IMG/VR virus record: IMGVR_UViG_3300020185_001680
Coordinates: 1,727 to 65,726 of that record
DNA from: a virus
Lineage: Duplodnaviria > Caudoviricetes
Reading direction: 5' to 3' (one strand)
DNA length: 64,000 nucleotides
In this document: positions 1 to 64,000 of the stretch, piece after piece
How positions within the stretch are numbered: position 1 is the first letter of the stretch
Layout: every line of letters begins with the position of its first letter
Program-made: the position numbers and the translations under genes
The notes under the pieces: model-generated
What the model was told of the DNA's origin: nothing
Database searches by the model: none
Seen by the model: only the letters and a program-made list of their open reading frames with translations

Positions 1-944
1 TTAAGGAATTCAAAATTCGTTTCATAATAAGTTTCTAACATGTCTTTAAGTTTTGTGTCGACTTTAACGGTGTACTGTAAACTAGCATACTTCATAGTCA
101 GTGGACCATAAGGCATTAGTTTTTGTCGAAGCTCTTTATCGTATTTATCATGACCGAAGAAACTTTTGAGTAATTCAATGCCAATTAACTTCTGCGTTGT
201 AGGTTTTATATCAAAACCTGCTTGTTTTATTGTACGCATTTCATACTGATAATACCTATGTGGGGCATTATCTACAAATTCTTGTGTAGCCATTTTGAAC
301 ACCTCACTGTAACTTTGCGTGAAGAACCAACTACTGTACATGTTTACATAATGTTCTTGGAAGTTAGTGTACTCTAGTCCGGCATGGGCCGCGGCATGTT
401 CCTGTGTTGCATGTGGTACAAAAGGCATGAAGCCATTGTTTTTACTTCTAGTCCATTCGCTATTACTAACATGCATCATAAATCCAGGATATACTAAACA
501 GCAATCTGGTAGTAGGTCAAAAAACTGTCCCACTATTGTCATTTGAGGTTGCGTGGTAGGGAAATGCTCTCCCCAATATAAAAAGTCTGGTCCGTCGAAT
601 AATGCAGGTACATCTATGTAAAATAATTCGTATGGTATATTTCTACTTTCACAATATGCAATAGTGCATTCGTTCTCACGTTTGCTTAAATTATTACTTA
701 AAATTGGAATAGCGGCTTTGAAATCGATGCCTGCCATCTTGAATGCCTGCATGGCAAGTTGTGAATACATGTGCTGTACACTGTAATCACACCACACATA
801 AATGTCTTTTGTATATTTTTCTCTAATTTTTATTGCTGTATTAATTGCTTCTTGCATAGGTGTGCCGGGCATAGTTTCCGGAGCATGTAAAAACATGTCA
901 ACATTTTGCCCACCACTGAACTCACTAAATGTTATTCCTCTCAT
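1..944 (-). CDS. Hypothetical protein (3'-truncated by window edge), weak resemblance to a degenerate PP-loop/adenine-nucleotide alpha-hydrolase fold
   Basis: Not in the ORF track. Read manually: ATG at 944-942 overlaps the TGA of the upstream gene (ATGA) and the frame stays open to base 1 (MRGITFSEFSGGQNVDMFLHAPE...DIYVWCDYSVQHMYSQLAMQAFKMAGIDFKAAI...IAYCESRNIPYELFYID). No canonical SGGxDS. Confidence 0.7.
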   Translation of the reverse strand, partial: MRGITFSEFSGGQNVDMFLHAPETMPGTPMQEAINTAIKIREKYTKDIYVWCDYSVQHMYSQLAMQAFKMAGIDFKAAIPILSNNLSKRENECTIAYCESRNIPYELFYIDVPALFDGPDFLYWGEHFPTTQPQMTIVGQFFDLLPDCCLVYPGFMMHVSNSEWTRSKNNGFMPFVPHATQEHAAAHAGLEYTNFQEHYVNMYSSWFFTQSYSEVFKMATQEFVDNAPHRYYQYEMRTIKQAGFDIKPTTQKLIGIELLKSFFGHDKYDKELRQKLMPYGPLTMKYASLQYTVKVDTKLKDMLETYYETNFEFL

Positions 945-2083
945 TCGTAACTCCTGTACAAATGTAAATCATTTAAGTTATAAGTTCTAATAAAAGGATC
1001 TCCTGGCTCTAATAGTTTAACTGGTCTTGCCATAGGCACCCAATATTCTCTTAACGTAAAGGGAGGTGCGTCATATGGTCGATTAAAATATTTTTGTTTT
1101 ACTTCTTCGTAACTAGGCTTAGAATCAGCATCGCAACTTATAATATGGTACTCGAACAGTTGCCCGTTTATATCTGCAAGTATTTTATGAAACATTGCTT
1201 CTTTGTATTTGAATGTGCCATATAACCATCCTACGTTAGGATCGAATGTTATGCCCCTTGGCATATTAGAATCTAATTCTATATTATCAACACCAACAAA
1301 ATCTTGTAGTGGTGCAGAACCGCTTAGTACACTTGTGACGTCACCTGGTCTACTAGGAAGTAAGTGTTCTCCTGCAATATATCTTAAGTTGGATACAGGA
1401 TTAAACTCATATAGTTTGTGGTTACTAGACGGCGTCTGTGCGAGTCTAAGAGGCCATGGCGCACTACGAATATGACTTTCACTGTAAAAGTCTAACTTGT
1501 ACTCTATTTCAAGTTCTTTGTTTGTCAATATTTCACAGACTCTATGTGCCGCTTCATTTGAGCAGTTTATGCCTGGAACCGTTATGTCGTATAAGTCTAT
1601 CCAGTTCTGATATTTGCCGTTATGCTTGTTGCCGCCTACTCTAATAACTCCGTCAACTGCAACAGGACTAATATCCAATACAGGTAAGTCTTGATTTCCT
1701 CCTGCACATACAACCTTATGTCCTGCCTCTAGTAGCCTATTAATCCTATAATCAACTATATAATTCCTATCCATTTGCCAACTAATGCATATAATCTGTG
1801 GTTCAGTAAATGCTAATAAGTCTAATTTTTCTATTAGGTGTACTAGTTTATCCTCGGCTTGAAGTACCGTGTAAGACGCTGTAAGACGTTCGTAGACGTC
1901 GATATAAGCACAATCGTTGTTGCTTTGCATACTTACAACATTGAAATTGCTAGTGATTTGATTAATTAAATCGTATTCGTTGAGTTGTACATCTAGAAGA
2001 TATGTATTATGATGTAATACTTTGATTACATCCACAGGTAAATTATCAGTTATTATTGATTGTTCGAATTGAAATAAGACCAT
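941..2083 (-). CDS. Degenerate subtilase (S8)-like domain plus putative Ig (He_PIG-like) domain protein
   Basis: IICISW...GHKVVCAGGNQ...ISPVAVDGVIRVGG mirrors the S8 VINMS/AAGN/SPA..VITVG blocks; MPRGITFDPNVGWLYGT mirrors the He_PIG motif; no DTG or HGT catalytic motifs. Confidence 0.5.
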   Translation of the reverse strand: MVLFQFEQSIITDNLPVDVIKVLHHNTYLLDVQLNEYDLINQITSNFNVVSMQSNNDCAYIDVYERLTASYTVLQAEDKLVHLIEKLDLLAFTEPQIICISWQMDRNYIVDYRINRLLEAGHKVVCAGGNQDLPVLDISPVAVDGVIRVGGNKHNGKYQNWIDLYDITVPGINCSNEAAHRVCEILTNKELEIEYKLDFYSESHIRSAPWPLRLAQTPSSNHKLYEFNPVSNLRYIAGEHLLPSRPGDVTSVLSGSAPLQDFVGVDNIELDSNMPRGITFDPNVGWLYGTFKYKEAMFHKILADINGQLFEYHIISCDADSKPSYEEVKQKYFNRPYDAPPFTLREYWVPMARPVKLLEPGDPFIRTYNLNDLHLYRSYE

Positions 2084-2088
2084 ACAGT

Positions 2089-2096
2089 TACTTATC
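2089..2096 (-). promoter_or_regulatory. Late promoter box GATAAGTA, 5 nt upstream of ATG
   Basis: Minus strand reads GATAAGTA-ACTGT-ATG; same geometry as ~10 other sites in the window. Confidence 0.6.
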
Positions 2097-2111
2097 TATA
2101 AGTAACAGTGG

Positions 2112-2375
2112 TTAACCTGCAAATACGGTACCCGAACCATTTGTTGTATGACCACACGAAGCACTATCACCATCTCTAGTAACTAACTTGCCTTCAGCAT
2201 ACACAGTACTACTTGACGACACTAATTTAGCAGAAACGTGAGGTGCTTCTCCGTGTGGTGCTTGGTTATCGTTGATAACTGATGTAGTTTTGCCTTCTGT
2301 TTTTACAGTAGGTGCCCCTGGTCCCATATTAGTTCCGCCGGCGGCATCTTGTAATACTCTGGTTACACCGGGCAT
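2112..2375 (-). CDS. PAAR-domain tail spike tip protein (T4 gp5.4-like)
   Basis: 87 aa; MPGVTRVLQD..., HGEAPH, SSTVYAEGKLVTRDGDSASCGH...GSGTVFAG are typical PAAR blocks. Confidence 0.9.
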   Translation of the reverse strand: MPGVTRVLQDAAGGTNMGPGAPTVKTEGKTTSVINDNQAPHGEAPHVSAKLVSSSSTVYAEGKLVTRDGDSASCGHTTNGSGTVFAG

Positions 2376-3499
2376 TATAAACTAAATCCTTTAAATGAAT
2401 CTTTGTCTACGTCTTGCTTTGTGCCGCCAATAACATAACTACTGATTTCAGTTTCTTGTGGTGCTACTTGTACTTCTCCGCCACTGATCCATTTCTGTGT
2501 CCAAGGTAAAGGATTTGTGCCAGTGTTGAAATCTGTTTCAATTTGTGCCGCTCTCATACGTTTGCCTGCAATAAACTCAATGTATTGCTTTAGTAGTTCT
2601 GCATTAAGACCAATTATACTACCGTCTTTGAACAAGTAGTCTGCCCATGCTTTTTCCTGCTCTACTGCATCTAAGAACATTGCTTTACATTCTTCTTTTG
2701 TTTCTTCTTTGATCTTTGCAAAGTCTTTATCGTCTGCAGGTAATAATTTTAACATTGTTTGTGTACTAGCCAAATGCACATTTTCATCTCTAGCAATAAA
2801 CTTAATAATTTTAGCATTACCTTCCATCTTTTTAAGTTCTGCAAATGCCCAACTACATGCAAATGATACATAAAAGCGTACACCTTCAAGTATGTTTACA
2901 CTCATGATACATAACCATAATGCTTTCTTATGCTCGTATTCATTGTAACTTGTTAGTCCACGTTCTCTTAATAAATTGTGTTGTATGAGTGCATCATATG
3001 TTGATGTAATACTATCAGCACAATCGGTAATTTGTTTCATCTTTGTCATTTCATCAAAAACTTTGCTCGGGTCAGGATATACGTTTCTGATAATATGTGT
3101 GTAACTTCTACTGTGAATTGTTTCACTGAATGCCCAAGTTTCAATCCAAGTCTCTAACTCAGGTATTCCTACTATAGGCAAGAAAGCAAGATTAGGTGAA
3201 CGACCTTGTACACTATCAAGTAGTATTTGTCGCTTTAAGTTACTGGTAAAGATATGCTTCTCAAAATCCGTTAGATCTTTGAAGTCTTTGGCATCTTTTA
3301 CAATGTCAACTTCTTCAGGTCTCCAAAAGAAACCTAATTGCTTCTCTGTAAACTTTTCAAACTGTCTATATTTAACAACATCAAAACGTTGTACGCCAGG
3401 TGTTCCATTCGCATCTAGGAACATTTTTGCTTTAGTGTGGTCTGTTTTGTTTGTTAAATCTAGTACGCTCATCTTTTTCTTTTTCTTTTGCTTTTGCAA
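2375..3499 (-). CDS. nrdB: Ribonucleotide reductase class Ia beta subunit
   Basis: FFWRPEEVD, QILLDSVQGR, SETIHSRSYTHI, LEGVRFYVSFACSWAF, RDENVH, APQETEISSY. Start may be TTG 3499 or ATG ~3472. Confidence 0.97.
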   Translation of the reverse strand: MQKQKKKKKMSVLDLTNKTDHTKAKMFLDANGTPGVQRFDVVKYRQFEKFTEKQLGFFWRPEEVDIVKDAKDFKDLTDFEKHIFTSNLKRQILLDSVQGRSPNLAFLPIVGIPELETWIETWAFSETIHSRSYTHIIRNVYPDPSKVFDEMTKMKQITDCADSITSTYDALIQHNLLRERGLTSYNEYEHKKALWLCIMSVNILEGVRFYVSFACSWAFAELKKMEGNAKIIKFIARDENVHLASTQTMLKLLPADDKDFAKIKEETKEECKAMFLDAVEQEKAWADYLFKDGSIIGLNAELLKQYIEFIAGKRMRAAQIETDFNTGTNPLPWTQKWISGGEVQVAPQETEISSYVIGGTKQDVDKDSFKGFSL

Positions 3500-3516
3500 A
3501 TCTTAATTTCCTTTTG

Positions 3517-5808
3517 TTATATTTTACAACTCTCACAATCCTCATCATCTACAAATGTAGTGGTGGGTAACGATTGTTGTGCATCATCTTTATTGATATC
3601 TATCTCGCCTTGTCCATCGTATGTGTTGTTGTAGTATAACTGCTTGCCACCATATTTATAAAACATTATAAGATGTTGTAGCAAAACAGACATCGGAACC
3701 TTTTCATCTTCAAAGTGTTCTGGATTGTAAGATGTATTTACCGAAATACCTTGATCTATGTACTTTTGAAGAACAGCCATAATCTTAATATAACCCTCTG
3801 GGCTCTTTTGATCCCACAGTAAATCATACTTGTTTTTCAGTCTAGGATAACCTGGTACTACTTGTTTCAACACACCATGCTTACTTTGTTTAACACTGAT
3901 GTAACTGCGTGGTGGTTCAATACCGTTTGTGCTGTTACTAATCTGTGCTGATGTTTCTGCTGGCATAAGTGCCATTAGTGTTGAATTACGGATACCTGTT
4001 TCTTTGAGTTGCTTACGCAATCCTTTCCAATCCTGTCTTTCTTTATGCTTTACTAACTCGTCAACATCTGATTTGTATGTTTGGTTAGGTGTAATACCGT
4101 GTCCGTATTTTGTTTCCATATTTTTAGCAATTGCGCCTTTCTCAATGGCTAAGTTTGCACTTGCTTTGATTAAGAAGTAACTCCATGCTTCAGCCCATTC
4201 GTCTACTAACTCTAAGTTAGGATCTTGATATGTTGTGTCATTCTTTGCTAACCAATATGCAAAGTTAATAATACCAACACCTAGTGGGCGTCTGTTCATG
4301 GTACTAAGTTCTGCGGCAATTACAGGATACTCCTGATAGTCTAGCAATTCGTCTAAACCTCTAACTGCTAAGTCGCATACTTTTTCAAAGTCTTCAGGCT
4401 TTTTAATTGCTCCCCAATTGATTGCACTTAACGTACACAAACTAATCTCACCTTCTTCGTCATTGATATGTGATAATGGTTTAGTAGGTAAGTTAATTTC
4501 ACAACAAAGATTACTTTGTTTAATTGGTGCTTCTGATTCTATAAATGCACCATGTGTATTTGCATGGTCAACATTCATTAAGTATATTCTACCTGTGTCT
4601 TTTCTTTCTTGTACAAAGTTGCTGAACAACTCTACAGCAGGAATACTTTTGTATCTAATGTCTGTGCGTTCTTCTGCTTGTTCATACAATCTTGTAAATT
4701 CTTCTTGGTCATTAAAGAATGCATCATACAATCCTGGAACATCACTTGGTGAGAATAACGTAATGTCTCCACCACTTAATAATCTTTCGTACATCAACTT
4801 GTTAAACTGTACACCATAGTCCATATGACGTACTCTGTTATCCTCTGTACCTTTGTTGTTCTTTAGTACAAGCATGTCTTCAATTTCTAAATGCCAAATA
4901 GGATAGTATAATGTAGCCGCTCCGCCTCTTACTCCACCTTGTGAGCATGACTTAACTGCTGATTGGAATAGTTTATAGAAGGGGATAACTCCTGTGTGAG
5001 TTGCGTCTCCACTCCTAATCTTAGAGCCGATTGCTCTAATACTTCCTGCACCAATACCAATACCAGCCTTTTGACTTACATACTTAACTACGGCACTACT
5101 TGTTGCGTTAATGCTATCTAAACTATCATCAGTTTCAATAAGCACACAACTACTAAACTGTCGTTGTGGTGTACGCACACCTGCCATAACTGGCGTAGGT
5201 AAAGATATTTTAAAAGTACTAATAGCATCATAATATGCTTTCACATACTTCATCCTAGTGTCTGCTGGATACTTACTAAACAATGTAGCCGCTATCATTA
5301 TATATGCTACTTGTGGTGTTTCAAATAGTTCACCTGTTGCTCTGTTCTGTACAAGGTACTTACCACGGAATTGTTCCATAGCCGCATAAGTTAAATACTC
5401 GTCTCTACTATGGTCAATGTATTCTTGTAATTGATTTATTTCATCCTTAGTGTATAGTTCTGTAAACTCTTTGTCGTAAAATCCAATATCAATATTCTTA
5501 TCGATAATGTCACATAAGCAAGGAGGAGTAAACGTACCATAAACTTTTTTTCTTAAATGATAGTTGATGAGTCTTCCACCCACATATTGGTAGTTCGGTG
5601 ACTCTTCACTGATGAGGTCTGCCGCACTTTTAATAAGGGTCTCTTGAATATCTGTTGATGTAATTTTATCGAAAAATTGGATGTGTGAGTTAATTTCTAC
5701 TTCTGACGCACTAACTCCTGTTATGCCTTCGACGGCATACATAACAACTTTGTGTAACTTATCAATATTTAAGTCTTCTAGTTGTCCGTCTCTTTTCTGT
5801 ACCTGCAT
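3517..5808 (-). CDS. nrdA: Ribonucleotide reductase class Ia alpha subunit with ATP cone
   Basis: N-terminal VQKRDG ATP cone, PTPVMAG, QFSSCVL, SNLCCEI, PAETSAQ, LYY, C-terminal CESCKI. Confidence 0.98.
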   Translation of the reverse strand: MQVQKRDGQLEDLNIDKLHKVVMYAVEGITGVSASEVEINSHIQFFDKITSTDIQETLIKSAADLISEESPNYQYVGGRLINYHLRKKVYGTFTPPCLCDIIDKNIDIGFYDKEFTELYTKDEINQLQEYIDHSRDEYLTYAAMEQFRGKYLVQNRATGELFETPQVAYIMIAATLFSKYPADTRMKYVKAYYDAISTFKISLPTPVMAGVRTPQRQFSSCVLIETDDSLDSINATSSAVVKYVSQKAGIGIGAGSIRAIGSKIRSGDATHTGVIPFYKLFQSAVKSCSQGGVRGGAATLYYPIWHLEIEDMLVLKNNKGTEDNRVRHMDYGVQFNKLMYERLLSGGDITLFSPSDVPGLYDAFFNDQEEFTRLYEQAEERTDIRYKSIPAVELFSNFVQERKDTGRIYLMNVDHANTHGAFIESEAPIKQSNLCCEINLPTKPLSHINDEEGEISLCTLSAINWGAIKKPEDFEKVCDLAVRGLDELLDYQEYPVIAAELSTMNRRPLGVGIINFAYWLAKNDTTYQDPNLELVDEWAEAWSYFLIKASANLAIEKGAIAKNMETKYGHGITPNQTYKSDVDELVKHKERQDWKGLRKQLKETGIRNSTLMALMPAETSAQISNSTNGIEPPRSYISVKQSKHGVLKQVVPGYPRLKNKYDLLWDQKSPEGYIKIMAVLQKYIDQGISVNTSYNPEHFEDEKVPMSVLLQHLIMFYKYGGKQLYYNNTYDGQGEIDINKDDAQQSLPTTTFVDDEDCESCKI

Positions 5809-5846
5809 TGTTTATCCTGTAAAATGTTCTGTATCTTAGTTTTCCT

Positions 5847-5874
5847 ATTATAGCACATTTTGAATCAATGTCAA
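5847..5874 (-). promoter_or_regulatory. Sigma70-type promoter upstream of nrdA
   Basis: TTGACA-16 nt-TATAAT with extended -10 (TGC TATAAT). Confidence 0.75.
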
Positions 5875-5876
5875 GA

Positions 5877-6302
5877 TTAAATAATAGGAACTTCTATGTT
5901 TTTTAAGTCCTGTAATACGATATACTTGTCTTCATTATCAGCAAATAATATCTTATGTCCAGGGCTCAGATTATAAGCATATCCATCGGATATAAAGATT
6001 GCTCCATCTTTTCCTGTAACATGATTACTTATCACTTTCCACTCTGTTTTGCTCGGATCTATGAACTTTAAATTCGACAAAACATTGTATAGCAGTATAG
6101 AAACTCCTGTGGTACAGAAATAACCGTTTTCAATAATATCAAAAGGAGCCATCCAGTCTTTAGGAGTCCAGTAGTCTAAGTATCTGTTGTGGATTTTAAT
6201 TTCAGCAAAGTATTCTAATACATCTGCTTCTGTTTTAGATTCACGTCTGATCGTTCTAAACTCTTTCAGACGTTTTTCAACATCGGTGGTTTTATCGAAC
6301 AT
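5877..6302 (-). CDS. Hypothetical protein
   Basis: 141-aa ORF packed in the minus-strand run; no recognised motif. Confidence 0.7.
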   Translation of the reverse strand: MFDKTTDVEKRLKEFRTIRRESKTEADVLEYFAEIKIHNRYLDYWTPKDWMAPFDIIENGYFCTTGVSILLYNVLSNLKFIDPSKTEWKVISNHVTGKDGAIFISDGYAYNLSPGHKILFADNEDKYIVLQDLKNIEVPII

Positions 6303-6311
6303 ATCCGGTTC

Positions 6312-8990
6312 TTATTGAGACTTCCACTTACGAACAACATATTTCATTACTGCGTTACTAGTAGGAGGTGTAACATTGTTGTCAGCGGAAATAGAAACAG
6401 TACCGTTTGCAATTGCACCGCTAAATTCAATGGACCCCGAGTAATATGCGTTACCAGTGGCTAAGTTTGTGTCGTGTGCTGAACTTGATACATCTTGTAA
6501 TAAGACCGATCCAGAAATATTGCCGGCGGCATCTGTGCCTGCAAGTGGGTTAGCATTGTAAAATAATGTACCAGTTTGGTTGTAGTATCTTGTTACAGCA
6601 CTGTTAGAACTGTCTAATGCTTGACCAACTATTGAATAGTCAATAAACAATGTGTCAATAGCAGTTGCATCAGTACCTAAGTCTGTAAGAGCAATACCTG
6701 TACCAGCACCAATTGTTAATTGCTGTGGCTGTGAATAAAATGTTTCTGATTGCCCTAATTCTAATGATTGAGTTGTAAGCATCTCAATATTAGTTTTAAT
6801 TGTTACTAATCCTCTTTTATCGGGATCGTTAGTTTTAAAGTATAATCTATTAACTAGCTCTGCAAAACTGCCAGCTTCATCACTACTGTCAAAGTTAATC
6901 TCGCCATTAGTTGTATCAACATCAATTTGCCATGTGCCTAATGCTTGAACATTTGCACTATTACTATACTTGTTGTTGATAAACACATCATTCACTATGT
7001 TTACTTTTTCGTCATTTAATACTTTGTCCAGCCAAACTTCTAATTTTGCTTTAATTGTATTACCTGATCTTGTTGCATGTGTGCCTGTTGTAAATCCTAA
7101 AGCACCAAATGAGTCTACAGTATCCTGTGGATCATTAATAATTCTATACTGAGTTTGGTCATCACTGGTGATATAAATCTCATCAGTTGTGCCGGGTTTT
7201 AAACTAAGGTTAAACCATTGGTTCTTGCCGTTAATTAAAGATATAATGCCGTTAACTGTTGTTTCACTAGAAACATCTAGTAAGTATGCCGGCTTAATAG
7301 TTAATTCGTCATCTGCTATCAAGTCTGGTAAGTTTGGATTAAAGTTACCTGTAACATTGGAATCTACTTCTGCATTTGCATCTATATAAAATGTATTACT
7401 TGTTATAATACTACCTGATAAAGTAAAGTTTGCATTGTTAATTTTAGCCGTATCTGAACTGCTGGTCGTAATAATACCAGTTGATATGTTTGCTATATCA
7501 AATCCATGATCTTCACTGTAAATTTGAATAGTGTCTGAACCTGTCGTTTGACCTCTGTTAATGAAATCAAGTCCGCTAGTAATACCGCCTGTTACATTTG
7601 CTTCTGTAATAGTAAACTTGTTTAGTCCCGGTGATACTGTTACTACTGGATACTCACCACTTAACTGTGCATTACCATAAAACTCTACCTTATCTCCAAC
7701 AAGAACACCTGTAACATCAGGAGTGGTAAGTGTAACTGTGTTACTTGAATCAACTGCCGCTGTTACACTTCTACCTGTTGACCATGCATTGGATGGTAAT
7801 GTCACACTAAACGTATTAGCAACACTGTTTGCTGAAATTGGTAGCAGTTTTTTATGATACCATGAACTCACTGTTGAAGGAGGATTGCCAGCAGTATGTG
7901 TTGCACCTTCTGTCCATACATAACCGAAACTGCCTGAAGAAGCATTTGCAAGTTCTGTAAATATAATGTTCTCTTGTCCTGTATCAAATGTAATTGTTGA
8001 ATTAGCAACATCTACTGTTGATGTAACTCTGCCTATTCCACTATAAGTTACATCTGAAGTTCCTGCACCAACACTTAAACTTGGATCTGCAGGGTCTTTA
8101 ACAAAAACAACATTAGCACTTGCAATACTGCTAGTGTTAGCAATACCAAGTCCTTCTGTAACTACGTCAATATGTTTCTTTTCTAACCCAATGAAGCCTG
8201 TGCCTACTTGTGGATTAACTAAAACTAAGTCTGGGTCAATCTGTCTATAACTAGGAATACTTTGATCTGCATAGAAACCAGTTGTAGTGGCTCCACTTGC
8301 AATAACAGTATTTGAAATAATATGATTAACGTGCGTGTTGCCATAATATGTAATTGCAACATCATCTGAATTTTGTGGGGCAAAGCCTAAATACAACGAG
8401 TGGTCTGCTGTAGAAGTATTAGCACTTATAAAGTTATAATCGTATGCTGTGTTTACTATAGCACCTGTACCACTGCTATCACCATCTTGTTTTACACCAT
8501 TAAGTAAAACTGTGATATCATCTGCTGTAAAGGATCTGCTTGTTTGGTTTTGATTAATAAAGTTTGCACCACTAACTGTGCTATCGAACACTGTTCTTAC
8601 CACAGCATTACCATCTGCATCTGTTAAATTTGTACTACTAATCAGTGTGGTGTTTGCTTTCCAAGACTTAGATTTACTCACACCATCGAAGCCCTGCAGG
8701 CTCGAGCCTTTTGGGTATCTAATATGTGGAACTGTGAACTTGATAATTTGACTATTTGCTAAACTTAATGTTCTAGCAGAAGCACCCAATGTGCCTTCTA
8801 ATGTTACAGTCTTATTATACGTTGCACTAATGGCATCGTCAGTGTCAGCGCCGATATAAACTTGCTTACTGTCAGTAGCAAAACCAATCTCTCCAGGTCT
8901 AAGTGGATGCGGTAGATCCTGCTTTAATCCACGCCTTTGCTGAATTCTGCTGATAATAATTTTTAAATTTGCATTGTCTTGATGTGACAC
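6312..8990 (-). CDS. Virion structural / tail-fibre-associated protein with Mtd-N-like N-terminus
   Basis: RIQQRRGLKQDLPHPLRPGEIGFATDSKQVYIG N-terminal motif; Thr/Ser/Asn/Gly-rich beta-rich body; late box at 9021-9028 and GGAG RBS before GTG. Confidence 0.7.
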   Translation of the reverse strand: MSHQDNANLKIIISRIQQRRGLKQDLPHPLRPGEIGFATDSKQVYIGADTDDAISATYNKTVTLEGTLGASARTLSLANSQIIKFTVPHIRYPKGSSLQGFDGVSKSKSWKANTTLISSTNLTDADGNAVVRTVFDSTVSGANFINQNQTSRSFTADDITVLLNGVKQDGDSSGTGAIVNTAYDYNFISANTSTADHSLYLGFAPQNSDDVAITYYGNTHVNHIISNTVIASGATTTGFYADQSIPSYRQIDPDLVLVNPQVGTGFIGLEKKHIDVVTEGLGIANTSSIASANVVFVKDPADPSLSVGAGTSDVTYSGIGRVTSTVDVANSTITFDTGQENIIFTELANASSGSFGYVWTEGATHTAGNPPSTVSSWYHKKLLPISANSVANTFSVTLPSNAWSTGRSVTAAVDSSNTVTLTTPDVTGVLVGDKVEFYGNAQLSGEYPVVTVSPGLNKFTITEANVTGGITSGLDFINRGQTTGSDTIQIYSEDHGFDIANISTGIITTSSSDTAKINNANFTLSGSIITSNTFYIDANAEVDSNVTGNFNPNLPDLIADDELTIKPAYLLDVSSETTVNGIISLINGKNQWFNLSLKPGTTDEIYITSDDQTQYRIINDPQDTVDSFGALGFTTGTHATRSGNTIKAKLEVWLDKVLNDEKVNIVNDVFINNKYSNSANVQALGTWQIDVDTTNGEINFDSSDEAGSFAELVNRLYFKTNDPDKRGLVTIKTNIEMLTTQSLELGQSETFYSQPQQLTIGAGTGIALTDLGTDATAIDTLFIDYSIVGQALDSSNSAVTRYYNQTGTLFYNANPLAGTDAAGNISGSVLLQDVSSSAHDTNLATGNAYYSGSIEFSGAIANGTVSISADNNVTPPTSNAVMKYVVRKWKSQ

Positions 8991-9047
8991 TATGTAAACT
9001 CCAATATGTTCTTATAAATGTATTTATCACTTTGAGCTAATCTAGTT

Positions 9048-10076
9048 TCAGATCCTGCACAAAGATTTACCCGAACATGGAGTTTTTGGTGTAAAATGAT
9101 CTACGAACTGCTGTGGCATAGATTCAATGCCGTCATATATTGAATTAATGCACTGTAATTCATCGATATTATGGTTTATAAACTTATGGAATTCATCAGT
9201 CCAACTAAATTGTTCTTTCCATTCTTCGGATCCATAAACTAGATCCTTTGTCATATTGCAACCTCTAATGGTTACGTCTTTTACTGTTAAAGCAAATAAG
9301 TTAGGGCCGCCGCCTGGTGCTAAATCTTGATACAAAGACATAACCCCACAATAAGACATTATACCACTGTAGGACATATTTTGTAATGCACCAAAGAAAT
9401 AGTTGTTGCCGACATTCTCATGGTAAGCATCAAAGGGTTCACATTGTTCTTGTATAATTTTTTTTATTTTTAGTACGGAAGTTTTACGAGGCACAACAAC
9501 ACCAGTACCTCCCAATTGGGTTATTAGGTCTGCTTTTTCCTGTGTACTTGTTAAGCCGTATGCTTTAACTCCCATAAGGTTTGCAAACTGTACAACCATG
9601 TTACCGACGCCGCCGGTTGCACCGCTAACACCTAGTATTTGGCCTTTGCTTACATTTAGAACTTTAGTTAAGGAATAGTATGCTGTCCTTCCCACTAAAC
9701 TATAAAATGTTAAATATTTTTTTAGATCAATATTGGCGGGTATAACAAAATGCTCTGTATCGCTATTGCCTATTGCATGTGTGCGCCAACCCTTTTTGTG
9801 CCACATGTGAGTGCCGACTGGAAAGTCTACATTTTTACTTTCAATAACTTCGCCTACAGACTCACCTGGTATGCCTTCATTCAATGTTACCATTGGATAG
9901 TTAGGAAACACTTCTCCTGGATTCATCGAAATACGCATGTAGGGATCTGTACCACAGTAAATATTCTTTACTAAGTATTCACCGTCTTGTAATTCTGGAA
10001 GTTCCATGTCGACAACAGCAAAGTTGTCTACACTAATTTCACCTACTGCATGTTGTACTAAGACTACTTGCTTCAT
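9048..10076 (-). CDS. NADP-dependent oxidoreductase, MDR superfamily (PTGR/CurA-like)
   Basis: DPYMRISM, VGEVIESKNVDFPVG, GATGGVG nucleotide-binding motif, ENVG. Start revised to ATG 10076 (MKQVVL), ATGA-coupled to the upstream gene. Confidence 0.85.
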   Translation of the reverse strand: MKQVVLVQHAVGEISVDNFAVVDMELPELQDGEYLVKNIYCGTDPYMRISMNPGEVFPNYPMVTLNEGIPGESVGEVIESKNVDFPVGTHMWHKKGWRTHAIGNSDTEHFVIPANIDLKKYLTFYSLVGRTAYYSLTKVLNVSKGQILGVSGATGGVGNMVVQFANLMGVKAYGLTSTQEKADLITQLGGTGVVVPRKTSVLKIKKIIQEQCEPFDAYHENVGNNYFFGALQNMSYSGIMSYCGVMSLYQDLAPGGGPNLFALTVKDVTIRGCNMTKDLVYGSEEWKEQFSWTDEFHKFINHNIDELQCINSIYDGIESMPQQFVDHFTPKTPCSGKSLCRI

Positions 10077-10744
10077 AGTGATGCATAGTATTCCGACAGT
10101 CGTTCGGCCCACTTGTCGCAATACTCGTCAAACTGGTCACCTTGTATTACATATTGCTTGAAAGCAACATCTCTACTAACCATAAGTATAACACATTTTC
10201 TAATATTAGTGCCGTACATCTCATTGTGTGCTAACGCATAAGCACAACACTGTAAGTAGTAGTCCTGGATCCATTCTTCTTTTTTAATTTTCTTGCTAGT
10301 CTTGAAGTCAATAATTGCTTCTTCGCCATCATGTATTCCTACACAATCAGTTGTTCCAGCATAAAGACCAGGTGCAATTAAGCCAACTTCAGTGCCCCAT
10401 ACTTCATCGACATTGCCGAAGCCCTCATTAATCATTAGATTAGTCATATCCCTTGCAAGTATACTTACAAAGTTATTCCCTTTGATTTCGTAATCTTCAC
10501 TGAGGATATATTTTTCTAATGCATTATGTACCTTCGTACCTAAACCAGCACTTTCTTTACTGACACGATTTGCTTCAGCATCGCCTACACGTTTGCGCCA
10601 GGCTATCAAGGCTGTTTTGTCTGAAGTCTTATCTAATACTGTAGTTACACTTGGTACTGGTACATTATCATCACCGACATATTTCCTGCCTTCGGCAGTG
10701 GTAACTCTTTCTAATTTTTTATATTGTATCTTATCTATTAACAT
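10073..10744 (-). CDS. PD-(D/E)XK exonuclease (phage Cas4-like/exonuclease family)
   Basis: PSVTTVL, GTKVHNALE, E...YAGTTDC, IIDFKTS, YLQCCAYA. Start revised to MLIDKIQ (10744). Confidence 0.9.
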   Translation of the reverse strand: MLIDKIQYKKLERVTTAEGRKYVGDDNVPVPSVTTVLDKTSDKTALIAWRKRVGDAEANRVSKESAGLGTKVHNALEKYILSEDYEIKGNNFVSILARDMTNLMINEGFGNVDEVWGTEVGLIAPGLYAGTTDCVGIHDGEEAIIDFKTSKKIKKEEWIQDYYLQCCAYALAHNEMYGTNIRKCVILMVSRDVAFKQYVIQGDQFDEYCDKWAERLSEYYASL

Positions 10745-11375
10745 CAAATAATCCTGCAAAATTGTTGTGTGTTTGTTCGCCGTAATGTACATCATCAGCG
10801 GCTTTGTCTACTATTAAATCCTTATGTTCTTTTAAAAACCTTATACTGTTATAATTAATAAGTTGCAATTCAATATTGTTGATCTCGCAAAATGTTAATA
10901 AATGACTAACTGACCTACTATTATAGTACATTTTTGTATCTATGTCAATGTTTTTAAAATCTTCAAAACTTTTACTGTAAGGCATAAGTGCTTCTTGTTT
11001 ACCGTCTTTAAAAACTATAAGCCTTTCTCCATGTGGTGCAAACAACATTAACTTACTGTATTGTTTTTCTTTATATATTGCAAATGCAATATCTATCATA
11101 TCGTGAATAGTTGCTCCAGGTACTCCTGCATTATATGTATTTTCAAAATATGAGGGCCAAGGCTTGTTAACACCTATTCCAAAAGTATGGCTACAGCCAA
11201 CTGCTAAATTAAACCCATCAGAAAACTCACTTAATTCTTGTTCTCTATGCCAGAGACTGTTAAGTGTATATTCTATTGTATTTGATATATCTGTGAAAAA
11301 CTCTTTATGTACTACATACCTTTCATAGACTGTAGCACGACTCACAATGCCTTCCATTAAGTTCTGGATTTCCAT
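10731..11375 (-). CDS. SGNH/GDSL-like hydrolase-fold protein
   Basis: AVGCSHTFG, YNAGVPG, DDVHYG blocks; own late box 5 nt upstream of ATG. Confidence 0.6.
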   Translation of the reverse strand: MEIQNLMEGIVSRATVYERYVVHKEFFTDISNTIEYTLNSLWHREQELSEFSDGFNLAVGCSHTFGIGVNKPWPSYFENTYNAGVPGATIHDMIDIAFAIYKEKQYSKLMLFAPHGERLIVFKDGKQEALMPYSKSFEDFKNIDIDTKMYYNSRSVSHLLTFCEINNIELQLINYNSIRFLKEHKDLIVDKAADDVHYGEQTHNNFAGLFDVNR

Positions 11376-11394
11376 GCAAGTATTTAGTTATTGT

Positions 11395-11742
11395 TTATTG
11401 TGGGAGGTCAGTTTTTACGTCACCGAGTGCTTGGTCGTTTGCCATAGCACCTACGTCAACCGCATCGTCTTGCTCTGCGTCTGGGTCAACTGTGTCGTTT
11501 GGTATTTTGCCTTTGGGAACAATACTGTTTTCATCTGCACTACTAACGACATCCATGTCGTTAAGTGCTTTGACAAGTTCATCCGTGCTCATCAAAAATC
11601 CATCGTCTGCGAGGCTCTTACGGAACTCTTCCGTTGGTATCTCACTAACGTCGGACCCAACTTGCTGTGCTATTCTATCACTTATAGCAAGTTGTAAGTC
11701 ATCGAAGTATAGTTCGAAGAGTAATACTTCGTTAATTTTCAT
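11395..11742 (-). CDS. Acidic hypothetical protein, putative head/internal protein
   Basis: 115 aa, leader MKINEVLLFE. Confidence 0.65.
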   Translation of the reverse strand: MKINEVLLFELYFDDLQLAISDRIAQQVGSDVSEIPTEEFRKSLADDGFLMSTDELVKALNDMDVVSSADENSIVPKGKIPNDTVDPDAEQDDAVDVGAMANDQALGDVKTDLPQ

Positions 11743-13026
11743 TTAAAGCTCTACTGGTGCTCTACCTAGTGGCTCATCTTCTGGGCCAGCCGCGGCAGGT
11801 ACATTATCCAATGCAGGTTCTTCACCGCCTAATGCAGGTTCTTCTTCACCGCCTAATCCAGGCTCCATTCCAGGTTCAGCACCTAACATGCTTCCATCAC
11901 CTGTACCAGTTAATCCAGCAATAACTCCGTCAAGTCCATCTTTACCTGCTTTGTTACTGTCTAGTACTGCTGTTAAAGTTTGTTCCATTGTCTGCTTCAT
12001 TTGAACAGCCTGTTCTGCACCAAACTCTGATTTCATTTGATCTAATATAGCAGGAAGATCTTCATTAATCATTCTGCCAACTCTTTCAACGTGGTCTTGT
12101 ACATCGTCTGCTAAGGCTCTAAGTGCCATAACAACTTCTGCTTGTTCTACTTCTACTTCTTCATTAATCATTTCATCAATGATATCGTCAAACATGCTTT
12201 CTTTAGCGTCTTGTTTCTTTTCGTCTTTTGTGTCGCCAGTTACTGTGAATTCTTCGCCGTCTACTTCAAAAGAATCTTTACCTTGTGCAATAGCGTCTTT
12301 TCTAGCACCTGTAAATTTATTTTGTTCTGCAACTTTTTTACCAAACATTTGAATACCGTTTGCAACTGCATCTTCTTCTAAACCGTTTAGGAAGCCAACA
12401 ACTGAGTCTCTGCTCTTGCCACTTACTTCTGCAAACATATTTAATTTTTCTTCAATTGCCTTTAATGCTTCAACATTGTCTATTTCCATTCCAACTTCTT
12501 TCGCCATTTCTTGGAACAAGTATTCATTGATATCTGTCTCAGGAAATGCTTCAGCAACTTCTTCGCTCATTGAGCTACATGCTTCCATGTAATCTTTAGC
12601 CGCTTTAAGTACGATCGGTAAAACAAATTCATCGTCATGTGCATATCGGGAATCTTTACGGAATTTGTTCATACATTCTTTACTTGCTTCGTCCATTGTG
12701 TAACCGCCGTCCATTAAGTCTTTAACTTCAGTAGTAATACCTGCTTTCATTTCTTGCATTGCAGGACTTTCAGCGTATACGCCTTCGTTAATCATCACGT
12801 CAATAATATCTCTAACGCCTAAAAACTTTGCGTATTCTGGATCTAAGTTAAACTTACGATTTGTGTTTCGTAATCTAACGAGCGTTTGCTCTGCTTTTTC
12901 TTTAATGCTTTCAAGTTTGCCTTTACTGTGCAAACCTTTTACTTGCACACCGTGAGCCTCTTTCAGATATGAATTAATTTCTTTAATCCTTTTCTGAGGC
13001 GTTTGGTTAAAATTTGTTATTTTCAT
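11743..13026 (-). CDS. Acidic helical protein, candidate prohead core/scaffold protein
   Basis: 427 aa, Glu-rich, several internal INE sites, Gly/Pro/Glu C-terminal tail; late box at 13060-13067. Function inferred. Confidence 0.5.
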   Translation of the reverse strand: MKITNFNQTPQKRIKEINSYLKEAHGVQVKGLHSKGKLESIKEKAEQTLVRLRNTNRKFNLDPEYAKFLGVRDIIDVMINEGVYAESPAMQEMKAGITTEVKDLMDGGYTMDEASKECMNKFRKDSRYAHDDEFVLPIVLKAAKDYMEACSSMSEEVAEAFPETDINEYLFQEMAKEVGMEIDNVEALKAIEEKLNMFAEVSGKSRDSVVGFLNGLEEDAVANGIQMFGKKVAEQNKFTGARKDAIAQGKDSFEVDGEEFTVTGDTKDEKKQDAKESMFDDIIDEMINEEVEVEQAEVVMALRALADDVQDHVERVGRMINEDLPAILDQMKSEFGAEQAVQMKQTMEQTLTAVLDSNKAGKDGLDGVIAGLTGTGDGSMLGAEPGMEPGLGGEEEPALGGEEPALDNVPAAAGPEDEPLGRAPVEL

Positions 13027-13102
13027 GTTCTTTCCCGATAAAAGTTAAATTGTTATTTGTATTTATCAAAAACTTATAAAAACAGTATAAAAAAATAAGC
13101 CG

Positions 13103-13573
13103 TTAGTAAGAACTATGTATGTGGGAATGTAAATGGTCTTTACAATGACGTAAATGCATCATTGACATGTCTGCTCTACTCTCTACAACATAGAATTTTT
13201 CGCTATCTTTAGTAGTACGCATAGTGTGTCTATAAAACACTAAATCGTTGTAATGCTTTGCTACCTCATCTTGATACTTGAAAATAGCAGAGTTAATTAA
13301 ATGTATTGTGGGATTAAGTTTTTTTGTGGGAGTAGACTTTAGTGTTGTTACTATTGTTCTTGCTGTTTCCGGCAAATAAACATCTTTACATACTATTTTT
13401 TTGTTAGTAGCATTAATAATATCAAACAACCCTTCTTTTGTTTTCACAGAGAAGTATAAACCTTTAGCCAAGACATTTTTAGTTGCTGTTTCCAACTTCT
13501 TAGCAACTTGTTTTTTGTCTAGGTTAGTCGTTTTTTTGTGCGACTGCTTTGTACTTTGCTTTGCCATTATCAT
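13103..13573 (-). CDS. Hypothetical protein
   Basis: 156-aa ORF overlapping the upstream gene end. Confidence 0.65.
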   Translation of the reverse strand: MIMAKQSTKQSHKKTTNLDKKQVAKKLETATKNVLAKGLYFSVKTKEGLFDIINATNKKIVCKDVYLPETARTIVTTLKSTPTKKLNPTIHLINSAIFKYQDEVAKHYNDLVFYRHTMRTTKDSEKFYVVESRADMSMMHLRHCKDHLHSHIHSSY

Positions 13574-13739
13574 TTACTCTTAATACTAATCCACGTTGTC
13601 TTAATTGTTGGGCTGTATATAACTCATTTTCATTAAGCTCATACTCGTATATACCTTTTTCATGTGATAATTTGTCAAAGAAGTGAAATTCTTTCGAACT
13701 TACTACGGTGGGTCCATTCTTAGATGCTAAAATTCTCAT
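13524..13739 (-). CDS. Hypothetical protein
   Basis: 71-aa ORF starting 1 nt after the previous stop. Confidence 0.65.
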   Translation of the reverse strand: MRILASKNGPTVVSSKEFHFFDKLSHEKGIYEYELNENELYTAQQLRQRGLVLRVNDNGKAKYKAVAQKND

Positions 13740-13740
13740 G

Positions 13741-13941
13741 CTACCTCTTAATTAGTGTAGATTCTTTTTTAGTCTTAGGGCCTGGCTTCTTATGAGCCCA
13801 CTTAGTTTTCTTGGGCTTCTTTGGACGTTGGGCTATACGCTGTGCGTCATTGGCAATTGGCTTTATTACTGTTGCAACTGCGCCGGCGCTCATGCCTCCA
13901 ACTGATGCTGTTTCGTTTATTATAATATCTGAAATCTTCAT
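13741..13941 (-). CDS. Small basic protein with putative capsid-targeting leader
   Basis: MKISDIIINE-TASVGGMSAGAVATV... then a Lys/Pro-rich tail; GATAAATA 5 nt upstream of ATG. Confidence 0.7.
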   Translation of the reverse strand: MKISDIIINETASVGGMSAGAVATVIKPIANDAQRIAQRPKKPKKTKWAHKKPGPKTKKESTLIKR

Positions 13942-13959
13942 ACTGTTATTTATCTTTCT

Positions 13960-15213
13960 TTAAAAGATTTTAGTAAAATCTGTATACACTTTTAGCCAGT
14001 CGCTTGTATCTTTTCTAATATTTTCTAAAATGAATGTACAATTGTCTTGAAATATGTTATAATTATGTTCAGCACATTCAATACTTTGCTCAACTACGTC
14101 TTGCCACATAGCAGGATTGTCCTTTTTCATTTGTAATATTTCTAAATTATCCACCAACATATCAATTTTGTGTATAATGTTTGTTTCAGTATCATATAAT
14201 TGCATATTGTCAAACAAATGGTCGTATGTTTTATATCCCATTTGTTGTAAATGTTGATTTATACGGTTTGGGCCAAGCAATATAAACGGTTGCTTTTGTA
14301 TGATAGGCTTAAAAACTTTTTCAGTAAAGTATAAACAATTGCCTACGGTGGATTCTGTTATTAATTGTATGTCGCAGTCAAACATGTTAGCATAAAACGT
14401 ACTACTATTACTCATAGTTCTCATATGGACAATATCGTCATCTCTGTCATCAAACTTTATAGGGTAATTTTGCGACAATGCTTCTAAATAATTAACACCT
14501 TTTTGTATGTCTGCAATACTTGTAAGATTTTTACTAAAGTATTCCATTGTGTTTGCTGTAATTTTTTCAAAAGGCACATCTGGACTGCTTAGTATATTAT
14601 CTTGTAGCCTGTGCTTTATAAATGCTCCTAATAATAATGCTCTGTGTGGCTTGGGTGCATTGTTTAAGCAATTAAATAAATGTGTTTTAGGTGTGCTAAA
14701 ATCAAATTCATCGTTAATTTCTAACTCAAGCATTGTGTCTTCTTTATAATTCCTAGTGTATAGCACATCAAAAGTGTCGTAGTTAAACGTTTTAAATATA
14801 TCTGCTATATTGACGCAACTATTACCGTAAAACACTGTAGTGAGCTTGTATGACTGTGTAACTTGGTGAATAAACTCGAATATGTCCTTATCGCAATGCC
14901 CTTCTGCCCCATTCTCAAACAGAACTATTGCATGTGGGTTGTTTGTTATAAACTTAGGTATTAGTAAATGTTCAGTGTTGTACTGTTGCCATGTGTTAAA
15001 AATTACACTGGAATCGAATCCGTCTAGACTAATCACATACAATACAGGTTCCATTAAGTAAACAGGTTGATCTTTATGATTAGGGTGTGTCCAATTAAAA
15101 CATTCGTTCATTGCAAATATAGATTCACGTGAAGTTGCTGGTACATGAGACACATCAAGGCCACAGTCTTGCATAAATTGTTTAAATGGATTATGGATGT
15201 CCGCTATAAGCAT
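13960..15213 (-). CDS. Glycosyltransferase-like protein (paralog 1)
   Basis: FNCLNNAPKPHR...LITES...FTEKVFKPIIQKQPFILLG...LQQMGYKTYDHLFD..YD, a GT-B-like C-terminal signature shared with 27005-28213 and 45247-46245. Confidence 0.6.
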   Translation of the reverse strand: MLIADIHNPFKQFMQDCGLDVSHVPATSRESIFAMNECFNWTHPNHKDQPVYLMEPVLYVISLDGFDSSVIFNTWQQYNTEHLLIPKFITNNPHAIVLFENGAEGHCDKDIFEFIHQVTQSYKLTTVFYGNSCVNIADIFKTFNYDTFDVLYTRNYKEDTMLELEINDEFDFSTPKTHLFNCLNNAPKPHRALLLGAFIKHRLQDNILSSPDVPFEKITANTMEYFSKNLTSIADIQKGVNYLEALSQNYPIKFDDRDDDIVHMRTMSNSSTFYANMFDCDIQLITESTVGNCLYFTEKVFKPIIQKQPFILLGPNRINQHLQQMGYKTYDHLFDNMQLYDTETNIIHKIDMLVDNLEILQMKKDNPAMWQDVVEQSIECAEHNYNIFQDNCTFILENIRKDTSDWLKVYTDFTKIF

Positions 15214-15225
15214 AGCAGTATTTAA

Positions 15226-16719
15226 CTATTTCTTTTTCTTACCGGACTTCATGTTGGCACACCAGTGGTACATTTTTGACTTCTCTCCACTGCTGTCTTT
15301 TGCTTTTTTGCGTAGACTTGTAACTGAACCATCACAACTAGCGCCAGACTTCTTTACTCTGCCTGGACGACTTTTGCCTTTCACTTTGCCGTCAGCAAAG
15401 TTTTCGTCTAAAATTTCATCCGGTACTTCAAATTGCCATACAGTTGCTTGACCTTTATCATGCATCATTGCTGTAAGCCTAGTGTTACCGCCTATCAATT
15501 CCTTGTGCCCATCACTGTAAACAGCCACAATAGGCATTTCTACTTTACCACTTTTTAATTGTGCTGTTGCACGTTTTTGTTTTTGTGGATCCAATGTTTT
15601 AAAACTGTCAACATCTGCCGCATCTGTGTTGTTGATATCTTTGGCGCTCACAATAGTTGTTGCTTTTCCTTTACTAGCAAGTTCGACCCAACCGTCTTTG
15701 CCTAATTTTTTAAACTCTGGATAACGTTGTGCTTCATCCCATTCCACATCAAACTGTGGCTTATTCATTTTTGTTTCCAACAGATTCTTAAAGTAATTTT
15801 CTGCCATTACTGCTCTGTCACTTGTGGTGTGGTCAAATGCTTTCATTACGTCTTCAATGTCTGCATCTATCATTATAGTTTTTACTTTCTTAATACCTAA
15901 TACATTGGCGGCATCAAATCTATGATGGCCATTAATAAGGTATCCTTTCTTATCTACTATAAACGGCTTGTCTTCGTTGTTTAAAAATACATCCTGAGAC
16001 TTCTTTGCTAATCCGTCTACACGCTGAGTCTGTACAGGCTTAATTTTGTCTATGCTCATTGTTCCTTCTTTGTACTTGAACTCTGAGCCTACTAAATGTT
16101 TTCTTTTAATTTGTGGTAATTGATTTCTATCAAATGTTTTCTCATATACTGGTCTAGTATAACTTTCTTCTACGCTCTTTCTTAAACGTACAACTCCACA
16201 TGCTAACCTATCACCTGCGTTACCTGTTTTAAGACTTTCTTCATCTCCGCCTGTGCCTAAGTCATCTTCATCAGCATGTATAACTATTGCTCTACCAACA
16301 ATACTTCTGTCGCCGCTTAGGTCAATACGCCTTGCAACAATTTTAAATCTTGCTATACCATCGTCATTGGCAACTATGTTTCCTAAATCACCTATATGCC
16401 CGTCTGATAAGCCGCCATGGTCAACACCTTCTGGATTGTAATGCCCACCAGCACTTTCACAACCTTTACTAAGGTCCCCAAATTCATGTACATGGAATCC
16501 GTGCTTGCCTGATGTAAGTCCTTTTATTATACCTCGTATAATAGTAGGCTTGCCGGGGTCTTGTTTCATAACTATAGCACCACTGATATCGCCTTCAGTG
16601 TGTTCTAGTTGTACAACTGCTTTAACTACTTCCTGTGCTTCTTGTATAGCACTTAAACTACTGCACTCGCAAGTCTTTGCTTTTGTTCGTGGACAACTTG
16701 TAAAGTTTGTCGTTCTCAC
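15226..16719 (-). CDS. sodC: Cu/Zn superoxide dismutase fused to two ParB/Srx-like domains and a basic C-terminal module
   Basis: GFHVHEFGD, GCESAGGHYNP, DHG, GHIGDLGNI, SIVGRAIVIH, GNAGDRLACG (all metal ligands and Arg present); PFIVDKKGYLINGHHRFDAA and MPIVAVYSDGHKELIGGNTRLTA are ParB-like motifs. Confidence 0.9.
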   Translation of the reverse strand: MRTTNFTSCPRTKAKTCECSSLSAIQEAQEVVKAVVQLEHTEGDISGAIVMKQDPGKPTIIRGIIKGLTSGKHGFHVHEFGDLSKGCESAGGHYNPEGVDHGGLSDGHIGDLGNIVANDDGIARFKIVARRIDLSGDRSIVGRAIVIHADEDDLGTGGDEESLKTGNAGDRLACGVVRLRKSVEESYTRPVYEKTFDRNQLPQIKRKHLVGSEFKYKEGTMSIDKIKPVQTQRVDGLAKKSQDVFLNNEDKPFIVDKKGYLINGHHRFDAANVLGIKKVKTIMIDADIEDVMKAFDHTTSDRAVMAENYFKNLLETKMNKPQFDVEWDEAQRYPEFKKLGKDGWVELASKGKATTIVSAKDINNTDAADVDSFKTLDPQKQKRATAQLKSGKVEMPIVAVYSDGHKELIGGNTRLTAMMHDKGQATVWQFEVPDEILDENFADGKVKGKSRPGRVKKSGASCDGSVTSLRKKAKDSSGEKSKMYHWCANMKSGKKKK

Positions 16720-19700
16720 TATAGTACACCTTTGTTAAGACTTAACTGAGCCCATTGCTCTCTACCAGCGCCTGCTTGTGTTGGTATAACACTAATTGAC
16801 GTTGACATTGAATGTCCGCTACGTCTAAATGCAATCAAATCTTTTTCATTCTTAATCATTGCAGTTTTCATATTAGGTATACTTATTAGCAATAGCCCGT
16901 CAAAATCATCTCTGTCCTTATACCATAAGAAGTTTTGTGTTAAGTAAACATTTTCAAGTTGGGTTATATCCGTCTGCGTTGCTATAGCATCACATAATGG
17001 GCCAGCATAGCCTTCCATATCCATTGTGAATAGTTCCTGTGCTATTGCTTTTCTTACTTTCTGATTATTTACATCAGTTGCTGGTAAGTCTACGTTCAAA
17101 CCGTTTATAAATTTAGTCCAACCTAAACTTCCACCTTGTCCGCCAATGGATGACATAACAGTTGGAATGTATTCTGCGTACTTGTCGATAACTGCTCTCT
17201 TAGCCTTTTGACTTCCGCCGCCGTAACCAATTCTTCCGCCTGTGCTACTAGTAGCCGCTTTAAGTTCTACTTTGCCTATGCCCTTGATCTCCAAGTCACC
17301 TTCACCTTCTGCAAGGCTAATCTGATTACTTAAACATGCCAAGCCATATTCACCTGGACCTTTTTGGTTAACACCAACACCATATGATGTTAATGCCCTA
17401 AAGGCTGATATAGATATATCATCTCCGAACACTGCTTGGAAACTGTTAATAGGTTTGTCTAACTCTTTAATGTTTACTACAGTGCCTTGTTTCTCTAAAC
17501 GTGCTATGAAGCCGCTCATTGTGCCGTAGTCGCTGTCTAGTCCGCCGATTATCCTTGTTACATCTTGTATAACTTTTGATTTTTGCTTATCTGATAGTGG
17601 CTCGTCCATTAATGGAAAACTAAATGCTTTGTCTAAGGTTTTACCAATATGGTCACTGTTAAGTAATTTGTAAATTCTATCTAGTATATTAGCATGTTGC
17701 TCATTGCTGGCATCTAGTCCGCTAATAGTTTTAATAATAGTATCTTTTTCAACACCTAAGTCAGTATACTCGTTAATTAGTTTAGTAACGTGCTGTTTGC
17801 TCCATTCAGTCATTCTAATTTTTGCTTTTGTTTCGTCGGGTAAAACACCTACAAACATTTGCAATATGTTTCTAGCACATGCATCATCGCCTGCTTCAGC
17901 TCTTAGTTGTCTAAAATGATCTAACATTGCAGGTACAGGAATCGCCTGGTAGGCTAACATCTGTTTTTTAAGATCTCCTACTGGAAAATGATCTGACATT
18001 AATCTGTTAATAGTATCTACTTGTTTAAAGTCTGGTACACTTTCTTCGATATTAGCATGGCTCATATTTCGATCATGTACATATGAACCAGGGTCTTTTT
18101 CAAATTCTTTATCTTTAATTTTTTTAAGATCCCTTTGATCTTTAGTAAAACCTTTATTGTTAAATCCAAACGAACCTTTAGGCTTTCTGCCAATCTGAGG
18201 AATTTTCTTTATACTTTTAATCCCTAACTCTTTTTTGCTGACATCTTTTCCGTTGCCTAATTTCCTTCTGACACCATATGTACTCTGTGCTATCACTTCT
18301 TCAGTTCTACCATCTTTGTATGATACTTTCCATTTATGGTATCCACTAGGTAAATCATCTTTGTTTTCGTAAAGTTTATCAATTTTGTCTTTGCTAACTT
18401 TATTAATAATATTAATTTGCTCTTCTAATGGCAAACCGTCGAATTCATCGAATGCATTTTCTTTATTCATTTTCCATACCGTTGCTGATGTTGGACTAAA
18501 AGGTTCACCATCTGGGCCCTTTGCTACATCTGGTGTAACTAATGGAGCAAAGTTAGGTTCTCTACCGTCGCCCAATTCATCAGTGAACTCTACTCCTCTT
18601 TTTTGTAGTATTTGCTTAATGTTAGATTCGTTATAAGATACAAAATGGTCAAATACACTTTCGTAATCGTAGCCGTATTTGTTTATAAATCTAGTTTTCA
18701 TTTCCTCAGCAACTGGCCATCTCCAGTTATCTTTATATTTTTCTGGATTATTTAATATTTCAATAGCATCTCTAATTGCACTGCTGTGTGCCCAGGGCAT
18801 AATTAGTATATCCTTGTATTGAGTTGCATGAATTGAACCAGGCTGTTGAAGTCTGGAAGTTAATTCTCTTTCGCCTAGTGTACTAAGCTCTTTAGCAAAT
18901 TCTTTTTTGACCATTACGTCACCACCAAAACTAAATGCTTTTATCTTAGCAATTGATGGATCGCCATGTTTCTTCATAAACTGTTTTTGTTTTTTAGGAA
19001 GTTGTTTTTTCTTGTCAACATCAATACCAGTACTATCAAAGCCTAACTCTTTGCCGAGCTTGTCTACTGTGTTTATAAACTTAGATATAGCATCAGTTCT
19101 AGTCTTAATTAGTTCAGGCAGTTTGCCTCTAGTAAATACGTCAGCACCATACTTTGCTTTAGCAAGATGATTTCTTTCGAATACATCATTTAAATATGTT
19201 TGTAGTTGTTGCTGTACTTGAATTAAAGGAGTTTCAGAAAAAGGATCTGCTCCAGCTGGGTTTGCCAACTGTCTAGCAATTGTTGTCAATGTTTCTGCTT
19301 GTGACGATCTCATACCAAAGTAATCTAGACCATCTTGTGACATACCGTGAGCCTCATCACCTTTTAATGAAGGGTCCATTTCTGGCATCATTTTATCTGT
19401 GGCTTGTACCGCTGATAATAATTCTGTTAAAGATTTACTTACAACCTTTAGCATATCGTAGTGTTGTGCTGGTTGCACATCTTTCATACGTTGTATTTCT
19501 TCAAATCTCTTTCTTAAGTTAATTTGCATTTTACTAAGTGCATTATCTGTATAAGAATCATCTCCGCTTACTTGTGGGTTATGACCTTTCTTAACTGGGT
19601 GGTTCCACTCTTCATAATCTGCTAAGTGAGTGAGTAATTTCTTTAGTCCTGCTTTATTAACTGGAGAGCCTACTGGAAACCAACTGTTGTCACTATTAAT

Positions 19701-22427
19701 GCCGGTACTGTTATAAGAACCTCTTGTCATATCTTGATTGAATTTTTTAAATTCATTCTTGTTAACACTATCCCATGCCGCGGCTACTGTTTCTGCATTT
19801 ACATTAGTAGCACTTGCTAAAGCATTAAAGAATTTTTTATTTTGTTCGCCATCTTGTAATGCACCACTTTGTGATGCCGACCACATTCCCTTAACAATTT
19901 TGTCACTTTCTGGTCCACTTAAAAAAGCAGGAAGTGTAATAATACTTTTCTTAAATAATTTGTCAACACCGTTTTGTATTGTGGTTAACTTCTTTTGTGG
20001 TGTTGATTGTGCCTGATTAGGAACTTGTACTCTATCTTCTTGTTGTAGTATTAATTTAGCCAACTTATCATATGTAAGTTCAAAGTCTGCTAGAGATTTT
20101 CTAAATTCACCAATGGATTTCGCATTAGGTTTTGCTCTACTTTTGTTTGAACTAAGGTCAAATCCTGCCTGTCCAATTGCCAGTGCAAAGTTTTCCTGTG
20201 CTTTTTTCAAATACAATGGTGCTTGTTTACTTGGTGCTTGTTTGTAAGGCCTTGTAATAGGTTCCTGTGCCTGTAAAGGCTCCATTTCTTCTACTTCTTC
20301 TACTTCCACCTTCTTGCCTGTTCTCTCTTCATAATCTGCAAGTGCTTGTTTCCACTGCTCATCTGCATTTGGCTGAGAGAATTCTCTATATCTAATTAGA
20401 CTGTTTACTGCTACAGCAACCGAATCCATTGAATCAATGTAAATGGCTTTATCAAAGTAGTCTTTAATAACATCTACAATAGGTAGTTCTACATCGAATC
20501 TACCTTTAACACGTTCTATATCTTTTGCATCAATTTCATCTAAACTGTTTATTAGTTTGAATAATGCTTTTACATAGTCTGCATTATACATTTTATCACT
20601 GTATGCCGCACTTAATGTTTCAGCATAACGTATAACTGCTTTTGCGGCTGTATCAAAGTTTAAATGATAGTCATTGCCGCCACCAATTCTAAATTCGATA
20701 AGTTGATTACCTGTCTGACTATCAGTTTGGTCTTTAAAGTTTATAGAACTAAACTTGCCTGGATTAATACCTTTTTTAAGAATATTTTCTATGTTTTTTA
20801 TAGTCTTGGTGTTTTCTGGACTCGATTTTAAGTCTTGTGCGGCTTTCTTTAAACTTTCAATCTGTGACTTTGCATAACTGTTGTTTGATCTACCAAATGT
20901 ACTCAACAAGTATTTGTCGCCTAACAGTACAGCAAGTTTAACTGGATTTACTTCTTCCTTTTCTTCGCTGTCTAAACTCATTGTAATGTGTAATCCACAA
21001 CTACTGTTCGTTTCTACATTTTCCTTTTGGAACCAATCGAACAGGCTTTTCATTTCTTCCAGCATTTGCTTAGGTGTATCGTAAACAGGAGAAATGACTT
21101 CTGCGCCTGTGCCTTCATCTGCATCAATACTGGTGTCAGTCTCTACACGCCAAAAGTCATTGTTAGTACCATAACTCGAGTGATATTCACCATGTTCCAC
21201 ATCATCACTAACTTTACTGTTATCGGTGGCCCAATTTCTTAACATGTCTGCTACTTCACCTACACCTTCGCCTGAGCCGTTTTCGTTATACAAGTAAATA
21301 CCGTGTTCACCTAAACAACTACTCCAACTACCGTATTCTCTATTAGCCCAGTCATCGTGATCATATTCAGATTCAGCTGTCTCAACTGCTGTTTCTAATG
21401 CTTCGCCATTGTCTCTGATTTTCTCTTCGAGCCACTCAATGTATTCATCTTCTCGTTGTTCTTCGGTATACTGTCTGCCCCATGCAATAAAGTCCCAATC
21501 TTCAAACTCTTCTTTTTGCTCATCGTCCATACCTTCTAATTCTTCTTCTTTGTACGCTTCTATATCATCTTCGTCTAGCATTGATTCAACAAAATCATTT
21601 AACTCATCTTCATCTTCTTTTCTATCTGCGACTAAGTCTTGCATTATGTCGCCTTCTAAATCATATGCCTTTTCATAAATCCATTCTCTGTATGCTTCAT
21701 TGATTGTGTCAACACTGCCACTGCCTTCTTGGTCTCTAATAAATTCTTCAATGTCGTACCAATTGTATTCGTACAACCAGTCGTCGTCATCACTTCCTCT
21801 GTCCATAACATCCTGGAATACTGTTTCTGCTTCGAATCCACATTTAATAGGACTGTTAAGTGCCTGCTGTGCAATATTTTTTCTATTAAAGTTTATTTCA
21901 AATATTTGTTCAGGTCCTTGTTCACGCAATTTAAATTTACGCACAAGTTTTTTCATGCCTGTTTTTATTTTGTTTAGTTTAAGATTTGATGAATTAGACT
22001 TACTCAACTTGGAAAGTTTACTAGCATTAAGTACTTGTACTTCTTCATCTGGGTCGACTAATTGGTACTCACCTTTAGGATCTTGTATTACAACTTTGTC
22101 TGGATTTGGATTGTTTCCAACTTTACTAACTACTTTTCCTGCTACTTCGCCTTTATCGTTGTGGTATTCTGCATCAACTTCTATATCCTTTGCTTTAGAC
22201 TTCGTGTAAGTTGGTTCTACTTTCTCAGGCTCTGCATCTTTAACATCTAACCCAGGTGTCACTGTTGGACTACCTTTATCTACTTTAGTAGTTGTAGGAG
22301 TTGTAGGTTTAGCATTTGCTTTTGCTGTTGCCCCAGTCTTTTGTTGACTAGTGGGTGTACTTGCTCCAGAACTCATACCATATTCTGCTAGTACACTTTC
22401 TAAAGTTCTCACATCCGTAAATTTCAT
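16719..22427 (-). CDS. 1902-aa polyvalent protein: putative amidoligase (COOH-NH2 ligase) domain plus C-terminal PD-(D/E)XK-like domain
   Basis: CGFEAE, ETDTSI, GAEVISP, TNSSCGLHITMS, KFSSIN, IEFRIGG; C-terminal GPGEYGL...GEGDLEIKGIGKVELKA. Confidence 0.75.
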   Translation of the reverse strand: MKFTDVRTLESVLAEYGMSSGASTPTSQQKTGATAKANAKPTTPTTTKVDKGSPTVTPGLDVKDAEPEKVEPTYTKSKAKDIEVDAEYHNDKGEVAGKVVSKVGNNPNPDKVVIQDPKGEYQLVDPDEEVQVLNASKLSKLSKSNSSNLKLNKIKTGMKKLVRKFKLREQGPEQIFEINFNRKNIAQQALNSPIKCGFEAETVFQDVMDRGSDDDDWLYEYNWYDIEEFIRDQEGSGSVDTINEAYREWIYEKAYDLEGDIMQDLVADRKEDEDELNDFVESMLDEDDIEAYKEEELEGMDDEQKEEFEDWDFIAWGRQYTEEQREDEYIEWLEEKIRDNGEALETAVETAESEYDHDDWANREYGSWSSCLGEHGIYLYNENGSGEGVGEVADMLRNWATDNSKVSDDVEHGEYHSSYGTNNDFWRVETDTSIDADEGTGAEVISPVYDTPKQMLEEMKSLFDWFQKENVETNSSCGLHITMSLDSEEKEEVNPVKLAVLLGDKYLLSTFGRSNNSYAKSQIESLKKAAQDLKSSPENTKTIKNIENILKKGINPGKFSSINFKDQTDSQTGNQLIEFRIGGGNDYHLNFDTAAKAVIRYAETLSAAYSDKMYNADYVKALFKLINSLDEIDAKDIERVKGRFDVELPIVDVIKDYFDKAIYIDSMDSVAVAVNSLIRYREFSQPNADEQWKQALADYEERTGKKVEVEEVEEMEPLQAQEPITRPYKQAPSKQAPLYLKKAQENFALAIGQAGFDLSSNKSRAKPNAKSIGEFRKSLADFELTYDKLAKLILQQEDRVQVPNQAQSTPQKKLTTIQNGVDKLFKKSIITLPAFLSGPESDKIVKGMWSASQSGALQDGEQNKKFFNALASATNVNAETVAAAWDSVNKNEFKKFNQDMTRGSYNSTGINSDNSWFPVGSPVNKAGLKKLLTHLADYEEWNHPVKKGHNPQVSGDDSYTDNALSKMQINLRKRFEEIQRMKDVQPAQHYDMLKVVSKSLTELLSAVQATDKMMPEMDPSLKGDEAHGMSQDGLDYFGMRSSQAETLTTIARQLANPAGADPFSETPLIQVQQQLQTYLNDVFERNHLAKAKYGADVFTRGKLPELIKTRTDAISKFINTVDKLGKELGFDSTGIDVDKKKQLPKKQKQFMKKHGDPSIAKIKAFSFGGDVMVKKEFAKELSTLGERELTSRLQQPGSIHATQYKDILIMPWAHSSAIRDAIEILNNPEKYKDNWRWPVAEEMKTRFINKYGYDYESVFDHFVSYNESNIKQILQKRGVEFTDELGDGREPNFAPLVTPDVAKGPDGEPFSPTSATVWKMNKENAFDEFDGLPLEEQINIINKVSKDKIDKLYENKDDLPSGYHKWKVSYKDGRTEEVIAQSTYGVRRKLGNGKDVSKKELGIKSIKKIPQIGRKPKGSFGFNNKGFTKDQRDLKKIKDKEFEKDPGSYVHDRNMSHANIEESVPDFKQVDTINRLMSDHFPVGDLKKQMLAYQAIPVPAMLDHFRQLRAEAGDDACARNILQMFVGVLPDETKAKIRMTEWSKQHVTKLINEYTDLGVEKDTIIKTISGLDASNEQHANILDRIYKLLNSDHIGKTLDKAFSFPLMDEPLSDKQKSKVIQDVTRIIGGLDSDYGTMSGFIARLEKQGTVVNIKELDKPINSFQAVFGDDISISAFRALTSYGVGVNQKGPGEYGLACLSNQISLAEGEGDLEIKGIGKVELKAATSSTGGRIGYGGGSQKAKRAVIDKYAEYIPTVMSSIGGQGGSLGWTKFINGLNVDLPATDVNNQKVRKAIAQELFTMDMEGYAGPLCDAIATQTDITQLENVYLTQNFLWYKDRDDFDGLLLISIPNMKTAMIKNEKDLIAFRRSGHSMSTSISVIPTQAGAGREQWAQLSLNKGVL

Positions 22428-22430
22428 GTA

Positions 22431-22712
22431 TTATCGCCTGTTTAATGTTCTTAATCTTCTACTTGCAGGATTAAGTCTTTTTGTTCTTTGCGACTTTCTA
22501 GAAAGTCTTTTGCCCATTCTTGCTTTTGTTTTTTTCAACGTCATACGTTTTTTCATATTGATAGGAGCAGAACATTGTGCTGGGCTACTAACTACTCTAC
22601 CTTTACGCCTTCCGCTAGTACATCTAACAGCACGTTTGATCTTCTTACCGCTTCTACGCCAAACCATTCTGGCTTCAGTAATTGTATCTTCTGTTATATC
22701 TTCTAGTCTCAT
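22431..22712 (-). CDS. Highly basic small protein (protamine-like) with acidic leader
   Basis: MRLEDITEDTITE followed by an Arg/Lys-rich region with two Cys. Confidence 0.75.
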   Translation of the reverse strand: MRLEDITEDTITEARMVWRRSGKKIKRAVRCTSGRRKGRVVSSPAQCSAPINMKKRMTLKKTKARMGKRLSRKSQRTKRLNPASRRLRTLNRR

Positions 22713-22960
22713 TATTTTCCAAATACATTAACCATCAAACCGATTACTACAGCAATAAGTGTTGTAAAACTAGTACCAACTATTGCTACCAACCAGTTCT
22801 CTAATTTATTAAGTCTTTGTTTTGTATCGTCTTTGAATTCTCTTAGTTCAGTAGTGATACTTTCTATTCTCAGCATGTCTGCAATAATGTGTGCTTCTAA
22901 GTTGCCCTTTTCTGCATACACTTCTTGTTCAACTGGTTTTGGTTGATTACGTTCTTCCAT
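22712..22960 (-). CDS. Small coiled-coil protein with C-terminal transmembrane helix (XhlA/holin-like architecture)
   Basis: ...KQRLNKLENWLVAIVGTSFTTLIAVVIGLMVNVFGK. Confidence 0.55.
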   Translation of the reverse strand: MEERNQPKPVEQEVYAEKGNLEAHIIADMLRIESITTELREFKDDTKQRLNKLENWLVAIVGTSFTTLIAVVIGLMVNVFGK

Positions 22961-22961
22961 T

Positions 22962-23366
22962 TTACAATAAATCCTGTTTAGTAAATTCCATATTAATACT
23001 TGTTTTAGTATTAATTGTCCCGTCGTTTAAAACGACAAGGTCTAACTCGTCTATCAATGTCTGTACCGTATGTGCTCCGGGCTGTTCTGTTGCGAACTTA
23101 AAGATATAACCTGCACCTGTTAAACTTGGTGCTCCGTAATTCTCTAGTAAGTTCTGCCCTATACCATTTAAAAATACAGGATTATTCATCACTGTTGGCA
23201 TAGCTCTCAAACCAATTACCTGAACAACGCTCTCAAAATCTTTCTGTGTAGCATCTGCAAAATCACCAGTTACGGATATATCTAAAGATGTAAACAGTGT
23301 AAAAAATTCTATGTTACCAGTTAGTACTTCAACTGATCCCATTGCTCCTGTTCTTGTCATACTCAT
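22962..23366 (-). CDS. Small virion structural protein candidate (paralog family member 3)
   Basis: Start revised to MSMTRTGAMG (ATG 23366, GGAG RBS, late box 23390-23397). Confidence 0.65.
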   Translation of the reverse strand: MSMTRTGAMGSVEVLTGNIEFFTLFTSLDISVTGDFADATQKDFESVVQVIGLRAMPTVMNNPVFLNGIGQNLLENYGAPSLTGAGYIFKFATEQPGAHTVQTLIDELDLVVLNDGTINTKTSINMEFTKQDLL

Positions 23367-23432
23367 GTGTGTCTCCGTGTTATTTGTAGTATTTATCATT
23401 ATACACAAAAATATGGCTCCGGAACGAAAGCC

Positions 23433-23462
23433 AAAAAAAAGCACACCGTAGTGTGCTTTTTT
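23433..23462. terminator. Bidirectional rho-independent terminator
   Basis: A8-GCACAC-CGTA-GTGTGC-T6. Confidence 0.85.
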
Positions 23463-23484
23463 AAAAGTTGTAAAGTAGTTAAAC

Positions 23485-23814
23485 TTACGCTACTCTATAT
23501 TCACCTGCTGTTGCAGTTGCGTTTGCACCGTTACCAGTTAATGCTGGTTGGATTGCCGCTAATACTGATGCCGCTGAAGGTTGACCTTCTACTGCTACAT
23601 GCATTACTGTTGCTGAAACAGAAGTAATAATTACTGGTGTACAGATTGTTGCTAAAGCTGAAACTAATGCTTCACCTTTGTTTGCCGCACCTGCTGTGAA
23701 ACCAAATGAACTGATGTCATCTACTCCGTCTACTTCGTCGATGATGAAGTGGCTTAAAGAACCTACTAATAGTTGTCCTTCTGCTACTGCACCGTTTACT
23801 CTTGTTTGTGCCAT
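23485..23814 (-). CDS. Small Ala-rich virion structural protein candidate (paralog family member 2)
   Basis: MAQTRVNGAV...; AGGAG RBS, late box 23866-23873, own terminator. Confidence 0.75.
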   Translation of the reverse strand: MAQTRVNGAVAEGQLLVGSLSHFIIDEVDGVDDISSFGFTAGAANKGEALVSALATICTPVIITSVSATVMHVAVEGQPSAASVLAAIQPALTGNGANATATAGEYRVA

Positions 23815-23883
23815 GTTAATCTCCTAAACTTGGTTGTATGCTCTTCAGCATACGCTTGTTACTTTTATTTATCTAAATCAGTC

Positions 23884-23914
23884 AAAAAAAAGCACCAAGT
23901 AAATGGTGCTTTTT
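23884..23914. terminator. Bidirectional rho-independent terminator
   Basis: A8-GCACCA-AGTAAA-TGGTGC-T5. Confidence 0.85.
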
Positions 23915-23935
23915 CATTGTTTTTATTACAATTTC

Positions 23936-24304
23936 TTATAGATCGAAAGCAGTAATTGTTGCTAATGCTAAGTTAACACCGTCAACTGTGCCCAATGAAA
24001 TAATAACGTCTTCTAAGTGAGCCGCTAATGTTTCTGAGTTAGTTCCATCATAAGTGTCAGTACCGTGTTCGCCTTCAAAAAGGATTCTAAGTCCTTGTCC
24101 AGCTCCACCTGTTGCGTCGACTGTGCCAACTGCTACTGGTGTTAAACCTTCAATACCAAATGCTTTTAATACTGAATCAACACATCCGCCTACAGCCAAT
24201 TTAGCTGAAACGTCTGCACCGAAATCGATCTGGATACCTGCTAAAGGTAGACCACTGTAGTGACCAGCGGCAACTGCCGCCCCTGCGTTTTGAGTTTGTG
24301 CCAT
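23936..24304 (-). CDS. Small Ala/Gly-rich virion structural protein candidate (paralog family member 1)
   Basis: MAQTQNAGAAV...; AGGAG RBS, late box 24336-24343, own terminator. Confidence 0.75.
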   Translation of the reverse strand: MAQTQNAGAAVAAGHYSGLPLAGIQIDFGADVSAKLAVGGCVDSVLKAFGIEGLTPVAVGTVDATGGAGQGLRILFEGEHGTDTYDGTNSETLAAHLEDVIISLGTVDGVNLALATITAFDL

Positions 24305-24376
24305 TTTTATTCTCCTAAAATGTATATGTTACACTTATTTATGCCAATTGGCTTAAAAATAGTTTTAATTATTGTA

Positions 24377-24892
24377 TTATTTAGGAGTAGTGCCGATAAT
24401 ATTCTTAAGTTGTTGTGCCCTTTTAGATGCTCTATTCTTGCCAGCATCGAAGTTTGCCTTCCCAGTTTGTTTAACATCAAAGGATGAAGGGCCTTTTGGA
24501 GCCTTAAGTTCTCTACCTTTTCTTAAATGTCCGTGGGTCATATCGTCCCAACCCTTGTTTACACTTTTGCTAGGACTAATGTCTAGTCCTTTCTTTTTCG
24601 TTTGCTGTGGGCTATTAGATTTTGATGTAGAAGAATTACGCCTCATTATCTTATCTTCGATGTCAGGGTGTACCTGTATCATTGCCATTTTAACTGCTAT
24701 ACCTGGAGTAATACTAGGACCACCTGTGGTAAATTTGCCAATTGCTACGGACTTTACAGCCGCCTTGTCTACTCCTTCGTATCCGGGGCGTCTGTTTCCA
24801 GGAGGACCTATCTCATCATCAATCTCACTGTCAATCATTTCAGCAGTTGATTGTTCTTCTTCTAAGTTTTGTACAATTTCGTAAATCTTCAT
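24377..24892 (-). CDS. Hypothetical protein with putative capsid-targeting leader
   Basis: MKIYEIVQNLEE; exact T4 late box TATAAATA (24898-24905) 5 nt upstream of ATG. Confidence 0.7.
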   Translation of the reverse strand: MKIYEIVQNLEEEQSTAEMIDSEIDDEIGPPGNRRPGYEGVDKAAVKSVAIGKFTTGGPSITPGIAVKMAMIQVHPDIEDKIMRRNSSTSKSNSPQQTKKKGLDISPSKSVNKGWDDMTHGHLRKGRELKAPKGPSSFDVKQTGKANFDAGKNRASKRAQQLKNIIGTTPK

Positions 24893-24900
24893 ATCTATAT

Positions 24901-25644
24901 TTATACCTTTTTTCGTCCACTGGCCCAGTAGCCTGCAATCTTTCCTATACCTGAACCAGTTGTGCCTTGTATTTTAGTCTTAGTAAGTGTTGGTATTACT
25001 GGACTGTCCTTATAACCAGACTTTTTACTAGTGTCAGTATACTTTCTTTCTCTTTTCATAGCATGTAAATGCTCGTATGAGTCACTTGCTTTGCCTCTTA
25101 GCATTGTTTGTTGTTGCATTAACTTAGATACCACAAACTGTTTTTGGGCATATTTTAAATCTTCCCAATCTATAATTAAACGCCTTAACTGTTTGAACAA
25201 AGAGTTTGTTATTTTTAATTGTGTTTCCAATCTTACAAGGAATGCTGTTGTCTCACTTCTATTCGGTGGACGCACAGCCATTCTTTTTATAAAATTAAAA
25301 TGTCTTCTGTTTTGAAATTGTACAGATTTTAATAGTTTTTGTTCTCTAGTAGAGATGTTTAAACTTTGATACTCCGGATTATCTAAAGCAAACGCCAATA
25401 CATATATATCAGTTGATGTTGTTCTAAAAAGTGCATAAGGACCAAACTGTGTTGTCTTTCTTGCATAACCAACAGAGTAATCTCGTTGCTTAGAGTCTCT
25501 GTTAAACATAATAAGTTGTAGTGTTTGCAAATACAGTAGGTCTGCAATAGACCTACCTTTAAGCATACCAAAGTTACTTGTTGTTCTTAATAATTTGCTC
25601 TCTGATAAATCCTGGTTTATCATTTGGAAGTCGTATTGTGCCAT
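24901..25644 (-). CDS. Hypothetical protein
   Basis: Start revised to MAQYDF (ATG 25644, 1 nt after the upstream stop). Confidence 0.7.
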   Translation of the reverse strand: MAQYDFQMINQDLSESKLLRTTSNFGMLKGRSIADLLYLQTLQLIMFNRDSKQRDYSVGYARKTTQFGPYALFRTTSTDIYVLAFALDNPEYQSLNISTREQKLLKSVQFQNRRHFNFIKRMAVRPPNRSETTAFLVRLETQLKITNSLFKQLRRLIIDWEDLKYAQKQFVVSKLMQQQTMLRGKASDSYEHLHAMKRERKYTDTSKKSGYKDSPVIPTLTKTKIQGTTGSGIGKIAGYWASGRKKV

Positions 25645-25645
25645 A

Positions 25646-26959
25646 TTATGAGCCCGGCTTACCTGAGCCAAAATTTAGTCTACTAAACTCTAGCCTATCA
25701 ACTAGTTTAAGAGCATTGCCTATCCTGTCTACAGCAACAAACCCTTCCTCTGCCGTAACGTCGAAACCTGTATCTGTTTGTATAAACGTTCCGATTTGTT
25801 TAATTTGTTCTAGTTTCTTAACAATCTTAAGTTTTGCTTCAATAAGTTTTAAGTACAAGTCATATACTGCTACAATACTCGGAACATGTTCTTTGATAAA
25901 CTTAACACCTTGTATCATCATCTCTGTCTTAGCATCTATGCTTTTTTGTGTACTGACTTTAGCAATTTCTTTTTCCATGTAGTTAATATATTTTGTAACA
26001 AAGTCTTGTGCAAATTTTGTAGGTTCGTCAAAATGACCTTGTCTAACTTGATTATTAGCATGTGCTTTGAGCTGAGGTAAAAATACTTTGTCGCCTATTA
26101 AATCTGTGCCTTGTTGCAACCATTTAAATGTTTCTGTATCAATAGTCTTAAGATAGTCATTTGCCACAGTTATAGCATTCAGTATGTCATCGCTTTCTTC
26201 AGTAGTCATTGTAACTGTGCCGCTGAGGTCTTTGATAAGTGCATCTCTGTGCCATACACCGTTTGCTTGTCCTAACACACTGCTGTCAAATCCAAAACTT
26301 GCATTTGTGTCTGCTAGTGTAGGGCCGCCTACATATTCTGTGTGCCATACTATGCCAAACTCTGAGTTTAATATTTGTTTTGCCATGTCACTGTTCTTAG
26401 GAACAGCATAAGTTATTGTATTAGGTTTAAAAATTATATGCTCTTGGTTATCAAGAGTAACTGTTTTGATGTCTTTACTTCCAGCAAACAACATGTCACC
26501 TTGTGCTACAGTGTCCCAGTTTAATCTACCGAGATACTTCAGTGCCAGTTTTAACTTTCGTCTCAACCCTTCGGCACTTTTAGGTTCGCCTTTTTGAACA
26601 GTGTCCGGGTGATTAGCGTCTATATCCTTGTCAGTAAAGTTAATTTTAGGCTGGCGTGTTGCAAACACACCTTTAGTACCTACAAAAAACTTGCCTGTTG
26701 CAGGATCTTTTCCGCATATTAATGCAGGTGCTCCATCCCACTTAGTAGTCATTGATATCGGTGATTTTGCGTTACCATCGAGCATAGAATGTAAACTGTA
26801 TAAGTAATCTACTGCTTCTTTGGCACCTGGATACCCTTTCATTAATATATTATCTTCTAAATGTTCCAAATGGGTATTCTTACCATCCTTACCTTCTAAC
26901 AATATGCTTTCGCTAAGAATAGATGTGACTAATGGTTTTGATATTTCAATAAATTTCAT
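25646..26959 (-). CDS. Ligase-like nucleotidyltransferase (KxDG motif; DUF6267-like) with leader
   Basis: GKNTHLEHLED...TTKWDGAPA...FFVGTKGVF...QGDMLF...FKPNTITY...EGFV...LKLVDRLEFS; late box 26984-26991. Confidence 0.7.
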   Translation of the reverse strand: MKFIEISKPLVTSILSESILLEGKDGKNTHLEHLEDNILMKGYPGAKEAVDYLYSLHSMLDGNAKSPISMTTKWDGAPALICGKDPATGKFFVGTKGVFATRQPKINFTDKDIDANHPDTVQKGEPKSAEGLRRKLKLALKYLGRLNWDTVAQGDMLFAGSKDIKTVTLDNQEHIIFKPNTITYAVPKNSDMAKQILNSEFGIVWHTEYVGGPTLADTNASFGFDSSVLGQANGVWHRDALIKDLSGTVTMTTEESDDILNAITVANDYLKTIDTETFKWLQQGTDLIGDKVFLPQLKAHANNQVRQGHFDEPTKFAQDFVTKYINYMEKEIAKVSTQKSIDAKTEMMIQGVKFIKEHVPSIVAVYDLYLKLIEAKLKIVKKLEQIKQIGTFIQTDTGFDVTAEEGFVAVDRIGNALKLVDRLEFSRLNFGSGKPGS

Positions 26960-27004
26960 ATTAACTCACTGTTAAGTTACATGTATTTATCACATTATAA
27001 CAGT

Positions 27005-28213
27005 TTATTTAATATTCGTCAACTGCTTCATAAACGGATCGAAGTAAGAGTTGTATGTTTCAGCTGAATAAAAATGGTCGGCATTGCGTTTTTCCCTATC
27101 AATATCTCTTACATAGTCTGATTGCATAAACTTTCTTATGCTGTCCATAAGCATAGTTTGACGTTTAGCATAATCTACTTCTGTGTCGTACGAATGGTCT
27201 AGTACATCGTCATACACATCAAACCCTTGTTCTCTAAGGTATGCTATTGAACCAGATCCTGCTTGTGCAAAGAACGGCATGCCTAATGCTATAGGCTTGT
27301 AAGTCTTTTCTGTTAAAAACACGTTGCTGTCTGCCCACCATGTAGTAGTTTCAGTTGCTATATTACACACACTGTTTGAATAAGCATCGTTAACATCTAT
27401 TCCGGTTCGTATAACTTTATCCATTAGATTATATTCTGAACTTTCTTGCACTCTTATAGGCAATAGATGCCATTGTTGTTTTAGGGTGTCATCGATATAC
27501 TGTAGTTCAGTATCGTTAAGTGCTACACGCGATGGTCCCATATACTCATACAATGCCTTTGGCACGGTGTTATTATCCGTTAATATGTTTCCTGATTTTG
27601 TTTGGGTTAATCCTAACCCATGAAAAGAAAAATACATATCTTTAAAGAAATCTTCTTTAACTAAATTAGTAAACATGTGTATTCTAGAAGGTCTTGCAAC
27701 TCTATTTAAACAAGACAATTTATGCTGTTTGTGTTGGGGCGGAATAGTCTTTGTTACATGATTATATGTAAGAAAATAAAACATGTTAAAGTGTATTATG
27801 TTATAGTAAGGATCTGTTTGATTAGGGTCTGAAGATAGAATAACTTTAGGCTCTTTTATACTGTCATACAAAGTGCGTATATCAGCATTTTGCTTCAGCA
27901 TTATTTTTTTACTTGCTTCTAAATTTTTGTGGCCACCAGTTTGTGTGTCTCTATCTAAACCCATAAGATTTGGCTCACACGCAAAAAGTATAATAACAAG
28001 GTCTGGTTTAAACTCGGATTTTGTTAGTTCTCTATAGAAAGCCAATGTTGCAGGAATACAATACATTGTTCTATCGCATAATATAAGAATTTTTTTATCT
28101 AATTGTTGTGCAATATCATACCAAAAGGACTTCTCTAACGCAAAATAAATATCGTCTGAAGGATTAGAAATAAATTTACAGTTGTCCGAACCACTGACGT
28201 GTGGATTGTCCAC
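27005..28213 (-). CDS. Glycosyltransferase-like protein (paralog 2)
   Basis: LSCLNRVARPSR...NIATET...FLTEKTYKPIALGMPF...LREQGFDVYDDVLDHSYD. Confidence 0.6.
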   Translation of the reverse strand: MDNPHVSGSDNCKFISNPSDDIYFALEKSFWYDIAQQLDKKILILCDRTMYCIPATLAFYRELTKSEFKPDLVIILFACEPNLMGLDRDTQTGGHKNLEASKKIMLKQNADIRTLYDSIKEPKVILSSDPNQTDPYYNIIHFNMFYFLTYNHVTKTIPPQHKQHKLSCLNRVARPSRIHMFTNLVKEDFFKDMYFSFHGLGLTQTKSGNILTDNNTVPKALYEYMGPSRVALNDTELQYIDDTLKQQWHLLPIRVQESSEYNLMDKVIRTGIDVNDAYSNSVCNIATETTTWWADSNVFLTEKTYKPIALGMPFFAQAGSGSIAYLREQGFDVYDDVLDHSYDTEVDYAKRQTMLMDSIRKFMQSDYVRDIDREKRNADHFYSAETYNSYFDPFMKQLTNIK

Positions 28214-29373
28214 TACATACCTGCTAGATTCTTAAGTTCCTGTATTTCAATTGCTTCGTTTAACTCGGCCATTGCTACTATAGGAGTTAAGAACACAACA
28301 TCACTTGCATCTTCATGTAATGATACTTTATAACCTGCTTGTTCCCAAGTAATGCCTGCCGCTTCTAATACACTGTTTGCATATTCAAATGCTTCGGCTC
28401 TCATAGCTCTAACTTGTTTTACAAACTGACCATAAAACTCTGGGGCCGCTTTCTGTAGTCCTGATTTCTTAATAGCAGGAGTAATTGCTTGAACATATTT
28501 GTCAACATCATACTTTACATCATGTTTCTTTAACAATTCTAAAAACTGTTTTGCATGTTCTATTCTAGCACCCTGATCTTTGCCTTGGTCAACCATACCT
28601 GTTTGGTGCAGTTTTATATCGTTCATATGCACACCTTGTAGTGGTAATTCAGGCTTTGGTGCTTGTACTTGTGGCTTCTTAATCATTTTAGATGCCAATC
28701 TGCCTAACCCAGCACCTGCAACAGCGCCTACTTTAGCGGCTGTGGTTGCATCTGGATCTTGCATTGTTTTGTTTGCTAACGTGCCGCCCATAGCCGCAAC
28801 AGCCTTATCTTTAACTTTATCTGCAATACTTTTATCTGAATATGTGCCTTTAGCAATAGATATTAATTCCATACTAATTGTATCTTTATCTGCTAACGGG
28901 TATGTTCCTGGTATAGGCTCTCTTAATGCCTTTGGATCATCCATATCTGGTTGCCCTGGAACTTTCTTAGTTTTAGAAACTTCTTGCCATTGGTAGCCTG
29001 TTTGTCCTTTACCTGTTTGAATATACTGGAATGCAACATCGTCTCTGTTAGGATGCATAACAACTTGGTTTTGCATATTCTTTGCGGCGGCTTTGTGTGC
29101 TCCGAACTGTCCTATTTCACCAGTCTTCTTAGCACCAGCGGCATTGCCTGCGGCTTGTTGAGCTTTTTGTCTATCAATTTTTTTCTGTTTAGCCATAGCG
29201 GCAACTCTTCCAGGTGCCATTTTGTCATTGCTCATTGCACCTTTTTCTTGGCCTCTATATAACGCTGATGTACCAGTGTCTCCACCGCCTCTGCTCGAAC
29301 CTTTGTTAGTTCTTTTGTACCCAACTTCTGGGCCTCTTTCGTTTACTAAATCACCAAATTCAAAAATTTTCAT
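28213..29373 (-). CDS. Hypothetical protein with putative capsid-targeting leader
   Basis: MKIFEFGDLVNE; Ala/Lys/Gly-rich; ends ELKNLAGM. Confidence 0.7.
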   Translation of the reverse strand: MKIFEFGDLVNERGPEVGYKRTNKGSSRGGGDTGTSALYRGQEKGAMSNDKMAPGRVAAMAKQKKIDRQKAQQAAGNAAGAKKTGEIGQFGAHKAAAKNMQNQVVMHPNRDDVAFQYIQTGKGQTGYQWQEVSKTKKVPGQPDMDDPKALREPIPGTYPLADKDTISMELISIAKGTYSDKSIADKVKDKAVAAMGGTLANKTMQDPDATTAAKVGAVAGAGLGRLASKMIKKPQVQAPKPELPLQGVHMNDIKLHQTGMVDQGKDQGARIEHAKQFLELLKKHDVKYDVDKYVQAITPAIKKSGLQKAAPEFYGQFVKQVRAMRAEAFEYANSVLEAAGITWEQAGYKVSLHEDASDVVFLTPIVAMAELNEAIEIQELKNLAGM

Positions 29374-29374
29374 A

Positions 29375-29632
29375 TTAATTCTCTTTGTTTTCGAGTATTT
29401 TTTTTATACCCCTCGAGAATTTTTTTGGATCGCCACTTTTAATGCTATTGATAAGTCTTCTTTCTAAGTCTAGAGCATCTTCTTCACTGTATGTTTCTTG
29501 TAACATCTTTTTAAGATTCTGTACAGCAGACACAACATTTTCCACTCTGTTTTCTAAAACATGGTGCTTGTCTCTGTCAACAGAAATCTGTTGTAGTTCT
29601 TCTAAGATTGTTCTAGACTTTTTTAATGACAT
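29375..29632 (-). CDS. Hypothetical protein
   Basis: 85 aa, helical; late box at 29655-29662. Confidence 0.7.
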   Translation of the reverse strand: MSLKKSRTILEELQQISVDRDKHHVLENRVENVVSAVQNLKKMLQETYSEEDALDLERRLINSIKSGDPKKFSRGIKKILENKEN

Positions 29633-29664
29633 AATTAAATTCCCTATGTATCTGTATTTATCAA

Positions 29665-31047
29665 TTAGAGGTCATTTTTCTTCATAAACTCTCGCATGTT
29701 TAATGCTTGGTTCACAGTATCTTGTTGCTCTGGCTCATCTGCCTTGATACTTTTATTCCTACTAAGTTGTTCTAGTAATCCACTAGATGCTACACTTACA
29801 GCACCCTCATCGCCTTCTTCTAAATCTTCTACTCTTAATGTATCAGGACAAAATTTCAAATCTACTTTACTACCAACACCACTACTAGAACGTGTTTTCA
29901 TAAACTGTATTTGATATCTACCACGTTCCCTCATTGCATTACTTGTAAAAATACCAATTACATTATCCGCTGTTTGTATCTTAGATATACCACCTGCAAT
30001 ATGGTGGTGGTCAAATTCTATTTCTTCTACTGCACCCCTATTCAACTGCGATGCTGTTACAAGTATTACACCAGTTTCCATTGCTAAGTTACGCAATTCT
30101 TCTGATACAAACTTGTCTTTGATAAACTGGTCATTAGCACTAATCTTGCTGTTAATAGGCATCATTAAATCCAAGTAATCAACTAATACAACATCGACTT
30201 TTAAGTCTGAATTAATTTCATACTCTCTAATAAATGCCCTAACATCATTAGTTGTTACACCACTGCTCATTTGTTTTACTCTGAACTTGCCTGCACCTTT
30301 ACCTTTCATACGCACTTTTAAATCAACGTCATCCATATTCTTCATAACATCTTTAGTACTGTAGCCACTTACCATTGCATCTAGACGCATACTAATAAGT
30401 TGTTCACTAAGCTCTAAACTAATATATACAACATTAAGTCCTGCTAAACTCCAGTTAACACCTAAGTTCTGTAAGAACAAACTTTTACCTGCACCTGAGC
30501 CTCCAGCAAAAATAGTAATCTCGCCTTTGTTTAATCCACCATATAATTTTCTATCAACATCTCGCCATCCTGTGCTTGTTGCACCTGCTTGACTTTTAAT
30601 GTATTGTAAACGTTCTTTAGGGTTATCAAAATACTCTAGTCCTAAGTCTTTTACTAATCCTACTTGACTTGCTTCTTTAATTAATACTTCTACTGCACCA
30701 TAGTCTGCTGTTTCTAATAAGTCTGTACTTTCTAAGATTGCTTTTTCTAATGCTTTGTGTCTACAAAATCTTTCAAAACTATCTAAGAACCAATCCACGT
30801 GGTTATCGTTAACACCATCTATACGTTCTAAGTCTACATTTGTTGTTGCACTAATTTGGTCAATAGTGGGTATGCTACTATAATCTGTAGCATGGTCCTT
30901 TAAGAATTTAACGGTTGCTTGAAACTTTTTGTTAAACATATACGGTTCAATAATACCGTTTACCCTAACAAACAATTCTGGATCAGTAACTAAAAAGTTA
31001 AGGAATAACTGTTGTATTTCTTCGTTGTAATCTTGTATTTGATCCAT
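29665..31047 (-). CDS. Replicative DnaB-family helicase (T4 gp41-like)
   Basis: Walker A GGSGAGKS, YISLEL, VLVDYLDLM, TASQLNR, IQTAD, KTR. Confidence 0.93.
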   Translation of the reverse strand: MDQIQDYNEEIQQLFLNFLVTDPELFVRVNGIIEPYMFNKKFQATVKFLKDHATDYSSIPTIDQISATTNVDLERIDGVNDNHVDWFLDSFERFCRHKALEKAILESTDLLETADYGAVEVLIKEASQVGLVKDLGLEYFDNPKERLQYIKSQAGATSTGWRDVDRKLYGGLNKGEITIFAGGSGAGKSLFLQNLGVNWSLAGLNVVYISLELSEQLISMRLDAMVSGYSTKDVMKNMDDVDLKVRMKGKGAGKFRVKQMSSGVTTNDVRAFIREYEINSDLKVDVVLVDYLDLMMPINSKISANDQFIKDKFVSEELRNLAMETGVILVTASQLNRGAVEEIEFDHHHIAGGISKIQTADNVIGIFTSNAMRERGRYQIQFMKTRSSSGVGSKVDLKFCPDTLRVEDLEEGDEGAVSVASSGLLEQLSRNKSIKADEPEQQDTVNQALNMREFMKKNDL

Positions 31048-31844
31048 TATTGTTTCATGTCCTTCTTTATGTGATTGTATATTAATTTATGTCCTTCTAG
31101 ACTTGGATGCCCGTCTTCGTGGCTTACTGTTTTGTTGTCCATCATAAAACTCATCGGCTTACCAGTCCATTTTGTTATATCTATTTCTTTTAATAAGTGT
31201 CTTTCGTAGTCGCACAGCATATGGTTGCTGTTAAAATCATAGCCGGAGCCGCCCATTGCTATAGTAGGTATATGTGATTCGTTAGACATACTAGTAAAAA
31301 GAAATGGAATGTTTCTTCTTAGTAATGCTTGTTGCATTGTGATAACTGTTTTTAAAAAGTCTATTCTGTAATCTTGTAACGACTTGCCGTGTAATAATTC
31401 TGCGGTCATAGCCTTGTTTGTTAAATTGAATGTTTTTTCCACTCCGACATTTGCAGGAGTATCATCCATGTACTTGTAGTCGTCTGTGTGCCAGTCGTAC
31501 AATCCTTTCTCGTAAGAACCTTCTACTTTATTGTAAGGGTCATTTGTTATTACATGCCCAGCATTACAAAAGTTTACCCATTGCTTTGTCATAGTGTTGT
31601 AACGCTCTTGTCTATGCAGTGCTGTCCACTGTACTATAACATAGTCATATGAATTGTCTAGTTCTTCAAACACTCTACGACTTATTTTGTGGTTGCTGTT
31701 TCCACCTAATGCAATGTTGTTTACATCTGCATCTAAAAAACTGCACCATGTTGTTTGGTTGTTCTTTACTACTAGCCCTGTTTCTTCGTCATGTATTACA
31801 TCTGACCCGCCAGTAAAACTGCAACCACTAATTAATATATTCAT
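31047..31844 (-). CDS. SGNH/GDSL-like hydrolase-fold protein
   Basis: ILISGCSFTGG, NIALGGNSN, VIVQWT, DGHPSLEGH; inserted between primase and helicase. Confidence 0.65.
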   Translation of the reverse strand: MNILISGCSFTGGSDVIHDEETGLVVKNNQTTWCSFLDADVNNIALGGNSNHKISRRVFEELDNSYDYVIVQWTALHRQERYNTMTKQWVNFCNAGHVITNDPYNKVEGSYEKGLYDWHTDDYKYMDDTPANVGVEKTFNLTNKAMTAELLHGKSLQDYRIDFLKTVITMQQALLRRNIPFLFTSMSNESHIPTIAMGGSGYDFNSNHMLCDYERHLLKEIDITKWTGKPMSFMMDNKTVSHEDGHPSLEGHKLIYNHIKKDMKQ

Positions 31845-32821
31845 AACATTTTGCTCTGTACACGGATTTTAACTTTATTATTTGTAGCAAAATCCACAAT
31901 ACTTTTTACTGTAAGTAATCTACCGTAACGCTCTACTGCGTCCGCGGCATCTTTTATATCAGGATGCCAAGGTGGAAAACTAACTTCCCAACCTAAATCA
32001 ACTGCTTGGTCGATTAACTCTTTGCCTGGTTCATCTCTGTCCGGGCATAGTATAACACGTTTATTTAGTTTGTCAATTAAGTGTGCTTGTTCTGGTGTTA
32101 CTACATTTCCTAGTACACTTATGCCGTCAACAAACACTGCATCAAATACACCTTCTACCACAATAACAAAATCTCTATCACTGTCTACAAACCTATCAAT
32201 ATTGAATACATACCCAGGTTGTGTGTTTAGCAAATACTTTGCTGTTTCTTTATTAGGTGGATTTACATGCCTTCCTGTCCACCCTACTAATTTGTTATTG
32301 TACATAAACGGTATTGTAAGCCTAGCACTATAAACAGGATTATTAATATGCAATAATGGAAACTTGCCTAATAGTCCACGCTCAATTGCATACTGTTTTA
32401 CTTTATGGTCATCGGGCAAGTCTTCTACCATAGTAGTTTCATCTGGCAGACTATGTGTTTTAAATTCTGCCGCACTGTACACATAACTATCGTCAGTATC
32501 TTCTATTTCTAGCTCTTCGCCAAACTTCATCAAGTCTAATACAACTTTATGAATGTCTGTTACCTGCACACCCAATGTCTCAACTAGTTTTTTATACTTG
32601 CCACCTAATCTAGGTGCAGGTGCCCAACCAGTTGTGTATTGGCAATTGAAACAATGGAAACTTATTTTGCTACCCGATTGTATAACACCAGCACGTTTAC
32701 GCCTGTCGCTACACATTGGGCAATTGAATGTTGTCCAGCCGCCTGGAGTCTTGCCATTTTGTAACGGCAAGTTATCCATTAACAGTCGGTGTACTTGGTC
32801 AACTAATTCATGATGATGCAT
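31841..32821 (-). CDS. DNA primase (Zn finger plus Toprim; gp61/DnaG-like)
   Basis: CPMC...HCFNC, IPFM..VGWTGR, KYL, VVEGVFDA, PDRDEPG, KDAAD. Confidence 0.9.
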   Translation of the reverse strand: MHHHELVDQVHRLLMDNLPLQNGKTPGGWTTFNCPMCSDRRKRAGVIQSGSKISFHCFNCQYTTGWAPAPRLGGKYKKLVETLGVQVTDIHKVVLDLMKFGEELEIEDTDDSYVYSAAEFKTHSLPDETTMVEDLPDDHKVKQYAIERGLLGKFPLLHINNPVYSARLTIPFMYNNKLVGWTGRHVNPPNKETAKYLLNTQPGYVFNIDRFVDSDRDFVIVVEGVFDAVFVDGISVLGNVVTPEQAHLIDKLNKRVILCPDRDEPGKELIDQAVDLGWEVSFPPWHPDIKDAADAVERYGRLLTVKSIVDFATNNKVKIRVQSKML

Positions 32822-32828
32822 AACAGTA

Positions 32829-32856
32829 ATTATAACACCTAGTATTTAAAAGTCAA
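32829..32856 (-). promoter_or_regulatory. Sigma70-type promoter directly upstream of primase (probably leaderless)
   Basis: TTGACT-16 nt-TATAAT, then 7 nt to ATG with no RBS. Confidence 0.65.
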
Positions 32857-33687
32857 CTAGTTTCTGAGTAAAACTTTATCTAAAGTTCCTGAAGTTTGGT
32901 CAAAAATAACTCTAATCCAATTAGTGTTTATTGTGAAGTTAAAAGGATCAACGCCATTTGTTGCTGTAGTATAAGGAATTGCTGGATTACCAATATCACC
33001 TTGTGCATTAATATCATACCAATCTGTATCTTGTGTTGGTGCTGATGCTAGTGCTGAACCTTGTATTTTAACAGTGCCTACAAAGTCTGTCATATAAAGT
33101 GCTATTGTGTGTCCGCTATGCTTATAGTTTTTATCTTGATTACCATACAACGAAGAGGTTGCAAAGGAATCTATACCGTCTACACCAACACTTGCTGTCT
33201 GTGTGAACACAGATGCTGTTTGAGTTGGGCTTGGTTCATACTCTAAACTACTTTTGATTTCTAAATCAGTTATAATTCTATCGTTTTGATTTGCGTATAA
33301 CGGAGACTGTGTTACACCTGAATCTGCACTTTCACTGATTGCTATTTGATATAGCCCGGGTGACAAATCTTGTATATCACCTGTAACTAAATCTAGTCTT
33401 GCTTCGCCTGTTGTTCCACCACTAACTAACGTTAACGGTTTAAATAAAACACGTTTACTAGTGTTAGGATTAATAACTGTAGCATACAGTGTTTTGGTGC
33501 TAAGATTTTGCTTAACTCTGTCTCTGTTTCTTACATGAAAGTTTAATTGATTGTTTAACCCTTTATGTACTACTAATTTTGTCTGATTCATAGGTCTATT
33601 ATCCACATATATACCATCCGCACTAAGAACTAAATCTACGGTCTGATATCCTAAGTTATATAATGTATGTGCGGTTCCGCTTGTCAT
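32857..33687 (-). CDS. Probable virion structural protein (BppU-like beta-sandwich)
   Basis: LVVHKGLNNQLNFHVRNRD..., GEARLDL...GLYQIAI; late box 33712-33719. Confidence 0.5.
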   Translation of the reverse strand: MTSGTAHTLYNLGYQTVDLVLSADGIYVDNRPMNQTKLVVHKGLNNQLNFHVRNRDRVKQNLSTKTLYATVINPNTSKRVLFKPLTLVSGGTTGEARLDLVTGDIQDLSPGLYQIAISESADSGVTQSPLYANQNDRIITDLEIKSSLEYEPSPTQTASVFTQTASVGVDGIDSFATSSLYGNQDKNYKHSGHTIALYMTDFVGTVKIQGSALASAPTQDTDWYDINAQGDIGNPAIPYTTATNGVDPFNFTINTNWIRVIFDQTSGTLDKVLLRN

Positions 33688-33741
33688 TGTTCTTTACCAT
33701 TATCTTTACTATATTTATCAATTAAACACATAAATATCACG

Positions 33742-34113
33742 ATGACTAAAGAACAAGAGCTACAAGATAAATTTCCATTTTTGACTGGTTTGCTCTTTAG
33801 CGAAAAAGAATTCGTAGGTATTGTACAAAATCAAGATAAACAAATCATAAGTTTCTATGATATTGAACGTTGCAAAACCGGGGAGCATAAAAAATTAATG
33901 CTTGATTACGGAGAACTATGGTGGTGGGAGTCAAATAGACAATTGCCAATAGATATATTCTTATTCCAAGAGATGCAAGAATTACAGTACTGCCTGAGAA
34001 CATTTATTCTAAAAGAGACGGATGTATTATTCGGTCCTGTGACCAGTATGCAGAATATTCTTAAGAAGCGAATAAAACGAAGAAGTATTCAGTTAGTTAA
34101 AAAGACTATTTAA
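33742..34113 (+). CDS. Hypothetical protein (one of two plus-strand genes)
   Basis: Start revised to MTKEQELQDKFPFL; CATAAATA (33729-33736) 5 nt upstream; GELWWWESNRQLPI motif; stop overlaps the mini-DnaE stop. Confidence 0.8.
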   Translation: MTKEQELQDKFPFLTGLLFSEKEFVGIVQNQDKQIISFYDIERCKTGEHKKLMLDYGELWWWESNRQLPIDIFLFQEMQELQYCLRTFILKETDVLFGPVTSMQNILKKRIKRRSIQLVKKTI

Positions 34114-34676
34114 ACCTTACCGACCAAAAGATTCAGTTGGACTATAATTACCATTGCGTATCCTATCGCATGACTTTTCTTAAAGAAGTAGTCGTCAGTT
34201 CTTTCCCATACTTCTTTTTCAATAATATCCCAACTGTTACCTACCAAGTATCGCTTGCCTGGTCTAATCATTGCAAGTATCATTGCTAGTTGTTCAACAT
34301 TTTTAGGTTGGTGCTGTTTAATAATATCATAGTGATTACCAACGTGGAAGAGTTGCTTAACAATTTCTTCATGTTCAAATAACTCCCACATTGGTTCTTT
34401 TGACAATAGACTATCTAAGTGTGCTTCGTCTATGATATCTTTGTAAACACTATTATTCAATACGTCTACTTTAAAATACCCCATGTCCTCTGCTTCTTTA
34501 TGATCTATTGTGCTGTATCCTTCTAAAGGAAAAGAAGGAATAGGCTGGAAGTAAACTCCGGTGTTGTGCTTTTCATATGATTGCTCACGTTTGATACTAG
34601 CAGGTATAGGATCAAAAAGTTCTAAGAACTTATCCCTATTTGCCATATCAATATCAACATCGAAGTTTATTTTCAT
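34110..34676 (-). CDS. Minimal DNA polymerase III alpha (DnaE, C-family) catalytic core
   Basis: In order: FDVDID, KHNTGVYF, GYFKVDVL, QPKNVEQLAMILAMIRPG, YFFKKSHAIGYA, matching DnaE PDFDVD, KHAGGVV, GLVKFDFL, P..FEDMIALVALFRPG, YGFNKSHSAAYA. Confidence 0.85.
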   Translation of the reverse strand: MKINFDVDIDMANRDKFLELFDPIPASIKREQSYEKHNTGVYFQPIPSFPLEGYSTIDHKEAEDMGYFKVDVLNNSVYKDIIDEAHLDSLLSKEPMWELFEHEEIVKQLFHVGNHYDIIKQHQPKNVEQLAMILAMIRPGKRYLVGNSWDIIEKEVWERTDDYFFKKSHAIGYAMVIIVQLNLLVGKV

Positions 34677-35008
34677 AGTTTGCCTTTTATTTTATCTATC
34701 ATACGTTGTGCATTATACAACTCTTTGATAGCATTGTCATCCTCTAAAGATTCAATTACACTTAATAGTGCATCTAACTTACCTAATTTTTCTTCGTCAA
34801 GTTCGAACTTACCTATTTGAATCTTGTTCTCTTTATTAATATTATTAAAATCTAATGTAATATTATCATCGAGTGTAAAATAAGGTGTACTTGCATCATT
34901 AATAGTAACTGTTGATGTATCCATTGTTGTGTCAATTGTTGTGTATATATCACTGCCCACTGTAATTGACCCCATGTTATCGTAATTATAATCGTCGTAG
35001 TCGTTCAT
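34673..35008 (-). CDS. Hypothetical protein
   Basis: 111 aa, Asp/Thr-rich N-terminus, ATGA-coupled to mini-DnaE. Confidence 0.65.
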   Translation of the reverse strand: MNDYDDYNYDNMGSITVGSDIYTTIDTTMDTSTVTINDASTPYFTLDDNITLDFNNINKENKIQIGKFELDEEKLGKLDALLSVIESLEDDNAIKELYNAQRMIDKIKGKL

Positions 35009-35009
35009 C

Positions 35010-35264
35010 TCATTCTCCTTCTGTGTACAACATACTCCACTTCATTAACTTTTCTTTCTTAACTTGTATACGTTCTTGTATTTGTTCTTCACTTACAAGT
35101 CCACCATCACGCAAGATTTCAATCATGCACATTACATCGCCGATTTCTTCTTGTAGTTGTGTGTAGTCTTGGTCTTCTCCAAAACGTAACATTTTACTAC
35201 ATGCCTGAATTAACTCACCACATTCTTCCATGGTGATTACTAACATTTCTTCCCTTTTTTTCAT
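35010..35264 (-). CDS. MazG-like nucleotide pyrophosphohydrolase
   Basis: MEECGELIQA...LQEEIGDV. Confidence 0.85.
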   Translation of the reverse strand: MKKREEMLVITMEECGELIQACSKMLRFGEDQDYTQLQEEIGDVMCMIEILRDGGLVSEEQIQERIQVKKEKLMKWSMLYTEGE

Positions 35265-35929
35265 ATCTCTTTACTCTTGTATTCCTCTGCCATAGGGAAA
35301 ATTCTAGCAATAGCATCCGCTATTGCCCATGCTAACTCCATATGCTCTAACTGTGTTCCGTTGGAGCCACGCAATTCAATGTAATGAATCCAACTACGCA
35401 ACGTACCGTTCACATACAGCCTGCTTAGTGTGTTTCCTTCTGGAAGTACTGCTCTTGCCTGCTCTTTAGCAATACCATTGCTTACAGCGTAATTGTATGC
35501 TTCTGTGGCAGTGTCTATAACCTTCTGTTGCATGTCTGCCCAGCCATGCTGTAACAATCCATCATCTGTTGAAACACTATTCTGCCTATTTTTAGGATCT
35601 TGCAGTCTTGCTTCACGAATTTCAAACTCTAAATCCTTTGTAGGGTCTGCATAACGTTGACTAAACTCTTGGAAACTAAAACTTCTGTGCCGTAACAGTT
35701 GTCTTGCTATGTCTCTGGTTGTTTCTACTTCCATACACACTGATACCATTTCAAGTGGACTCCAATGTTTATGTTTAATCAAATATTTCACAAGTTTTTC
35801 ATTTGTTTCTGTGTTATTCTGATTACCAGGATTACTTACTCTAGCACAGTAAGCCACTAAATCCAAAAGACTGGGGTCTGCACCTGTTAATGCTGGTGCT
35901 TGACTATAACTAATTATTTTTGTTTTCAT
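35261..35929 (-). CDS. thyX: Flavin-dependent thymidylate synthase
   Basis: HWSPLE, RQLLRHRSFSFQEFSQRY, EQARAVLP, LRSWIHYIELR. Confidence 0.97.
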   Translation of the reverse strand: MKTKIISYSQAPALTGADPSLLDLVAYCARVSNPGNQNNTETNEKLVKYLIKHKHWSPLEMVSVCMEVETTRDIARQLLRHRSFSFQEFSQRYADPTKDLEFEIREARLQDPKNRQNSVSTDDGLLQHGWADMQQKVIDTATEAYNYAVSNGIAKEQARAVLPEGNTLSRLYVNGTLRSWIHYIELRGSNGTQLEHMELAWAIADAIARIFPMAEEYKSKEI

Positions 35930-36594
35930 ATTTTTGCTTCCTTACAAGCCTGTTTAATTTCGTTTGCTTCTTCTTTGTTCGCAGTAAACAGTTTCATCCA
36001 AAATGGAGGATCAATCACATCTTGTATCATTTTAACTTGCTCACTATTGAATCTTTCTAATAATTTATCACCCGATTCGCTAAGATATAATATCCAAGGA
36101 CTTACTTTTGCACTTCTTAAATCATACACTGCTCTGCTAGGCGATACTTTTTCAAAGTAATCTTGCCAAGGCTCATTATTTTCTTCGCCCCAACCTGCAA
36201 GATATATCACAGTACGCTCTAACGCCCTAAGTCCTGGTTCTTTCCTAACATAAATCTTTAAGTACTTGTCATACTCTTTGTCTGATGCCCATTGTTTTAA
36301 CTTTACACCTGTCTTAATAAGATGCTCAGTGTACTTCACAGGGTCTAACCATTCGTTTACTGTACACGCTCTACCATATTTTACAAATGCTTCATAATAT
36401 TGACTGCGAATAAAGTCTTCGATGCTCTTGGGTTCTTTTGCACTAGTGTTTATTTCATAGAATATCTGAAATGCTCTGTGTGCCAATCTAATATGACTCA
36501 TATCTTTGTCTGCCCAGCGCCTTTTCTTTACGCACATATGGACAGCCAGAGTAGTCTCAGACTTAAATGACTTTTTACACCACTTACATTCCAT
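35926..36594 (-). CDS. C2H2-type zinc-finger hypothetical protein
   Basis: CKWCKKSFKSETTLAVHMC at the N-terminus. Confidence 0.7.
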   Translation of the reverse strand: MECKWCKKSFKSETTLAVHMCVKKRRWADKDMSHIRLAHRAFQIFYEINTSAKEPKSIEDFIRSQYYEAFVKYGRACTVNEWLDPVKYTEHLIKTGVKLKQWASDKEYDKYLKIYVRKEPGLRALERTVIYLAGWGEENNEPWQDYFEKVSPSRAVYDLRSAKVSPWILYLSESGDKLLERFNSEQVKMIQDVIDPPFWMKLFTANKEEANEIKQACKEAKI

Positions 36595-37058
36595 TATTTT
36601 AATAGGTCCTTAATTTCTTTATCTTCCCAACCGTGTGCTAATGCTAATTCTTTAAGGTCACTGTCATCATTTAAAGATAAAAACAATGTTACTTCATCGC
36701 CTTTCAAGTGAGGTAGTACCGAATGCACAAAGTCTCCACGTTTACTTTTCTTCTTTCTACTGTTGGGCGGTTTGATATATGGATGATGCTGTACCTTACC
36801 ACTACCAGCGGCTGTTAATAGTAACCATTGTAATTCAGGGTGCTTACTAACATCAGTAAACTTGTGATTAACTAACTCATTAACCATCCAAATATAGTCT
36901 GGTGCTGAACTGCCTTGCACACTACTCGCATACCTCATCATCATCCAGGCACTAAAAGCCTTTTTCTTTTCAGCATCAAGTTTATTATACCAGCCGCGGT
37001 CCTTTTTGTCTATGGCTTTCATAACTTCTTGTAAAGGTATTTGCGGTTTCTTTGCCAT
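36594..37058 (-). CDS. Clamp-loader small subunit (T4 gp62-like)
   Basis: FSAWMMMRYAS...VNELVN...HPELQWLLL; replication context. Confidence 0.6.
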   Translation of the reverse strand: MAKKPQIPLQEVMKAIDKKDRGWYNKLDAEKKKAFSAWMMMRYASSVQGSSAPDYIWMVNELVNHKFTDVSKHPELQWLLLTAAGSGKVQHHPYIKPPNSRKKKSKRGDFVHSVLPHLKGDEVTLFLSLNDDSDLKELALAHGWEDKEIKDLLK

Positions 37059-37059
37059 G

Positions 37060-37192
37060 CTACTTTTTCTTCCCTTTGTGAAGTTCTGCGATACGCTTCG
37101 TCTGTTCGGCTATTTGTTTCGCTTGATCCTTAATTTGTTTCTCTTGGAACTTTAACTTTTGTTCCTGGTGTTCTCTACTGTCCATCATCATT
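37060..37192 (-). CDS. Small coiled-coil hypothetical protein
   Basis: Likely starts at MMMDSREHQEQ overlapping the upstream stop; start approximate. Confidence 0.45.
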
Positions 37193-37729
37193 CTCCGTAT
37201 ATGCTTGTATATAATAAGGTTCGCCGTTAGAAACTGTCTCGTGCCATTCTTTATTTGCATTTTCATCGGCACTATCACTTATATATTTAAAACACTTAAA
37301 ATCAACACCGTGGTACTGGCACGCCTTTGCAATAGCATAAGCCTCCATATCTACTAAGTCTGCAGGTATTTCTAAGTCTGGATTATCAACAAAATTATCA
37401 CCTGTACTACAAGTATATCCTTCATCAGGGTCGTTGAAATGAATTGCAATGTAGTCCTCGAATGGGGTCATGCCTAGATCAAAGCCTAGTTCACAACAAC
37501 GCATATCACGTTGGACAAAATTTGATACTTCTACTAAATCTTTACAGTTAGAATTTATACCGCCTGCTGTGCCAAAATTCCAAACTCTACTAGGATTGTG
37601 TTCTTGTATTAGTGCCGATGCTCTAATGGCGGCATTAACTTTGCCTACACCAGTAAAAAATACATTGTCCCACTCGGCCATAGTAGGTGCTTCACTTTCT
37701 AACGCAATTAAAATTAGATCTTTCATCAA
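37175..37729 (-). CDS. mtnN: 5'-methylthioadenosine/SAH nucleosidase (PNP/UDP family)
   Basis: ALESE, TGVGKVNAA, NFGTAGG, STGDNF, VDMEAYAIAKAC, KYISDSAD. Confidence 0.85.
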   Translation of the reverse strand: MMKDLILIALESEAPTMAEWDNVFFTGVGKVNAAIRASALIQEHNPSRVWNFGTAGGINSNCKDLVEVSNFVQRDMRCCELGFDLGMTPFEDYIAIHFNDPDEGYTCSTGDNFVDNPDLEIPADLVDMEAYAIAKACQYHGVDFKCFKYISDSADENANKEWHETVSNGEPYYIQAYTENDDGQ

Positions 37730-38301
37730 TGTCCCTCAAACTCGATCAATGTGTTTACTCTATACCCATGCTCTTCTATTATAGCACTTCCTCTAAGTGT
37801 GGGCAAGTCTATTAGTGCTAATATTTGAATATTTTCTTTGGGTACTCCAAAATGTGTATGTACAATATCTGCACAGGCTATTGCTGTACCACCTGTAGCA
37901 ATCAAATCGTCCATTATTACAACTTTATCAGCTGGAACAATATCTGTATTGCATTGTATATTCAAACATGCAGTACCGTACTCTAATTCATACTCTTTCC
38001 TGTATACGTTGCCTGGTAACTTGCCAGGCTTACGAGCCATTATAAAAGGTACGCTCAAGTCTCTAGCCACTGGGGCACCAAAAACAAACCCTCTACTTTC
38101 AATGCCAATAACTTGAGTAGCACCAAAGCTCATTGAAAGCGAAGTTAAATCCATTAACGACTTATTAAATGACTTTGGATTTTCCAATAGACTAGATATG
38201 TCTCTAAATTCAATACCTGCTTTTGGAAATCCGGATACTGTTCTAATGTGGTCTTTTAAATCTATATTATAACTACTCACTGTCGGAGAGCTCGTCATCA
38301 T
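37726..38301 (-). CDS. apt: Adenine phosphoribosyltransferase
   Basis: FPKAGIEFRDIS, GIESRGF, RKPGKLPG, YELEYG, VVIMDDLIATGGT. Confidence 0.95.
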   Translation of the reverse strand: MMTSSPTVSSYNIDLKDHIRTVSGFPKAGIEFRDISSLLENPKSFNKSLMDLTSLSMSFGATQVIGIESRGFVFGAPVARDLSVPFIMARKPGKLPGNVYRKEYELEYGTACLNIQCNTDIVPADKVVIMDDLIATGGTAIACADIVHTHFGVPKENIQILALIDLPTLRGSAIIEEHGYRVNTLIEFEGH

Positions 38302-39028
38302 AACATTCCCAATATTCGTTTTCTGCTAGATACTCATCAGTGTATTGTTCATCGTCGTCATGCCATTTCATATTCATGTACCCTACACTTGCATAGTATC
38401 CTTTACCGGTAGTATCACAGTTATCATAATCTTTGTCAACCAGTTCCTTGTCATACCACATGTCTTGAACTATTTCGGCTACCTGAGATTCAACAGTACT
38501 AAATGCTACTTTCTTAGGATTGAACTCTTCGCCGATTAGTTCAACAAACCAAGAACCAAAACCGCCTTTCTCACCACTGTGAAATTGTAGTACTGGCTTA
38601 TAATTGGTCATATCTTCTGGCTTCTTGTCATCCATGTATGCTTCTCTGCCGTACAAATGGTAAGGATCGAAATCAACTACATTTTCATAAGCATAATCAT
38701 CGCTACCGTCTGCAGGAACTTCTTCGTAAGTCCATTGGTCGTCAGCGTATGCTCCATTTAGATGTTCAATGTCATTTGTTTCTGTCCACGATTCAAAGTT
38801 TTCATATGGTTCCGGTATTGTCTCGTCCACTTCATCCCAGTCGAAACTGGTAACGAAATCTATTAAGTCGCCATCGCCCTCTTCTGGTTTTATGAAATGA
38901 TCTACAAAGTCTGCCTTAACTGTGCCAATTGTTACTTCGCCACCTCGGTATCCTGCTTCAATTCTAAAACGCCTTTTTATGCCTTTCAACTTTTCTGCCA
39001 TCTTATCAATATCTTTATCTAAACTCAT
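38273..39028 (-). CDS. Acidic hypothetical protein
   Basis: 251 aa, Asp/Glu/aromatic-rich; GGAGG RBS. Confidence 0.75.
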   Translation of the reverse strand: MSLDKDIDKMAEKLKGIKRRFRIEAGYRGGEVTIGTVKADFVDHFIKPEEGDGDLIDFVTSFDWDEVDETIPEPYENFESWTETNDIEHLNGAYADDQWTYEEVPADGSDDYAYENVVDFDPYHLYGREAYMDDKKPEDMTNYKPVLQFHSGEKGGFGSWFVELIGEEFNPKKVAFSTVESQVAEIVQDMWYDKELVDKDYDNCDTTGKGYYASVGYMNMKWHDDDEQYTDEYLAENEYWECYDDELSDSE

Positions 39029-39037
39029 AATATCCTC

Positions 39038-39541
39038 CTAGTCTAATAAATCGCCAATGTAAAGATCATTAGGTATCTTATTGGCTTCTTTTACAAAAAA
39101 TGCACACCTAGGATTTGGCTTGTTTTCTAGAGGTGCAACTAATAAATGCCCGTTCTTCAATTTAGGGAAGAACCATTTTACGTCTTGATAGATGTTTGTA
39201 ATTTTTATTTCTTGTGCTTCTAACATCTTTCTGCCTAAAGGATTCATTGTTGCTGTTAAGAATCCTCTATTGTTTAAACTAGTTAAAGGCACTACTTCAA
39301 TACCAGTCAAATCTTCATCTGTTATTACTATGCTCCAATCCATAGGCATCTGGATAGTGTTTTCGCCTATTTGTAAACATATTGCTGGAGCGTAAAAGCT
39401 CTCCAGAAAAATTAAAGGAAGGAAATAATAATCCATCCAGTCTGTTTCTGTTGTGTCAAATACACAGAAACGTATATCATCTATTTCGTCAGGTACATGG
39501 TCAATTTCATATACATCGTTCTCTACTGTTAATATTTTCAT
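39038..39541 (-). CDS. Hypothetical protein, possible degenerate Hint-fold domain
   Basis: 167 aa, beta-rich, ATGA-coupled to uvsW; fold guess weak. Confidence 0.6.
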   Translation of the reverse strand: MKILTVENDVYEIDHVPDEIDDIRFCVFDTTETDWMDYYFLPLIFLESFYAPAICLQIGENTIQMPMDWSIVITDEDLTGIEVVPLTSLNNRGFLTATMNPLGRKMLEAQEIKITNIYQDVKWFFPKLKNGHLLVAPLENKPNPRCAFFVKEANKIPNDLYIGDLLD

Positions 39542-40995
39542 TTATACTCCACTTTGGTCACTTGGAACGGAAATCCTTGTTCTTTATAAAACGCCTTACG
39601 GGCTGTCAAGTGTTTCTTACTATATTTTAAATTACTCGTAATGTCAACAACATTTAAATAGTCCTTGTCCTCTGCTTTACGAATGCCTCTACCTATGCTT
39701 TGTATAACACGCACATAACTTTTGCCTGGCTCTAAAAGAACTAAGTTAAAAATTCTGGGTATGTTAATACCTACTGCCGCTACTCCATATGTAGCAACAA
39801 TAACTTTATTATCCATTTCACTAACTTCTCTGTATTCCTTTTGCCTGTCAGATACTTTCATCTCCCCGCTAATAAATACCCACTCCGGAAACATTTCGGA
39901 TAATAGTTGCCCTGTGGCAAGTCTGTCAATCAAAACTAATGTGTTTCCGCCTGTGCTGAGACCAGTAATAACTTTACTAATCTCGGTAATTCTGTCTTTG
40001 TCAGTTACAAGCCATTTAAGTTCTTGTGCATAATTATTAAATCCTAGCACACCGTCTTGCATTTGCAGTATGTTAATATCTAATTTTGCTAACACACCTT
40101 TGTCTTGTAATTCTTTACTGCTTAAATTTCCAATCACAGGGCCTAAACTACAAACACAACCAACTGCTTCGTATTCGTCTTTGGGTATAGTTCCTGTAAG
40201 TCCCCATCGAACGGGAACATTCCTAAATGCCCCGCTCAACAAGTTACGGAGTACATCTGCTTTCGCTTTATGTACTTCGTCTACCATAATGCAAACCACG
40301 TCCTCTAGAAATGTATCTATAGGGAAGTCTGCTTCGTACTTCTTACTTTTCTTTTCCATTATACTTAGGCTCTGCCAAGTACAAATTGTGTGCGTTTTGT
40401 CGTACTCTTTACGGTCTCCAAATAGTACACCAACATCAAGTCCTAAGTTTTTGTAGTCACGTTCTGTTTGTACTACTAAGTCTTTGTTTGGAACAATAAC
40501 TATAGTACGCCCATATGGTTCACACATATTGCTTAAGGCGGCTGTTATGAGAGTCTTACCTGCTCCTGTCGCCACTTCTTGAATACTCTGTGGATGTTTT
40601 AAAAAGTTATTAATAACTTCTACTTGATAGTCTCGCAATATAATTGGTTCACCTTCTGCTGGATGACCTTTGGGCCAAGCAACATTGTCGAATCTAGTCT
40701 GTGTGATCTCTGGGAAATCAAATGACCAAACGTCTCTGTTGTCTTGGACCTCAATGTCGTATCCTGCTTGTTGAACAATCGGAAGCAATCTATCGAGTAG
40801 GTTCATATATGTCCTACCGCCTACGTCACAATACCTTACACAACCATCCCACCGACCTAACTTGTAAGCCGGCATATGATATGCATATGGTAAAAAGTAT
40901 TTTACAGCGTCTGATACGTTACGTCTAGTTTTAACATCAAGTCCAACGAACTTGACATTTACTTCATCACGTATTTCTAGAACACATTTTCCCAT
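39538..40995 (-). CDS. uvsW: SF2 DNA helicase UvsW
   Basis: LRDYQ, ATGAGKT, VDEVH, GLTGT, GINIP, QSIGRGIR. Confidence 0.92.
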   Translation of the reverse strand: MGKCVLEIRDEVNVKFVGLDVKTRRNVSDAVKYFLPYAYHMPAYKLGRWDGCVRYCDVGGRTYMNLLDRLLPIVQQAGYDIEVQDNRDVWSFDFPEITQTRFDNVAWPKGHPAEGEPIILRDYQVEVINNFLKHPQSIQEVATGAGKTLITAALSNMCEPYGRTIVIVPNKDLVVQTERDYKNLGLDVGVLFGDRKEYDKTHTICTWQSLSIMEKKSKKYEADFPIDTFLEDVVCIMVDEVHKAKADVLRNLLSGAFRNVPVRWGLTGTIPKDEYEAVGCVCSLGPVIGNLSSKELQDKGVLAKLDINILQMQDGVLGFNNYAQELKWLVTDKDRITEISKVITGLSTGGNTLVLIDRLATGQLLSEMFPEWVFISGEMKVSDRQKEYREVSEMDNKVIVATYGVAAVGINIPRIFNLVLLEPGKSYVRVIQSIGRGIRKAEDKDYLNVVDITSNLKYSKKHLTARKAFYKEQGFPFQVTKVEYK

Positions 40996-41019
40996 TTAAA
41001 CCTCTATTTGCTTTTATGT

Positions 41020-41049
41020 ATTATACTACCAGTTGTAGCCTAATGTCAA
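41020..41049 (-). promoter_or_regulatory. Sigma70-type promoter for the uvsW operon, overlapping the end of the TonB-receptor gene
   Basis: TTGACA-18 nt-TATAAT. Confidence 0.65.
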
Positions 41050-42672
41050 GTAAATTTCTCTTCCTTGGTTATCATAAAATGGAACAACCTCAACTACATC
41101 GTCAAATGCGTTCTCAACCTTTAAAGATAATGTTACTTTTTCATTGATGTATCTAGTGTAGTACAAGTTCATCTTTTTCAAGTCCTCTAAAAACTCGCTG
41201 TCAATTATATCATATTGACTAGGTGCCCTGTCTAAGTTAACTGCATACTTCACTTGATATTCGTTCTTGCCGTAACGTTGTTTCCAACTAATCATAGCAC
41301 CATACTTGGCAACTCTAGGTTGCTCTGTGTCTGTATACTTTAGCATAACACTTACTGCACCAAAGTTCTGCATGTATCTAAAACCCTGTGTAATGAAGTC
41401 TCCTGCGTTGTAGTACTGCGGATTAACATACACATCACCTAACATAAAGCCGGATTGATAATCAATAGTTTCTGAAAACTCGTATCTAAATAGACCAAGT
41501 GTTCCGAACCCAATCTCATACCCAATGCCTTCTTCTGGTTTTAAAGTTTCGTTACCTAATACAAAATCGTCACCGAACTTTTCATACAGTGTAGGCTTTC
41601 TAAAACTGTTTCCAATATTTAAAAAGAACTGTCCTTTTGTCATACCAAAACGTAATGCATTCTGATCATCGTTACCAACTCTAATACCAAAGTTATAATC
41701 GAATACTGCCGATGCATTAACACTAACGAACGCTCCGTAGTTGTCATCTTCGTATGTGTTCGAGCCTGATGTTGATTCAGTTGCATAATGTAATGCTTCT
41801 GCGTCTACACCAAAGTCAATAGACACCATTGAACTTAGGTCTTTATGCTCTGCTATTCTCAAGAAGTTTCTATAACTCTCATTACTGTAAGTTTGAATAC
41901 CATCTGTGGAATACTTGCTGTCAGTGAATGACCTGCCTATAGTAATGTTATCATTTCTAACACTAAGATTATAACGGTCACCTACATCCACACAATCGTT
42001 TGATTGTGAAAAGTCAGCAGTGTAGCAGTTGTCGTAATCATATTCGTACTCAACAAACTTACCTGCGAATGTCCAATCGCCTGCATCAACGGATACTTTT
42101 ACTTGTTGTAAGTCATAAGAATCCTCCTCAGTGTTGTCATTTCTAACACTAGGCATATCGGATCTAAACTTAGTATACTCAAAATTATCGGTTGGTGCTA
42201 TTCTTAAATAAGAAGGGTCAGATCCTTCAAATCTAATAGTGCTACCAGAATCGATAACGTCTTTGATTAACACTGTTCCTGCAATACTGCCTGAACCATA
42301 TAGTACACCATTTGCACCTGTGATTACTTTTACGCTCTCACCTGATACAATGTCGTGTCCAAAGTTATACCATCCTGATCCGGGCTCATTGGCTGGTATA
42401 CCGTTAGTGTATACTGTGGTGTGTACTGTTTGAGCACCACGCTCGTTATAGCCTATAAATCCACCATAACCACCTGGGTTATAAGTGAAAGCAGGCATAA
42501 TTGCACTAATCAATCTAGTACTTGTAATTGGAGTCGTCTCCATTAATTGTACTTGTTGGGCAACTACTATTACCTCTTCTATCTCATCTGCTTCTACTGT
42601 AGCAGGCGTCATAAATGCTATTGTTAATAACAGTGCGCCGCCTGTACTGTAAAATGTATTTTTAAGTTTCAT
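41026..42672 (-). CDS. TonB-dependent outer-membrane receptor (compact, BtuB-like)
   Basis: Sec signal peptide, TonB box IEEVIVVA, plug motif GANGVLYGSGSIAGTV, FRKPTLYE, LKPEEG, VENAFD, C-terminal GREIYLTLGYNW. Confidence 0.9.
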   Translation of the reverse strand: MKLKNTFYSTGGALLLTIAFMTPATVEADEIEEVIVVAQQVQLMETTPITSTRLISAIMPAFTYNPGGYGGFIGYNERGAQTVHTTVYTNGIPANEPGSGWYNFGHDIVSGESVKVITGANGVLYGSGSIAGTVLIKDVIDSGSTIRFEGSDPSYLRIAPTDNFEYTKFRSDMPSVRNDNTEEDSYDLQQVKVSVDAGDWTFAGKFVEYEYDYDNCYTADFSQSNDCVDVGDRYNLSVRNDNITIGRSFTDSKYSTDGIQTYSNESYRNFLRIAEHKDLSSMVSIDFGVDAEALHYATESTSGSNTYEDDNYGAFVSVNASAVFDYNFGIRVGNDDQNALRFGMTKGQFFLNIGNSFRKPTLYEKFGDDFVLGNETLKPEEGIGYEIGFGTLGLFRYEFSETIDYQSGFMLGDVYVNPQYYNAGDFITQGFRYMQNFGAVSVMLKYTDTEQPRVAKYGAMISWKQRYGKNEYQVKYAVNLDRAPSQYDIIDSEFLEDLKKMNLYYTRYINEKVTLSLKVENAFDDVVEVVPFYDNQGREIYLTLGYNW

Positions 42673-42698
42673 AAACTCTCCTTATTATTATACAACTA

Positions 42699-42726
42699 AT
42701 TATACGCATCAGTGGCACAAAGTCAA
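42699..42726 (-). promoter_or_regulatory. Sigma70-type promoter of the TonB-receptor gene
   Basis: TTGACT-16 nt-TATAAT followed by AAGGAGAG RBS. Confidence 0.7.
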
Positions 42727-42738
42727 GTGTTTTCTTAA

Positions 42739-42811
42739 TAAAAGGTGAAGCCCGGAGGGGATCCGGGCTTCGTGGTGCTCTGTTGGGGGGATGACTAACG
42801 TTTGAGCACCA
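42739..42811 (-). terminator. Two-hairpin structured 3'-UTR element ending in an intrinsic terminator
   Basis: Minus strand: TGGTGCTC...GAGCACCA hairpin, then GAAGCCCGGA-TCCCC-TCCGGGCTTC-ACCTTTT. Confidence 0.75.
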
Positions 42812-42837
42812 GGGAAACGATAGCAATGTTACTTATT

Positions 42838-43872
42838 TTAAATATGCCCCTTCATACAAGTAGTTCTGGCTAGTGCCTGCCAATTTGCAGGGTCCATTTT
42901 TCTCAAGTCTGAGATTTTAAGAACCATTCGCAAACTAATCTCTCTAAGGATTGCGGCATTGTCTAGCATAAAGTTAATAATTTCTTTATCACCTTCTTCA
43001 CCAAACTTGTATTCTTCAAGCATACCATCACGAACAATTTGCTTGATCCTAATGAACTTATCTGAGATGCTGTTCATTGTAAGATCCAAGTAGTGACATC
43101 TTGACATAAGAGCCGCTAAGTGATCCTTAATCTTCTTAGAACGAACGTTTTCAAAGTCAACGTTAGTAATAAAGATACAACCACCTTTGAACTCAAACCT
43201 ATCTGGAATGCCTTCCCTACGCAATGCGTTGGACTCTGACTTCCAAGTGATGTAACGCTTCTTACCTGAATCCAATGTAGCCTTCAGCATGTTCAAACAT
43301 ACTTCGTCAAACAATACACTGTCACAGTCATCAAATACAAGTATGTTACCTGCCGCACTATTGTTATATAGTGTTTGGAATAAACCAATTGGCGTAACAG
43401 AACCTTTAACAACTTCAGTCCTTGCAGGCTTACCAGCAACTTCTGTAAGCATATCGTAATCTTCCAATACAGTTTCTACACCAAAAGACTTACCAACACC
43501 TGGAGGACCACTAACAATCATACCACGTACTGTGCCTTCTGCTACAGCATGAGTCATACGATCCAAGATATCAAAACGTTCTTTAATACGTTCGATTGCT
43601 TGTTCTTCGTTTTCTTCCTCTTTAGGAGTGTTGTCGATTTTAGGCTGTTCAGCATAAACACTTGGAGTAACATATTCTAAATCCTGTGTAGGATCTTCTA
43701 TAAGTACTCTAATGCTTGAAAACTTCTCGCCCATTGCTTCACTACCGTCCACTGTAATAAAGGCACCTTTTTTGCCTATGTTAAGTGGCTTGATGATTGG
43801 AAATACTGTATCAACGATATCGTTTTTACGGTATGTACCAGTCTTGATTTTTACATAATTTTGTTTTGTCAT
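42838..43872 (-). CDS. P-loop/AAA+ ATPase
   Basis: Walker A GPPGVGKS, Walker B LVFDDCD, IFITN sensor, ALMSR arginine finger. Confidence 0.85.
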   Translation of the reverse strand: MTKQNYVKIKTGTYRKNDIVDTVFPIIKPLNIGKKGAFITVDGSEAMGEKFSSIRVLIEDPTQDLEYVTPSVYAEQPKIDNTPKEEENEEQAIERIKERFDILDRMTHAVAEGTVRGMIVSGPPGVGKSFGVETVLEDYDMLTEVAGKPARTEVVKGSVTPIGLFQTLYNNSAAGNILVFDDCDSVLFDEVCLNMLKATLDSGKKRYITWKSESNALRREGIPDRFEFKGGCIFITNVDFENVRSKKIKDHLAALMSRCHYLDLTMNSISDKFIRIKQIVRDGMLEEYKFGEEGDKEIINFMLDNAAILREISLRMVLKISDLRKMDPANWQALARTTCMKGHI

Positions 43873-43930
43873 ATTGTCATCCCCGACATAATGATTAATG
43901 TTAATAAGCCCTTCTTACTAACTTGTGTAT

Positions 43931-44056
43931 ATTATACTAAATTCCAGTGTCCATGTCAACCTTTTTACCAGTTTTATTGAACTTTTTTCCTGTCCTTTAT
44001 TGTTTAATATGTATATATTATACAGTCGTATGCCCCCGAAGTCAACCTTTTTACCA
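43931..44056 (-). promoter_or_regulatory. Tandem near-consensus sigma70 promoters with shared upstream element
   Basis: TGGTAAAAAGG-TTGACT-17-TATAAT (44017-44056) and TGGTAAAAAGG-TTGACA-17-TATAAT (43931-43970). Confidence 0.85.
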
Positions 44057-44070
44057 TTCTTTTTGGTAAA

Positions 44071-44619
44071 TTATTGAGAAATATTGAGGTGTTTGTACGC
44101 TTTTTGTACTGCTTTCGCTTGATTATAAGCATCAGCGAGTGCTGAATGCAGGTCTTTTTGGGTGCCGGAATCGTCTTTACGCATGTCTCTAGGCACTAAT
44201 TGCCCTAATGTTCTGCTATCCGCTTCTTGCCAATATGCCCAATTCTTGTGCTGTTTAAAACTGTTCTCTATTAGGTCTTCAAGGATGCCGTAATCAAACC
44301 GCGATCCTTGAGCCCATTTAAGTTCAGTTCCAACTAGCCACTTGTTAAGGTCTGCAATGAAAGTCATAACAGGCGTCCTGTTCTCATCTGAAAACGCTTC
44401 GTCCTGTATTGCTTTATCTTGTTGTCCCCACCATTCAATAGTATTAGGATCAATTACTCTGCCAGCGGCAGTTTGTTCATCAATGTCTAATCTTACACTA
44501 AATGGGGTATGTGGTTCTTCGCTAGTGTACGGGTCGAACTTTACACCGCCAATAGTTAAAACCACAGCATCAGGTTTAGTACCCAATGTTTCAATGTCAA
44601 TCATTGCATGTGTTGTCAT
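44071..44619 (-). CDS. DEDDh 3'-5' exonuclease (DexA/RNase T-like)
   Basis: MIDIETLG, WAQGSRFD, DSRTL, HSALADA. Confidence 0.88.
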   Translation of the reverse strand: MTTHAMIDIETLGTKPDAVVLTIGGVKFDPYTSEEPHTPFSVRLDIDEQTAAGRVIDPNTIEWWGQQDKAIQDEAFSDENRTPVMTFIADLNKWLVGTELKWAQGSRFDYGILEDLIENSFKQHKNWAYWQEADSRTLGQLVPRDMRKDDSGTQKDLHSALADAYNQAKAVQKAYKHLNISQ

Positions 44620-44801
44620 TACTTATATTGTCCAAATAATTTATCAAAAATTTCTTCTGCTTCATCGGGCGTTAGTAACGCTTCATTGTAAGCAGAACGC
44701 TCTTCGTGATTCTTAAGACGCCATTCAGTGAAGTTCTCATTGTATGGTTTCTGTGGATCATAAGTAAACGTATAGCCATCGTCAAATGTTTGAATAGTCA
44801 T
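44619..44801 (-). CDS. Small hypothetical protein
   Basis: 60 aa, AGGAG RBS, promoter TTGACA-18-TATACT at 44829-44858. Confidence 0.7.
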   Translation of the reverse strand: MTIQTFDDGYTFTYDPQKPYNENFTEWRLKNHEERSAYNEALLTPDEAEEIFDKLFGQYK

Positions 44802-44854
44802 ATCATACTCCTAATTTATGTACTGCATAGTATAGCACTAAAAGATACGGTGTG

Positions 44855-45250
44855 TCAACCGATTTCGAAATATTTTTTGCACATATCCTCTTCGATGCCA
44901 AATGCTTCTTTTTCCCACGGTAGTTCGATATAAGGTAAATGCCGAGTTTCAGCATAGTCATATTGATTGTTTATCAGTTGCTTTGCATGTATTAGTTCAT
45001 GCGTAAGATGTAGCAATATATCATCGCGAGTAAATGTAGTATCATAACTGTGTCTTGCCAAATCTATGTGTATTAGTTCTGAATCGCCCCAACAATATCC
45101 TGCCATTTGTTGGTCTAAATGATGTAACAAGTTAATGTCTATATCTACATCGTGTTCAGCATCAGGACATAATTCATTTAGCATAAGCATACATGCTTCT
45201 ACAATATCACTCTTATGTTTAATCCTTCCAGTAAAGTATATATAAATCAC
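44855..45250 (-). CDS. Zincin-like metallopeptidase domain protein
   Basis: LTHELIHAKQ...PYIELPWEKEAF. Confidence 0.75.
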   Translation of the reverse strand: MIYIYFTGRIKHKSDIVEACMLMLNELCPDAEHDVDIDINLLHHLDQQMAGYCWGDSELIHIDLARHSYDTTFTRDDILLHLTHELIHAKQLINNQYDYAETRHLPYIELPWEKEAFGIEEDMCKKYFEIG

Positions 45251-46245
45251 ACACTTATCTCAACAAGTTGCTTAAATTCATTGCTTTGCAGATGCAAAAA
45301 GTTATTCTTGCGCCTGAGTGCTGTATGATGGTATATATCGATTATGTTATCATTTAATCGACCTATTTCGCTAACACAGGAATTAACACGTTTTACCAAG
45401 TCAATCTCTTCATCATAAGAATGATCTATTAAGTCTCTAAAAACATCAAACCCAAACTGCTCTAGTTTCTTAATAGAACCTGGAGCATTTATTGATAAAA
45501 ACAACTGCCCTGAATATATAGGCTTCCATGTTTTCTCTGAAAAGAACAAACGTACACACGAACTTTCAGTTATAACATGCAATGCTGTTTCATTATATGC
45601 TGGGCTACTCACAGTGTGGTCATTAACATATGATGAGCTTTGTCTTCCAATATCGTCTATTGTAATTGGACATTTATGCTGTATCTTCTGCATAAAATAT
45701 TCGTACTCATCAGTATAGTTTATGAGATCCTGTTTCCAATATTCTGTCTGCAAGTGATTTCTAGAATGCTCTTGCTTATCCCAAAGAAAACTATGCAACA
45801 CAGAATCTTGTAAGTTATGCTGATAAATTTTATTCAGTGTGATCAGTCTGTGCATTTTAGGAACAGAGTTCAAACAAGAAAATTTATATGTTATAGGCTT
45901 TTCTTCAATCGGGTATACTAACTGACTATAGGGCAAATGGAAGTAAGAAGTGTAATACTGTTCGTTAGCGTCATCGCTAAGTACTACCACCTTTTTGTTT
46001 TTATGCTCATCAATAAATGATTGGACTTGCTGTTGAAATGATATGACATCGACCATTGGGTTATGACTTATGTCCAATATAATAGTGTCAAACCATTCAA
46101 GCTCGGGTAGTGTGCGGTGCATTAAACCATCGTTAACTATGACGTAATTGTCGTGTATACCTAATTTAGTAGACAACCACGGTATGAGGTATTGTCTACT
46201 AGTAGAGATATTGTAAACTTCAGTCAAATCAAGAATTTGTTTCAT
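45247..46245 (-). CDS. Glycosyltransferase-like protein (paralog 3)
   Basis: FSCLNSVPKMHR...VITES...FFSEKTWKPIYSGQLF...LEQFGFDVFRDLIDHSYD. Confidence 0.6.
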   Translation of the reverse strand: MKQILDLTEVYNISTSRQYLIPWLSTKLGIHDNYVIVNDGLMHRTLPELEWFDTIILDISHNPMVDVISFQQQVQSFIDEHKNKKVVVLSDDANEQYYTSYFHLPYSQLVYPIEEKPITYKFSCLNSVPKMHRLITLNKIYQHNLQDSVLHSFLWDKQEHSRNHLQTEYWKQDLINYTDEYEYFMQKIQHKCPITIDDIGRQSSSYVNDHTVSSPAYNETALHVITESSCVRLFFSEKTWKPIYSGQLFLSINAPGSIKKLEQFGFDVFRDLIDHSYDEEIDLVKRVNSCVSEIGRLNDNIIDIYHHTALRRKNNFLHLQSNEFKQLVEISV

Positions 46246-46246
46246 C

Positions 46247-46708
46247 TTAACTAATAACTATATCTTCCATGCCTGCTGTTCGCAGTCTTGTGATGTGACC
46301 TATTTGCCACTGTTTAGTATCTAAGCCTTTCATGATGCCAAGATACCTATTACGCAATAGGCTGTATTGATTCGTAAGGTGTGTTAGGTTGATAACACTA
46401 TCCTCACTATCAACAAACTTTTCAGCATCTCTGCTGGACAGTTGTCTATTGTATGCTTCTAAGTATTTGCGGAATGTTTTAGAACGTTCTCTACGAAGTT
46501 CTATATTTAAGTGTTCGAGAATTGCTTCAATCTCTTGTAGTTGATTGAAGCGATGCTCTGTGATGCCAGGAAGAGAAGCACTAGATTTCTCTAGGCTTCC
46601 CTTTATACCGCATTCGTATTTGGCGTCTTCTAGCTCGTTTTCAAAATAGTCGATTGAATCAACAATTTTGCCTAAGTCTGCTACTACTGAATTATACCAA
46701 CCTGCCAT
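46247..46708 (-). CDS. uvsY: Recombination mediator UvsY-like
   Basis: Helical 153 aa, LSSRDAEKFVD...LGIMKGLDTKQWQIGHITRLRTAG; downstream of uvsX. Confidence 0.75.
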   Translation of the reverse strand: MAGWYNSVVADLGKIVDSIDYFENELEDAKYECGIKGSLEKSSASLPGITEHRFNQLQEIEAILEHLNIELRRERSKTFRKYLEAYNRQLSSRDAEKFVDSEDSVINLTHLTNQYSLLRNRYLGIMKGLDTKQWQIGHITRLRTAGMEDIVIS

Positions 46709-46711
46709 TTT

Positions 46712-46945
46712 TTAACCCCAGTCGTCGTCTTCTGCGTCTTCATCATCACCGAAACCAAAGTGACCTACAACTGCTGTCTTCAAGACACCATCAAATGTAA
46801 TCACTTCATCTTCGATATTACCTAAGTCTGCTTCCTCATCGAAAACTCTCACTAGGTGCTCTGCCGCTTCAACACGATCCTTCTTTGGAACATAGTTCTT
46901 AATGCTATCCCATATACTTACTAATAATAAAATATCTGGATTCAT
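46712..46945 (-). CDS. Hypothetical protein
   Basis: 77 aa between uvsX and uvsY, acidic tail. Confidence 0.7.
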   Translation of the reverse strand: MNPDILLLVSIWDSIKNYVPKKDRVEAAEHLVRVFDEEADLGNIEDEVITFDGVLKTAVVGHFGFGDDEDAEDDDWG

Positions 46946-48054
46946 TATTCAACTCCTTCCTGTGTTGGATCATCTACTAAAGTTTCGTCATCAACTAAAT
47001 CAGAAATATCTTCATCTTGTACAGTTTCAGGAATCTGATTCCATTCATCCATAACAACTTGAAGACGTTCTTCTGTCCATTGCTTTCTAAACTCTTTAAT
47101 CTCTTCGCCTGTAACAGGTGAGACATAAGAAAGTTTATTTCCTACTTTAGTTACGATTCCTTTTTGTTCAAGTAATTCTAAAATACCTGAATAAGGATTC
47201 ATTCCTGATTCGTATGGAATTTTAATCTGTACACTTTCAAACGGTTTGCTGTAACGAGTTTTCACTACTTTACATGCCGCTCTAATACCTTGCACAGTAC
47301 TAACTTTGTTTCCATCTTCATCTTCTTTCAGTTTCAACTTCTTCATTGCAACAACAATACTTGAAGCATACACAAAACCTTGTCCTCCACTGATTTTATC
47401 ATCAGGGTCAAACATATCTTGCGATGCGTATGTATGGTTAGTAGCAACGAGTCCAATTGGATGTGGTGCTAGTTGGTTAACTGTATTTCTAACTAAGGCT
47501 GTTAGTGCCTTTGGCTTTCTACCCATATCGCCTTTCATATCACCTTTTTCAAATTGTGCTACGTCAGTCGGTGTAAGTAACATACCTAGACTGTCTACAA
47601 CAAATAGTAGTTTAGGCTGTTCCTCGTATGGTAAATCACCGTAGTTACTTTTATAGTCTTTTACAAAGTCACTGATAGTTTTAGCAACATCATCAATCAT
47701 GCTAACACTAATCTTGAGAAGTTTCTCAGGAGTTGTGTCTACATCTAATGCTTGTAGCCAATCCTCATCAAGTGCATTTTCACTATCAAATAGTACTACT
47801 TGACAACCTTGCTCTTGTGCGTTCTTTACTAAGTTACCAGAACAGATAAAACTTTTACCCGAACCAGACTCTCCAGCAAACACACTTACTTTACCCAAAG
47901 GAACTCCCTTTTGGAAGTCCCCACTAATTAGGTAGTTAAGTGTATAGTTACCAGTAGAGATCCAGTCTTGCGGATCATGAAATCCAGCACTAATGCCAGA
48001 AATACTTTTCGTGATGCCTGTTCTAAACTTTGTTAAGTCAAATGGTTTCTGCAT
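46945..48054 (-). CDS. uvsX: RecA-like recombinase UvsX
   Basis: STGNYTLN, GESGSGKS, DSENA, VVDSLG, TNHTY, SGGQG, KTRYSKPF. Confidence 0.93.
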   Translation of the reverse strand: MQKPFDLTKFRTGITKSISGISAGFHDPQDWISTGNYTLNYLISGDFQKGVPLGKVSVFAGESGSGKSFICSGNLVKNAQEQGCQVVLFDSENALDEDWLQALDVDTTPEKLLKISVSMIDDVAKTISDFVKDYKSNYGDLPYEEQPKLLFVVDSLGMLLTPTDVAQFEKGDMKGDMGRKPKALTALVRNTVNQLAPHPIGLVATNHTYASQDMFDPDDKISGGQGFVYASSIVVAMKKLKLKEDEDGNKVSTVQGIRAACKVVKTRYSKPFESVQIKIPYESGMNPYSGILELLEQKGIVTKVGNKLSYVSPVTGEEIKEFRKQWTEERLQVVMDEWNQIPETVQDEDISDLVDDETLVDDPTQEGVE

Positions 48055-48064
48055 GTTAGTCTCC

Positions 48065-49078
48065 TTATGTACGGTTTCTAATCATGTTCAGAATATCATC
48101 TGCACTCGGTTTTGCTTCGCCTTCTGCCACTGGAGCCGCAGGTGCCTCTGGAGCCGGAGCCGCAGGTGCCACTTCTGCTACTGGTTCTACTGGAGCCGCA
48201 ACTGGAGCCGCAGGTGCTACTGCTGGTGCAGGTGCAACTGGCGCCGCCTGTGCTGGTGCTGTTGTAGATTGTGTTGCAGTTGCAGGAACATCTACGCCAT
48301 ATGGCTTGTAGAAGTTACCCCATCTTTCGACATCATACAATTCACCGTCAACTGACGCTTGAAACATTTCGCTAATTGCGTTAATTTCATCTGCACCAGG
48401 ACGCTTCGGTAAGAAGTCTGCAAGGTTATGAAGACCATGTGTATCAATAGCCGCAAGTTCATTTTCATCTAATGCTCTTTCTTTACGAGCCCATTTAGAT
48501 GTACTGTAGTCTGCGTATTGACCTTTGGTTGTTTTAGTTACTCTAAAATCTGTACCATTCATATAGTCAGTAGGCATATTTTCCATATCTGGGTCCATAA
48601 GTGCTGACTTAATAATGTTAAAGATTTGAGGTGAAATGACGAAACGTCTGATTGGATTCTCAGGCGTGTTTGCTTCGGTCATTGGGTTTTCAGTTACATA
48701 TCCTTGGAAGATATATGAACGCTTTTTCCAATACTTTCTGCCCATGTCTTCTAGACTTGGGTCTTTAAACCAAGGACGTACCTCAGTTAATACTGGACAA
48801 GTGTCTCCATACATTTCTGCACAAGGTACTTGTACTGTTACAGGCTTCATGTCTCCGCCTTTAATACCTGGGAAAGTCAAACGAATCATTTGTCTTTCTT
48901 GCCAAAAGAACGTATTGTCAACGTCTGCGTCAGGTAAGAACCTGAGAGTTGCCGATGTCCCTTCGTCGATATTCCAGTGTGGATAAATGGCGTTGTCGCC
49001 GCCTGATTGTTGCTTTGATCCGGAACCTTTCGATTCCATTGCTTGTAGTTTTGCTCTAATTTCTGCTAAAGATGCCAT
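48065..49078 (-). CDS. Single-stranded DNA-binding protein (T4 gp32-like)
   Basis: LRFLPD, C...CPV, YWKKRSY, GTDFRVTKTTKGQYADYSTSKW, Ala/Pro linker, C-terminal ADDILNMIRNR. Confidence 0.88.
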   Translation of the reverse strand: MASLAEIRAKLQAMESKGSGSKQQSGGDNAIYPHWNIDEGTSATLRFLPDADVDNTFFWQERQMIRLTFPGIKGGDMKPVTVQVPCAEMYGDTCPVLTEVRPWFKDPSLEDMGRKYWKKRSYIFQGYVTENPMTEANTPENPIRRFVISPQIFNIIKSALMDPDMENMPTDYMNGTDFRVTKTTKGQYADYSTSKWARKERALDENELAAIDTHGLHNLADFLPKRPGADEINAISEMFQASVDGELYDVERWGNFYKPYGVDVPATATQSTTAPAQAAPVAPAPAVAPAAPVAAPVEPVAEVAPAAPAPEAPAAPVAEGEAKPSADDILNMIRNRT

Positions 49079-49143
49079 AATAATTTTCTCCTTATATGTG
49101 CCATGTTCGTTAATACGTCTGGGTTTTTGTACTAACTGTGGTT

Positions 49144-49180
49144 ATTTTATATTCTTTAAGCCATGTTGTCAACCTTTTTA
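49144..49180 (-). promoter_or_regulatory. Sigma70-type promoter upstream of SSB/uvsX
   Basis: TAAAAAGG-TTGACA-17-TAAAAT; same upstream element as the 43931-44056 promoters. Confidence 0.75.
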
Positions 49181-49216
49181 TACTATTGCTGACAAATAGT
49201 TTTCTTTCCTGTAATA

Positions 49217-50485
49217 CTATTTATTAAAAATTTCGAAACTCTCTATAAATTTCTCGTATTTTTTGCTTTCGCTTAATGCTAAATCTTCTGCCATTGCTAC
49301 TTGCTGTGGTTGTTGTGCTGAAAGTAAAGAAGCCTTAACTGCTCTATATTCCATTGCATCTAAACTACCACCTGATGATAATTTGTTACCAATCCCACCT
49401 AAGTAATTAGCAAGTCTGCTGTCTTTAGCAACACTGCTTAATTGACTAACTTGGTAGCCTAACTTTGCATGTGGATCTGAGAACTCAATTGGATCTTCCG
49501 CAATAACTTCTTTTGCTCCGGTGAAATCTGCACCTTCAATTGCTTTCATTATGTAACTTTCAAATGCTGTTTTTTTATTTACTAACTTAGATAGTGTTTC
49601 GTGTGCATTACCTACTTTGTTATCAAAGTGTGTTTCAGTAAAGTGGTCTTCTAAGTTTACTTCATTGACCATTTCAATGTTATCAAATTCTGCTAAACTC
49701 TCAACTGTTTTACTGTATGACTTAGGACCTGCTATTTTTTTGAATGTATTCTTAATACCTTCAATATGTTCTCTAGCAACACTAACATACTCTTGATTTG
49801 ATTCATTAACTAGTCCTTGCTTGGATACATAGTTAACAAATTCTTTTAATGTTTTTAAATCACTGCACATACTTACAATGCTTTCGCCAACTGAGTCGTG
49901 CATTGTGCCGCCATTGTAAATGTGTCTTGCCATTGCTCTTGCGCCTTGCAAGTTTTTACTAGGAAATAAGAAACGTTCCTCATTTGCTTGAATGAATATC
50001 TTACTAATATTCCTACTTCTAGCACCACGTGATTCTTCGTTTACAGCCTTAGTATGTTTTACAACTAATTTAACTGTATCCAAAGGTTGGTAACTTGTTT
50101 TTGATGATCCGTATGATGAACCTAAACTTGCTTCTTGTACACTTTCCATATCTGTCTCTTTTGTAATATTAATTTTTTCGCTGGCTGGTTTTAATGTTTT
50201 ACCAAACAGTCTATAATCCATTGTCATTAAGTGTTTTCTTGCAATGCTACCTAACTGTGATCTTAGTGTGTCTGTTTCGTCGGAATTTTCAGATGCACTA
50301 AAACGTATTTCTTCACTTGCTACATTCAATGTTACAAGTAAGTTCGGATTCTCTACAAAGAACCTGATTGCTTCTGCAGGGTCGCCTACTACTTCACCGT
50401 CTTTATCGAAAGTATCTATTTCGTAGCCGTGGCCTTTAAGTAAATTAAAGACTCTGTCTGCAACTGTTTTTACACTTATTGCCAT
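49217..50485 (-). CDS. Hypothetical protein (probable head-associated)
   Basis: 422 aa following the terminase region; AGGAG RBS; late box 50505-50512. Confidence 0.7.
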   Translation of the reverse strand: MAISVKTVADRVFNLLKGHGYEIDTFDKDGEVVGDPAEAIRFFVENPNLLVTLNVASEEIRFSASENSDETDTLRSQLGSIARKHLMTMDYRLFGKTLKPASEKINITKETDMESVQEASLGSSYGSSKTSYQPLDTVKLVVKHTKAVNEESRGARSRNISKIFIQANEERFLFPSKNLQGARAMARHIYNGGTMHDSVGESIVSMCSDLKTLKEFVNYVSKQGLVNESNQEYVSVAREHIEGIKNTFKKIAGPKSYSKTVESLAEFDNIEMVNEVNLEDHFTETHFDNKVGNAHETLSKLVNKKTAFESYIMKAIEGADFTGAKEVIAEDPIEFSDPHAKLGYQVSQLSSVAKDSRLANYLGGIGNKLSSGGSLDAMEYRAVKASLLSAQQPQQVAMAEDLALSESKKYEKFIESFEIFNK

Positions 50486-50497
50486 ATTATTTATCTC

Positions 50498-51259
50498 CTA
50501 CTTGTATTTATCTTTTAAAGCACTTATGTAGTCTATATCTGTTTGATAGAAATTTTGCAACACTTGTAACGTACCAGGATTCATACGGTCTTTTCTAAGT
50601 TTTTTATTCTTAGTAACATTTGATGTTTGTATAGGATATTGGATATCAATATCCAATGCTTTATTAACGTAATTTGCTTCATTTAATCTATCATAGTCTA
50701 GATACTTTATATTATACTTTTCCCAACTAGGTGCCCAAACACTGTATTGACCTAGTCCAAAAAGATTTTTTAAGCCGGGTCTAGTTATGCTTTCTTCGTA
50801 TTTTGTTTTACTTGCATCTATCATTTGTTGCATAGACTCGGGCTTTTGACTATGGCTAATTAGTCCATACATATTTAAAAAATTTACACTGGAAATTAAT
50901 ATGTCAATAGGGTCTTTAAGAATACAAATAAACGTTACGTCAAATCTATCTGTAAAAGATTTTACATTTTCAGGATACTGTAGTGCTTCTTTATAGCACA
51001 ATGTAAAATCAAGTATAGGAGTTTTACTATCTTCTATAGCATTAAAATATTCTTCTTTACTGTATGTAGGTACAGTATGAGGATCGTTATCTGGATGAGC
51101 TTGTATTTTTGGACGATTAAGTTCGACTGTTGACCAAAGATTAATTTCTTTTATATCATTGAATGAACTAAATTTACTATCTAAAACAAGATTGTTGTAT
51201 AACCAAGTTGTGCCTGTTTTAGGGGGCCCGAAGCAACAAACAACATCCGAGTTTATCAT
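50498..51259 (-). CDS. Sulfotransferase-family protein
   Basis: PAPS-binding loop GPPKTGTTWLY, KEINLW, ILKDPIDILISS. Confidence 0.75.
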   Translation of the reverse strand: MINSDVVCCFGPPKTGTTWLYNNLVLDSKFSSFNDIKEINLWSTVELNRPKIQAHPDNDPHTVPTYSKEEYFNAIEDSKTPILDFTLCYKEALQYPENVKSFTDRFDVTFICILKDPIDILISSVNFLNMYGLISHSQKPESMQQMIDASKTKYEESITRPGLKNLFGLGQYSVWAPSWEKYNIKYLDYDRLNEANYVNKALDIDIQYPIQTSNVTKNKKLRKDRMNPGTLQVLQNFYQTDIDYISALKDKYK

Positions 51260-52866
51260 AACAAGCCAATTGGCATAGGCTCATCGTATTCATCAAAAGG
51301 CCCCGAACTGTCATCGTCATCGAATGAACTTTCGTCTGCACCTTTTATATTTTGGTTTACAACATCATATACTGAATCTTCAAACGATGCAATATAATTA
51401 ATCATGCGTACAGCAATAAGCATACTCATAACCAAATCATCAGTGTCGCCTGGTTGTGCGGCAAAACTATTACCTCTTGCAACAAACACTTTAAGTTCTC
51501 GTAAAAATGCTTTACTGTAAGTTTTTAATTTACCTTGTTCTATGTAACGTTTAAGCGATATGCAACCGTCCATTTTTGTTTTAGCACTAGTATGGAAACC
51601 TTTACGTCCACGTTTACCTTGTTGCTTAACAGGATCGTGTAGCATTTGCCCTGGGAAGTTTTCTTCACCTGTGTCTCTAATAACCACAAGTGCCGCTTCA
51701 CCAATAGTATTGTTCTCTACTGTCCAGTAAATATCACTAGGTTCGTATGTTTCAATCTCTTGAAGTATTTGTCGCAAAGTTCTAACTTGGTCTTCAACCG
51801 GTGTTTTGTTATGACACCATTCAGCAACTTGTTTCATTGCGGGTAGTTCTAGTACTTGTATTGCGGCATTATCCCCGCCTGTTCCTGCACTAGGATCTAG
51901 TGTTACAACATACATAGCATCTTTCTTGGGCCTAGAATACCAACGGACTTGGCCTGTTCTGTACAGGGTATCTGTGTGCTTCATATTAGCCAAGCAAAGC
52001 GAGTCAATAAGTGTTTCGTTATAAATGATAAATTCGCATTCATGCTCACGCCTAAAACGTTCTTCACCGATTCTGCTTTGTTCCGCTTCTGCCCACGCAG
52101 GGTCTCTGTCTGGATGTTGGTCCCATGTAGCCATGTAACCTTTGAAACCATTGATACCTAAGTCTAATTCGTTACCGTATTCATCTACAGTCTTTTGTGA
52201 TTGATGCCAAATACTAGCAAATGTATCTTCGTCACTGTTGGGTGTGCTTGTAACAATACACTTACCGCCTGTACTTAGTGTGGGAGATAGTGCTGTCCAA
52301 AACTCCGCGGCAATGCGTGGGGGTACGAACGCAAACTCATCTAAGTATACTAGTGTTAAGGACATACCACGTCCAGTAGTTTCAGTAGTTGTACTTGCTA
52401 CAATTCTACTGCCATTATCAAAAGTAATACTCATTTTATTGTATTCACTTACACCCGCTCTAATGTGGTCTGGTACACTTTCATATGCATAACGTATACG
52501 TTGCATAATCTCCATTGCACCTGCCGCCTTGTGAGCCGCAACTAATATTGTACTGTCAGGCTTAAACATAGCATACCACAGCAAGTATCCTGCCGCTACA
52601 GTAGTTTTACCCATCTGTCTGCCCAGCATATTAATACTGTATCTATACTTGTTATAGTTGTTGATTAGGTCATCTTGATATGAGAACGGATCAAATGAAA
52701 TACCGCCTTTAGTTGGATGCTGTATCTTTACATAGTTTTTCATAAAGAAAGCAGGCCCGGTATCATCATCACAACATTCCTGAAATTCTTTCAGCATTGT
52801 TGCGTCATAACTAACTTTATCGTATGCGCCTTTTACAAGCTCTGTACCTACTGTTCCTTTTGGCAT
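51256..52866 (-). CDS. Terminase large subunit (T4 gp17-like)
   Basis: GRQMGKTT, GRGMS, YLDEFAF, TSTPN, LDPSAG, VENN, DDLVMS. Confidence 0.95.
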   Translation of the reverse strand: MPKGTVGTELVKGAYDKVSYDATMLKEFQECCDDDTGPAFFMKNYVKIQHPTKGGISFDPFSYQDDLINNYNKYRYSINMLGRQMGKTTVAAGYLLWYAMFKPDSTILVAAHKAAGAMEIMQRIRYAYESVPDHIRAGVSEYNKMSITFDNGSRIVASTTTETTGRGMSLTLVYLDEFAFVPPRIAAEFWTALSPTLSTGGKCIVTSTPNSDEDTFASIWHQSQKTVDEYGNELDLGINGFKGYMATWDQHPDRDPAWAEAEQSRIGEERFRREHECEFIIYNETLIDSLCLANMKHTDTLYRTGQVRWYSRPKKDAMYVVTLDPSAGTGGDNAAIQVLELPAMKQVAEWCHNKTPVEDQVRTLRQILQEIETYEPSDIYWTVENNTIGEAALVVIRDTGEENFPGQMLHDPVKQQGKRGRKGFHTSAKTKMDGCISLKRYIEQGKLKTYSKAFLRELKVFVARGNSFAAQPGDTDDLVMSMLIAVRMINYIASFEDSVYDVVNQNIKGADESSFDDDDSSGPFDEYDEPMPIGLL

Positions 52867-52902
52867 ACAGTTATTTATGTAGATTTATGTGGGGGATTGT
52901 TG

Positions 52903-53340
52903 TTATTTAGAACCGTTCATGAGATATGCTTTAAGTTTATCTCTAATGATGTTGGTTAAAACTTGCTTATCTGGTGTACCGCTGTTGTATGGATTTGTAG
53001 GTTCCTCTTGACTATGATCATGCCCAGGACAGTCACATTCTGATCCAGGCTTGCCACAATCATCACATACTTCTTCTGCTTCTGGTTCTTCGGCATGGTC
53101 ATGTTCAATTGGATCTGCGTAATGCATCTGAGTCGCCGCTGGTCCACCACCTGGTAATGTAATACCGACTTTTTGTAATAACATTTTAAGTTCATCAACT
53201 GAATCAGCACTTGCATCAACAGACACCGAGCCTGTTTGTGTACTAAATTCTTTTTTGTAACTGTGACTTTCAGAAGTGTCTGCAGAAGCACATGAGTCAC
53301 ATGCTTCTAATAACTTCTTATTAAAGTCTATATCGTTCAC
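52903..53340 (-). CDS. Hypothetical protein, His/Cys/acidic-rich
   Basis: MNDIDFNKKLLE leader; CDDCGKPGSECDCPGHDH. Confidence 0.65.
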   Translation of the reverse strand: MNDIDFNKKLLEACDSCASADTSESHSYKKEFSTQTGSVSVDASADSVDELKMLLQKVGITLPGGGPAATQMHYADPIEHDHAEEPEAEEVCDDCGKPGSECDCPGHDHSQEEPTNPYNSGTPDKQVLTNIIRDKLKAYLMNGSK

Positions 53341-54041
53341 GAGCTTCTTGAGCCTCTCATTTGGTCGATAGTGTGTACATGCTTACTAGACTCTGCACCT
53401 TTACCCATGTTTGGAGTGTTTTGCATTGTAGCCATTGTGTCTGCATGTTTTTCGCCCATTAGTTCATCTTTAGTTGGGTAGTTTCTAAAATAGTCTGCAC
53501 CCTTTTCTGCTTTGATTTTTTCTAACTCTGCTAGGAATTTCGTATTGTATGCTTCACCGAACAATGCTTCACTGAAATCGACATCAACGTTTTCATTTTC
53601 ATAATGTGCTTGTTCTTCTTTAGTTAACTCTGCTTCTTCATGGTCAACAAGTCTTCCGTCATCTAATGCTTTTTGCTCTGCGGCAATATCTGCCTGTAAC
53701 TTTCTAGGCTCTTTAACACCATAACATAATACACGTTCATGGTCTACACCTAGGTTTACTGCAACGTATACTTCTAATACTCTGTCGTTGACTGGGTATT
53801 TTAATATAACGTCTGAGCTACATACTTCGCTTGTAAAGTTTGCACCTTTTAATCTTGAAAACTCCATTGGGTTCTCTTGAATAGGCGCTCTCTTCCAAGG
53901 AGTAGCACTTATAATATTGTACTTTGCCAATATTGATTCTAATTTTGCTAAATCTTCGTTAGAACAATCTCTGGCTACTTTAATTTTGTAACCGTACTCT
54001 TTGTCTAAAGATTCAGAAATGATGTCTTTTAGTTCTTTCAT
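53337..54041 (-). CDS. Hypothetical protein with putative leader
   Basis: MKELKDIISE-S; AGGAG RBS; late box 54064-54071. Confidence 0.75.
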   Translation of the reverse strand: MKELKDIISESLDKEYGYKIKVARDCSNEDLAKLESILAKYNIISATPWKRAPIQENPMEFSRLKGANFTSEVCSSDVILKYPVNDRVLEVYVAVNLGVDHERVLCYGVKEPRKLQADIAAEQKALDDGRLVDHEEAELTKEEQAHYENENVDVDFSEALFGEAYNTKFLAELEKIKAEKGADYFRNYPTKDELMGEKHADTMATMQNTPNMGKGAESSKHVHTIDQMRGSRSS

Positions 54042-54063
54042 AGTCTAAAACTCCTGTTACACT

Positions 54064-54078
54064 TATTTATCATAAATA
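54064..54078. promoter_or_regulatory. Palindromic back-to-back late promoter boxes
   Basis: TATTTAT-C-ATAAATA between divergent genes 53337-54041 and 54087-54722. Confidence 0.75.
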
Positions 54079-54086
54079 CTAAAAGT

Positions 54087-54722
54087 ATGCAGTTTAAACT
54101 AAGCCAAAACAAATTTAACACCCGAAGAACGTGGGGAACAGCTATTGAGAACATGGTTTGCCCACATGCAGATGCTTTAGATAGATTCGACCAAAGTGGT
54201 TACGACTTATGTCTATTAGAACAAGAGTATGCAAAAGCAAACATGGGATCATATGATTACATGCGATATAAAGCATGTATTAAACAAGAGTGGTATATAA
54301 ATGACCATGCACATAAAGGTGTACACATTAATCATTCTGACTTGTACGAACGTAAAGGCTACCATGGCTATGCATTAGAACAATTAGGGCATTGGGCGCC
54401 GGGCAATAATCTACTATGGAAAATGATTAAACTAAAACCCAAGTGGGGTATAGACATGAGCATAGACTATGTAGATGACAGAGGTACTGTAATGGAACTT
54501 TTTCATTACGAATGGGACGATACTGAATTAGACACAGTGCTAGAAAAGAAAGAAATCATAGAATTAGTTATAGAAAATAATGACTGGGAAAATGTTGCAA
54601 GTACTAAACTGTTAAGAAAGGATGAATGGCAACATTTAGATTTTACAGGTCAAAGTGAGTGGACTACAAAGTTTTTGGGATTACCTAAAGAACGATTTAA
54701 ACTAGTTCCTTGGAAAATATAA
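54087..54722 (+). CDS. Hypothetical protein
   Basis: 211-aa plus-strand ORF filling a gap with no minus-strand gene; FDQSGYDLC, KPKWGIDMSIDY. Confidence 0.8.
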   Translation: MQFKLSQNKFNTRRTWGTAIENMVCPHADALDRFDQSGYDLCLLEQEYAKANMGSYDYMRYKACIKQEWYINDHAHKGVHINHSDLYERKGYHGYALEQLGHWAPGNNLLWKMIKLKPKWGIDMSIDYVDDRGTVMELFHYEWDDTELDTVLEKKEIIELVIENNDWENVASTKLLRKDEWQHLDFTGQSEWTTKFLGLPKERFKLVPWKI

Positions 54723-54750
54723 CGGGTCCTCCATGGTCCCTATGATATTA

Positions 54751-55119
54751 CTAACAGCCTCCGCCAAATGTTAAACCGTCTGGTACACATTCCGCTTCTT
54801 CGACTTCTTCCTCTTCTTCAACAAAACATGCTTCATAACTGAAACCTTGGGGTGGTGCAACACCGGCCCATGCCCAGCATTGTTCATCACCAGTTACTGG
54901 CTCAGGAACATAGTCACGTTTACTCCACTCTTTTGCATTGAAAAAACGAACAGCATTTTTCATACTGCCAGTGGCAGTGTATACATTATCTTTGTTGCTA
55001 ATGTAAATGCTTTCTTTGTTTTTGAGAGTGTAGGTTGATCCATCTTCGTAGTTTATTACTGTTTGGGCAGACACCGAAGTGGACAAAAGTATCATACCCA
55101 ACATTGTTGCTATTTTCAT
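54751..55119 (-). CDS. Small secreted/periplasmic protein
   Basis: Signal peptide MKIATMLGMILLSTSVSA-Q; AAGGAG RBS; TATAAATA upstream (~55168-55175); four C-terminal Cys. Confidence 0.7.
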   Translation of the reverse strand: MKIATMLGMILLSTSVSAQTVINYEDGSTYTLKNKESIYISNKDNVYTATGSMKNAVRFFNAKEWSKRDYVPEPVTGDEQCWAWAGVAPPQGFSYEACFVEEEEEVEEAECVPDGLTFGGGC

Positions 55120-55196
55120 AACTTCTCCTTGTTGGTCAGTACATGATACAACTGTATACTGAAATTATATTTATATATAATTAAAAAAAGGAAAGG

Positions 55197-55685
55197 TTAA
55201 TCTTTGTTGTTAATAATTTTTAACAACTCGTTTCTATCAAACGTTTGCTCTTTACTTGAATCCCCATTAGAATAACTACCAGCATTGCTATCTAATCTTG
55301 CTTTCTTAATCATCATATCAATTTGCTTTAACTTAGAATTTATTTTACTGTCTTTAGCATCTAAGGCAGTTTTTAACATTTTCGACGCACTATCAAAAAT
55401 ACCACCTGCATCTCTATCACTAACATTCATTCCTAAATTCATTAACTGCTGATAACTATCAACTGCCTGGGTGGCAATACTGTCCATATCGATATTATGA
55501 TCTTCTAGTCCTTCGACATTTCTTAAAGCATAGTCTATCTTTTCTGCATTACTAAGTGCTTTTTCAACTTCTGCTATTTCAACAACTGCTGTTTTAGGCG
55601 CCTCAGTGAACTTCTCTACTTCGTCGGATGCCAATGCTTCTTCCATAGATGGTAAATTAAATTCTTCTTCTAGTTTCTTGGTCAT
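55197..55685 (-). CDS. Helical hypothetical protein, possible terminase small subunit
   Basis: 162 aa, coiled-coil, DRNELLK C-terminal motif reminiscent of gp16; late box 5 nt upstream of ATG. Assignment tentative. Confidence 0.45.
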   Translation of the reverse strand: MTKKLEEEFNLPSMEEALASDEVEKFTEAPKTAVVEIAEVEKALSNAEKIDYALRNVEGLEDHNIDMDSIATQAVDSYQQLMNLGMNVSDRDAGGIFDSASKMLKTALDAKDSKINSKLKQIDMMIKKARLDSNAGSYSNGDSSKEQTFDRNELLKIINNKD

Positions 55686-55741
55686 GCTAGTATTTACCTA
55701 TTGTAATGTCTATACCTAAAAAATTCGATAATGTTTTGCGA

Positions 55742-56203
55742 CTACCTCATTTTGCGTCTTGGTTTGGTAGTTCTCTTAGGCTTATTAAATATCTGATCTT
55801 CAGTGATAACTTTAAAATGTATACCTTTGCTTTTAGCCCAGGCACTTGCGGCTTCCCATTTAACAGCATTAACTTGTGTTGCCATCTTATCACCTCTGCC
55901 TCTTGCTTCTTCTATAACTGTTTGACTTTTAGGCTTTACTTCTATAAGCTCTACTCTTGTTTTACCGTTCTTATCTTCATATTGAACCATAAAGTCGGGT
56001 ACATAGTTAGTTATTTTTCCTGTAAAAGGATGCATATAAGGTATCTTAACGTTTTCACTAGCCCACTTAATTATGTTTGGATGGCTATCACAGAACCTCA
56101 TAAACGCCGTTTCCCAACTGCTACGAGCAAAGGGTGCCTTTGCTCCTATATACTTACTAGGATTTTCTACAATGTATTTTCCTTGGGAATATTTGGACGC
56201 CAT
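55742..56203 (-). CDS. Head completion nuclease (T4 gp4-like, TnsA-N fold)
   Basis: QGKY..NPSKY, RSSWE, WASE..KIPY, YVPDF, IEVKP, VNAVKWEAA, F.VITE. Confidence 0.9.
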   Translation of the reverse strand: MASKYSQGKYIVENPSKYIGAKAPFARSSWETAFMRFCDSHPNIIKWASENVKIPYMHPFTGKITNYVPDFMVQYEDKNGKTRVELIEVKPKSQTVIEEARGRGDKMATQVNAVKWEAASAWAKSKGIHFKVITEDQIFNKPKRTTKPRRKMR

Positions 56204-56211
56204 ATCGGTCT

Positions 56212-56646
56212 CTATGGTCTGATTACGTTAGCAATTCTACTGAATTTATTTTGTTTCTCAACTGTTAAACCAATAAGATTGCCTTTTGGTCTAATTGTGT
56301 TTAATGCTTTATAAGTATTTTCTGCTAGTTTGATACTGTCTTCGTTTAACTCGAAATAAGATATAGGATGTACACCTTGTTGATCTGCAATTTTAATTAA
56401 TGCTTGGGCAAGAGTTGCCGCTGTAGGTTTATTAAATCCTATGTCAGTGAGACGCCCTTCGACCATTTGTAATTTAGTTGCGTCCATTCCTGCTGTGTTC
56501 TGACCTTCTAGCATTGTGGTTAAAATATCTACACTCGCTTCAGGTAGAGGAAAAGCAATTGTGCTGTTCTTTAAGAACTGTACTAATTTGTCTCGTCTTT
56601 TTTCGTAACTGATTTCGTTACCAAATGTTTCATACATGCTGAGCAT
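56212..56646 (-). CDS. Hypothetical protein
   Basis: 144 aa in the tail operon. Confidence 0.7.
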   Translation of the reverse strand: MLSMYETFGNEISYEKRRDKLVQFLKNSTIAFPLPEASVDILTTMLEGQNTAGMDATKLQMVEGRLTDIGFNKPTAATLAQALIKIADQQGVHPISYFELNEDSIKLAENTYKALNTIRPKGNLIGLTVEKQNKFSRIANVIRP

Positions 56647-57719
56647 TAAGGGTTACCTCCGCCGGCTGTTTTCCAAAAGTCTGACGTACCCTGATCATGT
56701 GAATAACGGCTTACTGCATCTGCGTTTGCATCTTTAGGCGTTAACCACTCTGCCTTCTTTTCTTTTAACGATGCTTGATTTCTAGTGTCAATAGCAGTAC
56801 CGCTTTCAGTTCCGGGTAAAGGACCTTTGCCTCTAAGTTTTTTGTATTCTAACTTATCGCCGCCGCCCTTAAGGAAACGCTCCATATCAGCTTCGGGTAT
56901 AAAACTGTTTACCAAAGGCTTTACTGAGAAGTTTTCGTACTGGATATCCATGTTAACCATTACTGGATCAGCAGACGAATGGTCAAATCCATCTACAGTA
57001 AATCCTGTTACAATAGGGTTAAACATAGTATAAACAATCGAGCGTTGAGCATGAAACATAACTATGTCTATATGGCTTAAGAAGTACTTCTGATTACCTG
57101 GTAATAAATTATATCCCATGTTGTTATCACTATATTGTGAATTGAATCCGTATGTTGGTCCGTTTGTGCTACCTGTTGGTATTGCACTAGGAACTACATC
57201 ATACGGTATCTTTTTAGGACTTAGTGATGTTGTACTAATAGTACCACTGCCGTTGGGGTCAGTTGTCGTTGTGGTTGTAGATTCGTATTGCCCCATTGGG
57301 TTTGTAAATAAATGTGCATACATTTTCATTAATAATAAAACCCATGCACTATCAACGGTGTCGTATGCTGACATCGAAATAGGTTTAAATTCTGCGTGGG
57401 TTACTGTAATTCGTTTTTTGTTGTATTGATTTTTTACGTCGGTCGCCATTTCGGCACTAGGAACATCACTGTTCTTGATCATACTGCTGAATACCGTATA
57501 GTCTCCAACTTGTGCCATATCAGTAATACCGGGCACACTAACATCACCATTAAAGTAAAAATTAGCATACCCGTTAAACTTCTGTCTTACCGGGGTGTTC
57601 TGCGGGTTAAAAGGCTTTGCATGATTCTCGTCAAATAGAAATGGTTCTGAGCCATCATACTTGACGGACGAAACCATTTCCATTGCCATTATTTTAAAGA
57701 AATCCTTTAAAAAACTCAT
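56646..57719 (-). CDS. Tail tube-like / baseplate-tube junction protein
   Basis: DVKNQYNKKRIT...FKPISMSAYD...FNPIVTGF..DGFDHS...MDIQYE tube-fold pattern; directly after the tube gene. Confidence 0.6.
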   Translation of the reverse strand: MSFLKDFFKIMAMEMVSSVKYDGSEPFLFDENHAKPFNPQNTPVRQKFNGYANFYFNGDVSVPGITDMAQVGDYTVFSSMIKNSDVPSAEMATDVKNQYNKKRITVTHAEFKPISMSAYDTVDSAWVLLLMKMYAHLFTNPMGQYESTTTTTTDPNGSGTISTTSLSPKKIPYDVVPSAIPTGSTNGPTYGFNSQYSDNNMGYNLLPGNQKYFLSHIDIVMFHAQRSIVYTMFNPIVTGFTVDGFDHSSADPVMVNMDIQYENFSVKPLVNSFIPEADMERFLKGGGDKLEYKKLRGKGPLPGTESGTAIDTRNQASLKEKKAEWLTPKDANADAVSRYSHDQGTSDFWKTAGGGNP

Positions 57720-57746
57720 CTTATGTTAAAGCCAGCCTAAGCCACC

Positions 57747-58388
57747 TTACCCTGTGATGCCGTCAGATGTTGCGCCGAATACATTCTCTCCTGGGAAGAT
57801 TTCGCCATCGCCACCAGCAACTGTAGAACCAGAACCATCACCATCACCAGGAACATGAACTGCATTATCAAATCTGATAGTCAGTGTAACTGTTACGGGT
57901 TCGTTGGTTGTGTAATCCGAATCACTGTAGTCAACATTCTGTAAGAAACATCCTTCTAGTCCCCATGTTTCCATAGGTTTAGTAGTTTGACCATCTAGTA
58001 TCTCAAGTCTAGTGTTAAACTTATAATCTGTGCCGGACAATGCCGCCTGTTGATTAAAGTGGTTCAACTGTCTTTGAACTTGCTTACCAGCTAATCTGGC
58101 TACTGAATTCTGAATGTCATCACGGATAACTAATGTCATAGTTTCCCATGTGTGCTTGCCTTGTACATAAACTTTTGACTGGTACGAATGAATCTCTACT
58201 TCCTCAAAGCTAATCTTAGGACGACTGACGTTCATAACGTTCTGTGTAAATTCCCTTGCGTTTCCTTGTGCACCAAAATTCTCTACCTTAACCCTAAAAC
58301 GAAATTTGAGTTTAGGCATTAGAATTCCTGCTGTACCGGATTCGTCAACTGGAACACCAAACTTATTTGTATTTCCAAAAATTGCCAT
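57747..58388 (-). CDS. Tail tube protein (T4 gp19-like)
   Basis: LMPKLKFRFRV, GKHTWETMTLVIRDD, WGLEGCFLQNVDYSDSDY, LTIRFDNA; follows the sheath gene. Confidence 0.88.
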   Translation of the reverse strand: MAIFGNTNKFGVPVDESGTAGILMPKLKFRFRVKVENFGAQGNAREFTQNVMNVSRPKISFEEVEIHSYQSKVYVQGKHTWETMTLVIRDDIQNSVARLAGKQVQRQLNHFNQQAALSGTDYKFNTRLEILDGQTTKPMETWGLEGCFLQNVDYSDSDYTTNEPVTVTLTIRFDNAVHVPGDGDGSGSTVAGGDGEIFPGENVFGATSDGITG

Positions 58389-58482
58389 TTGTTTTTCTCC
58401 TAACTTAAAATCCTTTTGGATTTATGTTACAGTTATTTATCTAATTAACAGCATTTTTGTTATAGTGTGTTTTAACGAAACC

Positions 58483-58512
58483 AAAAAAAAGGGGCCTAAA
58501 AGACCCCTTTTT
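58483..58512. terminator. Rho-independent terminator after the tail sheath gene
   Basis: A8-GGGG(C)CT-AAA-AG(A)CCCC-T5. Confidence 0.75.
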
Positions 58513-58530
58513 ATTGTTAAGTAATTAAAC

Positions 58531-61308
58531 TTACGCTGTTGAACCCAATGTGTTCTGGATTCTGATTGGTATATAAATAAACTCAATCGCTTTCACTGGC
58601 TGGATCGCAATATCGATATAAAGTTCGTTTCTATCGATTCTTGTTGGAGTGTTGTTTGATCCGTCACATACTGTAACATAATCAAATAAACCTCTTTGGA
58701 TTACTAAGTTAGATAGGAATCCATCAACAACGCCTTTTGCGTTCTGTCTTGTGATATCATCGTTCGGTTCAAACAAGAATGGCTTAACGATATCGTCAAG
58801 TCTTTCTCTAATGTGAACAATGAGTCTTGCAACGTTAATTCTATCCAAAGCACTTGCAGTTGGGTTTAGTGTCTTCTGACCGAAAACAACTAGTCCTCTA
58901 CCTGGGAAAGAAGCGATAGGGTTAACTTTATTCAAGTATAAATTATCTCTCTGTCCTTCGTTAAGTGTTACTGGAACGTACTCGCCATCAGTTGCGTTAA
59001 CATAACCTACTGAAGTTGCGTTTTGTACTAGTCCTCTTTGGAAACCAGCTGGTGCAAACCAAGGGTAAGCAATCTGGTCATTAAATGCAAGAGTTCTTAA
59101 AGCAACATGACTTGGTGGTACAACTACGTTAGTACCGTCTAAGTTTGTTGATAAAGCACTTGGATAGTAAACTGCCGCATATGGAGAGCTTGTTAGCAAT
59201 CCTTCTTCGCCATTTTCACTAGCAGTATTGGCGTTTGTTGCCCAGTTTTTAGTGCTTGTAGCATCTGCTTTAAGTCTAAATGGTGTGTCGCCTACAACAA
59301 ATGCTGTATTTCTTCTATCACCACTTAGTGCAACCATCTCATCTAATAGCTCTGGGAATCCAGGAGCGGATATTAGATTGAAAGCATTAATTTCACTTCT
59401 AAGATCATCATTAGAAACAATAGCACTTTGCATTGCAACTTTAACTACATTGTGTACTGCTTTTCTTAAACCAAACATTCTTCCGTCTACTTGGTTCATA
59501 GAAGCATCTACCCAAACGTTGCCAATATTAGTTCCTGCAGGAGTATAATTAATCTTATACTCTTTAACATTACCTGCTGAAGCACGTTTGTTAAATCCTA
59601 ACATACCTTGTGGATATGCTGTTCTTAAAGGTGCATCTGCATCTAAGGAACTTGATTTGGTTTGTCTAAAGTCAGCATATATAACACCTTCAGCAGTTAC
59701 TTGGTCTTTACCATCTACTGCTACCCAACTACCCGAAGCTCTTTTGTAAAGTGCTGGGAAGTTTTCAGTGTCATCTGAATCTAACCATACATCGCCGTCT
59801 ACTAATGCTGTACCATCACTCTGAGTGCTTGGAGCAGTTGAAGCCACTTGTAAGTCCTTAGTAAGTGTCTGCCAACCAGCACTTGCATCGTTTTCTAAGA
59901 TATCTGTTTTTGCTAAAGAAACACCTGCATCGTACCAGTAAGTACCTTCCGCTAATGTTCCTGTAATTGTTGTCTTACTTGCTTGGTAACTTAAATCACC
60001 GAAGTTAGAGTAAGTAATGTCTGCCGTTGCCGCGCCAGCGCCTAGACCCAATGAACTTGGACCAAAGTCTGCGTGTAGACTTTTAACTTCTACATCTCTG
60101 CCTGAAGAAACTGTTAACACTATGTTAGTGTCATCGCCTTCAGAAGCAACTACATCGCTAACGCCTGCACCTGATAATGCACTGTTAATATCAAATACTG
60201 CATCTTCAACTGTTGATGTAGCAGGTGTGCTACTGATTGAAGCCGTAAGTGCTACGTTTACAGTTGTGCCATTATAGACTACTTGTACGTTTGCATTACC
60301 TGAAACATCAATTGCCGTTTTCGCAGAACCTGTTCCAGTTACTGTTGCTTTGCCGTTATGTCTTTTCAATGTTAGACTTGCTGTAGTATTACCTACTGCG
60401 ATTAAGTCGCCTACTGAAACATTAGCAGTACCTATTGAAGTATATGCCGCATTAGTGTTTGAAAACAACGGAGTTGCTACTGCACTGAAAGACTTACTTG
60501 CTAGGCTGTAATATTTAACACTTAGCTCTACGCCAGTGTTTGGTGTAGTTTTTTGAATAAAAACATCACCTGAAGATAACGCACTAACGCCATCACTTTG
60601 TAAAGTTGGTACTGCAAGGTGTGTTCCAAACTGGAAGTCACTGCTTGTAGCAGAGATCCAACTTGCTGATCCAATTTCATACCAGTCATCACTGTACTTT
60701 TCAAAGTACTTGACTGTTGTTGCTGTTCCGCCAGCGGCTGTGTTAGCCACAACTGCGTAATCACCGTTAAGACCAAATGATTGCTTTGGTGCTCCGGTGG
60801 CGCTCTTAATATTGATTTTATCTGCAACTGATACGGATTTTTTAACCCATGCTGTACCTGACCATTCTCTTAGTCCAAAAGATGAACTTGCTGTGTCAAA
60901 CCAGTATGAACCGTCTGCAATAGCGCCTGTTGGTGCTGTTGAAGAAGCGGCTAATTGACCTAAGTCAATATCCGCTCTTACGATAAATGCTCTGTTTGCC
61001 AAACCTAAGAATGAGTGGGCCGCTAGTAAGCCGTATTCGTTGAGATCATAACCATTTAATGCTGTACTACCACTGCTGTAAAACAACGGATTACCAAAGT
61101 TCTGTAAAAGTTCTCTTTGGCTCGTAATTAATTTTAATTTACCTGCTTGTGTTTTAGTAGTAAATGCTGATGTTCCTGTGCCAGTTGGACTGCTCTTATC
61201 CTGAGCTGTCGCAATGACGATTAAAGGAACTGTTCCTGCGCCTGCTGAGGCGTAAAACGATTCATCACTTACACTAATACTAACACCAGGTGATACTAAT
61301 TCTGCCAT
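58531..61308 (-). CDS. Contractile tail sheath protein (T4 gp18-like) with large insertion
   Basis: LVSPGVS, PWFAPAGFQRG, RDNLYLNKVNPI, FGQKTL, DRINVARL, FLFEPND, IQPVKAIEFIYIP. Confidence 0.95.
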   Translation of the reverse strand: MAELVSPGVSISVSDESFYASAGAGTVPLIVIATAQDKSSPTGTGTSAFTTKTQAGKLKLITSQRELLQNFGNPLFYSSGSTALNGYDLNEYGLLAAHSFLGLANRAFIVRADIDLGQLAASSTAPTGAIADGSYWFDTASSSFGLREWSGTAWVKKSVSVADKINIKSATGAPKQSFGLNGDYAVVANTAAGGTATTVKYFEKYSDDWYEIGSASWISATSSDFQFGTHLAVPTLQSDGVSALSSGDVFIQKTTPNTGVELSVKYYSLASKSFSAVATPLFSNTNAAYTSIGTANVSVGDLIAVGNTTASLTLKRHNGKATVTGTGSAKTAIDVSGNANVQVVYNGTTVNVALTASISSTPATSTVEDAVFDINSALSGAGVSDVVASEGDDTNIVLTVSSGRDVEVKSLHADFGPSSLGLGAGAATADITYSNFGDLSYQASKTTITGTLAEGTYWYDAGVSLAKTDILENDASAGWQTLTKDLQVASTAPSTQSDGTALVDGDVWLDSDDTENFPALYKRASGSWVAVDGKDQVTAEGVIYADFRQTKSSSLDADAPLRTAYPQGMLGFNKRASAGNVKEYKINYTPAGTNIGNVWVDASMNQVDGRMFGLRKAVHNVVKVAMQSAIVSNDDLRSEINAFNLISAPGFPELLDEMVALSGDRRNTAFVVGDTPFRLKADATSTKNWATNANTASENGEEGLLTSSPYAAVYYPSALSTNLDGTNVVVPPSHVALRTLAFNDQIAYPWFAPAGFQRGLVQNATSVGYVNATDGEYVPVTLNEGQRDNLYLNKVNPIASFPGRGLVVFGQKTLNPTASALDRINVARLIVHIRERLDDIVKPFLFEPNDDITRQNAKGVVDGFLSNLVIQRGLFDYVTVCDGSNNTPTRIDRNELYIDIAIQPVKAIEFIYIPIRIQNTLGSTA

Positions 61309-61452
61309 TATAATCTCCTAATTTAATTTCGCTACATAGTATTATGTATAGATATTTATCAAAACAACGGGTAAATGGTATTATTATACAACTACTTTTC
61401 TAAATTTATAGGTGGTTTGATAAATATGCAAATTTTATCTGTTATAATGCTT

Positions 61453-62103
61453 TCAGGTATTATCGGTTAAATCGGATGATATTTGGAGAACTGATGCTTC
61501 TAGGTCTGTTAAAGTGCCTGTGTTTTCAATTTCATAGTCAAACTCGAAACCTACCCACTTCCACTCACTTGCATGTATATGTCTGTATTTAGTCTCCATG
61601 GTGTGTTTTGCTGTTACACTACCATTGTTGGCATGTACAGCCACTTCATACCACTCGGGTAACTCAGAGCGTTTTACATGTATTACTACTCCGCCTAATT
61701 CCTTGATTATGTTAAGTTCATTTTTAAATCTAGCATCGCTAACAACTACACATAGGTCATCTTGGCGTTGTCGTCTTATTCTGTATTCTAAACTGTTTAG
61801 CCATATGTCTTGACTAAAATGAGTACGCATAATATCTGTGCCTAACAACTGTAATGCAAGTCTAGGAGTAAAGTTATCAATCCCTAATTTTCTAGTCCAG
61901 TATAAGTCTGCTGTTTCTCTGAACTCTCTACTGTCCATAGTATCGCCTTCTAGCATTTCTCTTTGCCATCCAAATATACTTGCACACATATCTTTCAATG
62001 GTGCCGCGAAACTATCTTGTACACATCCTTGTTCTACGAACATTTTTGCTACAGTGTCTTTACCGCTACCTATGAATCCGCAAATGCCTATTAAATTACT
62101 CAT
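61453..62103 (-). CDS. Deoxynucleoside monophosphate kinase (T4 gp1-like)
   Basis: GICGFIGSGKDT, FAAPLKD, TPRLALQLLGTD, VVSDARFKNE, HASE. Confidence 0.92.
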   Translation of the reverse strand: MSNLIGICGFIGSGKDTVAKMFVEQGCVQDSFAAPLKDMCASIFGWQREMLEGDTMDSREFRETADLYWTRKLGIDNFTPRLALQLLGTDIMRTHFSQDIWLNSLEYRIRRQRQDDLCVVVSDARFKNELNIIKELGGVVIHVKRSELPEWYEVAVHANNGSVTAKHTMETKYRHIHASEWKWVGFEFDYEIENTGTLTDLEASVLQISSDLTDNT

Positions 62104-62133
62104 GCCAATACTTATGTTATGTTTACAGTAATA

Positions 62134-62970
62134 CTACTTTAAAAAGGTTCCGTTGTCAACCATTTTTTCCCATGTACTGAACGGAATATCCTTTTCAGCC
62201 ATAAGTCGTAGTGTTACTCTTGGTGTGTTGTCCTCTATTTTTACTTTGTGCCACTTGGCTAAATTGAGCAGGAAAGGATTATTGAATCCTTCTTTTACTG
62301 CTATTTGTGTTAAATGTGGTTCCCAAACTTCTGGCTTACAGAAATAATCATTAGGACTGCTTGTCATTAAACTTTTATCTACTGTGTAGGATCTAGGTTT
62401 GATATTATTAAATATATTTTTTGACTTTTGCCCTACAACATCCTTATTGATATAATCTGTAACAATTTCTTCAGTGGCTTGTTGCAATACATCATCGCCA
62501 TCAGCAAACAGTATTTGAGAATTTACTGGGTCGCCTATCAATCTAAAGTTGCAAACTGTACTAAAACGTTGCTCAGTTACAATAGGATTATTATGTGCAG
62601 GGTACTGTATTCCTTCACAGTGCCAATCACTAGGATCATTCCATGCTAATAATGTACAAGGAAAAAACTGATGCCCTATTCCACTTGACCACATGCGTTT
62701 AATAAATTCATCTGGAAAGTTATCTCTAACAAACTCGTTTAATGTACGCATAACTTTTTTGTCAGTGATATAGCCTACTCCACTAAAGTTTTGTTTAAAC
62801 TCTTTGCCTGTATAAAAATCTGATGTTGAATCGTGCCACTGTACTTTGTCAGCACCTAAATTCGATTGTTGGGAATAATTGTGTATAAGATCCAAGTCTT
62901 CTTCACACAAAATATCGTCTACAGTGAAGGGATTGTCTAAGTCAGGTAGTTCACAAAAACAATTGTTCAT
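62134..62970 (-). CDS. 2OG-Fe(II) oxygenase/cupin-like protein
   Basis: WHCEG (HxE), NFRL, LLNLAKWHKV...PRVTLRL distal His/Arg. Confidence 0.55.
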   Translation of the reverse strand: MNNCFCELPDLDNPFTVDDILCEEDLDLIHNYSQQSNLGADKVQWHDSTSDFYTGKEFKQNFSGVGYITDKKVMRTLNEFVRDNFPDEFIKRMWSSGIGHQFFPCTLLAWNDPSDWHCEGIQYPAHNNPIVTEQRFSTVCNFRLIGDPVNSQILFADGDDVLQQATEEIVTDYINKDVVGQKSKNIFNNIKPRSYTVDKSLMTSSPNDYFCKPEVWEPHLTQIAVKEGFNNPFLLNLAKWHKVKIEDNTPRVTLRLMAEKDIPFSTWEKMVDNGTFLK

Positions 62971-62975
62971 TAACT

Positions 62976-63743
62976 CTATCCAAGAACAAAACCAAGCGGA
63001 GCATTACCTTCTTCCATATTATGGAGTCCAGCAATCAATGAGTCTAGTTCAGTAAGGGCTTCTGTTTTTAAAGCATCGCCATTTAGTGTAGTTGCGCCAC
63101 CAGGTCCCGGTAGTCCGCCTGGGAATTTACTTCTTGCTTCGCCGAGCATCATTTTGCTCTGGGCTAAAGCATAAGCACTTAACCAGTCACTTGCATATAC
63201 ATCTTTTATTAGCACACTTTCTGGAATGAAGTTATGTACTCCTACTGCAATATCTTCTGCGTGATTTACGTTTCTTAGAATAGTTAATTCTTTTGAATTT
63301 CTGTTAAAGTTAAAGTTGTACTCACTACCAAATATACGACCAATAGTTTCTTTGTATTGTGCAAACGCATCGAATACAGCAAGTCCGCCTATTTGTCCTG
63401 CTTGTAGCATGTACATGTTATTAAATGCAACGTCAAATGGATCAAAGTTTGTTCCACCGCCGCTGTTGGTACCAATGCCTCGTCTATACAATCTTTTTAC
63501 ATCAATAACTTCATCTGGCAATGTGTATTTTGTAACACCTGCTTGTGTTTGTATAAAAATAACTGCTTCTTCGACTGAACCCGAACTAAGTTGTCTGTAT
63601 TTTGCGATTGCTTTATTAATTGCAACGTCATAATGATCTCTGTCTAATTCAACATCAACCATTCCGTCTGCAAGACGCAACCCTATCTCATTGATAAGTT
63701 CGTCTCGGTTGTTGTAACCTATTTGATCTATTTTGGTAGCCAT
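62976..63743 (-). CDS. Neck protein (T4 gp13-like)
   Basis: LRLADGMVDVELDRDHY, YTLPDEVIDV, YALAQSKMMLGEARSKF...PGGATTLNGDAL. Confidence 0.85.
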   Translation of the reverse strand: MATKIDQIGYNNRDELINEIGLRLADGMVDVELDRDHYDVAINKAIAKYRQLSSGSVEEAVIFIQTQAGVTKYTLPDEVIDVKRLYRRGIGTNSGGGTNFDPFDVAFNNMYMLQAGQIGGLAVFDAFAQYKETIGRIFGSEYNFNFNRNSKELTILRNVNHAEDIAVGVHNFIPESVLIKDVYASDWLSAYALAQSKMMLGEARSKFPGGLPGPGGATTLNGDALKTEALTELDSLIAGLHNMEEGNAPLGFVLG

Positions 63744-63767
63744 ACTACTATTTATCTTTTATGGTAT

Positions 63768-64000
63768 CTAGAATGCTCTAAGTATGATTGTAGTGTCGTT
63801 TAATCTGCCGTTCATTTTAGTAGGCGTAGTTTTAACTTCATCGAATGCTTTTGAAAACTTTGTTTTTGCTTTTCCAGTCCAATTATTAATTTGTTCTATT
63901 GGTTTACGCAAAGTTTTTTGTATACTTAACTCTTCGTCGAAGTCTTGTAGTGTAGTTCCTTTAACCATTAGCCCTGCTCCTTCTCTACCCCACCCTTTAG
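63768..64000 (-). CDS. 3' end of a hypothetical phage protein (starts beyond the window)
   Basis: Frame open to the window edge; VKGTTLQDFD...QKTLRKP...NGRLN motif. Confidence 0.7.
   Translation of the reverse strand, partial: KGWGREGAGLMVKGTTLQDFDEELSIQKTLRKPIEQINNWTGKAKTKFSKAFDEVKTTPTKMNGRLNDTTIILRAF

Follow-up and report, generated by a model that had tools for sequence, protein, structure and literature searches.

The window, i.e. the whole stretch of 64,000 nucleotides analysed from virus record IMGVR_UViG_3300020185_001680 (Duplodnaviria; Caudoviricetes), encoded on its minus strand a protein of 497 residues (15226..16719; 497 codons and a stop). It consisted of a short leader, a Cys-rich CxC peptide, a Cu/Zn superoxide dismutase (SOD), two ParB/Srx domains (the first with NGHHR, the second, divergent one with GGNTR) and a 58-residue basic tail. 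The fusion of an SOD, two ParB/Srx-like domains and a basic tail with a Glu site in each linker, proposed in an earlier note made from the sequence alone, was confirmed. The gene started with a GTG that overlapped by 1 nt the TAG stop of an upstream 1902-residue ORF, and no in-frame ATG was found upstream of the SOD domain in the 15226..16719 ORF. This overlap raised the possibility of a read-through or frameshift fusion with the upstream ORF, which was ruled out by the homologous genes in three related loci (L002, L067 and L005): they begin with their own ATG at the equivalent position, so that the GTG start is sound and the 497-residue ORF is a separate gene. An assembly chimera, a possibility mentioned in the earlier note, was rejected because the SOD-ParB-ParB-tail architecture recurs across independent assemblies, with versions of 494-498 residues in five 90%-identity clusters (P0002, P0003, P0006, P0009 and P0011).

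Domain composition of the 497-residue protein

Behind the leader, residues 9-27 (16639..16695, minus strand) formed a Cys-rich peptide (CPRTKAKTCEC...) containing the CxC triad and ending at I-Q-E27, and residues 28-185 (16165..16638, minus strand) formed a eukaryote-type (E-class) Cu/Zn SOD ending at V-E-E185. The identity of this domain was established directly: Pfam Sod_Cu (PF00080) matched residues 46-177 (E = 7e-45; 153.1 bits for a cut-off of 28.9), and the best matches among solved structures were eukaryotic SOD1 proteins (E = 1e-44 to 1e-41, residues 33-181). The copper ligands (H76, H78, H93, H148), the zinc ligands (H93, H101, H108, D111, with H93 shared between the two metals), the C87-C174 disulfide and the catalytic R171 all aligned with their human SOD1 counterparts, which bears out the intact SOD1-like domain described previously, as did inspection of the N-terminus, devoid of a hydrophobic core, for the reported absence of a signal peptide. 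R178 aligned with G150 of human SOD1, in place of the E-class glycine at the dimer interface, and the phage SOD is therefore predicted to be monomer-prone by the sequence criterion of PMC8382915. In structure-based alignments, identity was 42-44% with human SOD1, 35% with the Megavirus SOD and 27-34% with bacterial SODs, and the Atlas neighbours were Uroviricota and Eukaryota clusters; this ranking and these neighbours point to the eukaryote-type class only and not to the origin of the SOD.

The CxC peptide was followed by the SOD sequence in 75 of 75 occurrences, at a fixed spacing of 54-56 residues, and every SOD among the 292 proteins carried the peptide. Stand-alone SODs of 181-195 residues were abundant, the peptide being present in 114 of 120 among the matches listed, and the full ...F-T-E form of the leader was found in stand-alone SOD relatives. 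The same type of SOD with its CxC peptide is already published as a 'proteobacterial' enzyme: 'Group 2' CuZnSODs are described with an N-terminal CxRTxAxxCxC peptide (Wright 2021, Mol Biol Evol, PMC8382915), which C9-P-R-T-K-A-K-T-C17-E-C19 matches. As described in that paper, Group 2 enzymes share with the phage domain this N-terminal motif, the E-class disulfide and loops, a bulky residue (here R178) at the position of human Gly150 and the absence of a signal peptide, and recombinant RbCuZnSOD was active both as a monomer and as a dimer. The published proteins are stand-alone, of about 19.7 kDa and assigned to Proteobacteria, whereas the present SOD comes first among the modules of a phage fusion; the tie to RbCuZnSOD consists of the shared motif and of close relatives in sister MAGs.

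The first ParB/Srx-fold domain and its linker occupied residues 186-315 (15775..16164, minus strand), with the N263-G-H-H-R267 signature and the linker sites M-A-E307 and L-L-E315. Residues ~190-300 matched the pNOB8 ParB N-terminal domain (5k5d; Z = 8.3, rmsd 2.9, 92 aligned residues), sulfiredoxin (6ky4; Z = 8.2), PadC, SerK and KorB; N263, G264, H265, H266 and R267 were each invariant in 39 sequences, and Pfam ParBc_2 scored 16.6 bits, under its cut-off of 23.6. The second, divergent domain (residues 316-439; 15403..15774, minus strand) contained G-G-N-T-R, with G-N-T-R invariant or nearly so, and ended at L-D-E439. The eight best structure matches of residues ~321-438 all belonged to the ParB/Srx superfamily with weak scores (Z = 6.5 to 4.0, none reaching 8), and no Pfam match was found. 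Of the two ParB/Srx-like domains claimed earlier, the fold of the first was thus upheld (Z = 8.3), while support for the second was weaker (best Z = 6.5, no Pfam match). The gene of L002, otherwise 98% identical, was devoid of exactly residues 319-437, i.e. a 357-nt in-frame cassette (15409..15765, minus strand) that corresponds to this second domain.

The basic tail (residues 440-497; 15229..15402, minus strand) started with N-F-A-D-G-K and was the most conserved module of the family. Its 58 residues included 18 Lys and Arg (pI 10.3) together with C462, H485 and C487, in agreement with the Lys-rich Cys/His tail noted before, and were predicted to form a helical hairpin. Among 39 proteins, 47 of the 58 residues were invariant. 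Nucleotide identity of the tail was 74%, with 21.3 synonymous versus 7.7 non-synonymous differences over 54 codons. Judged from these codon differences, strong purifying selection acts on the protein sequence of the tail, which at such a nucleotide identity argues that the tail is more than a DNA joint.

Leader, Glu-ending joints and module shuffling

The C-terminal part of the protein had 2974 homologues among the 4699 candidates examined, and the family comprised 1754 clusters at 50% identity and was heavily shuffled. Its modules recurred as cassettes in many orders, behind nucleotidases, kinase-like domains, GH19, sigma-r4 and IF-1-like domains. Cargo domains among 104 representatives were NT5C (10), Sod_Cu (9) and Zeta_toxin/AAA (3), with single cases of GH19, PG_binding_1, Sigma70_r4, IF-1, Pol-beta NTase and PolyA_pol; by their sequence assignments, these types would suit an immediate-early role. 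The tail was C-terminal in 216 of 291 family proteins, internal in 15 and missing from 60. Fission of the fusion was also observed: the L060 locus carried four genes, each with its own leader, encoding an SOD ending in ...L-S-E-stop, a protein with the first ParB domain, a third protein, and a leader joined to the second ParB domain and the tail. The huge shuffled family, the CCS-like CxC peptide, the presence in print of this SOD type and the tail as the constant part had all been overlooked in the earlier note.

The leader (residues 1-8; 16696..16719, minus strand) followed a family-wide pattern, M-[RK]-x-x-[EDQN]-hydrophobic, found in 209 of 289 family proteins versus 34 of 2669 internal Met controls, and was conserved as residue classes ([RK], [ED], hydrophobic) in front of unrelated downstream modules. 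Residues 1-6 of the present protein fit this pattern; the Glu usual at positions 8-9 in most family leaders was missing, and the first [L/I]-x-E site was E27.

The hydrophobic-x-Glu sites reported at every domain boundary were recovered, with corrected numbering, at E27 (I-Q-E), E185 (V-E-E), E307 (M-A-E), E315 (L-L-E) and E439 (L-D-E). Six of the 11 hydrophobic-x-E sites of the protein fell within the 85 linker residues and five within the 412 domain residues (Fisher p = 0.005, with linkers defined after the fact); because these five lie inside folded domains, presence of the motif is not sufficient to define a cut site. Sites of the strict T4 form ([L/I]-x-E) numbered three in the whole protein, all of them at module joints, and the SOD/ParB joint was V-E-E rather than the strict motif. 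In the structure model, all five candidate Glu residues lay in segments with pLDDT <50 (1-42, 149-186, 302-317 and 439-453), and the ParB modules between them were confidently folded. The suggestion that these sites lie in disordered linkers thus agreed with the model, with pLDDT being weak evidence at E27 and E185 since low values in the SOD part reflect a shallow alignment and not disorder; E27 and E185 were located 5 and 4 residues, respectively, outside the stretch aligned to the ends of human SOD1.

Glu-ending joints were also observed across the family. A Glu preceded N-F-[A]-D-G in 304 of 321 occurrences, with a hydrophobic residue at P3 in 273. In the 70 junction zones listed, the sequence ahead of this Glu-N-F-[A]-D-G motif was of more than 60 unrelated kinds, and the motif was also present at internal joints. 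Of 479 non-redundant junction zones, 344 contained a hydrophobic-x-E site, compared to 39% of 5585 control windows, and no enrichment was detected in the junction zones when E was swapped for Q, K, R, S, T, A or G. The ends of local alignments coincided with a hydrophobic-x-E site in 16% of cases (2.3% in the background). The Glu-ending linkers could also have been kept as recombination joints instead of cut sites.

Genomic context and relatives

The window was colinear over 47 kb with the cultured phage PA5oct (117-164 kb) and included terminase, tail sheath, UvsX and gp32-like genes. The leader was present on nine of its 85 minus-strand ORFs, all within 11.4-29.4 kb, in a block (11395..29373, minus strand) colinear with PA5oct 148-158 kb; they encoded proteins of 386, 437, 171 and 93 residues, the 1902-residue giant, the 497-residue protein, and proteins of 66, 427 and 115 residues. 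The giant (16719..22427, minus strand), encoded immediately upstream, had a similar leader and an Amidoligase_2 domain (residues 416-551), and recurred as a syntenic partner at 22 of the 80 related loci. The structural-gene context was observed directly, as sequence matches identified the 427-residue protein (11743..13026, minus strand) as a weak homologue of PA5oct EST35_0237, and a 160-residue protein (22962..23444, minus strand) as a homologue of EST35_0234, both being structural proteins by ESI-MS/MS. Among the annotated PA5oct genes matching the leader, five of 10 encoded virion proteins by MS versus 93 of 461 genome-wide, with these counts being small and chosen after the fact (PMC7318152), and the leader pattern was no commoner in PA5oct ORFs than in the background (12/712).

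PA5oct carried a Peptidase_S77 (the T4 gp21 family), and a Peptidase_S77 gene was located beside a Gp23-type capsid gene in two of five partial genomes with family members. No Peptidase_S77 match was obtained in the 65.7-kb record of the window (17% complete), nor in eight of the 10 related partial genomes searched; as all of these are incomplete (17-65%), the missing gene says little. The absence of a head module from the window is expected, since in PA5oct it lies ~30 kb past the point matching the window end. Two neighbouring candidates for head functions were discarded: the 427-residue protein as a gp22-type scaffold, which did not resemble the ORF that separates the protease and capsid genes of two related genomes (G002 and G005), and a 214-residue ORF (10731-11375) as a prohead protease, which had no Pfam match. 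The word TATAAATA, which we take to be the T4 late-promoter word, was not enriched (4 found for 8.35 expected), and late timing is therefore unsupported.

A tblastn search of 50,697 phage records with the whole 497-residue protein and a 964-residue family member matched only SOD, generic ParB and nucleotidase sequences. No cultured relatives of the second ParB domain, the tail or the small basic modules were found in these records, and no virion proteome was found to contain the protein or a relative of its second ParB domain or tail. In the literature, no paper was found that combined superoxide dismutase, jumbo phage and ParB; 'superoxide' and 'ParB' were absent from the main text of the jumbo-phage papers PMC7824862 and PMC9123017, and the phrase 'capsid targeting sequence' was absent among the matches listed for cyanophages, marine phages and jumbo phages.

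Proposed role as head cargo and competing explanations

Our tentative interpretation is that the phage is a marine jumbo myovirus with PA5oct and T4 as distant relatives and that the 497-residue protein is a polyprotein carried as cargo in its head, a reading to which we give slightly less than an even chance; its targeting, cutting, injection and physiological role are what we infer from the comparisons above. The short N-terminal leader would address the protein to the assembling prohead, like the T4 capsid targeting sequence, where a gp21-type prohead protease would cleave the flexible joints on the C-terminal side of their Glu residues (E27, E185, E307/E315 and E439). The putative products would be a monomer-prone Cu/Zn SOD of ~16.6 kDa, two ParB/Srx-fold domains handling nucleotides or DNA, and a basic peptide of 6 kDa, which may be packed alongside the DNA and delivered with it into the host. 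The CxC peptide may aid copper loading or disulfide formation of the SOD before being removed by cleavage, and the SOD may clear superoxide as soon as infection begins, or shield the packed DNA beforehand. The idea of a polyprotein cut by the prohead protease, already put forward in the earlier note, gained comparative support from the leader, the Glu joints, cassette gain and loss, the split genes, the gp21-type protease in relatives and the colinearity with PA5oct; on the other side stand the absence of relatives from virion proteomes and of a protease gene from the contig fragment that holds the window. Protection of the capsid contents or of the injected DNA against ROS, the purpose suggested there for the SOD, would have the SOD of chlorovirus PBCV-1 as its only precedent. 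This protein (A245R) is described as late and virion-packaged (Kang et al. 2014, via PMC7019647), and it resembles the present one in being a virus-encoded eukaryote-type SOD; it is made late, carried in the particle and linked to reduced superoxide early in infection. It differs in being a single-domain protein of a eukaryotic virus, without polyprotein or ParB fusion.

The closest parallel is with the T4 internal proteins IPI-III and Alt, which are reported to carry a 10-residue capsid targeting sequence, to be cut by gp21 at L/I-x-E and to be injected with the DNA (PMC9026906). Common features are a short N-terminal tag on otherwise unrelated proteins, Glu sites with a hydrophobic P3, a gp21-family protease (here in relatives), enzymes as cargo and genes located among structural genes. 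Unlike in T4, a single polypeptide here links many modules, each joint carries a site, the C-terminus is formed by a basic peptide that hardly varies, and the leader of this protein has no terminal Glu. In phiKZ, 201phi2-1 and SPN3US, a diverged gp21 homologue is described as cleaving inner-body and ejection proteins at S/A-x-E (PMC9026906); these giant phages likewise load many proteins into the head and cleave them after Glu, in many cases more than once in a protein, whereas P3 is hydrophobic here (273/321) instead of Ser or Ala, the lineage is PA5oct-like, and no phiKZ-type genes were seen in the window.

Packaging of the whole chain without cutting appears quite unlikely. The protein would then be a polyvalent protein (Iyer et al. 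2017) injected as one chain, its ParB domains and tail tethering the SOD or other cargo to the incoming DNA, for which a basic tail and two ParB folds would be well suited. Polyvalent proteins are described as combinations of enzymes (kinases, GNATs, NTases, lysozymes) with ParB-like domains for which packaging and injection are predicted, some of them, N4 vRNAP for example, being packaged unprocessed (PMC5512222), and the SOD/ParB joint lacks a strict L/I-x-E. However, 'superoxide' and SOD do not occur in the main text of that paper, the zincin-like peptidase (MPTase) domain of polyvalent proteins is absent here, and the joints carry protease-type sites with a P1 Glu whose retention in 304 of 321 cases is left unexplained by tethering; the modules also exist as single genes, and the separate leader-bearing genes of L060 and the abundant stand-alone SODs indicate that they work apart.

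A location outside the virion is unlikely. The conserved leader classes before unrelated modules, the clustering of the window leaders in a single block that has homologues of PA5oct virion proteins verified by MS on its flanks, the purifying selection on the tail at 74% nucleotide identity, and cargo such as GH19, PG_binding_1 and Sigma70_r4, which fits delivery at entry, all argue against a cytoplasmic multi-domain auxiliary protein made during infection, whose ParB domains and tail would bind phage DNA or nucleotides while the SOD removes superoxide near replicating DNA. Such a protein, in which the leader and linkers would be start and recombination sequences, is nevertheless consistent with the lack of proteomic evidence for any relative in the 50,697 phage records searched by tblastn, with the clean cassette indel at the linkers of L002, which marks the joints as recombination points, with an AT-rich genome favouring M-K-I-type starts, with the leader pattern not being enriched among PA5oct ORFs (12/712), and with the activity of a recombinant SOD relative without any phage factor (PMC8382915). 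By far the least probable origin is a bacterial gene in which a 'proteobacterial Group 2' Cu/Zn SOD was fused to chromosome-partition-like ParB domains: close SOD relatives occur in MAGs labelled Rickettsiales and Betaproteobacteria, and Group 2 SODs are treated as bacterial in PMC8382915, but the virus record carries terminase, tail sheath, UvsX and gp32-like genes and shows 47 kb of colinearity with PA5oct, the SOD gene in MAG contigs lies within blocks of leader-bearing genes, and one SOD-bearing MAG also possessed a T4 Gp23 capsid gene (E = 1e-81).

The head-cargo polyprotein may be one instance of a general modular system, a broader proposal that we regard as doubtful but worth considering. 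An N-terminal address, Glu joints for a T4-type protease and a near-invariant basic peptide would allow almost any enzyme to be spliced in, packed, freed and co-injected; the cassette enzymes would include SOD, nucleotidases, kinase-like domains, wall hydrolases, and sigma- and IF-1-like domains, and the eukaryote-like 'proteobacterial' SODs would be phage cargo genes. If so, these phages would be using a polyprotein strategy that has not been described for phages, in which the small head-loaded protein set of T4 is expanded in abundant ocean phages to a combinatorial toolkit of thousands of clusters. This toolkit would decide what reaches the host cell in the opening seconds of infection, and could serve as a natural cassette-based model for loading chosen enzymes into phage heads. 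A bacterial virus would also contain an active eukaryote-type SOD able to exist as a monomer. The 'proteobacterial' attribution of Group 2 SODs probably stems from MAGs into which phage contigs had been binned, and the published argument on proteobacterial precursors of eukaryotic SOD1 would then need a second look.

Architecture of the SOD-ParB gene product

The SOD-ParB gene (15226-16719, minus strand) encoded a 497-residue protein with four modules (SOD, ParB1, ParB2 and tail). Its GTG start overlapped by one base the TAG that ends the upstream 1902-aa ORF, and an AAAGG stretch stood a few bases ahead of it. Since the close relatives at loci L002, L067 and L005 start at the same position with ATG, the start was judged reliable and the ORF a gene in its own right.

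The Cu/Zn SOD module (residues 28-185; Pfam E 7e-45) was intact and SOD1-like, as the earlier note had claimed: the metal ligands, the catalytic Arg and the eukaryote-type disulfide pair all aligned, and the closest solved structures were eukaryotic SOD1 (E about 1e-44). The position of human SOD1 Gly150 aligned with Arg178, a substitution tied to weak dimerisation by Wright (Mol Biol Evol 2021; PMC8382915). The Cys-rich peptide before the SOD (C9-P-R-T-K-A-K-T-C17-E-C19) fitted CxRTxAxxCxC, the motif given by the same author for "Group 2 proteobacterial" eukaryote-like Cu/Zn SODs, in a paper that also compares their CxC triad to CCS copper-chaperone domain 3. The Group 2 representative RbCuZnSOD (19.7 kDa) is described as binding Cu and Zn and as active in both monomer and dimer. 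This SOD type with its CxC peptide is already in print in that paper, where it was assigned to Proteobacteria. Among 292 family proteins, the peptide was followed by SOD sequence at a fixed spacing in 75 of 75 occurrences (four of which, with a Y-for-F variant or a 78-aa fragment that the SOD pattern overlooked, were checked by eye), and no SOD lacked it. SODs with 45-50% identity to the domain were also found on giant-virus MAG contigs (L058 and L059, GVMAG records).

ParB1 (residues about 190-300), the NGHHR-containing domain of the earlier note, matched the ParB/Srx fold as proposed (5k5d, Z 8.3, rmsd 2.9, 92 aligned; sulfiredoxin, Z 8.2), and its N-G-H-H-R was unchanged across 39 relatives. 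For ParB2 (residues 321-438), proposed as a second such domain with GGNTR, the best eight structural matches were all ParB/Srx (sulfiredoxins, Osa, PadC, SerK, SbnI, KorB and pNOB8 ParB), but with Z of only 6.5 to 4.0. The domain gave a confident model (mean pLDDT 87.6 for residues 318-497). ParB2 was assigned with moderate confidence as a ParB/Srx-like domain.

The tail (residues 440-497) was basic (pI 10.3) and predicted to form a helical hairpin, for which a structural search returned no informative match. Forty-seven of its 58 residues were invariant across 39 proteins with different cargo, and among 291 proteins it was C-terminal in 216, internal in 15 and absent from 60. DNA identity was just 74% over 47 distinct tail coding sequences, with on average 21.3 synonymous versus 7.7 non-synonymous codon differences (of 54 codons), and this mostly synonymous divergence indicates strong selection on the peptide itself. 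The tail represents the constant part of the family. It is not obligatory for SOD-ParB1 proteins, since a common natural variant (P0131/P0135; 321 aa; on 61 and 29 contigs) carried a short Lys-rich end right after ParB1 and no tail. Basic mini-modules of about 20-30 aa, with two Cys 12-24 residues apart, recurred between larger modules, as did long spacers rich in Gly/Ser/Asp that led into Lys runs (P0010, P0033, P0035, P0155, P0157; L060 10774-11505); the tail resembled the mini-modules in its two Cys and basic character.

Module shuffling and the joints

The region behind the SOD had 2974 homologues among 4699 candidates examined, and matched 1754 clusters at 50% identity (1168 with E <1e-10) among the 1.84 billion representatives of the library searched. 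The best 120 matches displayed many module orders: SOD-ParB1-ParB2-tail, SOD-ParB1-tail, SOD-ParB1-other-tail, ParB1-spacer-ParB2-tail and other cargo-ParB2-tail. A Pfam scan of 104 representatives of 280-723 aa (excluding the 20 longest and those below 280 aa) detected NT5C (10), Sod_Cu (9), Zeta_toxin/AAA kinase-like (3), single PolyA_pol, GH19, PG_binding_1, IF-1, Sigma70_r4 and Pol-beta NTase domains, and some DUFs, most of their sequence having no Pfam family.

The L002 phage, whose neighbouring genes were up to 100% identical to those of the window, possessed a SOD-ParB gene with 98% identity over nt 16-954 and 91% over the tail, lacking exactly 357 nt, i.e. the ParB2 cassette (residues 319-437). 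At L060, four genes occupied the same locus right after the giant gene, each with its own leader: a 181-aa SOD with L-S-E as its last residues, a 384-aa ParB1-containing protein, one of 243 aa, and a 192-aa leader, ParB2 and tail protein. Stand-alone SODs of 181-195 aa were also abundant; among the best 120 short matches, 114 had the CxC peptide and 104 ended at most 16 residues from the last SOD strand. These split genes and stand-alone SODs indicate that the modules also work as separate polypeptides. The modular gene had a giant-protein homologue on one side and a homologue of the 427-aa protein (11743-13026, minus strand) on the other in 22 of 80 related loci (two by short matches only), and in five of those 22 it lacked the SOD.

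The earlier note had placed a hydrophobic-x-Glu site at every domain boundary. Such sites were concentrated in the linkers, with six in 85 residues (p = 0.005, for linkers defined after the fact), but five more lay within the 412 domain residues; the strict T4 form [L/I]-x-E was confined to three joint positions, E27, E315 and E439. Modelling of the full-length protein put the joints in segments with pLDDT <50. This is weak evidence at the two SOD-flanking joints, since a shallow alignment left the entire SOD part badly modelled. There, the ends of the human SOD1 alignment, which stop 4-5 residues short of both joints, are the better evidence.

The tail always started with N-F-A-D-G-K, preceded by Glu in 304 of 321 occurrences and by a hydrophobic residue two places ahead of that Glu in 273. 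Among 70 junction zones listed, this motif stood behind more than 60 unrelated upstream sequences, and it was also present at internal joints ahead of ParB2. Of 479 non-redundant junction zones, 344 contained hydrophobic-x-E, compared to 39% of 5585 control windows taken from these proteins. With Q, K, R, S, T, A or G in place of E there was no enrichment in the junction zones, and D gave a mild one (66% compared to 52%), partly because F-A-D lies within the motif. Local-alignment ends coincided with a hydrophobic-x-E site in 16% of cases (background, 2.3%). As joints are shared among related proteins, none of these joint-motif tallies consists of independent events.

Leader, cargo block and phage lineage

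An M-[RK]-x-x-[EDQN]-hydrophobic start was found in 209 of 289 family proteins with an M or V start, compared to 34 of 2669 internal Met positions. Most of these leaders ran on to a Glu at position 8-10, and unrelated modules stood behind them. The SOD-ParB leader fitted at positions 1-6 and then passed into the Cys-rich peptide, with no ending Glu. In the window, nine of 85 minus-strand ORFs bore the leader, all within 11.4-29.4 kb (11395-29373), including the giant protein, the SOD-ParB gene and the downstream 66-, 427- and 115-aa ORFs. The giant protein (16719-22427, minus strand; 1902 aa) combined the leader, a long acidic region and Amidoligase_2 (residues 416-551; 26.2 bits, cut-off 22). 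It matched no PHROG, and its cultured-phage matches (Atu_ph07, RsoM2USA) were limited to the amidoligase part. In relatives it measured 2000-2350 aa, with the modular gene always immediately downstream.

The 65.7-kb IMG/VR virus record holding the window had a CheckV completeness of 17%, implying a genome of several hundred kb. The window encoded a large terminase, a 925-aa tail sheath, a UvsX-like recombinase, a gp32-like SSB, a DnaB-like helicase and a ribonucleotide reductase. Thirty ORFs matched the cultured Pseudomonas phage PA5oct (MK797984.1), and with one exception they kept a common order (from 63.7 down to 2.4 kb in the window, 117-164 kb in PA5oct), with 44% tail sheath identity. 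This gene order and sheath identity identify the window phage as a marine jumbo myovirus distantly related to the PA5oct group. No similarity was detectable between 23.4-29.4 kb of the window and its colinear counterpart in PA5oct (148.6-154.7 kb), so this stretch was considered a variable cargo block.

Two genes nearer the window start were also annotated. A zinc-type alcohol dehydrogenase/oxidoreductase-like gene (9048-10121, minus strand; ADH_N_2 and ADH_zinc_N), with no match seen in the PA5oct comparison, lay between structural-type and RNR genes. An 892-aa protein (6312-8990, minus strand) is likely a fibre or receptor-binding protein, given its N-terminal Mtd_N (major tropism determinant) match and its colinearity with the structural PA5oct gene EST35_0241.

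Proposed packaging and cleavage, and related SODs in MAGs labelled as bacterial

In T4, internal proteins are sent to the head by an N-terminal sequence of 10 residues, and the prohead protease cleaves after L/I-x-E (PMC9026906). No Peptidase_S77 (gp21-family) gene was found in the window's record, as expected for this fragment since, by colinearity, some 30 kb separate the point matching the window end from the head module of PA5oct (81-87 kb). None was found in eight of ten related partial genomes; the other two, like PA5oct, had one, adjoining a Gp23-type capsid gene in both partial genomes. In PA5oct, the gene annotated "prohead assembly (scaffolding) protein" (EST35_0152; 84079-84711) matched Peptidase_S77 at 84157-84588 (E 7e-25), and is more likely the prohead protease.

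The earlier note's reading of a polyprotein cut by the prohead protease comprises two claims. Packaging of the SOD-ParB protein into the head is fairly probable, and if packaged, the protein is likelier than not cut at some or all joints; the two combined are the best explanation, held at slightly under even chances. The cargo block was flanked by homologues of PA5oct EST35_0234 and EST35_0237, both annotated structural and detected by ESI-MS/MS; PA5oct had neither the giant gene nor the SOD-ParB gene. Leader-pattern ORFs numbered 12 of 712 in PA5oct, and five of the ten that were annotated genes encoded MS-detected virion proteins, compared to 93 of 461 genes overall (PMC7318152), in a small sample chosen after the fact; one of the five stood right after the portal gene. 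That the protein is not packaged at all is rather improbable. Packaging without cleavage, as a polyvalent protein, is unlikely; against it stand the split genes, each with a leader, and the Glu retained at the joints. In a packaged and cut protein, the SOD would quench superoxide at entry or protect the packed DNA, a role for which the virion-packaged SOD of PBCV-1 offers a precedent (PMC7019647).

Close SOD relatives (69-70% identity including the leader) occurred in MAGs titled Betaproteobacteria TMED41 and Rickettsiales MED657, as stand-alone CxC-SOD genes inside leader-bearing blocks (L084-L086; NHCU01000066.1, NZHE01000001.1 and NZHE01000019.1). The neighbours of the SOD gene in MED657 formed such a block, and this MAG also contained a capsid gene of the T4 Gp23 type (E 1e-81). 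The contigs probably represent phage sequence that was binned into bacterial MAGs, a view drawn from TMED41 and MED657, the MAG used in PMC8382915 being TMED131; they bear on the "Group 2 proteobacterial CuZnSOD" of that paper.
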